A stretch of 64,000 bases of DNA from the NCBI RefSeq assembly GCF_009914755.1, contig NC_060926.1; one strand, given 5' to 3'. Both the position numbers and the translations under genes were made by a program. Origin of the DNA: the human T2T-CHM13v2.0 reference genome, Homo sapiens. Numbering within the stretch: position 1 is the stretch's first letter; each line of letters begins with the position of its first letter. Below are positions 1 through 64,000 of this stretch, piece by piece. Under the pieces are notes generated by a model. It searched no databases, had not been told where the DNA came from, and saw only the letters and a list, made by a program, of their open reading frames with translations.

Positions 1-800
1 GGGAGGGCATCTCAAGCTGCTTCCCTCTAGCTGCAGGCACGTGGCTAAACACCAGACCCCATTCTCCCCACTGTAGCTTGGTCTTGCAGTGAAAACAAAT
101 CTAAATGGAAGTGACTTTTTATATAATAGAAATTGAAACCAAAGTTTAAAAATAAAATAAAATGGAATGTTTCTGAGCATGCAACATCCATCTACTGTAT
201 TTGTTTTTTGCTCATTCAGCACATTTGTATTAGGCGCTGAGTGGAGGCAGAGGCACTCCATCACTGGATTTCTGAGCACACTACTTAGCCTTTGCACTTG
301 GGAGAAAGTCCAACTCCTGAACAGGAAGCCATCCTCTCACACCGCACCCTAACCCAGCAGCCCAGCTCATGGCTCTGCAGATGAACAGGACACGCATCCC
401 GCTATTCACTGTCAGCCTCTCTGCTTCATCCTCGACTTGCCTGAAATGTCCTGTGCTCAGAAAGACCTGTCAGAGAGCACCTCCGGTCCAAAGCGGTCCT
501 AGCCCTGATCTTCACCCTCATGCCTAGTGGGTTTCCTGCGGAGCCATCATTGCCACGCGTGGCGATACTCTGTTGGTCTGGGATCTCCTGTACCATCTGT
601 CTCCCCAGCTTGACTGTGACCTTCAGAAGAGCAGAGGTCACCTCAGCCTTGTTTCTGCACTTCAAGCCCCGGCACAGTGCCTGGCCCATGAAGGACACAG
701 GAAACAGGGTTTTGCCTCAAAGCAGCTCACCTAATATAAAGCAACACAAAACCCCACGCAGTCAGGGCTTTGTTTCACCTGCTGCAATGGCAGCCCTTGA

Positions 801-1331
<531 letters not shown>

Positions 1332-1711
1332 TAAATGTAAGATGGTGATAAGCCTGGTGCCATGAGAGGTGACTGTCAGGTGGTCCCCCTAGGACTCCCC
1401 TGCCAGAGTTAGCCTGAGCTCCAGTGACGGCCCAGAAATTTAGCTCCCATTACCTCATGAATTCCCCACCCTGTGTGCTGCAGAGTGGATGATGGCAAGC
1501 AACACTCACAGCATAGTTTATATTCGTTTAATTTTTCTTTATTTTCAAACTAGAGAATATGTACTTACTGTAACAAGCAAAACAATACTTAAAAAGGTGA
1601 ATAAAAGCAAATATAATTATTTCTTCCTATCCCACTTCATTACCACTATCTCAAGAACACCAAGGGCATGCATGCATATGCCTATATCCATGTATAATAT
1701 ATAAAGAATAA

Positions 1712-2015
1712 GCCAGGCACGGTGGCTCATGCCTGCAATCCCAGCACTTTGGGAGGCCAAGGCGGGCGGATCACCTGAAGTCAGGAGTTTGAGACCATCC
1801 TGGCCAACATGGTGAAACCCTGTCTCTACTAAAAATATAAAAATTAGCCGGGCGTGGTGGTGCACGTGCCTGTAATCCCAGCTACTCCGGAGGCTGAGAA
1901 GGAAAATCGCTTGAATCTGGGAGGCAGAGGTTGCAGTGAGTTGAGATCATGCCCTTGCACTCCAGCCTGGGTGACAGAGCGAGACTCCACCTCAAAAAAA
2001 ATTAAAAAGTAAAAT
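1712..2015 (+). mobile_element. AluS-type SINE
   Basis: gccaggcacggtggctc...gagactccacctc followed by an A-rich tail. Confidence 0.95.
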
Positions 2016-2819
2016 AAAATATATCTCTAATATATAGCATATATATTATATATACTACACATACCTTATATATCATTTTACATAAGTGGGATCATATACA
2101 TGCTGGGGGAATTTTAGTGCCGTATTTTGTCTTTATGTAATTATCTATTTTGCATGCCTTTTGCAGGTGTGGTTCCTCCAGGGACTCATTGGAAAGCGCG
2201 GACGTCCTGTGGCCATGGGATCACACCTGTCTTCAGTGGCACTGTTTCCCTGTTTGTTCTTGAACACGCCTGCTGCCTTGGTTACACTGGCCTACTGGTG
2301 AGTCTTCAGAGAAGTGGCACTGCTGTTTTTTTCTTTTCTCCGTTGGTGGTTTTGGGACATCTGAGATGTCGCCTACTCCCACTCAGTCTCTTTTATTTTC
2401 TGCAGTTCCTCTGGCCTGTCTTGTTCCCTGCTCTTTCTAATTGGCTCTCATTTCCAGCTGCCAGCCCCTGCATTGCTTCTGACCTTGTCTATTTCCAGAG
2501 ACCTTCCCAAAGTCACAAATCTCTTGACAAAAGGCTCCTTTCCCTTTCTGTATAGAAGCCTCTCCCTATCCCTCCTCAAACAAATCTTACCCAAGCCTTC
2601 ACCCAGTACTCAGCTCATTTGTCAGTAGAGACCATTCTTCCTGACCCTTCCCCTACCAGGTCACACATTTGATCAATACATTTGTGTATTGCTTTGTAGA
2701 TTTCAAACACATTCAAATAGATTACTTCAAAAAATTCTTACAACAGCCCTATGAAACAGAAAGGGGTAAGTATATTGCCTCCCCAAATATATAGGTCTTA
2801 AAGGACATTAACTGACAAT

Positions 2820-3420
2820 TTGCAAAGAAGACATTAAAATGACCAGACTTCTTAAAAACTCAGTTTCACTATTAGTGAAAGAAATACAAAGTATAAGAAC
2901 ACTGATATACTTTTTGCCTATGAAATTAGCAAATGTTTAAAAGAATGATAATACTCACTGTTCGGCAAAGGAGGATAGTGGTGGTACACTAGATTTTTGC
3001 AAATAGGAGTGAAAATTTGTGGTACCTCTTTGATTAATACCTTGCCAACACATATTAAATTAGAAAACCATGGAGCCAGGCAATTCCTCTTATAGAAATT
3101 TATCCCAAGGAAATAAACAAAGCTATGTAGAACATTTTAGCTACAAGTATATTTTAATATGCAACTGATTAAGTTGAAGTCCAGTGATGCAATGAAATGC
3201 TCTAAAAAATGTTTTAATGATAACGTGGAAGAATATATAATATGTAAAGTATTTTGATATAATGAATAAAAACATTATACAATGATACATACTGTCAAGA
3301 GTTCCATATATATATGACAGATATATATATATATATATATATATATGTATCTATATTAAGCACTCCAAAACAGCAAGGACGGTTATCTCTAAGAGATGGT
3401 GTTACAGGTGATTTTTATTT
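2820..3420 (+). mobile_element. Old L1 (L1M-type) 3' fragment
   Basis: Degenerate L1 3'-end motifs (caaagaagacattaaaatgacc..., gcaattcctcttatagaaatttatcccaaggaaata); interrupted by (AT)n at ~3320-3347. Confidence 0.55.
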
Positions 3421-3559
3421 TCTAAATTTTGTTCTTCTCTACTTTCTAAATTATTTTCAATAATCACGCATGCTTTTGTAAAAAGAAAAACAAGAAAATT
3501 GTAATATTAAAAAAATTATCCTTGTTTAAATGGAACCAGTTCTACATTTGGTTCTTTAA

Positions 3560-3700
3560 TCCACTCACTCATTCATTCAACAAATATTTTTTTAACTCCC
3601 ACTATACACAAAGCACTCTGCTAGATGAAAGGGATATAGTAATCAAAATTTTAAAAAAATTTTACAAAAAGAACTGGTGTCTGCCCTGGAGAAGGGGTTC
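3560..3700 (-). mobile_element. L2 3' fragment
   Basis: cactcattcattcaacaaatattt...gcactctgctaga, the L2 terminal signature. Confidence 0.55.
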
Positions 3701-5639
3701 TTGGTAACTGGGAGAAAGCCAGTGGAGCTCATTAGACATTACTGTTCCCTAAATGCAAGAAATGGGCTCAGAGGACATCAGTGCATCCAGTCATGCTTGA
3801 GTGAGACTTGGCATTGGAACTGGACCTGAAAAAGTGGTTTCTGAGAGAGGGCTGGGAGTGGAAAATGGAGAGAGTACATGAGAACGAGAATCACCCTCAC
3901 TCTGAGTGCTCCCAGCTACTGGGTCTCCTGGCGGCTTGAGACAAATGGTTGGAGTGGCCTGGCAATGGCAGAAATGGTCCCATGGGTTGCATAACTTCAG
4001 ATGTTAATCAGAAGGCCCAAAATGATTCCTATTTTAGATAAGTGACTAGCGAAAATTCAACAAAATTCTACTAAAGTGTCCCTCTGAGTCTGCATTTTGA
4101 ATAAGCATTCAGCCTCCTACTGTTATTAGTTGGCACTCCCCTTTAACTGGTAGGATTGGAACCTCCCACACACGTCAATCAATTTTCCCAGCAAGGAAGC
4201 CACCCCCAGGAAGTGTGGCACTTGGCACAGTCTGCAAGAAGTCCTTACAGCCTCTAGGGTACCATTTTGTTACCCCATAGGATCGTTGTCATATTCCAAA
4301 TTAACTCAAGTCATCTGCTTTGAGTTGTTTTTTCCATAAATGGTGAAAAATTTTGTTGATTCTTTCCCAAAAGGCCATTTGTGACCAGTGGCCATTTGGA
4401 GACCTGACTGGGGCTTGGAGGACCACAATGAATGAAGCAGCCCTCTTGGGGACTGAACCCATGACCTCATTAGCACAAGGTTCTAATCAACAGAGCCACC
4501 AGGCACATACCTCATTTAAGACACTGAGGCAGTAATTTGCTAAATGTTAATTCTTAGATTAACTACAGATGAGTAGAGTTCCTAGGGGGAAAAAATGAGA
4601 GAGATTTGTTCATTCTTGAAAGGAAATTTAGGTCATCAGTTTTTGATCCCTTTGGTTAGTTTTATGGTATAGTTCCAGAATCCTAAGATGATGTCCATCA
4701 GGGTCTATGCCCCATGATTTTTTTTAAATCAATATCTTGGTCAGGAGACTTTCAAAGAAAATGCAAATCGTGTCACTTCTGCACTCTTAAAACACCACAC
4801 GACGATTTTCGATAGATACCTCTACAGTTTCTATTTCTCATGCACAACACAGGTGGCAAAATAAAGAAATGAGATTCATATCTGAGTCAGAGATGGTCCT
4901 CCCAGAGCAGGAAGGGCTGGACCCCATTACCACCACCCCTCAAAATCCTAAGTCCTGTGGATGAAAGGTCCCCCTCCATGGGGAAGGGGAGCCCCAACCT
5001 CCAGACCTTTCTCAAGGCATGCAGGAACCCAACCCACTCGCCTTCTTACCTTATCCCCCAGGCAGTCCCTGAGAAGCCAGTTTTACAAACAGCAAATATG
5101 GTTTGGAACAAAGTTTTGACACTGACTTGGTATCTTGTGCTCATATTACGTTTGTATGAATATTCCACCGACTTTTCAACTCCAAAGAAAAGTTTCCGCT
5201 CCAAGGCTACATTCAACATTCAGACTATTTCAACTTCAGTTGCTCCCACCCCAACAGCGATCTTTGAAACTGATATGGCCCTGAAAGAAGCCAGAATAAC
5301 TTTGTAAAAATGTTAATAATAATGGGCTAGGTTCCCAGTCTTTGTAATCTTGTGGAAGGACCTCTGTGAGAAAGCACCCTGAGAACTGAATTGAGTGTGT
5401 GCCCACACTAGCTTTTCCATGGAAAGCCTGCTTGAAACACATGGTTGTTTTGCAGGAGCATTTCTACCAAGTGGAGCAGAATGGGAATGTAGCCTTGCAT
5501 TTGTCACCTTTCATCCCAGGAGCTTTAAGACCACAGTGAAATACCCAGGCTGCTGCCTGTTGATGGAGAGGTCCCCTACATTTGGCGGCAAGACCCAGCC
5601 ACACATGTCAGGAGTATGCCATTCTGCCACTGCTGGTTA

Positions 5640-5820
5640 GGGTCCTATGGGAAAGCTAGGTATCCTCTCTGAGCTGTCAATTTCCTCACCTGCAAAACGA
5701 TGGCAATTGTAGTTACTACAAAATAGGGTTGCTGTCTCCACACAAAATAACGGACATGAAATCCTTTAGCTTATTGCCTGGAACACAGCACTTACAAAGC
5801 ACTCATTAAAACTTAACTAT
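5640..5820 (+). mobile_element. MIR SINE
   Basis: ctctctgagctgtcaatttcctcacctgcaaaa resembles the MIR core. Confidence 0.55.
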
Positions 5821-7626
5821 TTCTGTTGCTACTTTCTGCCTCCTGAGAAAAACATAGCCATCTCAGTGTAATGGGTTGCATTCCAAATATCCCTTTCTTT
5901 ATAAATCCAAAATGAAAATTAAATAGGTACCACAAAGAATTTTCTAACCGTAAGCTGAACACAAGCAAGCTTTAATAGTATGCGCTGATAGGAGTAGCTA
6001 AGAGGGAACAACCTAAAATGAAAATAGATAGCTAGCCCTCATTTCTAAATAATGCCTTTAAAAATGTTTTCTTATGAAATGCATTGTAAAATGGCATAAG
6101 GAACTTTCCAAACTCGCATGACCAAAATATATGATCTTAAAATCACAATGCTCTACAACACAACAAAATTTTAGCCAACCTAGATTCGCAGGAATTTCAA
6201 ATTCTGAATGGATGTAAAAAAAATCTCCACTAATTCAAATAATCAAACCAAGTACATTTTTATCTAAAAATACAATCTGAGGCAACTCCATTTTATAACC
6301 AAGAAACACTCATAGCATTTAGTAAGCTACAATGTTGCAACTTCTATTCAAGTTGAAGTTGACAGTTAGGAGCTAGATAAATAGAAACTAAACTTCTGAA
6401 TAGTTATCTATCTTGTAGTTACGGGCTCAATTACTTCAATCTCCAGCGGGGACAGCTATTAGTTCGATAAAATAAATATTTTTAATTTCCTCTATGCATT
6501 TCCTCAAACCATGCCAATGCACTTATCTATGGCTCACTTAAAGAGTTTGGTTAAGCGGCCTCCACTTACTTAAAAGACAATGTTTGATTTTCCTATGAAA
6601 TGGAGAAATGGACGTGAGTGCTCGTTGTTTTAATGCACTGAGCCCTTAATCACTTCCAGTTCTGATTCATCAGAAAAGTTGTCCTCTTGAGGGTTTGGGG
6701 GGCTTTTTTGGTCACTAAATATTGTCTTCCATTTTGAGATATTTATTCCTTGCCAGAAAATGATACTGTATTTTCCCCTAATGATGAAGGATGAAAGATG
6801 GAGCAAATTCCATTTGGTGATTATTGAACCACAGAGAAGTAAACTGACTCAGAAAACAAATCCCCAAAAGAAAAATAAATGTATTATGTGAGGTAGGAGC
6901 ATGGGATTCTTGGCAAATATTCAATTGGAGCCAGGATTGGTAATTTAATAGCATCCTTGTCTCATTAATATTTGAAGGGGGAAGGGTAAAGCTCTCGGGC
7001 TTTTAGCCATGAGCCAGAATCTCCCTATTCTTCACCTCTCCACCGCTACCCCAGCCTGCATGGATGTTAAAGATGCAAATGCCTGGGATGCCTTGCTAAG
7101 AGTTGTTAAAAATGCACAGGCCATAAGCAGGGGTCCAAGACGCCATCGCTCCTCACATAAGCCAAAGGAAATAACACAACCTTAACTTCTGCAGCTCAAT
7201 GGGCAACGCGAATAACCTACAAGCCTACTCTGAACACTGTTCCCAGAGGCCTGGAGCATCAGACCCAAATCAGAGCAGGCAGAGGAGTTCATGAAGTGAC
7301 ATCTCCCAAAGACGATTCTGCCAAATCATGCCAATTTGGTAAATGCGTCACTCTACTTTCAACTGGTCCTTCTAGCTTCCCCTTGCTGATTGGCAGAGTT
7401 TGGCAGGGAAAAAAAAAAAAAAGCCCTTCCTTTGGAAATCCTGGCCACATCTGTGCACTAGAAAGGGACACCCCCAAGTGGTATAGATAGGAAAGGGCTT
7501 AGAAGTCAGTGCTGTAGTAACACACAGCCCCTTTCTAGGACTGCATGTTATGAAGTGTAGCATTTTTGAGCTTTGGTTCTCTTTCAAGTTAAAGGAGGAG
7601 AGAAGGATATTGAAAAACGAAAAAGA

Positions 7627-7925
7627 TGCTGGGCGCGGTGGCTCACGCCTGTAATCCCTGCACTTTGGGAGGCTGAGGTGGGCGGAACATGAGGTCAGGA
7701 GTTCTAGAGCAGCCTGTCCAATACGGTGAAACCCTGTCTCTACTAAAAATACAAAAAAAAAAAAATTAGCCGGGTGTGGTAGCACAAGCCTGTAGTCCCA
7801 GCTACTCGGGAGGCTGAGGCAGAAGAATCACTTGAAACCTGGGAGGTGGAGGTTGCAGTGAGATGAGATCATGCCACTGCACTCCAGCCTGGGCAACAGA
7901 GCAAGACTCCGTCTCAAAAAATAAA
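7627..7925 (+). mobile_element. AluS-type SINE
   Basis: gctgggcgcggtggctcacgcctgtaatccc...gactccgtctc followed by an A tail. Confidence 0.95.
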
Positions 7926-8139
7926 ACAAAGATGAAAAAGACAAAGAAGGAGAAAGACAAGTTTAGTCCAAACCCAGTCCCCAAGACAGCTCCGAATTGC
8001 CAATTTTCTGCCATAAACCTTTTTAATTCTTGGATTATGAAATGTGTAGAAAAAACAAATTTAATTGCTAACAATCTTACCTAATTTTATGGTCTCCATG
8101 GGTGTCTGAAAAGAAACATTATATGGGTCACACAACTGT

Positions 8140-9912
8140 GTGATAGATGGTGGTATTAGTGGTGATGGTGATGGTGATGGTGATGGTGGCAGTAGTGGGG
8201 GTAGCAGTGACAGTGGTGATATGCTGGTAGTGGTGGTGATTGTGGTGGTGGTGCTGGTGGTGGTGGTGGTGGTGATGGTGGTAGTGGTGGTGGTGGTGGT
8301 GGTGGTGGTAGTGATGGTGGTGATGGTGGTGGTGGTGGTGGTGGTGATGGTGGTGGTGGTGGTGGTGGTGGTAGTGATGGTGGTGATGGTGGTGGTGGTG
8401 ATGATGGTGGTGGTGGTGATGGTGGTGATGGTGATGGTGATGGTGGTGATGGTGGTGATGGTGGTGGTGGTGGTAGTGATGGTGGTGATGGTGGTGGTGG
8501 TGGTGATGGTGGTGATGGTGGTGGTGGTGATGGTGGTGACGGTGGTAGTGGTGGTGGTGACGGTGGTGGTGCTGGTGGTGGTGATGGTGGTGGTGGTGCT
8601 GGTGGTGGTGGTGATGATGGTGGTGGTGACGGTGGTGGTGATGATGGTGGTGGTGATGGTGGTGGTGACGGTGGTGGTGACAGTGGTGGTGACAGTGATG
8701 ATGATAGTGGTGATAATGGTAGTGGTGATGATGGTGGTGGTGGGGATAATGGTGGTGATGGTCATGATGGTGACAGTGGTGGCGACGGTGGTGGTGGTGA
8801 AGGTGGCAGTGATGGTGGTGGTGATGGTGGTGGTGGTGGTGGTGATGGTGGTGGTGGTGGTGGTGGTGGTGGTGGTGGTAGTGATGGTGGTGATGGTGGT
8901 GGTGGTGGTGATGGTGGTGGTGGTGGTGGTGATGGTGGTGGTGGTGGTGATGGTGGTGGTGGTGGTGGTGATGGTGGTGGTGGTGGTGGTAGTGATGGTG
9001 GTGATGGTGGTGGTGGTGGTGGTGGTGGTGGTGGTGGTGGTGGTAGTGATGGTGGTGGTGGTGATGATGGTGGTGGTGGTGATGGTGGTGATGGTGATGG
9101 TGGTGGTGGTGATGGTGGTGGTGGTGGTGGTGATGGTGGTGATGGTGGTGGTGATGGTGGTGACGGTGGTAGTGGTGGTGGTGACGGTGGTGGTGGTGGT
9201 GGTGCTGGTGGTGGTGGTGATGGTGGTGGTGGTGATGGTGGTGACGGTGGTAGTGGTGGTGGTGACGGTGGTGGTGGTGGTGGTGCTGGTGGTGGTGCTG
9301 GTGGTGGTGATGGTGGTGATGGTGGTGGTGGTGGTGATGATGGTGGTGGTGACGGTGGTGGTGATGATGGTGGTGGTGATGGTGGTGGTGACGGTGGTGG
9401 TGACAGTGGTGGTGACAGTGATGATGATAGTGGTGATAATGGTAGTGGTGATGATGGTGGTGGTGGGGATAATGGTGGTGATGGTCATGATGGTGACAGT
9501 GGTGGCGACGGTGGTGGTGGTGAAGGTGGCAGTGATGGTGGTGGTGATGGTGGTGGTGGTGGTGATGGTGGTGGTGACAGTGATGATGACAGTGATAACG
9601 GTAGTGGTGATGGTGGTGGTGGGGATAATGGTGGTAATGGCAGTCATGGTGGTGATGGTCATGATGGTGACAGTGGTGGCGATGGTGGTGATGGTGGTGG
9701 TGGTGACGGTGGTGGTGATGATCATGGTGGTGACACTGACAATGATGGTGGTGGCAATGGTAGTGGTGATGTTGGTGGTGGTGATGGGGATAATGGTGGT
9801 GATGGCAGTCATGGTGGTGATGGTTGTGATGGTGACAGTGGTGGTGATGGTGAAGGTGATGATGATGTTGATGGTGGTGGTGATGTTGGTAATGATGGTG
9901 ATGGTAACGGCG
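8140..9912. repeat. ~1.8-kb compound (GGT/GAT)n triplet array (VNTR-like)
   Basis: Continuous ggt/gat/gac/agt triplets, with an internal duplicated block offset by 723 bp. Confidence 0.97.
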
Positions 9913-10369
9913 ATTGCACTCAAATCCCAAAATATGAATTAAAGACTTTAACTGGTATGTTAGATACTTGAGAAATCTACTCTACCTGTCTTCTCTAAGT
10001 CTCAATTCCTATCCCTCAAATGTTGATTAATCTGATTACAATGATATTGTTCTTTGATTAAAACCTGAAAGCACATTTGAAAGAAAGTAAAAGAAGTGAA
10101 GTTAAAGCAACTGCTTGAGGGATGGATGTATTTCTCTCCATGGATGAGTTTTTAATTCTTTATTATTATTTTCATCACAGTCCTTGTCACAGAAAGGATT
10201 TCAAAGTATCAATAGTCCTTTAGGTTGCTGTATTATAAAATTCCAAGGATATAGGAATTTCAATTCATGGAGACTATTGTGAATCTAGGTGACAACACTT
10301 TTTTCTACCAATGTAGAAATGTCTGGGGCAGAAAAATTCACACTTGCAGCATTAATTATTATAAACACA

Positions 10370-10758
10370 GAGAAACCCCTTCCCTGTGCAGTTATGTCTA
10401 ACAGATGATGGGACATAGGACAGCTTCCCAACTGCTTTGCATTAGGCTTGGTCAAGTGACTTTCTTTGGCCAATAAAATGTGAGTAGAAGGGACAGGTGT
10501 CACTGCTGGACAGAGGCTTTAGGAGCCAGGGTGAGCCTCACCATGTTGCCTTCCTCCTGTTATGATCAATGTGGAAGCAGGTGGAGAGGGGGCCTCTATC
10601 ACCCTATGTTTCTAAGTGTCTATGACAGGCAAACCCCCTCCCAACCCATAATGGACATGCAGTGAGAGCAAAAAATAAACTCCTGTTGTTTTAAGCCACT
10701 GCGATTTGGGTGGTTCTTTTCTACCACATCATAACCTACCCTATCCTAATAGATACAG
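10370..10758 (+). mobile_element. MaLR (MLT1-type) solo LTR fragment
   Basis: ctttggccaataaaatgtgagtagaag...aaataaactcctgttgttttaagccactg...gataca, a typical MLT1 3' end. Confidence 0.7.
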
Positions 10759-12478
10759 ATGGCAAAGAGCCAAAACAAGTAAGTTTGAAGTCAACTGTGG
10801 TCACACTGGGGAAAAAGGAATCTACGTATCTCCCCTAATAAACCAAACCCTCAAGGCTTCTTGTTACCCAATCACAAATTCCAAGACATTTAATCGTTCT
10901 GCAGTGAAGGTCAATTCTGGACAAAAAGTGCCTAGGAAAAAGGTATTCCATGACCTGCAAGGAACTGAAAGTCACTCACCCACACAAGCTCTGCAATGAT
11001 TTGGAGATCTCTTTTGGCCAAGTTCTATTTCAGACAATAAACCACCTTCTTACCATTATCCAGGCAGACAGCACAGATCTCCTTATCATTTTCAGAACTG
11101 TTCATTTCAAAGCTGCACTGCTGAAGGTATAAGCCTCCTTAAAGAACTCTACTTTTAAGAAAACCAAATCTCATAAAAGTTAGTATATTTCCACATTCAA
11201 AGTGGGGCAGCAAATGTGAAAAGCCCATCTGTGCCCACCCTCCCCTCCACCCCACAAACTCTACCACCACCCAGAGCTGTAGCTGGGCATGAAAAATCTA
11301 ACACATGCAAAGTACAGAGGCTCTTTGAAAATTTGGCCCAGTGTGTCTTATATGTGAGTTGCAGCCTTACAGAGTCTTGCCAAAAACAACAAAGAGGAAA
11401 GAAAAGGAAAGGTTTTCTTTTCTCCGGACTTGGGAATGAAACATAAAACTCCTCTTTTCTGCAAGGCTGAATGGCTCCAATTTTCCACACTCAGGATGAG
11501 CTCTTACTGGCCATTACCTTCATAATATCCCAGTGGCTTTTTAGTGGGCATTTCTGTCCTCCCAAATGAATGGCGTGGCAGTAGTGGCCCAAAGAGGTGC
11601 CCCAGCTCCCTACTGAGAAGCTGTGGCCCTCACACATCCTCAGTGTTGTTGTGAAGATAAAATGAAATGGATGATATGAGTGTGCTTTAAGTGTTACGTT
11701 CATGGTATTATTTCTACCATTCCTTGCTTCTGCTGCATCTACTGTGTCTACTGGGTCTAACTTGTACAGTTTTTGCTTTTCTGGGGTCTCTACCCAGGTA
11801 AGAACATAGAGGATTAACAGTCACTGGCTCTAAGTGCAAAATTCCATAAAACCCTATGAGGTGAGCACTAGTGAGTCCAGGAATGCAGAGAGGTGCAGAG
11901 AATTAAGTGGTTTACCCAGGGTGACACAAACAGTGGTAAGTGGAGAGCCCCTGTTTGATCACTGTCTGAGTGCCCAGAGACACACATGATGCCAACACAC
12001 ACGATGCCAACCTCCCATCTAAGCAGTCTTACTGCTCCCAGACATGTGTGTTCCAAAAAGAATGGCTGTGAAGGTGCCACCTGTTTGGTTGCTGAGAATG
12101 TACTAAGCTCCCAGGTTCAGTTGGTGAGGCAGGACTCTCAAGCTAGATTTTCTTAGATGTGACCAAATCCTACCTTACAAAGAAAGAGCAAAATAAGCAA
12201 GTGAGGAAGAACAGATGACCTCTGCTTAGGAAGACAAGGCAAGACTGAGCAACTGTGGAAGAGAAATTCAGGATCAACTCCAATTAATAAGATAATGAAA
12301 ACTGTATTAAAAAAAGTGTTGTTCATCAACATTGGTTCAAAATTTCCAGTAGCTTCCTATAGAAATCTCTATAGGAAGAGCACAAAGTACGATAGTCACA
12401 GAAGCAAAGAGAACAGGGAGACACTAGGGCGACATGGACAAAGGACAATCAGTAGAAACTTACGAAATAGGGAGAAGG

Positions 12479-12790
12479 GGACCGGGAGCGGTGGCTCACA
12501 CCTGTAATCCTAGCACTTTGGGAGGCCGAGGAGGGCGGATTACAAGGTCAGGAGTTCAAGATCAGCCTGACCAACACGGTGAAACCCTGTCTCTACTAAA
12601 AATAATTAATTAATTTTAAAAAATTAGCTGGGCATGGGGCATGTGCCTTTAATCCCAGCTACTCTGCAGGCTAAGGCAAGAGAATTGCTTGAACCTGGGA
12701 AGTGGAGGTTTCAGTGAGCCAAGATAATGCCACTGCACTCCAGCCTGGGCGACAGAGCAAGACTCTGACTCGAAAAAAATAAAGAAAGAA
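12479..12790 (+). mobile_element. AluS-type SINE
   Basis: Alu dimer with near-TSD gaaata(g/t)ggagaagg. Confidence 0.93.
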
Positions 12791-14363
12791 AGAAATATGG
12801 AGAAGGAAAGTAGATGTGACGTTGAGAAGAAATTCCAGCAGTATCACTGGAAGGAAGGGAATCAAAGAGTGAAGCAAAGAAGAAAAAGCATGGAAATGGG
12901 AGATTAGTTTTAAATGCGAAGAGGGAAAAAGGACAAAAGGGAAGAAAATCCAAGGAGCAAAAAGCAATAAACCAAAACTGAGAGACTGGAAGGAGGCAAC
13001 ATTATTTCTGCAAAAAGTAAATAAATACTATCTCCTTAGAAAACAAGTTGAAATTGGCATCAGAGGCACCAGAAGAACCATCAAGGACCAGCTCATCTGA
13101 CTCAGGTTACGAATGCTGATAAATTTATTAGCTACTTAAAAAAGTGTAACCAAAATAAAAGAAAGGAAAGCCTTTCATTATTCAAAACACATGTAGGTTT
13201 CTAAAACATATTTTTGTTGTAAGCCTCCAGATTTTTACTGAAGTCTTTTTCTCCATTTATTTTCCTACTTTATATTCCAAAAAAAGTTACATATTCATCT
13301 CAAATAATTACAAAAGATGTTCTGTGACATCTTTGCAAATGGCCTCACAAGAAATTTTTCATTTCGGGGGCTACGTCCATATTCCTTTACAGCAATCTTT
13401 GATTTTGATCTATCTACTCGAACGATCCAATTCATTTTTTAAAATTTAGAACTACTTAATTCGTTTACTGAGTTAACTGGTTCACCAACTTAACTGGAAT
13501 TTATAGCTGAATATATCATTCATTTCAGTCCAAATGGGCCAGCCATTTAAGCATACAGACACATAATGTGCTTTCTTCAATATTAATTAATTTGCACTGC
13601 TTCCTCACAGCGGATTATTGGCAAAATGGCTTTTCTTAAGATCTGGATCTACAATATGAACATTCATTATTGCACTCACCAACCCATAAATTCCCAAAGT
13701 TAGAGGGATAATTTTGTAGCTCATGTATTTTCTTATGGAGAATTATACCTTTAAGAGAACATTTCCTGATCTCCTTCAGTAATTATTTCCATCAGCAAAA
13801 TCTTCCTATTGATAATATGATGAAAACAGGAAATTTGAGACAGTGTATAGTACCCTTAGAACAACTAGTGAAAAAAAAGGAATTCTTCCTACAATTTAAC
13901 ATAACATTTTCCAGCCCCAAACAAAAATGCAGTTTACTGAAACTGTATTGGCTCATTTTTGTAATGTTGTGGGTCATATTTTCTAAATAGCATCTGTAGA
14001 AGAATCATTTAGAGTTCTAATCTCAGAGATTTTGCTAGAGAGGAGTAAGGTGACAGAACATTTAATTTTTTTTTTCATTCAGACTGGATGTTTCATATTT
14101 ACTTCATATGTAGCAAAACTGCCCTGGAATTCACATAAATAATGAATTAATGAAATAACTCTCAAAGTTCATGAGACATAAGAAAGTATTCTCTGGGCAT
14201 ATCCCAGAGTAGAAATCTGAGTTTATGGCTCTCAATTCTCACCTATGCAAATACATAACCTCTCCAAAGTAAAGTTCCATCCCCAGTTCTGAATCATAAT
14301 ATTCAACCAAAAAAAAAATCACAATACACAAGTGGTATTTCCAAATTAAAATAATTTAGTTGT

Positions 14364-14705
<342 letters not shown>

Positions 14706-15546
14706 TTAGCAAAGGGACTTGGAAAATTTGAATAAGGTGCGTGGCAAAAGAGTGTGTCTGAGATCTTCTTTTGTTCGTTTATTTCTATATTACCTTCCAT
14801 TTCATGGGATGTCTTATGATCTCCAGCTGTGGCACAGCAACACTGAGTCACGTGAAAGTAACAATAGTTTTGACTTATAAAGCAGTTTTTTCTAAGGAGC
14901 TTTTGATAAACTTATTTCATTTCTTCTCCCAAAGTCTTTATGCTGCTGAAGTCAAATGGTATTACCCTCGTTATATATGCATGTGGATAAAGAGATATAT
15001 TGTTGACTGACAGGGTCATGGTTAAACCTAAGCCAGCTAACATTATTGATAGCATGCCATTCCACTTTATTATGGATGCTTTATCAATGATATGCTCAAA
15101 AAGCTTCCCAACCAAAGAACATTCCTAGGTAGAAAGCTGGAGTGTAGTTTACCCAACAACAGATGAGCTGCACACGTGTTGACTGCCAAACAGGAGAAAC
15201 TCTGCTGGGGTGGCTGGAGAGAAACAAAGAGGAACAGGACCTAGAGCTCTCACGGGACAGGTCATTTCACATCTCTCCTAATGGAGACAAAATGGCATCA
15301 AAAGTCAGCATTCTTTTATTGCCTCTCCTACCAAAGATGAAAACACAGTATCATTAGCCAAATTTACTCTGAACTTCCACCTCCTCAGGTTGAGTCAATG
15401 TATCTTTCCATCAAGGTCAATAATGTAAGAGGCAGATTGGTAACTGAATTGCTTAAGGAAAAATTCAGGGCAGGATGTATTTCTGGTTTTGACAAGGCTT
15501 TGGATCATTAGAAATACAGTCCTTTAGGGAGAAGAAGGTACATACT

Positions 15547-16176
<630 letters not shown>

Positions 16177-18659
16177 CATATTAGCTCTTTATTCTGTTTC
16201 CTTCCTCACTGAAATTTGGTTTGTGATATTCCAATCCTTAGTCATATTTTTTATCATTGCAATTGGTCATGAAGTTTTGTCGTGTTAGAAATATGAATTG
16301 GTAATAAATAAATAGATTAGTAATTTAAAAACTCAGCATCCCCAGGCTCCCAAGGTTCATCAGTATAAATTATAAAATATGTGATTTAAGTTGGACTTCA
16401 TAGAAAGTTCACGACTGCAAACATCTTAGCCCTATGGGACCCTTTCAGACCTTTCTTTCTGAAAAATAGTCTCTCTGGGGGTTTGAACTCAAAACGGTAC
16501 CACCCCTTGTTATACTGAAAGAGTTTTGATAAATCTGCAATATAATTAGATATCTGGGGAAAGGGAAAAGGACAGAAAGGTGGGGTGGGACCCTGCCTCT
16601 GAAGTTAGAATCGAGTTTGTAGCATGCATGTGAAGTTAGTCCACACGCACAAGTACCACACAGACATGAAGGATTGTAAGGGTGAGAATCTTTTCAATTA
16701 ATATCTCTCAAGTTAAGAATTTTTGCACAATAGATCATATCAGCATTGGAGGTTGGGTCTATATGGCACCCTAATAACTAAGGTGAAAAACTTAGAAAGC
16801 CTTCCAGATGTTGGAGCGACATCATGTCAAACATATGACAATGTAGAAGTATCTCATAGCCTGAGGCCTGCAGGGCCCACCAGAACAATATTCTACTTGT
16901 TAAAGGTGGATGCCTCCTGGCTGGCCACATTACCAAAGCCTGCTGAGGTGCTGACACTCCCAGTAGGATAACTGGAGATTCCCTGGCCACCTTTGCTATT
17001 CTTCATTTGCCCCTCTGAGGAACTCTCTCTAACCTCTGGGGTTGAAATATCAAGCTGAACCTTTTGGAATGTTCGTAAGCCTGGCATCTGTGCTCAGCAG
17101 TAGAGTCTCTGAATTCAAAACAGGACTGTTTCCTGGCTCAGAACTCCAGCTCCAAATTCCTCAGGCTCAGAACTGATGGGAAAACAGATCTTCAGCATTC
17201 TTCTGATTTAGAAATCATTCAGATAAGAAATTGACAGATAAGAAATTGACAAGGAGGTACAAAATCCTTAATTTACATAGCTGTCTCTTTTTTTCTTCTC
17301 CATGGTAAAGAACAGAGCATGCTTAACCTTGATTTTCTCACTTCTCTCAGTTTAAAGCACAGCCCATAACATTAATTAAAGTGTGTGTGAGATGGAGGGT
17401 AGAAGTTATATTTCATATGCCGTACCACATGGCATTCTAGAAGAGCTGTATGATTTTTAGGTGTGCTTTTTTTCCCAACTTGATACCTACGTAGTCCTAC
17501 AACTATTCGGCATAACATCTCCCATACTCCACCGAGGACCTCCACAGTAACAATTTTAAAATAAATGCAGTCCCAAAGAACAACTGCTAAGGGCACTGGT
17601 GGGTTAAGGATTTAGGTAGATGAAGGTAAATTTCTGACTCAGAGCTCCAGAATACTAAAGCTGGGAATCACACTGAGATGGTCAGTTTTTAATACTGGTA
17701 ATCCACTGAAGTTTAGAGATGAGGCTTACAGAAGGTAGGTGGCTTATGTACTTCAGGGTGAAACAACACATCAGGAGTAACCCCAGGTATTTCTTATAAC
17801 TCCAAGTTTTAGGGCCATAAACCACTTTGAGATACTGATGTAAGTTAGATATTTTCCAGGAAAAAAAAGTCATATACACATATACATACAATGCTAGCAT
17901 ATAAACTCAGGGGGCTCATAGAACCCCTTAAACACCTTTGGATGTTTAAGGAGTCTCTGATCTCCAGGTTAAGAACTCTTGCACCTGAATAAGCAGCTTT
18001 TCTAAATATGAAGTGCTACTTTTAATCCCTTTGAAAACTTACCACCTTTAGCATATAAACTTAGATTTAATGAAGTAATCTATAAAATTCAAAGGAAAAG
18101 CAATTCCCACAACTCAAATAGATGATTTAATCCCTAATCAATATTTCCATATTTTTAACGTGTCAAGGAAAAAAATGTGCGAGAGAAATTTAAACCTACG
18201 TGTATTTTATCACCAATTTCACATATGGACATGGAATATCTTTTCTCCTAATATGGAGATGGCTCAGCAGTATTTAAATGATTCCTTATTCCAAGTCATA
18301 TAAATATGCACCAGATGTATCTTTTGTAAATGTTATGTTTTTCAACTTCTCAGCATTTGCAAGTAGTTGAAAGCTATGTCAAGCATGCTTTAATGGGGCA
18401 TAAAAGTGTATTGTATTCAAAGAGATGGCACAGCTCTGTAATAGGTGAAAATACAAATGTTGTCAATGTATACATTTTCATTTTATTGATTTACACTGCA
18501 TAATGGAATGCCCTGTATTCTTCTTTACATGCAAGTTCTATAACAATTGAATATAACTAGATATAAAAAATCATGCTTACATTAATAGATTCTCTAGATG
18601 ACAGAAAATTCAAAACACAGAATTTTATGACCAGAAGGCAACTTAAAGATCAACCAAAT

Positions 18660-18760
18660 CCCACACCCTTATTTTACAGATGAGAAAACTGAAACCAAGA
18701 GGGTTATGGGAGGCCACCAAGTCACTAGGCTGGTTGTGGCAGAGGACACATGAATTTTTA
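18660..18760 (-). mobile_element. MIR SINE fragment
   Basis: cttattttacagatgagaaaactgaaacc, MIR core. Confidence 0.65.
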
Positions 18761-20509
18761 TACCCCTAAATATAAGGAACCTTTCTGAGATCTTTATATT
18801 ATCTGCCTCTTGACTACCTAAACAAAAAATAGAGGAGGCAGTAAAACATATATCATTTATTGATTTCCTGGGATTTACTGGAAAGAAGCAGAACATGACC
18901 TACATTTTGCAAAGTATCAAAGTAAGTATAGAAAGTAAAATGCCAATTGCTAGCATTAAAGGTTGTCAAAGAATATCATAAAGCCCTTTCTCCAATGTAA
19001 AATTCCAACAGACTACAAGATTGGCTTTTTTATTGTGACTACAAAAGATGTAGCAAATTCCCCTATGAACATTTTTCTTCGGGGTTAAAGATATCAAAGA
19101 TGTTTAGGAAATATTTTCAAGTAACATGTAATTGATAGCCCACCTTGAAAACAGTGTCTTTTTTCTTTTTTTAGATAGAAGTTAACATAGATTAATCGCT
19201 TATTGTTAAGCTTTTTTAAATTTTTTCTTTCTTCTTTTTTTTTTTTTTTGGAGTAAACGACACTTGATCTCATGTTATTTTCTGTGGCTTTGGAACATCT
19301 CTAAGCACTTAGGCCCTTACAGACATACAGTAATGGATGCTCACTTTACGCTGGCTCCCTTTTCCCAACTTCATTTCTTACCGACATGCATTTTTATAAA
19401 CTGCCTCACATTCTTCCTTGGAATGAGGCAGAATATTAATTAATTAATTAGGTGAAAGTCATTTTCTAAAAGCCAAGTAACTTTTTCACCTCAACCTTTA
19501 CGAATAACACTTTGCCCTTTGGGGTCCGGTGGCAGCAATGAATATTTCATTTAAAATAAAATCATTATTGAAGTTTTTTCAAACTTTATGTCACTGTTGC
19601 CATGAGTTGAGTACCCGTGTCTCAGAGTTCCCTAGCTGATTATATGTCCTCCTGGACCCAAAGCAAAAGCACAAATTTTTTCTCTTCCCAAGAACCAGCG
19701 TTCACATGTTCTGCTTGCTTTCTGGTCAACATGCAGAGCAGCAGTCACCAGAGTCCCAGATCTCCTTCAAGGGGCAGGGCCTGGCTCAGAGTCCGGCCTC
19801 CCTGATTGATGCTTGGTGTGCCTGAAACAGCTTCATTGTTTCTCCAACAATGCCAAAGCCAATGAGAACGTTTGGATGGTGGCCCTGCCTGTGTTCAGTG
19901 AGGCGTCCACACGGTCCCCTTCTAAGGTGTGCGTGAGCTGAACACAGTGACGAGCAAAAAACCAAACCAGCCTTCTGGGCTTTTCCCCCAGCACTGACTG
20001 GGTGTCCCTCACAGCCTTGAAACAGGGATAAGTTCCCGAGTCAATAGTCAACGTCGTGGTTAAAACATTGCTTCCGATTAATAGCTGTTTTCTTCCCCAG
20101 GGTGTTCATATACAGAGAAACAGACATACTCCTATACGTATATTTAGCACGAGAGAGTTTAAAGACACACACACATGCACGTTCTGAGTCCCCTCTCATA
20201 ACACACCGTGCTTCATTGTAAATGGAGCATCCAAACCAAATTGTAATCATCATTTCACGTTACTATGTCCAGCCTTATTCTGTTCTCATCCTCATGAAGG
20301 GCTGGGAGATGTGGCAAAGAGTGCAGTCATGGGATGTGAAGAGGCCTTAGGAGCCTTGGCCATCTTTGTTTTCACCGGAGACGGGGTTGGGGAGAGGGCG
20401 GGGGATGCATTCACCAAATGTCACAGAACTGCTCTGCAAGCTAGCCCGGACTAGGCCCTAAAGGGGCAATGTTTGGGGGATTCCCAGTAAGGTAGAAAGC
20501 AGCAGGTCC

Positions 20510-20730
20510 AGAGTTTAAGAGACAAGACTCAAGTTCAAAACCTGGTGCCACCATCATGTGACCTTGGGCAGGTGACTCAGCCCCACAGGCCTCAGCGGTC
20601 TCATCAACCTAGATAGAAATGATCCTTCAGAGGGCTTTCAGGAGCTTAAATAGGGTAATATAAAACCTGAGGGGCATGTTTGAAGACCTGGTACATGGTA
20701 AGTCTTTAGTACAATTTTATCATTATTATT
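20510..20730 (+). mobile_element. MIR SINE
   Basis: gttcaaaacctgg...tgtgaccttgggcaggtgactcagcc...gcctcag. Confidence 0.55.
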
Positions 20731-23700
20731 ACTTTTGCCATCATCATTGTTGTTATGGAAATTCTCCTTTGAGTTACTACGCTTGGAAATGAGAAAAGAT
20801 TTGCTTAGAAGAACTCACTTTTTCTCTTCTCCCTACGCTCACAGAGTGAGCACATGCTGCTGAATTCAGGTGGGCAATTCCCCCTCCATCCCATTCAGGG
20901 AAGTTCAAAATGGAAAACAGGAGAGAGTGCCCAGGGCCCAAGCTCTAACCCATTTGGAGTCCAGCCACCCGGGCCCCTCCATGGGTTTGGCGCCCTGCTG
21001 ACAAATCTAGGCAGGGTGTGGGGGAGGTGGGGGGTATCAACAACATTTTCACAGGGAGCTGAGTGAAAATCTCCTGGGAAAATGCTCCCTCTGGTTCCCC
21101 TCCTGGTTTATTGTGAAGATAGTGGAATCACTTATGTTTCAGTTCCTGCTAAAGTGATGATAAAGAGTTTTCTGGTGGGGAAAGGGGTAGAATCAGTCCA
21201 ATCTCATTCCTCTCCAGGGGGTAGCTTCGCATCCCACCCCTATTCTCCACAAAGAACACACCCATGCTGAAACTGATGGCCAGTGACCATGGTTAGTAAT
21301 GTGGTTTTTTCTTTGAAATATCACCACCAACCCCACCAACTCAGTCCTTGTCTTCGCTAAGTCTTTCCAATGCCTGAAACCCGTTCCTTGCTTTCTCAAC
21401 CCCCGTTGTACAAAACTGTAACATCCTTAAAGCATAAGGCTTGGCTCAGGAAATTTAAAAATAGAAAACAAATTTATCTTCAATGGTTAATGCACCTATC
21501 CCTTAAGAAAACAGATACAAAACTTTTTTTTTTTTTCTCCTCTCCACAAAAACCAATTTGGCTGTTACCCAATGCCATTGACCTTCCTAAGACAGCAAGC
21601 TAAAATCAGTTCATTGGCACACTGGCCCTGCGCCCAGAGTGCAAGCAAATGTGCTACCAGGGGCCTGTGTGGAGCTCTCTCTGAGTAAGGAACTTTCCTT
21701 AACTTGCACAGCGGCTTCCCCCCTCCCACATAAGGAGCTGGAGCTGGGCCTGGTGGGCTGGTTATGTTTAATGTGCTTAACCGAGGAGGGAGCTCTGGAG
21801 GGACTGGGAAAAGGGAAAAAGATGGAGACCTGGTCACACCCAAGCTCTCTGAAGGGGTTTTCATGTAGCTGCAACTTATTTCTCCTTGTCCACTGATGTT
21901 ACTACAAAAGTGTCCCATCACACCGGGTCTAAGAGCCTCACAAGTGGGACCTTTGCTTCTGAATAACGCATGGTTGTTCATGTGCCCAATTCACCAAAGT
22001 CAGTATTGGAAAAGAGCATTATTTTCAAGATGCTTTTATATTTATAATAAAGGGTATTTCTTAAGATCATATCACAACTGTTTTGGATGTCTTGTGTTTT
22101 TTTGTCTTGTTTTTTTTTTTTTTCTTTAAAGACTCTGAGTTTTGAGCTAAGGGCGGTTAATAGTAGCCAGTCCTGATTGGCCAACATCTGTTTCTTTAGA
22201 GGAACCTTACTTGCCAAGTAGCTGGACAGCAATACTCATTTGGTATTCATGGGAAGTACTTGCCGAACAATAATGACAATAATTGCCTCTGATTCTTGTG
22301 TTTACAACACTGCCAAAGTATCATTAGGGCCTTATTTATAGATAATAATGCTTATTAATCACAAGTATTTGAATTTTGGAATGTATTAGATTAATATTCT
22401 TTTGTACCTCAGTTCTGTACTAATGCTGTGAAAAGACATTTACTGAATGCAACTCATTGGGAATGCTTATTTTGAGCTGCAAAATAATGTGTGTAATTTG
22501 CAGGTGAAAGATAAAGAAATTACATGGCTACCTCTCAACAGCCGCCATCAAGATCAACGGCCAACATGGAGAATTAGACCCTACCTCTAAAACGAGAAAG
22601 GAAAAAAGCAAAATAAATATCCCTATAGGTTTTTTTTTTTTTTAGAAAATCTTGTAAATACTTATGCCAAGAGAAATTCCTGATAATAAGTCTATTATTC
22701 TGTTTTGCCTTAAATCTTCCATGGATGGCATCGCTTTATTGAAAAGGGTCTGGGGTGAAGAATAATTAGTGATTCTGGAACAATTTCACACTGTATAAGT
22801 TTTTTAAGGCTCAATGAAAAAAAAATGGTACAGGATGACTAATAGTCGTAACCAGCAAAATACAATCTTAGGCCTAAATGCCTAGTTGTTTAACATTCTT
22901 TATTCACTTATTCACTAATATCTTTGTATATGTTTAATTTCTGTACAAACATTAAAGCTATTAAGTAGTTTTCTATTTTTATGTGCATCTAGAAATAGGA
23001 ATCATTAAAAATTTCAAATAATTAGCACACTTTTTCTAAGGTTAATCTGGAAATACAGTTTCTGTTAATATAATAAAACAACTTTTTAAATAAATAAAAA
23101 CTATTACTAACCCACAGGTTTCACTTAGCTACTCTCTCTCGAAATTATAGCAAAAATGAAATCAGCAACTTTTTTTAGTCTAGCACACATTTTTACTTAT
23201 TCTTGGAATACTCATGCTTTATGTGTTAGAACAATACTTCAGATTATTTAATTAGATGAATATAAAATGAAGTGACATAATTTTCCAGAGATTTTCAAGA
23301 AAAGAAGAAAGTTTATTAATATAAAGTCTAGGTGCTCTTTCGAAAGTCATATTTGCAACTAGGTATATTTTTAAATGGCCTGTAATTATTGTTTACTATT
23401 GTTCTTTAGATTAAATCCAAATGATGTTCAATCTTATCTTGCTCTACCAAAAACTACTTTAAAATAGTCAACGGGCCTAATTACCACCTACAATTTTTAA
23501 CCTTGTCCTTTCTTATTCTCTTTTGCCCGCCACAGAAAGTAAAGAGACTGCACCTTTCAAGCCACCAAATTACACTGAGAAAATTGTCCTCCCTAAAAAA
23601 CTCTTGGAGATTTGTTCAGCAAATGTTTCCAAGTCAGAGCACACAAAGAGAATAAGATCCTAATTCAATAAATGTATAATGCTAACATTTTAATCCATTG

Positions 23701-26700
23701 CTAAATGTAAATAAACTTTAGTGATCCCAGTTGGACTATTTAACATTAATTTAAAGTATTTTATAATATAGCATTGTCTCCTCTCGTGGGGCAAAGTAGA
23801 AAGGTGAAAAATTACCTAATAACTTCTATCAATGTACTCAGCAAAACCTGGCAAGTCATGCCCCTCAACTCCCTTTGTTTAGATTTGGGGTAAATGTCTT
23901 AACCCATATAACGACCTCCACTGGAGGCCCATTCAGGTGTGCGCATCCATCTTTGTTAACACCGGTAGAATGAAAAGTCAAGCAACAGCTTATAGGATTA
24001 GTTGATATCTTACAAATTTAATCACAGACAGATAGCCAGTCCAAATTGTTCAAATTTCACTTTTTTTTTTTTTTTTTAGCAGCTAGAAGGGAGAGCAACA
24101 ACGCCTGGATTATCCAAGTGATTAATTCAATTCTCTATTTTGCCTTCAGTAGACATCGTCTGCCTCTCTTTTTAAAAGACACTGGTAGTTGCATGAGGAA
24201 AGGAAATAAATGTGTTTTAAGAGAGCACCAATATACCTCAGTACACTCGATGTGTGTCATTGATAATGTCTAACCACTGAGGCTGAGGACCTTCAATCCC
24301 CCTAGGGTGTCTCTCCAAGCCTTTCTAAATAGCCTTGTCCAACTGCTTACAGACTTGGAGATGGGGGGAAGGAAAGAAAGAGGCGAAGGAGGGAGGGAGA
24401 GACATGGAGAGAAAGAAAGAACGAGAGAAAGAGAAAGAAAGAGAGAAAGAAAAAGAAAATGGTTAGTCATGAAGCTGGAGTTTAAATTTGAGGGTATTGA
24501 AAAAAATAATTAACTACAAAAAATGGTTTGACAGAATAACTTATACTCCACCAATATCCCAGCAGTTTTCTAAGAGCCTAGTTGGATATGAAACTTGAGA
24601 TCTGTCAACATTTTATAGTTGCCCTGATTTAATAAGCATTTTTCCTTCTTTTCTCTAACTGCCAAATTTTTTAATGAAATTGAATCTTGGATGCCTACAT
24701 TCTGGGGAGTTTTATTTGCTATATTATAGTTCTGTCTGCTTTTAGGCCACAGAATGCCAAAGTATTTATTCTTACAAATCTTTCTACATATGTAATTTGA
24801 GTCTACTAAAATAGTCCTTTACCCACTTCATTAATTAAGTTGACAGAAAAGATTATTTTACAATTTTGTAGCAAATGACTCTTCATCCAAATTTTTGAAT
24901 CAACGTTGTGCATTTTTATGTTATTTTATAGCCTATGCCTCCTCAAATCACTTCACGCCATCAGATATAAAACTTTCTAACATAAAAGACTAACTTTTGC
25001 AGTTGATCTGAAACCTCAACTAGAGTAGAATATTTTTACCTTTTTCCAAGTAATAGTTCTTGGTTTTTGTTTTTTTTTTTTAATTTTCACTTGCGGTATT
25101 TCTATCAATTTAACCTCAAACTTTTTAGGAGATTAAGAAACAAACCTCAAAAAGTAGTTAGGCTAAGCTGATTTCTATTTTCACAAGTTCATCACTAATA
25201 TTTAGACACCACCAATGAGTCACTAGTCTTTTAAATACTCTGAAATCAACAAGCAATAAATCAAATGTAGGAATAAATGTCATCATAAACATCATATATG
25301 TTTTTTGTAAAGAAATATACATTTACATAAACGTGAATAAACAAACAAAATATTTTACAATTCAGTACAAATAACTCTCATTACATGAGAGAGCTCCTTT
25401 TATCATGGTCTTGCATAAAACTTCAAAATTTCATCATTTTGATTCCTTTATCAACTAGGACAAATAACACTTAAAGTATAAAATTCTGGTAGATCATTTC
25501 TTTCCATTTTCTTAACACAAATGAGCATCTGGACTCTTGCCAATGAATGCCAATGTATTCATTTTAACTGTAGTTCTTATTTTAACCAGAAAAGGCCTCT
25601 GAAAATCCAAAGATTCAAAATACCATTTCAAGGAAGCAAATAAGTAACATGGCATCCCATATTATACAAATCAAATATAATATAGGCCTCAAATTCGCTT
25701 TTACATTTTGAATTATCACTAGATTACTGAATGTCTTTTAATGCATATAGAGGACCATACGATCAACTAGTTAAAAATGTTTTCTTTACAATAGAGTAGA
25801 AAATAAAACTGCTGATCTCTTTCATTGCCTCTAAAATTTAATTTTTGTTCTAAGACAACAGTATGTAATGTGTGAAAAAAAAAGACAAAAAATAGGTACT
25901 CAGCTTTAGATGGAATGTTTATATTTTAAATATGCTGTCCATTTTATTTTTTGTAAAACGAGTTATTTAAGTTCATATTTTAGAGGGAGTGTGTATAAAA
26001 TATTAATACTACGAACCTATTATTTACTGATTTCTGTGGTGCCATCTACAGTTAGCACAATTCAGATTTCAAAACAAATTTTGAATTTTTTTCAATATGA
26101 ATAAAATTCACTCACTTCTTATTTTAAGACTATCTGTTATAGAACGTATTGTTAATCATAGAAGTTTGCTATATTACACATGGGCATGTTATATGCAAAT
26201 GTATTCAGTTGGGGTATGTATATATTTTGTTATGTTATGTACATAAACATCTACCCTTGTGCATATGTATATTTACATCATGTATAAATATGTGTAGTAT
26301 ATTACCAAACTGTACTATACTTAAGGAGGAGGAGGAGCTTCCAAGGATTGCCATACAATATTTTAGTTAACTGAGTACTGTTTCCTGTGAAAGTAATTAG
26401 GTTGTTTTTTGTTTTTTGCTTTTCACAGTCCCAAAGGTGGGTGTTTACAGACCTGGTTTAGTAATTCGCTGTTTTCCAAAAGGCTAGTTTTAAAATTTTA
26501 TGTCAACATATGCTTTAAATAAATAAAAGTGATCCCTTCCTCTTCACCTTTCCCTTCTTTTAGGAAGGCCTATGGGCAAACAGCTTGATAAATAATTCAA
26601 AGAAAAGCTAAACCTTGATTCTAAAAACAAAAGCTCATCAAGTTAAACACCCACATTTTACCATTAACATTCTTTGTTAAAATTTACCTGCCTATAAATT

Positions 26701-27499
26701 ATCTTTTGAAAAACAGTGATTGAAATTGTGTCAAGACACTAGCTGGGGAGGGCCTTTGGCAGAAGCTAGTGAGTGTGTCTAAATGTTACTTAGAACCTTT
26801 CTCTAGGACAACAGGTCCTATAAAGAATTATGGCTAACAGTAAAACCATCCAATATTAATAAATCCAAGACAGAAAAAATGTATATAACAGGTATTTCCA
26901 AATTCGTGAAAATCATTAGATGCAAACAGTAGGGTAACAAGGGGAAAACTAAAAGCGTGTGCTCCTTTTCTTCTTAGAATCCCTCTGAATCTCAGGTTGT
27001 CAAAAATACATTTTGGCAACTGGGTTCATGGTCTCAGTGAAGGAGAGGAATGTTTAACCTTTCTCTGAATTTTTCTGTCCTGTTTCCCCTTGAGAGTAGA
27101 ACAAACTTGGTGGGACCAGGGAGGGAGGGAGGCCCTGGTTAATGTTTTAAGAAGGAGGAATTTAATTTGGCCCAAGTTTTCTTCTGCTAGTTGCCTTTTC
27201 TCTTATAAAGAGATCCTTGACAGCCCTTGTTTTGTATGAAATTATGGAAATCACAGACTGGGAAAGGGGAGTCATTATTTCAGAATTGAAAAGGTATGAG
27301 TGTCTTTACTCGAACCCCCTCCCCCCAAATTTCCCATCACTGGAAAGAAGCCAGTAAGTTGGAAAGGTGCCTAGGAGGGCTACAACTGGTCAGGTAAATA
27401 AAGAGAAGCCCCAAAAGTGATTTGCAATTGGTTCCTACCTCCCTCCTATCCCTCCAAAACTAAAAACAGCCTCTGCGCAGCAATTTTTAAGGCCAAGAC

Positions 27500-30400
27500 A
27501 GAGAGAAAGCAGATACCCAAGTCCCCAAACGCGGCTTCCTGGTGCGTGAAATCCAGCCTAACGAGCAGGCTGGATGATGGACATGCCCTCGGCTAACACT
27601 GTCCCTTTCAGCCTGGCTCACGTGGGTCAGGGTGTCCATGAAAATCCCCGGACCACGAGGGGGATCTCTTTGGGAATCAGATTGGGAAGACTCAGGCGAA
27701 AGAGGGAGATGCCCGTGTAGAGAACCGAGGAGGGGGGCTGGGGTAGAATAATCAGCTCTAAGGTTGCAGATTTAGATCTCAAGGCTGAAAAGGATAAGCT
27801 TCCACCAGAGCATCCTGTAGCGCCTCCTGTCCTGCCCTGCCCTGCCCTGCGCGCGCACCGCACTCACACGTACACCCGGTCCTCGCACGCGCACACACGC
27901 ACACTGTTCCCCGCCGCTCTACCCTCTAGACTGCAAGGGAAACGGCTCCTCTGGGGCGCGCTCACCGGAGGTGAGGCGACCCAGCCCGGCCCAGGCCAGC
28001 CTGGTACCCAGCGCTGGTCGCTGCCCCTGTGGGGAGGCAGCGCGGCCTTCGGGGCTCCAGAGCGCGCGGGCCCGGAACGAGGCGCGCGGCCGCTGGCACA
28101 TGCGGGGACTGCCCAGCGCGGACTGGAGAAGGGGAGCGAAGGGGTGGGGAGGGGGTGACGCCGGCTGCCCACCCCGCTCCGCGCCTCCCTCTGTGGCCCT
28201 CTCTCCCTTCTTCCCCTCCCACCCTGCCGCTCCCAGCCGCGTATGGAACTCGCGTTTGGAAAAGGCACGGAGCAGGCGGGCAGCTGTGCGTGTGCGCGCC
28301 GGTGGCCTCGGACGCAGCCAGCGCGAGGACCTCGGCGCGGCGGTAGCGCCCCGGCGGGCCCTCCAAGTGCCGGCCTGCAGGGGGCGCCGGCGCGCTCGCG
28401 CCCCGCGGGTTCTCCACCGCCCCGCCTTCGCCCACCGAGGAAGGGTCGGAGGGAGGACCCGGACGGGAGCAGGTTCCCTTCGCGCCTCTCTGGAGGGTCG
28501 GCGGGGCCCTCAGGCTGGTGCTCACCCGTAGGACCGGGACGGTGTTGTCACACTTGTCACCAACGACGGCCGGCGTGGCGTCGCAAGTCCGCTTTCCAGT
28601 CTCAGCGGCTGGAGGAGGCCTCGGGGCGGCAGGGGGAGTTTGCCTCCCGGCTGGCTAGCTTCGCTAGACTCAGTCATTACTAAGGGGTTGGGAGGGGGAG
28701 CTTGTCTCTTCTCTCCTGGCAGAGCCGCGGGAGGCGTCGGAAAGTTTCCTACCACTTGAGGGACGAAGGTGGATGGATCGAGAGCCTTGTTTCCCTGCTG
28801 GGATGGCCGAATGTACCAGAAGTCTCGCTGGCGAGCAGCGCCCTCGGCTTCCCCGGCAATCATCCCAAACGCACACCCTTCCCCTGGCCGAAGGAACCCC
28901 AGGTTGCCTAGGAAACGGCCCCGCGGACCTGGCGGGCCCTAGGGTGGAGACCCGGGCGGGGTTGGGGGGTACTCGCGAATCTGCTGCGGGCGCAGCGTTG
29001 GGGTGTCTGGTCCCTGCCCAGCCGGTAGGCCGCGTCCGCCGTCCCACTCAGTGGGGCTTTGCGCCCCCACCCATGGGAGTTGCCCGTTCCGCAGCAGAGT
29101 TCGAAGGGGAAAGTGGGGGCCACGTTCCCAGAGGAACAGAGTTCCAGACCTCTCAGGGCACTGATGGGGACTCCGTCGGACCCACGGGTTCCGCAAACAC
29201 TCCAGAGGGGTTCCCAGGGCCGAAGATGCCTCCTGAGCAGACCTGAGCTTGTGAAACTCCGAATGGGTGTCCAGCTTCCTTTCTCACTTCAGAAGTTCAG
29301 CTGAGCTTCGTGTAGTGTCTGTCCCCCACCCTGACCTGGACCCACCAGCCAAGCCGAGGCCAGAGGTGTGCGGATTTTTTTTAAGACCCACATCTTGTAA
29401 ATGTGAGATTTTTATCAGTCAGCACAGATGACTTAAAGCGTTCCATTTCTCCGCGATCCAATTTTATTAGGATTTACTCTCATTTGTGCTCCGCTTCTCT
29501 GGGGAAATAATGCTTTGATTAATGTAATCCTGGCCCGGGATCCGCCACATGCCCCTCGACCCTCTCCCAAGAGAAGGACCCTATTTGACAAACAATAACA
29601 GAGCAGTAACTCTTGCAATCTGCCCACACCTTTGGGGGTGGCTGGGGAGAGGGTGATACACGTTCACACACCGCTTGCTAAATGCAGTGGCGAGAGGAGG
29701 GAGCAGCGTCTACATGAAGCGAACTTTTCAAGCGCAGAGCCCTGACTCCCAGGCGCGGGGGCTCACCGGGAGGGGCCCGGGCGAGAGAGCGCGTGGGTGC
29801 GTGAGTGCCTGTGTGCGCCCGCCCTTTGCTTGCTCGGGGTGTCCGCCTTTGTCCCCCGCCGCGGGCCTCCACGGTGGGATCTGCGCGCGGCCGGTGGGCA
29901 GCCCTCGACCCGGGGCGCGTCCACAGCGCCCACCCGCGGCCCCCAAACACCTCGAGAGCAGATCTTAGGGGTTAACCAGGCACCGACCTGAGGCGCCCTG
30001 CAGCTGCCAAAAGCTCGACCGGAAACCTAGAACATGGGACCCAATTCATCGGTTTTCCTCGTCCATACATGCATCCATCCATCCCTGCATGCGTACATGC
30101 ATGCAATACAAATCCCGGGACGCCGGCACGGAGAGCTGCGCCTCGCCCTTGCTGCGGGCTGAGAGCGGGTACCCCCCCTTCCAGCTCTTCCTCCTCCCGC
30201 GCAGCCGCGGCCCCCTCCCCGAAGGAAGAACAGCTCAATTACGAAGAGGAGCCAAGGAACGAAATCCCAGGCTCAGAGGCGCCCGCCGTTGCTCCTCTGT
30301 TCCCGGTCCCTGTAGTGCAGTCCCCACCCCCACCGTCCCCAGCTCGGGGAGGGCGGGGACGCGGCGGTGCGAGGGGTCCTGCCCTGCTCCGCCGGAACAA

Positions 30401-30600
30401 AGCCCGCCGCAGGAGCCCGCGGCCGCGCACCGAATCAGTGACAAAGGCAAGCGGGCGGCGCCGAGCTCCAAGCCGGCGCTCCTACGGCTTGGCGGGAAGG
30501 AGGCCCAGAAGATGGGGTGCGATTTGCACCCGGATTTTCCTGGCCTGCGGCATCTCGCTCCTGTGTACCCAATGACCTGTTAGGGTGACTCAGCGTTTAT
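27500..30600. promoter_or_regulatory. CpG island (upstream, within the PANTR1 span)
   Basis: Very high GC and CpG density against AT-rich flanks. Confidence 0.85.
28374..28387 (+). promoter_or_regulatory. CTCF-like motif
   Basis: CCTGCAGGGGGCGC matches the CTCF core. Confidence 0.5.
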
Positions 30601-32235
30601 CTCTTCGCCTCCCTGCTGCCCCATCTCCTCTCTTGTCCTCTTCTGTCCCCAGTCTCCTTCACCGCTCCCTGCATGTTTTAATCCACCTCACTCCTTGTAC
30701 CTTACCCGCTTCTCACTTTGCCCTATTTACCTCTTTCCCTTTTTCTTTCCCATAGAAAAGCAATGCTAATTCGACTTCTGAAGGCCGCTCTAGATGTTCA
30801 AATAACAGTCTGAAAGACCTTGCTGGGCAGTGCTCAGAGAGAAAAGGGGAGTAATGGGATCCTTTTAATTTTATTATGCAAACTGTGCCCTAAATAAAAT
30901 AAAACGCCGTTAGAATGCGATCTAAGGAAGCCGAGCTTAGCCCTGGGGCCCCCAAAATGGCCGGAGATTCGGGAGAAGTCGCTTCTCGTGCCCACAAATC
31001 ACAGGAATGTTGGGGGTGGGGGTGAGAGGAGGACCTCGCGGCTGTGGAATGGGGACCTCAGCGCTGGAGACTCCAAAGCAAACCTTTCTGGGAAAAGTTC
31101 TCATCTTACTTTCTAACCCAGAAAAGGAATTGCTTCCCAGACCCCTCCAATATAATCATAGTATTTTCGAATTTAGGATACTTTAACAGTTAGTGTTTTT
31201 CCAAGTGAAGTTTTACTTGTTTGTTTTTGTGATGTGAATTAAAAATGAAGGGAACGCAGCCATTTGAACAATATATGCCTGGACTTCTAGAGGCTCTTTG
31301 CACCCTGATTTAATACTAAATTAACATTTGACGTGTATTAAATGGCACTGTAAGCCTGAGCTCCTTCCCTTGGGCTTCACTGAGTAGCCAGGCTCCCTAC
31401 CGAAATTTTGGGGAGAGAGGTGAGCGTTCAAAGCAACATCAGACAAGTAACTTTTAACTTGAGACTAACAAACTCCAAGCTGCCTGAAGCTACAGTGAGC
31501 AAGGTCACTTAGCTCCACCACCAAAGTGTCTGACCAGATACGTTTGTGCTGAAAGTGTATCACTGCAAACCATGGTATTTGTAGTATCAAATATCAACGA
31601 ATACATTCGGCACCGTATTTTGAAAGTGAACAACAATAAACACACTTTCTTGAAAACACCCCTGAGGCTGGCCATCCAGGGCAGGCACTGGGGTGTCTCA
31701 GGGCCGGGGGCGCGGGGGGAAAGAGCGATATAGTGAACTGGGTGTTTCAGCATTCACTGGAGAGAAGAGACCACAGAAGCACAGTTTGAGGGGAATGCCG
31801 AAAAGAGCAGCCGTCAGCCTGACGTGCTGCATCTGCACCCAGCTTCTCAGACAATAGCTAAGTTCAAATGTCAAAAAAAATCTAATAATAATAATAATAA
31901 AAACAGAGGTGCCAAACTGCAAGAATTGTTTTCTGGGATGTATGCCACATGAATCTCTTTTCCACCTCCAGACTACCCTGTTCCGACCCAGAAAGGCGAT
32001 GCTGTATAATAACGTATGAGGAATGTTTGGCGTAAGGAGTGTCCTCAAGACTGAGAGAGCTGTTTGTTCAGTTCTGTTAGGACCACCACAACCTCAAAGA
32101 ATCAAACCATTTTTCTGATAAAGCTGAATTAATATTTCTGGGCGTTGTTTTTACACACATACAAATACACACAAAACCCACCAAGCTGACCTTGGAATAT
32201 TTTTCTAGCTAAGAAATGACCAAATTTTGTCAATG

Positions 32236-32268
<33 letters not shown>
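32236..32268. repeat. (CAT)n microsatellite
   Basis: Seen directly. Confidence 0.9.
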
Positions 32269-32269
<1 letters not shown>

Positions 32270-34900
32270 TCTGGTCAATCAGCCTGGCTCTATGTTACCT
32301 AGCCCTGTGAATTTAAATTTGAAAAAGAGCATTGCACTCAGTGGGGAGGCAGGGAGTGTGGTGAGGGGGCAGGCAGGAACAGTCCATCACACTGTGACAG
32401 CTCCAGCTTCCCTGGCAATTGGTAGCTTTCATTACCAGACTTGTCAGGTGCACGCCTGCATGCAGCTCGAATGGGCAAACTGTTGGAAATGGGTTGTTTT
32501 AAAAGCATTCACTGGATTACCAACTTACTGTGCTTTCTTAGTTTATTTCCCATAATCTGAAATGCCCTGTAGTTTAAAGCTGTCCTATAAGTATCAGAAA
32601 GAAAGCTTCTTGCTTTCGGGTGAGAAATCATAATGTCTTTGAATGTATTACTCTTTGAAACCATCTAAAAACCTACGTACTTGCTCCTTTCCTGCAGATC
32701 AGACAAATCAGTTATCAAAATGATACAAAGAATTAGGGGAAGAAACACTTCAAAAAACTTAGGAAGACCAAGAAACAACTCATCCACTGCCAAGACGACA
32801 AATACTTTTCTCCACCCAAAAGCTACCGTGGAAGAGCTGTCCCCTTTGTATATAACACAGAGTATGGGTTGAGAGTATGCTTAACATTTTAATTTGTAAA
32901 TGCTAATGGCAAATGTGCTTCTGAACTGCAGCGATACCAGAGCACCTTATCATTCTCAAATGGAAACAAATGAGTAAATACCCACTTTGTGTTTTGTACT
33001 TTTGACCCAGGTAATGTTCTTCATTCTCTCATTTGGCAAAAGCAATTTCGCCATCCCCAACAATTAAAAGTCTGTAGCTTTGCCCAGCACTTTGAATCTT
33101 AATTCATACCCAGCTTGATCGCTTCCACCCCCAAATCATTATAAAATGCTACTAAAGCCATCTCTATAATATGTCAGTTCTTGTCAAATTAACTTGTTGC
33201 TCTACCCAGATTTCTTATTTTCTGTTTCTTTTACATTAAGGAACCTAGGACTATAGATATCATGAGGGGCAAGCATTTTATCTTTTCTGTTTATTGTTTA
33301 ATTACCTTTTCAAAAAAAGAAAAGTAGCAGCAAGACAGTAACAATCACAGATCTTATGAAAAGTGGCACACAAAAATTATGCTCTAAATATATATAATGA
33401 TTGCCTCACCAATGTTTTTTGCAGAATGTCAGGCTGATTTGAAAAGTTTCCTTTCTCCTTAATAATTTTTAAATGCATTCAGCAGCCCTGGGCATGCAAA
33501 GTAAGCTAGAGCTTTAAGACATTTGCCCACTTCATGTGGATCTGCCCCAGAAGTCTTTTGTCTGAAATGTCCCAAAAGCCAAAGAGAAAGCAATGTTTGG
33601 GCTCAAGTTACAATTTTCTCAATTCTCCCTGTTTTATTAGTGCGAACCTGAGAGTACCTTTCCTGACTCTAAATGTGAGAGCTTGGGGTGAAAATCACAG
33701 ATTAAAATGTGTTTGAGTGTGCCCCTTTTGCTTATACTGTTCCCAGAATCTCTTGACCCTCCTAGAAAACACACCACTTAAATCCAAACTCTGACTTACT
33801 AAAGTTAGTGTCAAAGAAAAACTTCTCCTCATTGGAACCTGGTTGACTTGGAGCTGGGTTAGAAAGAATAAGGTGTCTTTTCCTCTCTTGCACAGGAACA
33901 TGAGAGCGATCACGTAATGTGGCCCTTACTAACAGGCTCTGTGACACATTCACAGGTGTGTTCGGCTACTGAACCATGGAAGCCAGCTTCTCACTTCCAG
34001 TCACTCCGGGCTTCCCTTTACTAGTCACACTCTCTGAATCTCCTTGGGAAAATTCTTAATGACAAACTGACTAATTCTGAACCAGTCAGGATCTACCCTT
34101 CACTGCTTTAGGAAGTTTTCCACATATCTTTTTCGTCCTTTACCACAATAAAGTTTAGTCTTCATTGGCAGTATGTATATATCTTTGAGGCAGAAACCTT
34201 GTGGCTCTACTGAAACTTTTCTTCAACTGGGTTAAGTAATGCACTAAAAAGTTTCAAGCCCACAGTTATCTCTAACCCGTGGCTATTTTGTATTTTCTTT
34301 TCTCTGCCAAGCCTTTCAAGGATAAATCCAAAATCTTTCTAAAATCATAAGTGGTAACAAGAATGAAAGTAGCCACTAAATATCAAATGGAGTAAAAGTG
34401 ATCCTGGGCCAGCGGACTAAATCTCTAGGACCCAGAGATGCATTTAGAAGTCAAAGCATGTATCAGGTTGAAGAACTTTCATTATTTAAACAGATCATAC
34501 CCTAGGATGCATTTCATTTTCTTGACTGTTAAAACAACAACAACAAAAAACCCTGAAAGGTAGCTTCTTAAGTAGCCTATTAAATCCCCTTAGTAATAAT
34601 TTTCAAAAACTATTCTTGCTTTCACATCTCATTTCTGTTTTCCAGCCCAGAATACACTTCACTGAAATGGAGGAATAGTTTTTGAACTATATTTCTTTCT
34701 GGGCCATTTCACAGACATGGGCGGGTGGGGGATGGGGAAGTCATTGTCTTCATATTTTAAAACCCTGTGTTATGCAATGAATTCACTCCTCGTTGTGAAT
34801 ATGCATAGAAAGGTAGCGGTATTTGTTCCTTTGGCAAGTTTGGAAGAGCAGATTTGCTTTTGAAACAGCTACATTTTACTCAGCACTCGCTAAGACGAGT

Positions 34901-34920
34901 CAGTGCGCCCCCTGCTGACA
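34901..34920 (-). promoter_or_regulatory. CTCF-like motif
   Basis: Minus strand reads TGTCAGCAGGGGGCGCACTG, an isolated GC-rich match in AT-rich DNA. Confidence 0.65.
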
Positions 34921-36492
34921 AGTCAATAATGCTACTCCTGAGCAAAGTTTATTTTGTTCAGTAAACCGTGTCATATAAAATTAACAACAGCCAATAAAAT
35001 TAGCTTATATGTTTCAACTGTAAAAGTCCAAAACAAAATAAAGCTAGTTTTAGTGGCACTAGAAATCTCTAGTTTGGCTTCTTCTCTTTGGCTGAACCAA
35101 GGTCCTTTTATCTAAAGCCCAGTGCACAAACATATAGCTTAATGTGACTAGTGTTCTTCCTTTTATTTCTTTCTCTATGGCAACCAATATGCTCTGCTCA
35201 GAAATGTTCCCCATCAAGGAAACAAATGATCTTCAGGGAGCAGCTCTATATGGCATCTGGTCCAATGGAGCACACAGAGTTAACCCCAGTCAAAAGCAAC
35301 GCTGCCAAGCACGTAAACAAGGAGTGGAAAACTGGCGATTCTGAGCCCCCTCCCCAACTGAAACCTCTTCCTCCCTCGTTACAAACCGTTTCATTGATTT
35401 GGCATCAACTGTTTCCAAATAAATTACCAATTCTAAATTGCAAGGTGTTCTGTGTAAAAAAGTGCAATAAAATTCCAGCCATTGGATTCTCCCCCCTCAT
35501 CATCACAGACGCAGCTTCCCTTAAAAGAACAAAACCAAGAAGCTTTTAAAATTTTCTCCGGCCTATTTCACTAAGGTAAGGCACTCAAATGGGCCTGGAC
35601 TTGGCCTAGCTATGTCCTCCGGCCATGTTTATCTAATTAACTGCACCTAGCAATAACTGCACCCTCAATTTTTACAAAACCCAGGAACAGTGGCAAGGAG
35701 GGGACAAGTGAGGCTGTCAAAAATAGAAAACAAAGTGAAATCCAGTCTGCGATGCTAAAGCTCCAGCCTCCTTTGGGAATGAAGTGTAGGGATGTCCTGG
35801 TTAGTTTTGATTGATCACCCTCTTTCTGATGGGCTTTCACTACCGAGCTGGGAGGCTGCAGCTCCCCGCCTGCTCCCCAGACACAGCATTAACCAGGGGT
35901 GCCCTGACTTCCTGCCTCGCTTCCTCCTCCTCCAGCTCTCCGCCTTCCCTTTGCCAAGTCCCCCTCCTCACTCCATCCTCCTGCTCCCAGCATGCGTCCC
36001 CCCACCCCAATCCAGGCAGGCACACACAATTCAGGACATCACCACTGGCTACAGAAATAGGGTTTCTTCCCCTCTAGTCCTGATTCTCTGGGAAAAATAA
36101 AAAATCCCAATCAAGAAATATTTATATACTGCATGCTTAATAATCACTTCTTTTCCAGGGCTTCTTCCCCCTCCTCCCACCCCACCTTCACGATCAACAA
36201 TTACAATGAATAGCATTTTCCCCCCACCCCTCCAAAGTAAAGTGGCTTTTGCTGTGTGGGGCTTTGGACTGAGTCCATCTTTTTATGTAATATTTTAGCA
36301 GGGTTGGATTTTTTTAACTCCCCCCCAACACATCTTCCCTTCCTTCCTTCCTTCAGACAGTTGCTCTGTGAACCCTCTCTTGTCCCAAGCAATGAAAATA
36401 AGCTCCCAAACCTACAAGAACATAAATAAATAAGCCAAAAAGGAGGGGAAAAAGAAGAGGAAAGCAGGGAAAGAAAATGAAAAAACACTTAC

Positions 36493-36660
36493 CGAGCAAA
36501 CTTCCAGGGTTAGGTTTTTAAATAAAAGGTGTTTTTTAATTTTTTTTCAAATAAGGTGACTGGGTTGGGGGTGGAGGGGAAGGCATATTCTCAACTCTCC
36601 AGCACCGATGCGTCCTTAGCCTTCCCTTCACACTGACGCCTCGAAGCCCAGCTCTCCACT
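36493..36660 (-). ncRNA. PANTR1: Probable first exon of divergent lncRNA PANTR1 (LINC01158); the intron continues leftward
   Basis: Perfect minus-strand donor CG|GTAAGT (acttac at 36487-36492). The position about 4 kb upstream and antisense of POU3F3 matches the recalled locus organisation. The 5' end is approximate. Confidence 0.55.
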
Positions 36661-36694
36661 AGTCTATTATTTTCACCAAAATATATGAAAATGT

Positions 36695-36702
36695 ATGCAA
36701 AT
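36695..36702 (+). promoter_or_regulatory. Octamer (POU-binding) motif ATGCAAAT
   Basis: Exact octamer next to the presumed PANTR1 start. Confidence 0.45.
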
Positions 36703-38145
36703 GAAAATCAGCACTAACTGTTCTCCCCTTGTTATATACTTTGGATTTTTTTTTTCCAGACAAAACAATCACACTCGCAAAGGGAGGGGGCGGATGGGGT
36801 GGGGCAGCGTGGAGGGGGGAGAGAGGCCGGGGAGCGATTCGAGAATTAAGTACGACGAAAGGGGGGGAGGAAGAAGGGGACAGACCTCGGAACAGAAGTG
36901 TGTTTCTGTTATCGAGGAGCACAACGTTTTGGGGGGCTTCCCATACGCGCACACACACCCTCTTGAAAAGAAAGAAAGTGGATCTGTTTGCAGAGGCGCT
37001 ATCACGTTTCATCAGGCCACCTGAGACTGCTTTTGAAAGCGTGTACTGTGAAATTCATAGCAGTAATTTAGACAAAATCCTCACTGTATATTAATGAAAG
37101 GCGGCCCCATGGCTCTGTTCCTATCCTCCCCATTCAGTGTAAACAAAACCACGAGACTCTCTCGGTTTTTGAGCCGGATCCAAGCAAAATCGGCAGGAAA
37201 GGAAAACACGGGGTGCTGGCACCGACTATTCAAACGTCTGCACCTGGAGATCTCAGATTGATTCAATGAAATCTGTGTTCCATCTTTTATATATACATAT
37301 ACGCATACGTAAATATAAAAAGCAACCTTTGGGGGCCGCAGAGGAAAAAAATCCGTTCTGTTTGGGGTTTGGTTACCACCGCCTTTGGTATCTATACCTT
37401 GGCAATAATGGCTTTGCTAAAACCTACCTACGATGGTATCTCACCCGGCAAGCAGGAGCTGGACAAGAGCCTACATAAATTCTACGCGTCTAGTGTTAAT
37501 CTTGAGATCACGCGGGGGCTGCCTGGCTGCGGCTGGGCAGGAGAACTCCTGCTTTCACTGAGTTCACTTAACTGCGCTCGGCAGAGGCACGATACAGCGG
37601 GAGAGAAGGGCAGGCCCGTTCACATTTTAATCGGAGCGCACCGGCGGCCGCTCCTCGGCTGCGTCCTGGGCTGCCGCTCGGGCTCGGGACTGCCAGATGC
37701 AGGCTCTGGCTGGGGGCGGCGGGCGCAAGGCGGGCGCACCCGCAGCTAGGGGTGCGGGGTGCACGCACACGCACGCTCATTAAGAGCCATGTATTTATTG
37801 AATGTCCGAGTTGGGTTAGTTCATTGGAAATCCCCGAGGAGGGCTCAATTTGCCCTTGTTTTCGTTGCCACTTTCTCTTTTTTCTTGGTTCGCTGAGGTT
37901 CCTCTGTGCAGCGTTTCCGCTTGGCCGCGTCCCCCCACCCCACCCCACCCCACCCCCGCTTCTCTCGCCTACCGGGTGCACTCCCCCTCCCATCCCCCTT
38001 AACTCTTTCAGCTGGGTTAGAGCTGAGAAAGCATTTGTCGCCGCCAGCCCCATCCACCACGCAAATCCATCTGAGACAGAAAGGAAAGAAAAAAAAGCAC
38101 CACCATGCCTAAGAATAGAGAGCGAGCAAACCCCCCCACCGCTAA

Positions 38146-38146
<1 letters not shown>

Positions 38147-38183
<37 letters not shown>
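38147..38183. repeat. (CA)n microsatellite in the promoter island
   Basis: Seen directly. Confidence 0.95.
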
Positions 38184-38187
<4 letters not shown>

Positions 38188-38290
38188 AAGCGGTGGAGCA
38201 GAGAAGGGCGCGGCTAGCCGATCCCGGTTCTTTCGCCCGGCTCCTGCTGCCACGGGAATTCCTAAAGCCATTGGGGTCGAATACACTTAC

Positions 38291-38370
38291 GATGAATCTA
38301 TGGGGGAAGGTCGGACTGATTGCTTTTCAAATACATCGCACGGCTCCGCTGACCGGCACCCTCCAAACTC
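38291..38370 (-). ncRNA. PANTR1: Probable alternative first exon of PANTR1
   Basis: Second minus-strand donor ATC|GTAAGT (acttac at 38285-38290) within the promoter CpG island. The 5' end is approximate. Confidence 0.4.
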
Positions 38371-39019
38371 ACAAGGGCACGCACGCTACTTGCACGAATC
38401 CCAGAGGAGGGAGGAGGGAGGAAGGGAGGGAGAGCGAAGGAGGGAGAGAGGGGGTGGAGGAGCCAGGGAGCGGCGGCAGCGAGCGGTCCGTCTCGCACGC
38501 GCGGGCACCGCGCTGGTCCTGGGCTGCAGGTTTCCCAGATGATGGCATCCGAGAACTTAAACAAAGGGGGCTGCCGCCGGCGCGCAACGGCTGCGGAAAG
38601 TTGCGGTGGCGGATTTCCAAGGAGCGTGGCCACGACCAGAGCTCTTGGCGATGCGAGCCCCCGCTTCCCACCCCCGCCGATCAGAGAAGGGGGCCGGCTG
38701 GTGAAGGGAAGAGGAAACTTTGAAACCACTGGGGACACATCTGTCTATAGGTATTAGCTTGAATGGTACATCCGTGCCGCGCGCTTTACAAATCTCTGGC
38801 GGGGCGGGGGTAAGGGGGTGAGCAACCCGACGCGTACTAGGTGGGGTGGGCAGGTTGCTATTTTTCATGTTTCCCCCTTCGTTTTCCTTCTGATTCTCTT
38901 CCCCCCTCTCGTCCCTCCCTCCCTTTTATCTCCCCTTTCTTCCCCCCGCCCAGACCTATTGCGAACGCCCAGAGCCGCCGAGGGAACGCCAACGTCTGGG
39001 CCGGACACTAAGAGTTAAG

Positions 39020-39300
39020 ATGTGGCGGAGGGGGCGGCGGGGGAGGGGCGGGGAGGGGAAAGTGGTGAGGGGGAGGGAGGCTGGAGGACGACAGATTTCC
39101 AGCTTCTACGACGCTCTGCCTAAATTAAAAAGCAACCAATCGGAACGGCCGGAAGGGGGGCCTCGCGTCCTGAGCCAGTCATTCCGAGCCTGCCAATCAC
39201 CCAGCGGGTAGCCAATCAGCGGGGGCCCTGGTGCTCGACTTCCTTGTATTTGGGAAAGTGTGGTGGTGGGTGCGCGCTCGCGGCGGAGGGTAAACATTCG
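39020..39300 (+). promoter_or_regulatory. TATA-less CCAAT/GC-box promoter upstream of POU3F3
   Basis: Three same-orientation CCAAT boxes (39136-39140, 39193-39197, 39212-39216) and a GC box ggggcgggg (~39046-39054), followed by GA-rich sequence, inside a CpG island. Confidence 0.65.
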
Positions 39301-40691
39301 ACAGTCCCCGCTCTGAGAGGGAGGGACAGAGAGCGAACTGTCAGATCGGAGCGAGAGCGGGCGCCCGAGAGAGGGAGAGAGAGAGAGGGAGGGAGAGGAA
39401 AAGTGAGAGAGGGAAAGAGAGCGCGAACGAGGGCGCAGAGCGAGCTCCTGCTGCAACTCTGCTCCAGCACGGCCAGCGCCAGCGCCCGCCGTCGGTGCAC
39501 TCTACGAGCCGTGCAGCGTGCCCACTGGAGTTGTTGTGTATCAAGGATCGATCCCCTATATGCACACACACACCTCCACCTCCACCAATGCACTCTTCTT
39601 CCTCCTCCTTCTCCAGACAACTGCTGGGAAAAAAATAAAACACCAACCCCAACCGTCAGCAACAAGGTAACAGAGCGATTCGACATCATTTTTTTTCCTG
39701 TTCAATTTTTTCCTTGTTATATTTGTTTCCTAATTTCTGCCCAAAAGGAAAGATGTCGCATCAGACTGTGACTGTTGCGAGGAGAATGAAAAAGGACTCT
39801 TGTTTCAGAGGCAACCAAGAGCTCCGGCAATAGCAACTTCAGAGAAATGCACCATCGCAAGAAGTTTTCCTAGGACAGAACAAAACTTGAAACGAGAGGA
39901 CCAGAGGGGGAGAGCAGGAGCCAGCCTCCCCTCTCCGCACTCGCGAGCAGCCAGCAGCACCACGCCTTCAAGGACGAAAAAGTTTTACTACTCTAAGGGA
40001 AAACGAGTGAAATGTGTTCCTGAGGAGGAGAGGAGAGGAGAGGAGAGAGCGGACAAGAGAAGGAGCGGGCCGGTTGCTGGTCATCCGTAATTTGGCTAAG
40101 GAAGAAAGGAGCAGCTTCTTTCTTTGTTATCTCCCGTGAAACCTTCACTTAGCAGGTGGACGGAGCCCCGCGACCGGGCAGAGTCCGGGCTCGCCCGAGG
40201 ACAGGAGGAGGAGCGGGAGCCCGCGCGTCCCGGGAGAGCGCCCCGAGTGCAGGTCCCCGCCCCGCCCGGCGAGCCCCGCTGGAGCGAGCCCAGCGCGCCG
40301 GGGCTGGGGGGCGGCCACGACCCCCCCTGAAGGGGGTGGCCACGGAGCGCACCCCGAGAAGCGAGCCCCCCTCCCCAGAGCGCTGCTCCTGCGGCTGCTG
40401 CTGCTGCTGGTGACCAAGGCCGGCCGGCGACCCCCGCGCCCTGCCGAGCGGCCTTGCAGCTGCAGCCGGGGGCCGCGGCGGCGGCGGCGGCGGCGGGGGC
40501 GGAGGCGGCGGCGGAGGAGGAGGCGGCGAAGGCGGCGGGGCCGGCGGGGGCCCGGGGCGGGGGCGGGGAAGGAGGGGGGGAGGAGGCGGGAGGCGGGGGG
40601 CGCGGCGGCGGCGGCGGCGGCGGCGGCCGCGGCTGCTGCTGCGGCGGCGGCGGCGGTGGTGGCGGCGGTGGGGTGGCGGGAGCGGAGCGGC

Positions 40692-42194
40692 ATGGCCACG
40701 GCGGCTTCTAACCCCTACCTGCCGGGGAACAGCCTGCTCGCGGCCGGCTCTATTGTGCACTCGGACGCGGCAGGGGCTGGCGGCGGCGGGGGTGGCGGCG
40801 GCGGCGGCGGCGGGGGCGGCGCAGGGGGCGGGGGCGGCGGCATGCAGCCGGGCAGCGCCGCCGTGACCTCGGGCGCCTACCGGGGGGACCCGTCCTCTGT
40901 CAAGATGGTCCAGAGCGACTTCATGCAGGGGGCCATGGCCGCCAGCAACGGCGGCCATATGCTGAGCCACGCGCACCAGTGGGTCACAGCCCTGCCCCAC
41001 GCCGCCGCCGCCGCCGCCGCTGCCGCCGCCGCCGCCGTGGAGGCGAGCTCGCCGTGGTCGGGCAGCGCCGTGGGCATGGCTGGCAGCCCCCAGCAGCCAC
41101 CGCAGCCGCCGCCGCCACCGCCGCAGGGCCCCGACGTGAAGGGCGGCGCCGGGCGCGACGACCTGCACGCGGGCACAGCGCTGCACCACCGCGGGCCGCC
41201 GCACCTCGGACCCCCGCCGCCGCCCCCACACCAGGGCCACCCTGGGGGCTGGGGGGCGGCCGCCGCTGCCGCAGCCGCAGCCGCCGCCGCCGCCGCCGCC
41301 GCGCACCTCCCGTCCATGGCCGGGGGCCAGCAGCCGCCGCCGCAGAGTCTGCTCTACTCGCAGCCCGGAGGCTTCACGGTGAACGGCATGCTGAGCGCGC
41401 CACCGGGGCCCGGCGGCGGCGGCGGCGGCGCGGGCGGTGGAGCCCAGAGCTTGGTGCACCCGGGGCTGGTGCGCGGGGACACGCCAGAGCTGGCCGAGCA
41501 CCACCACCACCACCACCACCACGCGCATCCTCACCCGCCGCACCCGCACCACGCGCAGGGACCCCCGCACCACGGCGGCGGCGGCGGCGGCGCGGGGCCT
41601 GGACTCAACAGCCACGACCCGCACTCGGACGAGGACACGCCGACGTCGGACGACCTGGAGCAGTTCGCCAAGCAGTTCAAGCAGCGGCGCATCAAGCTGG
41701 GCTTCACGCAGGCCGACGTGGGGTTGGCGCTGGGCACACTCTACGGCAACGTGTTCTCGCAGACCACCATCTGCCGCTTCGAGGCCCTGCAGCTGAGCTT
41801 CAAGAACATGTGCAAGCTCAAGCCGCTGCTGAACAAGTGGCTGGAGGAGGCGGACTCAAGCACCGGCAGCCCCACAAGCATCGACAAGATCGCGGCGCAG
41901 GGCCGCAAGCGCAAGAAGCGGACCTCTATCGAGGTGAGCGTCAAGGGCGCGCTGGAGAGCCACTTCCTCAAGTGCCCCAAGCCCTCCGCGCAGGAGATCA
42001 CCAACCTGGCCGACAGCCTGCAGCTCGAGAAGGAGGTGGTGCGGGTCTGGTTCTGCAATCGGCGCCAAAAGGAGAAGCGCATGACGCCGCCCGGGATCCA
42101 ACAGCAGACGCCCGACGACGTCTACTCGCAGGTGGGCACCGTGAGCGCCGACACGCCGCCGCCTCACCACGGGCTGCAGACGAGCGTTCAGTGA
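40692..42194 (+). CDS. POU3F3: POU domain class 3 transcription factor 3 (Brain-1/BRN1), 500 aa, uninterrupted CDS
   Basis: ATG at 40692 (cggcATGG) to TGA at 42192-42194 is 501 codons. Starts MATAASNPY, typical of class III POU proteins. Has poly-G, poly-A, poly-P and poly-H tracts, a POU-specific domain ([25 protein letters not shown]...) and a POU homeodomain ([10 protein letters not shown]...[14 protein letters not shown]). The C-terminus ...HHGLQTSVQ and the length match POU3F3 as I recall it. Confidence 0.98.
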
Positions 42195-43755
42195 AGCCAG
42201 GGCGCAGAGCGAAGAGGGCCGCCGCCGCCGCCGCCTCCGCAGCCGCCGTCAGCACCGCCGCCGCCCCTGCCGCCGCCGCCGCCGCCGCCGCCGCCGCTGC
42301 CGCCGCCGCGCCGACCCTGCACCTGGGCCGCTCCGGGCTCCAGCCCAGGCCCATCCGCCGCCCTCCCCTCCACCCAGAGACAGGCATGCCCGCCCTTGGA
42401 GGAGAAAACGCGGGAGAAACGGACCAAGGAGGCATTTTTGCAGTCCAAGGAAGGAGGGGCCAAAAAATAAAAAGCATAATAAACACCCAGACTGTTTTGT
42501 ATACATATATAACAAACAAAACCGGAAGAGAAAAAGGGGGCGATCATGAGATCTCGTTCATACTGTGGTGGTGTTTCGTTTTTGTTTTTGTTTTTAAAGA
42601 AGGGTGAAGATGCCTGACGCACGAAAACTGCACTCGTGAGGTTTTTCCACCCTGAGATGACCTACACGGCAGCGGTGGACAGCACCTGCCTCGTCTTCTC
42701 CTCTTTGAAAAAAAGAGAGAGAGAGAGTCCCCTTTCCTTTCACTTTCTCCCTCCAAAACAGCTGCCTAAAGAGATCCACGGAAACTTTATTTCCTGGGAG
42801 CGACCTGAGAGAAAACAGAGGCACCAGGTTCCATCAGGGGACGACACCGTGCTCTGGGACCCTGTTTTTCTTGGCCATATTAAAGTCATTTGGAAACAAA
42901 TCAACTCTGAAATGGGAAGGAGGGGGGAAAAACAGTCTCCAAGAAAAAAATAATTATATTGACAGCTTCTGAAACTAACAGACTGAATAGCAAAGCCAAA
43001 AGAAAAGTATCCTCAAAGTAACCTTGGAAATAAAAGGATCGGGAAGGAGCAGAGGGAGAGGGGGAACGTCCGCTGAGGAGTGGCGAGAGGCCCCGGCCGA
43101 GTCGGGTCGCGGGCGGGCGGGCGAACTGGGAGCAGAGCGGGGGCCCAGCCAGCGAGGCCGCCGAGCCAGGCCCGGCCGCGTACCCAGGCTTTGACGGCTG
43201 CCATTCAGGGTGGACGATGCCTAAAGATTCCACCGCTAATATTTTTTTTATTAATATTTTTTATTTTTTATTTCTGGACTGACTCAGATAAAGGAATTTA
43301 GAAAGACTGAGCACCAGCCGCTGCACTTCTCTGGACTTCTCTCCTCAATCCGTTGCCAACTTTGATTGAATGGGTGCTGTGGATGTGATTATATAATACT
43401 GCCATTTCCAAGCAGTGTTTTTGGTAGGTTTTAATAAACAGACTTTTCAAAAGACGGCAATATAGAATTGTTAGATCCGTTGTTGATCTAAAAATATTTG
43501 CTTTATATTTTCATTAAATGACTTCTTTTAATATTTTATTCAGAATACTTATGAACTGCTGCAAAACGGTAATTTATTTTTCCCCAGATCTTGTATTACG
43601 TGTTTTTTTCAGACGAGCACAAATCAAAATGAAATGAAAATATGGACAGTTGTTAGGTAATAAGGGTATCTTTTGATGTGATCATTTGATTGTAATTTAA
43701 TTTGAGTAGTGATTCCGTAAGAGCTGATCGAGAAAATAAATTTGTTAGAATGAAA
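42195..43755 (+). other. POU3F3: POU3F3 3' UTR to probable main poly(A) site
   Basis: AATAAA at 43735-43740 followed by GU-rich gtctgtgtctg (~43758). Other AATAAA at 42466, 42478 and 43433. The end point is inferred. Confidence 0.55.
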
Positions 43756-45929
43756 TAGTCTGTGTCTGATGCGTAAACACTGTGTGGGAAGAAAAGAGTT
43801 CTTTAAGAAATATTTTTTTACTAATGAAAATCCCTAAGTAATAGCGTTGAGGAAGTAGAGCCTGCTCCACTTAAGGTACTTTTGGAAATCTAGAGTAAAG
43901 CATAGGCATTGCTGAGACAGCTAGTATTTTAACATAGTAGTCACTCCTCGATAATCCATAAATTCACAATATTTTTCTCTCCCTTAATTTTAGTGGATGT
44001 CTTTAGTGTTTTCAGGTGAGATTGCCTAAATATTAACCCTTTTCTTGGCGATACCTGTGTTTCTTATCGAAAGATTGAACGATATCACCAGTAAAAATGA
44101 GCCAACTGGCTATTAATGGTTAATACAGCCCCTCCCCCCAAGTTCAGCTTCTTTTTTCTTCTCCTGTCCCCCTCCCAACATGTTCCTGTCTCTTTTCTCT
44201 TTTTCTCAAGACTATAGTTGTTAGGAGTCGCTTATAAGTCTTATAAAATATTTTGATATCAATTACTTCCCATCAATAACTATATGTAATTAAATTTAAA
44301 TTATTAAGCTTTTTGGGTTTTTTCCCCCCGTAATAAAAGAATATAGTTCTAAAATCCTGATTATGGTCCACACTGCATACCATCTGTGCAATTACCAACT
44401 CAGACTTAAGGTTCTATATTTCTGTGTTTTTGTCTCTCCCCAGTATGATTCTATATCTTCTTTACTGGTGCTGGGGGTTTTAGGTCACCTTTTACATAAA
44501 CCCTGCAGAGTGGTCACATTGATCAAGTTAATGTTTCAATATTTACAATGTGGGAAAATGAAAGTGTAATGCCTCAGGTTGTGAGTACTTAAGACGCTAA
44601 AGGCTCGGCTTAGTTGAGTCCCTATATATTGTACTTAAAAGTATTTAGCAGTGGTAGAGCAACGATTTTATAGACAAATTCCCCCCAATCTCACTTAGCT
44701 GTCACTCACTTTTTTTCCTCCTTCTCTCATCTTCACTCCCTCTCCCTGTGATATCAATGCAGGGGTTAAAAAACCCGGAAAACTGTGAGAGCAACAAGGC
44801 ACAGTTATTTCTCCCAGACAGGCCCTGTGTCACTTTCATAAATCAAACCCAGCCAGATGGCCATGTATTGGGTTGCATTATTTTAAACACCAAATCGTAC
44901 TAAAAATCACAATCATTTTGATTTGTGAAATCTGAAAAAGGCCACATATATTAAACAGAGAGAAGAAAAAAATGAAGACAAGAAACCACAATTTACTTTT
45001 CTTTGCCTTCTTGTTCCCTATTTCTCTTGCTGCTGTAATCCCTATGCCCAGCAAATTTACAACCTGGAGTGGGGGTGGGGGAGAAGTTCACCATTTTGGG
45101 GGTGTCTAGAGAGGCAAGCAAAGAAGTCCTCATTGGAAAGCTGAGGACTGGTCAGGTTGTTTTTATGTGGTGGATACTACTGGCACGTGAGATGGAATCT
45201 TGTTTTTCCTATGGGAATGGTGGTGGTTGATTAGACAAGTAATAGGTCTATTAAAAAAATTTCAGGAGGTATCTACTTAGTTGATTTAGCTGACAACAAA
45301 AGAGCTAACATTAGATTTCACACTGTTTTCTATTAAAAAGCAAACTTTGCTGATTACTTTGGAAGAATCCCTGATTTGGGGGTAGCAGAGTAACTTTTAA
45401 TTGGAGAAGCTGGGAAAGCAAACCCATTTTGTTTCATTATTTGCATTTTATAAAGTGAGCTAATGCTTGCACTCCATTTTTTTTAATCAACCCTTTCAAT
45501 GTAATTACAAAATGAAATTCATGGTTGAAAAACAAAAGAGGGCAGATATAACTGAGAGGTTTTGTGCTAAGGCTTATATTGTTACACATGTAAATAATGA
45601 AAATATTGTTATATATCACCAGATCTTTTTAATGAATTTGGTCATTGTGTTCCTTTGCAGTGCAAGTGTCTTGTGCTTCGTAAAGTGCCCATTTGTTTCC
45701 TCCATTTCAATCCAACCCCCCCTCCCCTTCCAACCCAAAGGAAAGTGACAAAGTTCTGTTCCATCAGCCTTGCTAATCCCAAGCTAGGCCCACTTACAGT
45801 TTACAGTCTCCTGTGGCTCTTGATCAGTTGTCCAAGCCTCCGTCGCTCCCACAACCATCTTCCCCTGGCAAGTCTGTGCGATAAATCATTCAAGGTGTAT
45901 TGAAAATAGTCACTTTGCTATTGTTGCTC

Positions 45930-45964
<35 letters not shown>

Positions 45965-46889
45965 TACTTAGCCAAGGACTACTTCTTTGTTCCGAAGAGA
46001 ACTGTTCGTTATTGATCTTAGCGATTCCCTTTGCTGCCCTGTAGCCTCCAGTGTTTGCTCATGACCATGCTCATAATCTGTTTTGTATGAATGGTTTTGA
46101 ACATTCAGAGAATAATTGGTTCTAATATTAAATGCAGTATATACTATTGATAGTTTTATCGATAAGTGTAATATTTTAAATAATTTTAACAATTAAATTT
46201 GTTTTTTAAATTATATATTTGTAAAGTATTTATCCTGTTGAAAGCAACAATATATTGTTGTATTTATTCGTTTATTTTTGTAATAAATGATCAACCTCTT
46301 CAAGCTAAATCAAAAATGATACTTTTATATATTTATACAAAAATGTACTTTAAGAGACGGGCATATTTGCACTAATTTGTATGTAAATTGAGTAAAATCC
46401 ATTAATAACTTGTAGCTTTCAGTACTAAATTGAAGGAAGAAACATTCTCTCCACATGGAGTTTAGTTTGCCCAAGTTCCAGGGTAATTAATCAACTCTAA
46501 AATGGATGCAACAAGTATTGGCACTGGATGCAGACTTGAAATTAATTATTTAAAAGGTGGACCTGATTGTTTTTTTAAGGCAGAAAGACAGAAATTAAAG
46601 AATTTTCTTCTTTCATGAAATGCACGTGGCTGGCTGCAAGGATTAGAGCAGATGCTATGTTTCAGTGATAACCTAATACCTGACTGTGCTCAGACATCTA
46701 CGTTGGGAAAGGGAGTTGTAATAAGAGTTGGGAGTTTGAGGTTATCAGTGACCCAGAAACAAGGTGATGTGAAAAAAGAAGAGTTGTGCTAGACTGAAGA
46801 AAAAAAATTAGATGATCTATAAAATGACTGTGAGTGGAGAAGCCCTTTGTCCTAGTCCAGCTACTAACAGCATAAGCAATCAGCACAGG

Positions 46890-46932
46890 TGTTGTTGTCG
46901 TTGTTGTTGTTGCTGCTGCTGTTGTTGTTGTT
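46890..46932. repeat. (GTT/GCT)n microsatellite
   Basis: Seen directly. Confidence 0.85.
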
Positions 46933-47299
46933 GAGTGACGCATGTGAGAAGCGTGGGGCAACCTCTCAGGCTCTCCAAGTTCTGTAGGTCGGTTGGTCAT
47001 CTCAGCTCCTCAGGGCTGCTGGTCTGAGGGCCTGAAGTTCACCCATGTGACCTCCTGGGTGCAGGATCCTCACGGTAGGCTTGACGTTGATTTCAATAAG
47101 GAAAGCAGAAGCCTCTGCGTTTGCATCCTGAACTTTGCAGCCTAGGAAAGGAAATAGTGCGCAGGCTGGAGGAGCTGGGGGTGGGGGCAGCGGAGATAGC
47201 AGGAGGGGTACTTGTGTAATCAGATTCTTTGATTTTGTTAGCCTGGCTCATGGCCTATTAATTAGATTACTCTCTCTTTCATTCTTGATTTCACATCCG

Positions 47300-48340
47300 T
47301 GTTTGTTCCTGTATCCTAAAATGCGGGCGCGAGCTTGGCGAGCAGGAGCCTATGATGTCACTGCCGGCCAGAGGCGGCCGCCTGGCCTTCTGGCGGGCTG
47401 TGCGCTGCGTTCTTGATGAGTCCGGTCTTCCTCAAGGAAGAGTTGGCTCTGGAAGTGACCTCAGAGGGGTCTGGGAAGAGGGCAACAGTCATTCTCTTGG
47501 CGGCACGATGTGTGCGCTAGTGTGTGCGCGCGCGTGCCGTGTGCATGTGGGTGCGCGTGAGGGGAGGGGGAAGCGGAAATTCGCAGTCTGGACCCCGAAG
47601 CCCTAGGGGTACAGGCGACGGGGTCAGGTGTAAGGCCTGCCTCCGGTGAAAACCCCGGATCAGAAGAGGCGGAGGGGGAGGGGGACCCGAGGCAGCCGGG
47701 CGTCCAAAGCTCGCTTCTCTCCGGGAGGGAGGGCAGGGCTGGGCGCGGAGGTGGGGCGGTGGCGGTCGCGGTGGGGCGGCCGGGTCCCTGCTCGGCCCGG
47801 CACGGCCGGGCGGCCAGACTGTGGCAGCTGCTGTGGGTCCCACAAGTTGTTTTCCTCGTGGCGACCATTCAGCAAAACGCACGAACCTTTCTCAAAGATT
47901 TAAATTTCGCGGATGAATTACCATACACCCGTTGCTTAGCAACTAAATTCAAGCAGGGCTAAGAATATGCAAGCTTTTTGTATTCTCATTAATAAAAATG
48001 CCACTCTGACACAGCAACCCGACTTTGGATCACTGCAACTTCTGTAAAAGCCGTAGGAGAATACAAACCGATCCTGCCTTTCAATTACAGATCAAAATGG
48101 CTTGAAACGCGATGTTTTGTTCATCTATCTTCCTAAAAAGCGATGGAAAAAATAACGGCTTTCAAGAGCAATAGTAAATTCTTTTTTTTTTTAATGGAGT
48201 TGTCTATCGGGGTTACTGATAATTGTCAACTGAACCCTTTTGAAACACAGGTTTAAATAAACCTTTTCATAAACATGTCCACTCTCTCCCTCAGTCCCTC
48301 CTACCCTCTGATCCTGTTCTTCCCCAGCCTCATAATAACA

Positions 48341-48392
<52 letters not shown>

Positions 48393-49600
48393 TGGAAACG
48401 CTCAGGCCTGTGGAGCCCTAGAGACTAAAGGGCAGTCAGCAGAGTAATGAGCAAACCTGGGGGCTGGAGAAAGTCCAAGGAATTGAGGAGCGAAGGAAAG
48501 GGAAACTTCTGAAAGTTTCCCTGGAAGGTTGAGGGAGTTGCTGGAGGCTGGAGTCGGCTCAGGTTCCAGAGGTTCTGGCGATAACTTTCTGCAGGGCTTG
48601 TGGAAGGAAAGGTAGAAATGCCTGTGGGTCTCTGCGCGACGTTTGCGGATTTTCCGTTCTGGGGGTGCAGCCTCCTCCCAGGAGAATTGAGTTGCCGCCC
48701 ACGCTGCTGACGGTGGAGTTCAGAGGGGCTGAGTTCAAGGCCTGGCTGACCCGGGCTTTCTCTGAAATCCACCTCTCTGCTGCCCAGGGCCCTGGAGCCC
48801 TGGAGCGGAGGACAAAGTAAAGACGGATCTGGACCCGTGACCCCTTGGGTCTTCCCGGACTGTGGCCCAGCCCACAGACCAGGGCCCGAAATTGAGGTGG
48901 GGGGCGTACTCTGTTTGTCTTCCCGAAGGATGCGGCGCGTGGAAGGAGATGCGCTGACTTGTTCCAACCCATAACCTTTCGCTCGGGTCCCCATGTGCGG
49001 GCAGAAGAAGTCAGAGCGGAACAGCCTAGTGCACTGGCAGGGCTCATTGTCTGGGAAGACACCGAGGTCTAGGCAGCTGGGACTGCGGAGTGGAGGCAAG
49101 GCCGGAGGCGGCCGGCGGCTTTGTGGAAGTTTCGCGCCGCCAGGCCCTGCGCGCCGCACGGGGCGGTGGAGTTCTTGGGCAGCCCCCGGCGCTTGGCCCA
49201 CGCCTCCGCTTCCCGCGTGTGGGAAACTCGAGCACCCTACAGGCACCAGGGTAAACTGCCTGTGCCTGGCCCGGTGAGGGTCGCTCCCCCAGGCCCCGTC
49301 TCCGCCCGAGGACTGCAGGCCTAGGCCTGCGGGGAGATCCTGAGACCGCGGTGTGCGGGCGCCGGCAGCAGGGCAAGGCAGGGACTGTGCCCAGTCCGCC
49401 CGCCAAGGAGATCGCACGCCGGCTTCGCTTCTGAAGCTGCAGACGGAGGCCGTGGTGAGCCTTAGAAAGATCCCGGGACAAAGGCGAAACCCCAGATTAA
49501 TCCCCATAAGATTCCTAGGAGCCATTCCCCCTTCCCCCCGCACTTTGGCAAACATGAGAACTTTAGAGGTGCCGCGTCCCCAAGTCAGCCTGGACGCTTA
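47300..49600. promoter_or_regulatory. Downstream CpG islands (about 47.3-47.9 kb and 48.6-49.6 kb)
   Basis: CpG-rich blocks. Confidence 0.75.
48341..48391. repeat. (ATT)n microsatellite
   Basis: Seen directly. Confidence 0.95.
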
Positions 49601-52199
49601 AACCCCACAACTGACTCCATGTAACCCGATTTCTTTCTAGTGAGTACCAAGAAACAGTGGAACTGAAACCATAAGTGGAAATATTTGCTGTATTATAACA
49701 TGCTCAGAGGCATTAGAGTTGGTTTTTTTTCCAGTAAAACATACATAATAAACAGGGAGCCATTTATTTACAAATACAAATGTCCTAGACAAGCCACATT
49801 CCATGTATGTAATTCATTAATGGAATTTGTTCATTTTTCTTCCTTTGGAAACAGAATTTTTGCTTTAAAAAATGGCTTGGTCTTGGGGAGGAGGTGGGTG
49901 GGAGAGTAGTTTACCTGATCTTTGAAAAGGGAGAAGTGTCCAGCCAATTCCTGTTTCGAAAGAATGCTAAACAATATAAAATAACCTTTTAAAATAGATG
50001 GAGAGGCTTTTGTTTTCTTTTTTACTCTTCAGAAAAGAAGTTTGTTAGTTGTAGTTGCTGTCACAGAATTGCCCAGTGGAAATGGACTGTTAATATCACC
50101 CTAGTTGACACGTGCGTGTGTGTCTGTGTGCGCGCACATGCGTGTGAACAAAATTGCATTTTAAATGTCTTAAGCTGGATGGGAATCTACCAAAATTGTA
50201 TCTGTAAAATATACTCAATTGCCACAGTTTTAGAAATGTCTGTGGAAATGTCCCCACCGGCCTGCCTCCTTCCTGAGAGTTTATATCTAGGTAGAGTGTT
50301 AGGTGATGACTTCCTAGTCACCGGTATGCCAGGATTAGTTACCTGGCGAAACTGAGTCTGGTCTTTAATTCAAGAAGTTTTCTCTAAGTGAATCTCCTTT
50401 CCCTATAAGTTGATAGAGGGGTGTTGTTTGAGGGAGAGTTGTCCAGAGGAAGGTGGAATCAAGTGTGAATCATCTGTGTGACCCAGTGAGCAGTGAATAA
50501 ATATGAAAAGTGCAGAATACACCTGAGGTATGTCTGGAGCTTTGTAAGGTCCTAACACTAGACATGATTACATAGGACAAAAAGAATGATCACTGCTGCC
50601 CATGTTTCTTTATTGTAGCTACAAAATAATGGAATGGACATTGAGATGGAAGCAAAAACTTTTTAAATTTTTTTTCTTTTAAAGAAAAGGGACAAGAGGT
50701 GTTCTGATGAGCTTCCTGGGAGACCACACATTAGCTCTGTCCTGCAGGACTGCCTCTCCGCATAAGGCAAGCCCATTAAGTCGGCTGGAACATTGCACAC
50801 TGAAATAGAATAGATGTTCATTTCAAAGAATTTTCCTTGAGCCAGCAATAAAATAAAAGGTGACAAAACCCACCACGCTCATTGTACCCAGGTTTAGACA
50901 GGGAAACTTCCAGGTGTGAGGGGGGCTAGCCAGATTTGTTCCTTTCTGCCCCTATCAAGGTCTCAGAAGGAGGGTGAGTCTGTGTTTCACTTACATTTCC
51001 AAGGTTGAAAACTCTCCTGCAGAGTTAAAAATAAATTAAATAGGTCTAATCAGAAAGCACAGTATCACCCAGAAACTAACCAAATGAAATGTCTTAGTAG
51101 CTTGGTCTTGAGAATCTTTAGGTGACAATGGTGAAAAAGCCATCACAGAACAAAACAACATCTACAAACTATTTTAAATTACCATTTCATGGGGAGAAAT
51201 CTTTCAAATTTCAAAATCGCTCAGGCAAGTCTACTGATTCTACTTTGTACGCCTTAAAGACTTATGCCAAGCACAGCTTTAAAAACGTTTCACTCCTGAA
51301 AGAAGGTCTTTAACTCTTCCAATAACTATTTAATAGTTGTCCTGAATGTTTTTAACAAGAGACGGGTATTAAGTGAGTGGCCTTGAGTCCCAAGCAGTCT
51401 GGGGGAATAGAAGTGGTGGACACTCAAAGGCACGGAGCAGCCTGCACCTGAAACGGGCTTTCTGCTTTTCGGTGAGGAGGGGCGGCCGAGGTCAGCAGTA
51501 TTTACATATGTACCTGATCCCACGGGCTTTCCTCTATTTATCAAAGAGGAGGGCCTGCAGGTGAAGGGGTGGAAGTGAGGGGAGAGAAAGACCAAAAGAG
51601 AGATCAGTTACCTTTCCCCTTTGTTCCTGGGCCTTGAACTGGGGCTTCAAGGAGGGGAATAAAAGCCCCCAGGGAATGAAGCTTCCACCTCCATTTGCAT
51701 CATCCTGACACCCCCGCCAGAAAACCAAGTGCTGGCTGAGTTGGGGCAAAATGGTAACTTGAGGAATCCCAGTGTGAGTGTGTTACATAACATACAGAAT
51801 CCTCTGTGGGGAGAAGTGCACTCACTTGATTTTCTCCAAATGACTGTGTGCAGGCGGAAAGCCCTAGAAAGGAGGATTGAAGACCAGTTAAATAGGAAGA
51901 CTGTGGGGAAATGGGGAAACGTGTAGCCATATATGACAGGGCACATGTAAGCTTGTGTGCAGGTAAAGTCATACCTGCACCATCTGTGTGCCAGAGCATC
52001 CTTCAGAGATCCTGCCTAGAGCTGCACGTTGGCTAAGCAGGAGTCCATACTTTACAATGGTGGTATGGTGGGGGCAGTGGTACCCAAGACTACTGGGACC
52101 TGGCTGCCCTGTGGGGTAGTAGGAGCCAGGTTAGTTCACAACTGTGTCATCCTCAACCAGCTCTTTTTTGTCAGAACCCTCAAATCCTTAGCCTGGGTG

Positions 52200-53500
52200 G
52201 GCAGATTACCCCCTCCTCTGTGCGCCCTGCTGTGCCCACCGCAGTCGCCCTGCGGTGGCAGGAGAGCTACTCATTCAGCAGTAGCAGCATTGCGCCGCTG
52301 CAGCATCCCGAGGTCACATTCAGAAAGCCCGTTCTTCCAGGACAGCATCGCCCCAATACTGCAGGCGGGGCGAACCGTGTTTATCTGCCCCAGGCACGGA
52401 GGGGAGATTGTAACCAAAGGAAAAGAATCTCGCAGAAGGGGATCTGGAAGAGGGCAGTTGATCCTGGGCAGATCCCCTGCGCCGGGCCCTCTCCGCTGGG
52501 GGCGAGCCCGGAGGGAACCGAGGGGCCCGGGAGGGGGAGCTGCTGAAGGCGCGCAGGCTGACAAAGCTATAACAAAGGCTCCCTACAAAACTAGTACTAA
52601 GGATCTTTAAAGGATCACACACCTTGCAGGCGTGTCCCCAGCTCCCGGGACGCAGAGCCCGCTGACTGTTCCCCCGGGCTCCGCAGACGTGCCCGGGTTG
52701 TCAGAGGTGTGGGGCTGGAAGTCCAGCGTCTCGGCCTCTGCCCCTGCGCTCCCACAGGCCTGAGCGGGTAGGGGTAGGTGCCCGCGCCTGGGCCCGCGGG
52801 GCTTTGGTCATGGCTGTTCCCCGGGAGGCTCAGTTAGGCAGCAGCCTTGCTGGGCAACAGGCCCCGCCCTTGGTTAATCCGGGAAGGTCGCGGGCTGCAA
52901 TCTGGCCTGACGAGGCAGGCCCTGAAGTCTCCCCGCTGGGCGATCAGAAGAGCGTTCGAGAAGCCGGGAGCTGGTGGGGTTGGCAGGGCGTCTGAGTCAC
53001 CCGAGCTGCAGAACGGACGCCCCCACGACGCGCTGTGGGCACTCACAGCGGCTAGTTGGGCATTTCCCAGCAGCCAAGGCTGCGCACTCCGCCCCCGCTG
53101 AGGTCCCCTTTGGTTCCCGAGGACCCAGCTCCTCCCGCCCCTCTACTCGGCGCCCCCTGCCACCATAGAACTCTGGGGTAACCCTGGGCCCCGACCTCCA
53201 GCTGGTGGGTAGGAATTGTTGGGAAAGGATTGGCGCCCCAGCACCGGGAGACTGGAAGAGTTGAAATCAACGCAGGAGAACAATTAGGAAAAAGTAAGAA
53301 AAAAATCACCCGGATGACCTCCAACTTCACCCCCACACCCCCATGGGGTTCTGAAGGCTCCGGCGCAGCTCCTACAGGCGTCTAGGAGTTGGTGGGAGAG
53401 GCGCTGCTCTGGCACCTCGCGGTCTCAGGAGTGGGGCTCAGCGCAGAGCGGGCGGCAGTGAGGAGCTCAGGGCCCGAGTTCAGGGCTAGGAGCAGGTGCA
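52200..53500. promoter_or_regulatory. CpG island
   Basis: CpG-rich block. Confidence 0.7.
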
Positions 53501-54224
53501 AGAACAGTGCAGCAGTGCAAGCATCAGGCAGCAGTGTTTCTCCTCCGCCGACAAAGTGGGTGGTGAGAACACAACTCTGGGAAAGGGGTAGGCGTGGATG
53601 TAAAATATAGTCAGTGACTGTTCCCCTACTTCTTGGTGTCCCCTTTCTTGAACTCAACTCAGGAGAAGCTCAGAAGCATCGCTGCAGACCTCCAACTTCC
53701 AGCTGTGGTCACCCACCGGCCAAGCCTCCCAGAGCCCAGGTCTGCCAAAGTTGGTCCAAGCCCTCAGGCCAGACCTCCAGACACCTTCTCTATCCACCCC
53801 GCACCCCTGCTGGACTGGGGTGGGCTAGGGCTTCCACTTCCCAAATGGCTGCTGCCTTGGGGCCTGCTCTGAAATTCCAGCTGGCGGGTCTGGTTTGGGC
53901 AGAGGAGGGGGAGGCAATGAGTGACACAAGCCCCCACCCCTGGTTACAAACAGTGCAAATGAGATGCATTTAGGCTGATCACGCTACTGTATTTTATGCA
54001 ACTGAATGTGTCTATGTCTTGTCAACTCTTCTAGTCAGGAAGAATAGCAGAAAAAAATCTTCAAAGATTTTCTATGTGTGTGTGGTTTCCAACTATAATT
54101 CCATATAGGACAGTGGGGTGAGGGTGGGGCAGGGAGACTTGCTGACGTGAACAACATTACATAAACCCTCCAAAAATGCAATCTTAAGCCACAAAGAAAG
54201 AACTGAAAACAGGTGGGGATGGTG

Positions 54225-55384
54225 GTGGTATTACCTTAGACACCTAGGGGTTCAAAAACCTCAGTGGAATGAAATGGGCCTGGGGTATTCTCCCTTTGGT
54301 GCCTCCCTAGGGACAAGCCCTTTTGGCCTGGGTTATGGCTGCTAGCGAGAGACCTTGATGAAATTAGGTGGATTCCGGCTGGGAAAAGTTTAAAGCTGTA
54401 ATATTTCTTTTAAAGAAACAAACTCATTTATATTTATTTTGGTACAGGGGACAGGTTCTGAACAATGTGTAGGCCCACCTAGGGGAATGTCAAGGGTGCC
54501 CTAGGAGGGGATAGGTTTTGTGACACAAAGGAGGCCCTGAAGGGGCGATGGAGTGTCTGTTCTTCTCTTTATGTCCATTTTCAAACAAGTTGTGAGTAGA
54601 GGAAGTCTGCCTCCAAATCTCACCAGACTCTCCCACCAGGTGTCCTGGGAACTGAGTGATGTGGGTCTCCTGTAAGGTAAGTGGAGGGGGTGCCAGGTTC
54701 TAGGAGACAAATAGCTTCTGGTATTGTGCCCCAGTCCTACTTGTGCAGTTCCTCATGCACTTTGGGAGAGCTCTGGAACTCCCTGTAGGACAGCTGGACA
54801 GGATCACAGAGTCAATAAACCCAGAGCCAGCACCACCACCAGCCCTTCAGGCTTCTTTGCCTCTGACACCAGAAAGGGGAACAACTGATTGTCTTTTCCC
54901 TGTTCAGGGACTCTGCCTCTCCACCGCCCCTCGCTCCCCCCCACCTCCCAGCCAGGCTTGGTGGTGGGCAGATCCCAAGCTGAACTTGTTTGCTGGGAGT
55001 CCTTGCTGGGAGTTATAAGATGAGCCTTGTGGCAGCCTCTTGCCCCCTCCTTCAAGGGGTGTCCAGGGTCAGCAGGGAATTTGCTTGAGGGGAGCCTCTG
55101 GGTCCTCTGAGTTCTCAGGGTGCCTCTTGGTGCCCTGGAACAGAAAAGAAATTGTTGTGGACACCTCAGGCTCTCCTCTTTAGAACTGCCTCTTGGGTCG
55201 ACTGTCCACTTACAGAAAGTGACTAGCTTCACCTTCAGGACTCAGGGCCATCATACATAAGCTGCCCACAGTCTAGGCCAGGCCAAAGAGGCTTGTCCCT
55301 AGGGAGGCACCAAAGGGAGAATACCCCAGGCCCATTTCATTCCACTGAGGTTTTTGATCCCCTAGGTGTCTAAGGTAATACCAC
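54225..55384. repeat. 107-bp inverted repeat pair (54225-54331 and 55278-55384), 946-bp spacer
   Basis: Manual reverse-complement alignment: 104/107 identical, no gaps. Confidence 0.97.
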
Positions 55385-57099
55385 GCCATCCTGTTACATG
55401 TGCAGGATTCCTTCCCTGCTGTATTTCTTGGCACTGCCTGAGGTGTGAGCTGCCCCACTGCAGGGCAATTAACTCTGACAAATAGAAATGGGGAGGGGGG
55501 CTCATGGCTTCACATCAAGAGAAGAGGCCACCCAGTGCTCAAAAAGTATCAAAACTTTTCGCTGCTTAGCAGAGGAGTGTGCTTGTCACTAGCAGCTCAG
55601 GTTTCTGCCATGCAGCCTGGGCATTTCCATACCAGCCCGGTAAACACATCAGAACCAGATGCTGCTGCTGCTGCTGTAGGCTTCTACCTAGGAGGAAGGT
55701 GAAGGGGAAATATCCCAAGCCAGGGACTTGAAGTTCATTGTTCCAAACACTCCTTGTGTCCTGAAGAGCTAAACTATGGGACAATGAGCAGAGATGACCT
55801 ACATCAAGATGAACTGCTGGCTCCTCCAAGTGCCCAGCTGCCTAGCCTGCCTGCTTCATGGTGACTAAAGAATCCCTACTAACTGCCCCCTCCTTTCTTC
55901 TCATGGACTGCAGCAGAAATTTATTCCCTTCCTCCCTCCAGGCCTCTTCCTCCTATCCCAGAATGAACAGGGACTTCCATTTGGGATAAGAAGGGGTGTC
56001 AATCAAGAGGCAAGGAGGGTTGGCAAATCATCTTCAGTAATAAATAAACCCAGCTACACAGTAGCCTTTACACCAATATACCGTTCTCAGTAACCTTTTC
56101 TTTTCAGTCACTTAGCTTATGACAAGCTAAAGGCATTTCAACCCATGAGCAAAAAGAAAATTCAAAACATAGGCCCAATTCCTTCTTTCTCTTTGCTGCC
56201 TGGGTTCCCCATTCTTCATTTCCTCACCTTCCAAACATCCCAATAGCCATTACCCCATCTGAAGAATTAAAACACTTGTTCCTTAAAATCGTCTAGGGTC
56301 TGCCGGATTATCAGAGTAATTGAAGACAGAAAGCACCCCTGCTCCATCCCAATTCTGCATCCAAACCAAGTACCATATATTGTGTAACCACCATCATCAG
56401 TTACACTTTGCGTAACTTGGCAGAGCCAGAAAGGAAGACTCCATTATTTACCAGCAGTAGCAATAAACTTTCTGAGAAAAATAAGTTCAACATTGACCAT
56501 GAATACCTACTGGAGAACTCTTTGAAAACATTACCTGTTTTTTTTTAACCTCCTATTTTGGGGAAGGAGTGCGGTAAAAATATTAGGTAGCAGAATTTTA
56601 AAACAGCTTGATTACCTCATTTGGGTTTGGAGTCCTCAACTCCAGTCATTAGTAATAAAGTCATTAATAGTCATAATTGGTATTTAATTGCTTGATCTGA
56701 TTGGTGCTTTATTCCTGATTCCATTTAGTTTCATGGAGAGGTACAGGTGGTGCAGTCAGTAAACGGAAGCCAGCCATTTGCAGGCAACTTTTCAAGCATA
56801 AGGGAAAGTACTTTTGTTATATTTGCAGACATGTGTCTCACACATTTCCCCCCTGCTTTTGGTAAACTATCTAAGAATAAACATTACAGATCTGGGCTTT
56901 AATTTCTCCAGATGGGATCATAAAGTACCTAGGAGGTGTGTGTGTATATATATGTGATATAGAATTGAGGTCACATGGCTGCTGTTCACACTGCAAGTCA
57001 AAAAGAAACTCAATGCTCAATGCGAACGCAGAAAGAACTCAACAACTGAACCGCCAGTGGAATCCAGTATCTGGGCAAGTTCACTTTATTCCTTCGCAG

Positions 57100-59220
57100 G
57101 AAGAGGGTCAGCGACGGCCAGCGAAAGTTTCCCCCGCTCTTTGAAGAGGGAGGTGACAAGACCTGCCAGACCTTCCCACGCGCGGGCCGCCTGGGTTCTG
57201 GGGCTTTCGTGACGTCTTCCCTCATCGCGCTCCCCACCCCCGAACACACACACACAGACACACACACACACACACTCTTCCTTGCTCGGGAAACTTGGCT
57301 TCAACCTGGCTCCCCCTTTCAAAACCCCCTGGAGAACTTCCCCTGCAGGGATGCCCTGCGCCCGCCGGCTGCGCCCTCCCTCTCCTCAGCCCTGCTCCTC
57401 CTGTCCGCTCCCCGGCGTTCTGGACTCACCCGGCACGGTCCTTCCATTCCACATACAGACAGGAAACCGGCCTCTTCGGGACAACATTTGAAACCACATT
57501 TTATCAACATCATCAAAGACCAGAGCACACACTTCGGGCTCTGAGCTCTGGAGCCCGCTTCTTGCAGAAAACCGGGTATGGGGGAAGGGCTGCAGGGGCG
57601 AGAAATCCTGCTTCCAACTGCGATTTCAGCTTTCTTATGGAAATGAACGCGACGGCCCGTTCGCCCCGAGCCTCCCTCCCGTTCCCAGCCCCTCTTCAGC
57701 TTACCCTTTCCTCCCGCTAACCCCCGCCCTCCCGGTCCCCGAGTTCCCGCGGCGGCCAGGCTGGTGGGGACGCACTCGCTCTGCGCCCGGGTCTCGGCGC
57801 GCGCGGAAACCCAGGCCGCGGGCTCCCCTCCGCCCCGCCGGCCCGCGTGCAGCATTAAATATTCATAGGGATGCTACTTTCTTAAAGGAGAACCTACCGC
57901 GCGGGAAAGTTCACAGCCAAGGAGAGGCACAAAAGAAGGTCTCCGCGCTGGTTCTCAAGGGCGAGGAGACGCATCCCTTCTTGACAGTGCGCCTCCAGAC
58001 TGGCATTAAGGAGAGGACTAGGGAATGGGATCACCTATCGTCAAGTCACTTATTTTAGAGGGGTTTGGAGAAGAGGTGAACTTGGTGGTGGAGAGAAAGC
58101 GCGCTCCCTAATCACCTGTTAAACAGTTATTTTAAAATTAGCTGTCGCATCTGACGCCCTAGGGTCCCCAAGGGCCTTTTCATAAGGGAGTCTGTTTAAC
58201 TTCACTGGCTTTGGGAGCGAGAAAGTTTGCCCTTTGTTTCTGGAAACACGCCCACGCAGTACGCTTAGGTAACCTTACACTGAACAATTTCCTTGGAGCG
58301 GCTAAAACCGCAACAACCAAACTTGCACCTGCGCCATTCTCTTAAAAACAGGGCAGCGGCTGTGAGCGCTGGGCCGGTAAGTAAGGGCAGAGAAAGGGGC
58401 TGTCGTGTGCGTCCCAGCTCTCCGACCCGCACGTCCGGGACCCCTTTCCGCCCGCGCACCGCGGTCACTTGCAGCCGGCGCTGGCTGCTTGAGCCCGCGG
58501 CCGGGTCGCCCGGCTTCTCTCCGGGAGAGTGGCCAGGGCCTAGGCGCTCGCTCAAGAGGGAGAGCGAAGGGAAAAGAAGAAAGTTCTCCGCCGGCCGCGC
58601 GCAGCTCCTCCCGTGAGCGCGCCCCAGCCCTGGGCCGGCCCGACCCGACCCGCGACGGGGCCACGCGTAGTGCCAGGCAACTCCTGTGCCCTGTGGCCAG
58701 CCCCGCGCGCGCACTCGCACTCACACACACTCATACTCACACCCCACGGTTCTTTTTGTTCCGGGCCAGGAGCACTTTCACAAGTGGTTAGAAAGTCTTG
58801 GGCGCCATCTAACGGGAGCAGCAAAAAGTTGACGCTGGGTGGAGGTTAGGCCCGACAGGAGCCCAGGATGGGCGGAGGAGATCCTCTCTCCCACTCTCTG
58901 CACTCCTGGGTCTTGACCCCCTGCTTCCCAATTACCACCACCAAAAACATACACACACACTCGAGAACTGAGGGGCCTCCGGAAACCTCCTTGCCCAGGG
59001 CCTGAGGGCAGCCCTGACTGCCCGCTCGGGGACCCTCCCCTGAGCCCCAGCCTTGCATGCCTTCGGGCGTTCCCTAAGGCGCACAGAAGAGGAAGGATCG
59101 TTTTGCGCCTGTCTTAATACGGACCCGGTGTCATGCAAGCTCTCGCTGGTTTTCCTTTGGCCTGTGATGGAAAGTCCGAAGAGGCCCGAGGCAGGCGCAC
59201 CTGCTTCTGGAAAGGAACAG
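57100..59220. promoter_or_regulatory. CpG island (likely LINC01159 promoter)
   Basis: CpG-rich block containing minus-strand splice donors. Confidence 0.75.
57430..57570 (-). ncRNA. LINC01159: Probable first exon of downstream lncRNA LINC01159
   Basis: Minus-strand donor CGG|GTGAGT (actcac at 57424-57429) at the edge of a CpG island. The identity comes from recalled locus order only. Confidence 0.35.
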
Positions 59221-59994
59221 CCACGCAATTAAGGAGTCTGCAGCCAGAGGGGCTTTTAGAGGAGAGAGAGGGAGTTCAAAGAGGATAATGGCAAGGAAGC
59301 AATTGAGGACTTGGTCCAGCAGTGGCCCCAGGAGAGCTGAAACCTGCGGGTCTCCTGGGAGGAAGGGGTAGTGTCCTGAAGAACTGTCCTGGGGATTGGG
59401 AGCTGCTGTTTGGAGGACCATGACCAGTGGTGAAGCCCAGGAGAGACCTCTGGAGAGGACAAAGGAAGTTGGACACAGGACAAAGGCACCGGAGGGACTC
59501 ACCCATCCAGAGGGACTGGAGCTTGAGGAGGCGCAGGCCTCCCCGCCAGGGTTCCCAGCCACCGTGAGAGCCAGTGGTCATGGGAGGTAATCGGGAACAT
59601 GCACTCCTGTTGGATTAGGAGAACTGGGTGGAGTCTGAGAAGCTAGCAGAATGGGAGTGCCCCTGGCCAGATGTGAAAGCAGGAGAAGGAGGAGAGGTGC
59701 CAGTAAGGCCCAAACCTCTTCTCCTCTGACCCCACAGCTGCCATTGGCCCTGGAGTTGAACAGTGTGGGGGACCTATCTTTATGCCTTCAAGCAAAGGGT
59801 GAGGCATCCGGAAGTAGCTGGGCAGGTGGCTGATTGCAGGGGAAGATGATAGATCTCACCAGTCCAGGCTCAAAACTGTTAGAGGACTGAGGCCTTCTAT
59901 CTGTCTTCCTGTGTTTATACGCAGATTAGAATACCTATTCTTTCTCCGTCACAAATGTTATGGAGGTAGAACACGATGTCAGATGTTCAAAACA

Positions 59995-60760
59995 CTTTTT
60001 TATAGTAGTAAAATATGTATGACATATAATTTACCATTTTTACCCTTTTATGTGCATAGTTCAGGGCATTAAGTACATTTACATTGTTGTGCAACCATCA
60101 CCATCATCCATCTCCAGAAGTTTTTTTATCTTACAGATCTGAAACTCGCTACTCATTAAGTAATAATTATAATTCCCATTTTCCCCTGCCCCCAGCCCTT
60201 GGCAACCACCATTCTACTTTCTGTCTCTAGGAATCTGACTACTCTAGGGACCCCATATTAGTGGAATCACACAATACTCATCTTTTTGTGACTGGCTTCT
60301 TTCACTTAACATCTTCCAGGTTCATCCATGTTGTAGCATGTAGCAGAATTTCCTTCCCTTTTAGGGCTGAATAAGACCCCATTGTGTGTATTTACTACAT
60401 TTGGTTTACCCATTCATCTGTCCCCGGACACTTGAGTTACTTCCACCTTTTGGCCATTGTGAATGATGCTGCTGTGAATATGGGAGTGCAAATATCTCTT
60501 GAAGTTCTTGCTTTCCATTCTTTTCAGCGTGTACCCAGAAGTAGAATTGCTGAATCATAAGGTAATTTTCTTTTTTGTTTTTTGAGGAACTTCCATAGTT
60601 TCCCCCAGAAGCAGCACCATTTTTCATTACCATCAGCTATGCACAGGAGTTTTAATTTCTCCACATTCTCACCAACACACCAACACTTGTTATTTTTTGT
60701 TTCTTTAGTAACAGCCATCCCAGTTGGTGTGAAGTGATATCTCATTGTGGTTTTGAAACA
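59995..60760 (-). mobile_element. L1MB-type LINE 3' fragment
   Basis: gcattaagtacatttacattgttgtgcaaccatcacc...ggttcatccatgttgtagcatg...gatatctcattgtggttttga, characteristic of an L1M 3' end. Confidence 0.85.
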
Positions 60761-60816
60761 TTTTTTTTTTAAAGAGCAAATGTACAAATACAATGAAATA
60801 AGACTTGGCAAATTAG

Positions 60817-61286
<470 letters not shown>

Positions 61287-62830
61287 TGATTATGTTTAAG
61301 CCCCTGGTTCTAATCAGAAGCTGGAAGTTCAAAGGGCTATATTATTAGTGAGTGCTCTTCCTTTCTTTATTTCTAGAAAGTAACCAGAGAGTCACCCTCT
61401 CTTAAGTGTAGAAGACAGAAAAAAAATGTTCCTTGTCTTCTTCCTGGATTCCTTGCTGTATTCAAATTGAAATGGAAAGAAATACTAGTGCCTTAGACAT
61501 TGGCCATGTGGGTGATTGGTGGAAATCTTTGAAGTCCTTTTTCCTAGAAAAGGGCTGAGTAATAGCCACTGTGCAAGCAGGAAGGCTGTCATTCCATGCC
61601 TGGAATTCCCTGGTTTTGGAGCTCTCTCAGGGACAAAGTGCCCCTCTATCTCCTCACATGGCTGTATTTGCCATTACCCCACGCCAGGCTTACTTAGGAT
61701 TTATGTGTAGTGTATCTACAAAATGTTCTATGATCCTTTTTTCCCCTTTTTTATATTAGTCATTCCTTTTTATAGCCTGGGGAGACAGGTTTGTGTTTTT
61801 ATTTCCCACATTTTAAGTGAAAGTATCCAGAGTGGGCACAAAATAATAAATGTAAACGACTGTGGAGACGGGGTCGTGGCTGCGGCTCCCAGCTTGAGCT
61901 TTGACTTGGCGCATCGAACCACACTGTTTCTTTCATCTGACAGGATGGTTGGCACAGGCCAGAGATGAGAGAAACCAGAGCAGCAAGCCTTGGCAGAGAC
62001 CTCGACCTCCCTTCTGCCACCAGGCCAGCTTTGCCACTTGCTGAACCGCTAGAGCTCTGTGCTGCTTTCGCTCTTCAGGGTTCAGGGGGCTTGAAGGAAG
62101 GGGATTGGGAACACCCAGCACCTCAGTCTGGCCCTCCCCTGTAATTGCTCCATCTGCCCCCAAGGGAGAAGGGTGAACTGCACATCAGGAGTACCATAAC
62201 TTAAGACAAAAGGAAAAATCATGACTGTGGTATACACACACACACACACACAGAGTCATTGCCTCTTCCCTTGTTAAAGCTACTTCCACAAGAAAGAGAA
62301 CCACACAAAAGGGTTATGTTTGGGGGCGCTGGGACCCGGAGACCCTCTCAGCTTTCTGAAAGGGCTTTGTAGTGCTTGGATCCAAGCCATTTGTTTCTAG
62401 AGAGAATCACGGTGGGTAGGAGCTTGCTTTTTCCATTTGCAATGGCTTATTAAGTATAAGCATCTCTCTTTCTCTCTTCTCTCTGTTTACTGAGCGATTA
62501 GCTCTCCCTCCAACTGACCCTGCCAGGGGAGATAGCCAAAGTGTATCCTTAACACACAGCTACCCTGCAAAATGCCCTTTCCATCAACCCAGAGACCACA
62601 GGCAGGACTCTGCAGTTCATTTTGGTGTCCTGTTTTTATATCAGTGGAGGATCTCCACTGATGGTGGAGTGTGCGCTAATGCCACCCATATTTACACAGC
62701 TCCATTCTAGTCACAGTGCAGAGAGAGTGGGACCTGGCTGAGACAGAGCCAAGAGAGTGATGTGTGCAGTGTGTGTGGCCTGGCTGGGAGGCCACAGTCT
62801 CTGGGCTCAATTGCCATCACTGATTCTTTT

Positions 62831-63138
62831 ATTTTCTTTTTTTCTTTTTTTTTTTTTTTTTGAGACGGAGTCTCACTCTGTCGCCAGGCTGGAGTGCAGT
62901 GGCACAATCTTGTCTCACTGCAACCTCCGACTCCCGATTCCAGGGATTCTCCTGCCTCAGCCTCCTGAGTAGCTGGGATTACAGGCACACACCACCACGC
63001 CCAGCTAATTTTTGTATTTTTAGTAGAGACGGGGTTTCACCATGTTGGCCAGGATGATCTCAATCTCCTGACCTCATGATCCGTCCTCCTCGGCCTCCCA
63101 AAGTGTTGGGATTACAGGCGTGAGCCACCACGCCCAGC
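62831..63138 (-). mobile_element. AluS (Sc-like) SINE
   Basis: Reverse Alu; TSD cactgattctttt on both sides. Confidence 0.95.
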
Positions 63139-64000
63139 CACTGATTCTTTTCTAAGCTGTACAATGACCCTTCTTCCCACAGAATACTGTCCTTCCTGTC
63201 CTCATGGGAAGAAGGACAGGTTCCTTCACCCTCCTGGATGCTGGCAGTTAAGTAATCTGGGAACTTGTAAGCAGGACAGACTAACCAGAAACTGGCTGAT
63301 TAGTAGCTGGTTGCCTGGCTGAATTGGCTGGTTTCTAGTAGGTCAGCTTGGTGGAAGGACAGATCAGCTGTGCTAGCAGACCGAGCCTTAATCAGCCAGA
63401 TTCTAAAGGTCAGAGTGGAAACAAAAATCATGCAATTTACCCAAATTTTAGAGACTGAATTCAATTGTAGGATTTGGTCTGGAAATAAGAATGAATTATT
63501 TTCAATGGAGTGGATCCTTTTTTCCTCCCTGCCAGTTTCTCTACTATGCTATAGAGAAAGCCTAAGATATATCATTGATATTGTTATAGAAATATTGTCT
63601 ACCTGCACGTACTACAGTATAGGCTGTAATGAAATAATTAAATCGAACTACTTTCAACCTTCTGCATATTCTCAATGGAAGCTTGGTGCTTTTATTCCAC
63701 ATTATGCTTTTGTGAAAAGGCTGCACTCTTACTATTCTAGTTAGAATTACTGTGTGACTGTTATATTTATTGTATGAATTTAGTGTTATTTAACACTTGG
63801 TAGACTACAAGGCTGGGGCAAATCCTGCATACAGAAGTTGGCATCTTGCCTGAGGGTTGGGATTATTTAATCTGCCAGTCACCCCATCCTTACCACCTCC
63901 TGGTGAAGAATAAACTTCTCCGGTGGAATTACTGAGGGGGGTGTTTCTGGGTGGGTGGCAAAGGTAGATTGGAGCTCTGTGCTCTGTTTGGTCCTGAGAG

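What the first reader, a model, noticed from the sequence alone, without database searches (positions are those of the whole stretch)
54225..55384. Near-perfect non-Alu 107-bp inverted repeat about 12 kb downstream of POU3F3: a candidate long-range RNA duplex
Seen: 54225-54331 (gtggtattaccttagacacctagggg...ggacaagcccttttggcctgg) is the reverse complement of 55278-55384 at 104/107 positions, without gaps, across a 946-bp spacer of unique-looking sequence. It does not resemble Alu or L1 and has no obvious TSD. A transcript from either strand would fold into a ~107-bp stem with one G-U wobble, one A-C mismatch and one U-U (or A-A) mismatch. Established: an A opposite C is a preferred ADAR context, and duplexes this long are ADAR/Staufen/Dicer/PKR substrates. 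Inference: such high arm identity implies a recent template-switch duplication, ongoing gene conversion between arms, or selection for pairing. It could be a structural element of LINC01159 or of POU3F3 read-through RNA, or a recurrent inversion breakpoint.
Basis: partly seen in the sequence, partly recalled or inferred. Interest (0 to 1): 0.85.

Follow-up and report, generated by a model that had tools for sequence, protein, structure and literature searches.

The report
Single-copy inverted repeat in LINC01159 intron
A real, near-perfect 107-115 bp inverted repeat that occurs nowhere else in the human genome sits inside an intron of the non-coding gene LINC01159 and brackets one of its alternative end exons; it is most likely a by-product of a single local DNA copying error, with no demonstrated function.

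Summary
Bases 54225-54331 are the reverse complement of 55278-55384 at 104 of 107 positions. A gapped extension runs to 54217-54331 / 55278-55391. Identity falls to random (23-25%) just outside all four ends.

It is not a dispersed repeat. The arm, a 32-mer from it (up to 3 mismatches) and the 946-bp spacer each occur only here in the 3.1-Gb assembly. There is no target-site duplication, no Rfam match and no supported ORF.

Both arms lie in the 3,853-nt intron of LINC01159 (- strand). They bracket its alternative polyadenylated terminal exon (54408-55134). The right arm is 143 nt upstream of that exon's 3' splice site and the left arm 76 nt downstream of its cleavage site. The arms pair at about -230 kcal/mol on either strand.

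Best reading: one local inverted duplication (template switch or staggered-break micro-inversion), probably older than the human-chimpanzee split. It yields an intronic, nuclear dsRNA by accident. No annotated mature RNA contains either arm, so PKR, Staufen and Dicer roles are unlikely.

A selected loop-out switch for the alternative exon is not excluded. Age, conservation, editing and Dfam status could not be tested here. This is an ordinary member of a known class (non-repetitive long inverted repeats), of modest interest.

The parts
54217..54331 (.). Left arm of the inverted repeat (ungapped core 54225-54331; the outer 8 nt carry one mismatch and one 1-nt gap in a GGT-rich run)
   Evidence: single-copy apart from its partner
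55278..55391 (.). Right arm of the inverted repeat (ungapped core 55278-55384)
   Evidence: the only other place in the 3.1-Gb assembly that matches the left arm
54332..55277 (.). 946-bp spacer; unique sequence, GC 0.52, CpG observed/expected 0.10
   Evidence: matches only itself in the genome at E<=10; composition; one ORF of at least 60 aa, with no Pfam family above cut-off
54408..55134 (-). Alternative terminal exon of LINC01159 (hub gene table), lying wholly inside the spacer
   Evidence: hub annotation; 3' splice site and poly(A) signal confirmed in the sequence
55135..55164 (-). Polypyrimidine tract and AG acceptor of the alternative exon (...TTTCTTTTCTGTTCCAG|G), 143 nt downstream of the right arm on the RNA
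54433..54438 (-). AATAAA poly(A) signal 25 nt upstream of the annotated exon end at 54408; the left arm begins 76 nt after that end
53577..57429 (-). Host intron of the main LINC01159 isoform (3,853 nt; GTGAGT donor, CCCAG|A acceptor). The right arm is 2,038 nt from the donor and the left arm 640 nt from the acceptor
   Evidence: hub annotation; splice sites read

Best explanation
This is a locus-specific inverted duplication. About 115 bp of unique sequence was copied once, in reverse-complement orientation, to a site about 0.95 kb away. The likely cause is a replication or repair error. One candidate is a template switch of the kind described by the four-point model. The other is a micro-inversion with staggered breaks, which leaves the staggered piece at both ends.

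The arm divergence suggests an event older than the human-chimpanzee split but within primates. That date is an inference, not a result.

The structure sits in the 3.85-kb intron of LINC01159. The nascent - strand RNA therefore carries two complementary 107-115-nt segments that can zip into a near-perfect duplex and close a 946-nt loop. The intron of any long + strand POU3F3 transcript would do the same. On the - strand that loop contains the alternative terminal exon of LINC01159 together with its 3' splice site and poly(A) site.

The expected consequence is a nuclear, intronic dsRNA. It would be a good ADAR substrate wherever the locus is transcribed, and it is discarded with the intron. As a side effect it may modestly disfavour the looped-out alternative exon. 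I judge the element most likely neutral rather than selected.

Shown: the repeat, its uniqueness in the genome, its sharp borders, its folding energy and its position relative to the splice and poly(A) signals.

Inferred: the mechanism of origin, the age, the editing and any effect on isoform choice.
For: - The repeat is real: 104 of 107, extended to about 110 of 115.
- It has sharp borders: 23 of 100 identity on each side just outside the core. This fits one discrete copying event better than a decayed ancient structure.
- It is unique in the genome. The arm has 2 places in 3.1 Gb, and both are the arms. A central 32-mer with up to 3 mismatches has 1 forward and 1 reverse place, with 0 and 0 for the reversed control. 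The spacer matches only itself. In the 5-kb context only a simple repeat near 57216-57287 matches elsewhere.
- No TSD above chance, no Rfam family at E<=1, and no supported protein domain in the only ORF of at least 60 aa.
- The spacer has CpG observed/expected 0.10, typical of bulk methylated DNA.
- Folding: the minimum-free-energy fold of the 1,201-nt - strand RNA contains the whole stem at -562.5 kcal/mol. The duplex alone is -232.2 (+ strand) and -230.2 (- strand) kcal/mol. Each arm alone folds no better than shuffled sequence, with z from -0.95 to +0.77.
- Literature: template switching is documented to create inverted repeats, with or without an inverted spacer, in the human lineage (passages of PMC5453318). 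Primate-specific long inverted repeats in introns of nervous-system genes are reported (passage of PMC5414712 citing Wang and Leung 2009). A genome-wide scan predicts 5,134,754 dsRNAs, of which 31,017 are more than 96% paired and about 497,000 are non-repetitive (sections 9-10 and Table 1 of PMC11838218).
Against: - No outgroup genome was available. The ancestral state, the age and which arm is the copy are all untested.
- The template-switch events catalogued in PMC5453318 are short clusters (the passages seen mention a 14-bp filter). A 115-bp copy placed 946 bp away is much larger than those.
- 97% identity could instead reflect purifying selection or gene conversion.
- The arms bracket an annotated exon closely. 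By my arithmetic from the coordinates, about 220 of about 2,680 possible placements of a 946-nt loop in this intron would enclose the 727-nt exon, roughly 8%. That is a mild hint against pure accident.
- The genome search skips very common words and would miss family members below roughly 85% identity. Dfam and RepeatMasker were not available. The hub's note that no masked stretch of 100 or more lies here is only indirect evidence.
Confidence: 0.55

Rival explanations
1. A selected long-range RNA structure, acting as a loop-out switch. Pairing of the arms in the LINC01159 pre-RNA would sequester or loop out the alternative terminal exon with its 3' splice site and poly(A) site. That would favour splicing to the distal exon (50681-53576) and suppress intronic polyadenylation. 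ADAR editing or helicases could tune the stem.
For: - The arms bracket the exon closely: 143 nt upstream of a good 3' splice site and 76 nt downstream of the cleavage site. My arithmetic puts chance placement at about 8%.
- The stem dominates the predicted fold.
- Kalmykova et al. report that exons looped out by complementary regions have lower inclusion. They give an alternative 3'-end exon (FGFR1OP2) looped out by such a pair, and they propose structure-mediated suppression of intronic polyadenylation (passages of PMC8052449).
- The extended Pou3f3 region is described as nearly pervasively transcribed in neuronal lineages (passage of PMC4383022).
Against: - No conservation, co-variation, expression, editing or cross-linking data could be examined.
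- Known functional long-range pairings are far shorter and less perfect. The conserved dsRNAs in PMC11838218 are the least stable class, averaging -42 kcal/mol, whereas this stem looks like raw duplication.
- The cleavage site is transcribed before the left arm, so polyadenylation could pre-empt pairing.
- LINC01159 itself has almost no literature: 8 papers hold the name, 6 were listed, and none is about it.
Confidence: 0.14
2. High arm identity is maintained at the DNA level. Recurrent gene conversion or NAHR between the arms, with flipping of the 946-bp spacer, would keep an older inverted repeat homogeneous.
For: - Two of the three core differences are adjacent (54320-54321). The remaining core consists of perfect runs of 26 and 68 bp. 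This is compatible with patchy conversion.
- The repeat passes the lenient Lirex 'recombinogenic' rule: ratio 0.11 at or above mismatch rate 0.028 (rule read).
Against: - The arm-to-spacer ratio of 0.11 is far below the figure of more than 16 quoted for strong recombinogenic ability. The spacer is far above the 20 bp quoted for labile inverted Alus.
- From recall, not from any call: 107 bp is below the homology lengths of known human NAHR inversions.
- The sharp borders do not require conversion to explain them.
Confidence: 0.08
3. Two copies of a conserved cis-regulatory DNA element (a duplicated enhancer or transcription-factor platform of the POU3F3 domain). Each would be under purifying selection, so the pairing potential would be incidental.
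For: - The locus is a developmental-gene neighbourhood. RefSeq annotates enhancers and silencers nearby (52735-53029 and 57460-58185 in the hub table).
- 3C contacts and a regulatory differentially methylated region are reported in the linc-Brn1b / Pou3f3 3' region of mouse (passage of PMC4383022).
Against: - No RefSeq functional element overlaps either arm (hub table).
- CpG observed/expected is 0-0.12 in the arms and 0.10 in the spacer.
- No paralogous copy exists elsewhere in the genome.
- From recall: 97% identity between ancient duplicates would need ultraconservation of both.
Confidence: 0.08
4. Terminal inverted repeats of a DNA transposon or foldback element, either a catalogued low-copy family or a lone surviving copy.
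For: An element of about 1.17 kb with arms of about 115 bp has the general shape of a non-autonomous element with long terminal inverted repeats.
Against: - Only two places in the genome match the arm, and both are this locus. The spacer is unique.
- No TSD above chance.
- No transposase-like ORF.
- The hub lists no masked stretch of 100 or more here.
- From recall: human DNA transposons are old, so their two ends should differ far more than 3%.
Confidence: 0.04
5. Assembly artefact in one arm.
For: None was found. Only one human assembly could be examined.
Against: - The arms differ at 3 core positions and by an indel at the outer end. They are separated by 946 bp of unique sequence.
- The annotated exon in that spacer has intact signals and the same orientation as the rest of the gene.
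- This is not the pattern of a fold-back read artefact.
Confidence: 0.02

Closest known systems
Non-repetitive long inverted repeats and predicted intramolecular dsRNAs of the human genome (Lirex and Wang & Leung LIRs; dsRNAscan of Andrews & Bass, PMC11838218)
   Same: Two nearby reverse-complementary unique segments in an intron of a gene in a neurodevelopmental locus, with a loop under 2 kb. The stem length and loop size fall within the ranges tabulated there. A 122-bp repeat with mismatch rate 0.047 and an 811-bp spacer appears in the Lirex 200-kb demonstration table.
   Different: At 97% pairing it is much better paired than the median non-repetitive dsRNA, which is 75-88% paired and 75-144 bp long (Table 1). 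It is shorter than the class of over 300 bp discussed as MDA5 ligands.
Template-switch mutations (four-point model, Loytynoja & Goldman 2017, PMC5453318)
   Same: A reverse-complement copy of nearby sequence with sharp borders. This creates an inverted repeat that can form an RNA hairpin, and the spacer may or may not be inverted.
   Different: The described events are short local clusters. Here the copy is about 115 bp and lies 946 bp from its source. No ancestral sequence was available to fit the model.
Inverted Alu pairs (IRAlus), the main human ADAR substrates
   Same: An intronic inverted repeat that forms a long duplex in pre-RNA.
   Different: The arms are not SINEs and are single-copy. 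They are 97% paired, against 73-93% for the Alu-type pairs in this same window.
Pairs of conserved complementary regions that loop out exons (Kalmykova et al. 2021, PMC8052449)
   Same: Complementary intronic segments enclose an exon. That paper includes an example with an alternative 3'-end exon.
   Different: Those pairs are defined by evolutionary conservation and are short. Conservation could not be tested here, and this stem is an order of magnitude longer.

Membership tests
DNA transposon or MITE with terminal inverted repeats | Belongs to a multi-copy family in the genome | tested here: not met
   The arm has 2 of 2 places at this locus only. A 32-mer with up to 3 mismatches has 2 places, both here. 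The spacer matches only itself. The search would miss copies below roughly 85% identity.
DNA transposon or MITE with terminal inverted repeats | Target-site duplication flanking the inverted termini | tested here: not met
   The longest flanking direct repeat over 806 candidate end pairs is 4 nt, seen at 2 placements against about 3.1 expected. Neither is at the repeat ends.
DNA transposon or MITE with terminal inverted repeats | Match to a catalogued consensus (Dfam or Repbase) | not testable with these tools
   No repeat library was available. The hub lists no masked stretch of 100 or more at 54225-55384.
Inverted Alu or L1 pair | Arms are copies of a SINE or LINE family | tested here: not met
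   The arms are single-copy. The Alu-type pairs of the window are 73-93% complementary and lie in masked stretches.
Template-switch mutation (four-point model) | A segment is the reverse complement of nearby sequence, with discrete switch points | tested here: met
   104 of 107 in the core, with identity dropping to 23 of 100 beyond each border.
Template-switch mutation (four-point model) | An ancestral or outgroup sequence lacks the copy and is explained by a single switch event | not testable with these tools
   No other primate or mammalian genome is held. Exact-pattern scans of genome contigs and viral contigs gave 0 matches.
Conserved long-range RNA structure (PCCR, exon loop-out) | Complementary segments lie within one pre-RNA and enclose an exon | tested here: met
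   Both arms lie in the 53577-57429 intron and enclose exon 54408-55134 (hub table). The stem is present in the minimum-free-energy fold.
Conserved long-range RNA structure (PCCR, exon loop-out) | Evolutionary conservation and compensatory substitutions | not testable with these tools
   No orthologous sequences were available.
ADAR hyper-editing substrate | A long, nearly perfect intramolecular duplex in a transcribed region | tested here: met
   Duplex energy is -230 to -232 kcal/mol and the longest perfect run is 68 bp. Transcription is taken from the annotation only.
ADAR hyper-editing substrate | Observed A-to-I (A-to-G) clusters in RNA | not testable with these tools
Known structured RNA family (miRNA, snoRNA and others) | Match to an Rfam covariance model | tested here: not met
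   0 matches at E<=1 over 53000-56600 on both strands. Each arm alone folds no better than shuffled sequence.

The most novel reading that the evidence does not exclude
The repeat is a primate-born RNA switch. Its 107-115-bp stem would loop out the intronic polyadenylated exon of LINC01159, a lncRNA immediately downstream of POU3F3 in the region where mouse linc-Brn1b lies. The switch would set the balance between the short and long isoforms, with ADAR editing of the stem tuning it in brain. This would be a case of one template-switch mutation creating a regulatory RNA structure in a single step next to a cortical-development gene.
Probability: 0.1. Interest if true: 0.55.

Novelty: new member of a known kind. 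Interest (0 to 1): 0.25.

Why it matters
If neutral, it is one more example of how a single replication error can create a long, near-perfect dsRNA-forming structure in unique sequence. It would also be a likely non-Alu ADAR target that is useful as a clean editing reporter.

If the loop-out reading were true, a lineage-specific structural mutation would have rewired isoform choice of a lncRNA in the POU3F3 regulatory neighbourhood. That is directly testable with minigenes and antisense oligonucleotides.

As the evidence stands, it does not bear on any long-standing open question.

Tried and rejected
- **Rfam.** The scan of 53000-56600 gave nothing at E<=1.
- **Other copies in the assembly.** I searched with the arm, the spacer at E<=10, the 5-kb context and a 32-mer with up to 3 mismatches. 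Only the two arms matched, plus an unrelated simple repeat.
- **Orthologues as stray sequence in other collections.** Exact-pattern scans of genome contigs and viral contigs gave 0 and 0 matches. This says nothing about conservation.
- **Wider, more degenerate duplication.** A permissive blastn of 54000-55600 against the whole window found only weak chance-level hits: 49 nt at 73% and 40 nt at 77.5%.
- **TSD search.** Negative.
- **Coding or transposase remnant.** The one ORF (87 aa) hit only DUF5543, at 14.5 bits against a cut-off of 25.
- **Local hairpin or miRNA-like structure within a single arm.** z-scores ranged from -0.95 to +0.77.
- **circRNA idea.** I rejected inverted repeats driving back-splicing of the enclosed exon. 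The exon ends at a poly(A) site with AATAAA and has no GT donor.
- **Literature.**
  - 'LINC01159' is held by 8 papers, 6 listed, none on its structure. One passage mentions only a promoter variant.
  - 'POU3F3' plus 'inverted repeat' is held by 6 papers, 5 listed. The one I opened (PMC7680136) mentions POU3F3 only as a binding factor.
  - I found nothing in print on this repeat with those two searches.

Full report
**1.

The sequence at 54100-55500 and the repeat finder show arms 54225-54331 and 55278-55384, each 107 nt and 97% complementary, with 946 nt between them. A script counts 104 of 107 matches. The differences are at 54251 (T against rc A) and at the adjacent pair 54320-54321 (CT against rc TC). 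This leaves perfect runs of 26, 68 and 10 bp.

Gapped alignment adds 8 outer columns with one mismatch and one 1-nt gap, in a GGT-rich run. The arms become 54217-54331 and 55278-55391, at 95.65% identity over 115 columns.

In register, identity just beyond the core is 23 of 100 on the outer side and 23 of 100 on the inner side, so the borders are sharp. The chance of at least 104 of 107 matches at one placement is 2e-58.

The window holds 276 inverted pairs of at least 40 nt. Among the 25 longest shown, this is the only one above 93% complementarity. The other 24 (73-93%) lie in or overlap the repeat-masked stretches the hub lists.

**2. It is not a dispersed repeat.**

- In the 3.1-Gb assembly that holds the window, the left arm matches two places only: itself at 100% and the right arm at 97%.
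- A central 32-mer with up to 3 mismatches occurs once forward and once reverse, both at this locus. The reversed control gave 0 and 0.
- The 946-bp spacer matches only itself at E<=10.
- A 5-kb query (52500-57500) picks up nothing elsewhere except a simple repeat near 57216-57287.
- No flanking direct repeat exceeds chance. The longest is 4 nt, at 2 placements of 806 tried against about 3.1 expected, and neither sits at the repeat ends.
- Rfam gives 0 matches at E<=1.
- The only ORF of at least 60 aa in the unit (87 aa, + strand) hits one Pfam family, below its cut-off at 14.5 against 25 bits.
- Each arm on its own folds no better than shuffled sequence, with z from -0.95 to +0.77.

There are limits to this conclusion. 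The genome search skips very common words and would miss relatives below roughly 85% identity. No Dfam or Repbase library was available. The hub's statement that no masked stretch of 100 or more lies here is the only direct word on RepeatMasker status.

**3. Anatomy relative to genes (hub gene table plus sequence).**

The main LINC01159 isoform (- strand) has exons 57430-57779 and 50681-53576. The intron between them (53577-57429, 3,853 nt) has a GTGAGT donor and a CCCAG|A acceptor, and it contains both arms.

The exon of the other transcript, 54408-55134, lies wholly in the spacer. Its upstream end has a good polypyrimidine tract and AG (TTTCTTTTCTGTTCCAG|G). Its downstream end has no GT donor but follows an AATAAA (54438-54433) by 25 nt. 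It is therefore a polyadenylated alternative terminal exon.

On the RNA, the right arm ends 143 nt before that 3' splice site. The left arm starts 76 nt after the cleavage site. The stem would therefore close a loop that holds the whole alternative exon with both of its processing signals.

By my arithmetic from these coordinates, about 220 of about 2,680 possible placements of such a unit in this intron would enclose the exon, roughly 8%. That is suggestive but not compelling.

Neither arm is in any annotated exon. The region is also inside the span of predicted long POU3F3 models on the + strand (hub table).

**4. Pairing potential.**

The 1,201-nt - strand RNA (54205-55405) has a minimum-free-energy structure of -562.5 kcal/mol, in which the arms pair end to end. 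The arms alone give -232.2 kcal/mol on the + strand and -230.2 on the - strand. This was expected from the sequence identity and is not independent evidence of function.

**5. Origin and age (inference).**

Single-copy arms with sharp borders point to one local inverted copying event. Template switching during replication is documented to create inverted repeats in the human lineage, with or without inversion of the spacer (passages of PMC5453318). The events described there are short, however. A staggered-break micro-inversion would give the same end product.

The count is three differences in 107 bp, or four to five events in 115 columns. That is more than expected for a human-specific event. 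From recalled rates of about 0.5-1e-9 per site per year on two diverging copies, the figure is on the order of 10-30 million years, with a wide Poisson range. It assumes neutrality and no gene conversion. Errors made by the copying polymerase at the time of origin would make the event look older than it is.

CpG observed/expected of 0.10 in the spacer and 0-0.12 in the arms is typical of ordinary methylated DNA.

None of this could be checked against other species. No primate or mammalian genome is held, and exact-pattern scans of genome contigs and viral contigs returned 0 and 0 matches.

**6. What it most likely does.**

Wherever the LINC01159 intron is transcribed, a near-perfect duplex of about 107 bp should form in the nucleus. 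From general knowledge (recalled), duplexes of this length are promiscuously edited by ADARs, and A opposite C is favoured. Each strand offers one A.C mismatch.

Both arms leave with the intron or with the downstream cleavage product. The stem is also well below the roughly 300 bp discussed for MDA5 (section 10 of PMC11838218).

A side effect on isoform choice is plausible. Exons looped out by complementary regions show lower inclusion. An alternative 3'-end exon looped out in this way has been described, and structure-mediated suppression of intronic polyadenylation has been proposed (passages of PMC8052449). Against this, the cleavage site is transcribed before the left arm.

At the DNA level the arm-to-spacer ratio is 0.11. 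The figures quoted for strong instability are a ratio above 16 or a spacer under 20 bp (passages of PMC5414712). The repeat does pass that paper's lenient rule.

**7. How unusual is it?**

Andrews and Bass predict 5,134,754 intramolecular dsRNAs in the human genome. Of these, 31,017 are more than 96% paired. Their Table 1 lists 4,597 edited and 492,832 unedited non-repetitive ones, with median lengths of 144 and 75 bp and 87.5% and 75.2% paired. Their text separately says about 2 per Mb, which does not match the table.

The Lirex paper cites primate-specific long inverted repeats in long introns of nervous-system genes. Its 200-kb demonstration table contains a 122-bp repeat with mismatch rate 0.047 and an 811-bp spacer.

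This element is therefore at the well-paired end of a known class, not a new kind of thing. I found nothing in print on this particular repeat:
- 'LINC01159' is held by 8 papers, 6 listed.
- 'POU3F3' plus 'inverted repeat' is held by 6 papers, 5 listed.
- I read passages.

**8. Verdict.**

- The repeat is real, non-transposon and capable of forming an RNA duplex.
- It is intronic only.
- Function, selection, editing and inversion are all untested.

My probabilities are:

| Reading | Probability |
|---|---|
| Neutral local inverted duplication that yields an incidental nuclear dsRNA | 0.55 |
| Selected loop-out switch for the alternative terminal exon | 0.14 |
| DNA-level homogenisation or inversion toggling | 0.08 |
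| Duplicated regulatory DNA | 0.08 |
| Transposon termini | 0.04 |
| Assembly artefact | 0.02 |

The remainder is unassigned. Interest is 0.25, and I class it as a new member of a known kind.

Noticed in passing
window 54674-54682 (+ strand): A textbook 5' splice-site motif, AAG|GTAAGT, lies on the + strand in the middle of the spacer, inside the - strand exon. No + strand exon is annotated here. It could matter for the predicted long POU3F3 transcripts, or it may be chance.
   Followed up: no
window about 57216-57287: A simple-repeat stretch just upstream of the first exon of LINC01159. It matches dozens of places on many chromosomes at 85-97% identity over 30-60 nt.
   Followed up: no
window 54208-54230 and 55385-55400: The outer border of the left arm is a GGT/GGTG-rich run (GGTGGGGATGGTGGTGGT). 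By eye, allowing a 4-nt indel, a further 5-nt match (AACAG) appears on both sides. The original copy may therefore have been about 120 nt long, and slippage in this run may have blurred its outer end.
   Followed up: partly
window 54755-55018 (+ strand): An 87-aa proline-rich ORF in the spacer, antisense to the LINC01159 exon. Its only Pfam hit is DUF5543, below the cut-off. Probably chance.
   Followed up: partly
window 800-2060, 7586-7961, 12480-12802, 14335-16216, 60851-63151: All other long inverted pairs in the window (73-93% complementary, 87-187 nt) fall in or overlap the masked repeat stretches. They look like ordinary SINE pairs, and several lie within 300-1,300 nt of each other (for example 997-1145 with 1713-1861, and 15612-15711 with 16009-16108).
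   Followed up: no
PMC11838218, section 9 against Table 1: The paper's text gives about 2 non-repetitive dsRNAs per Mb. Its Table 1 lists about 497,000 non-repetitive predictions, roughly 160 per Mb. The base rate for elements like this one is therefore uncertain from the text alone.
   Followed up: no
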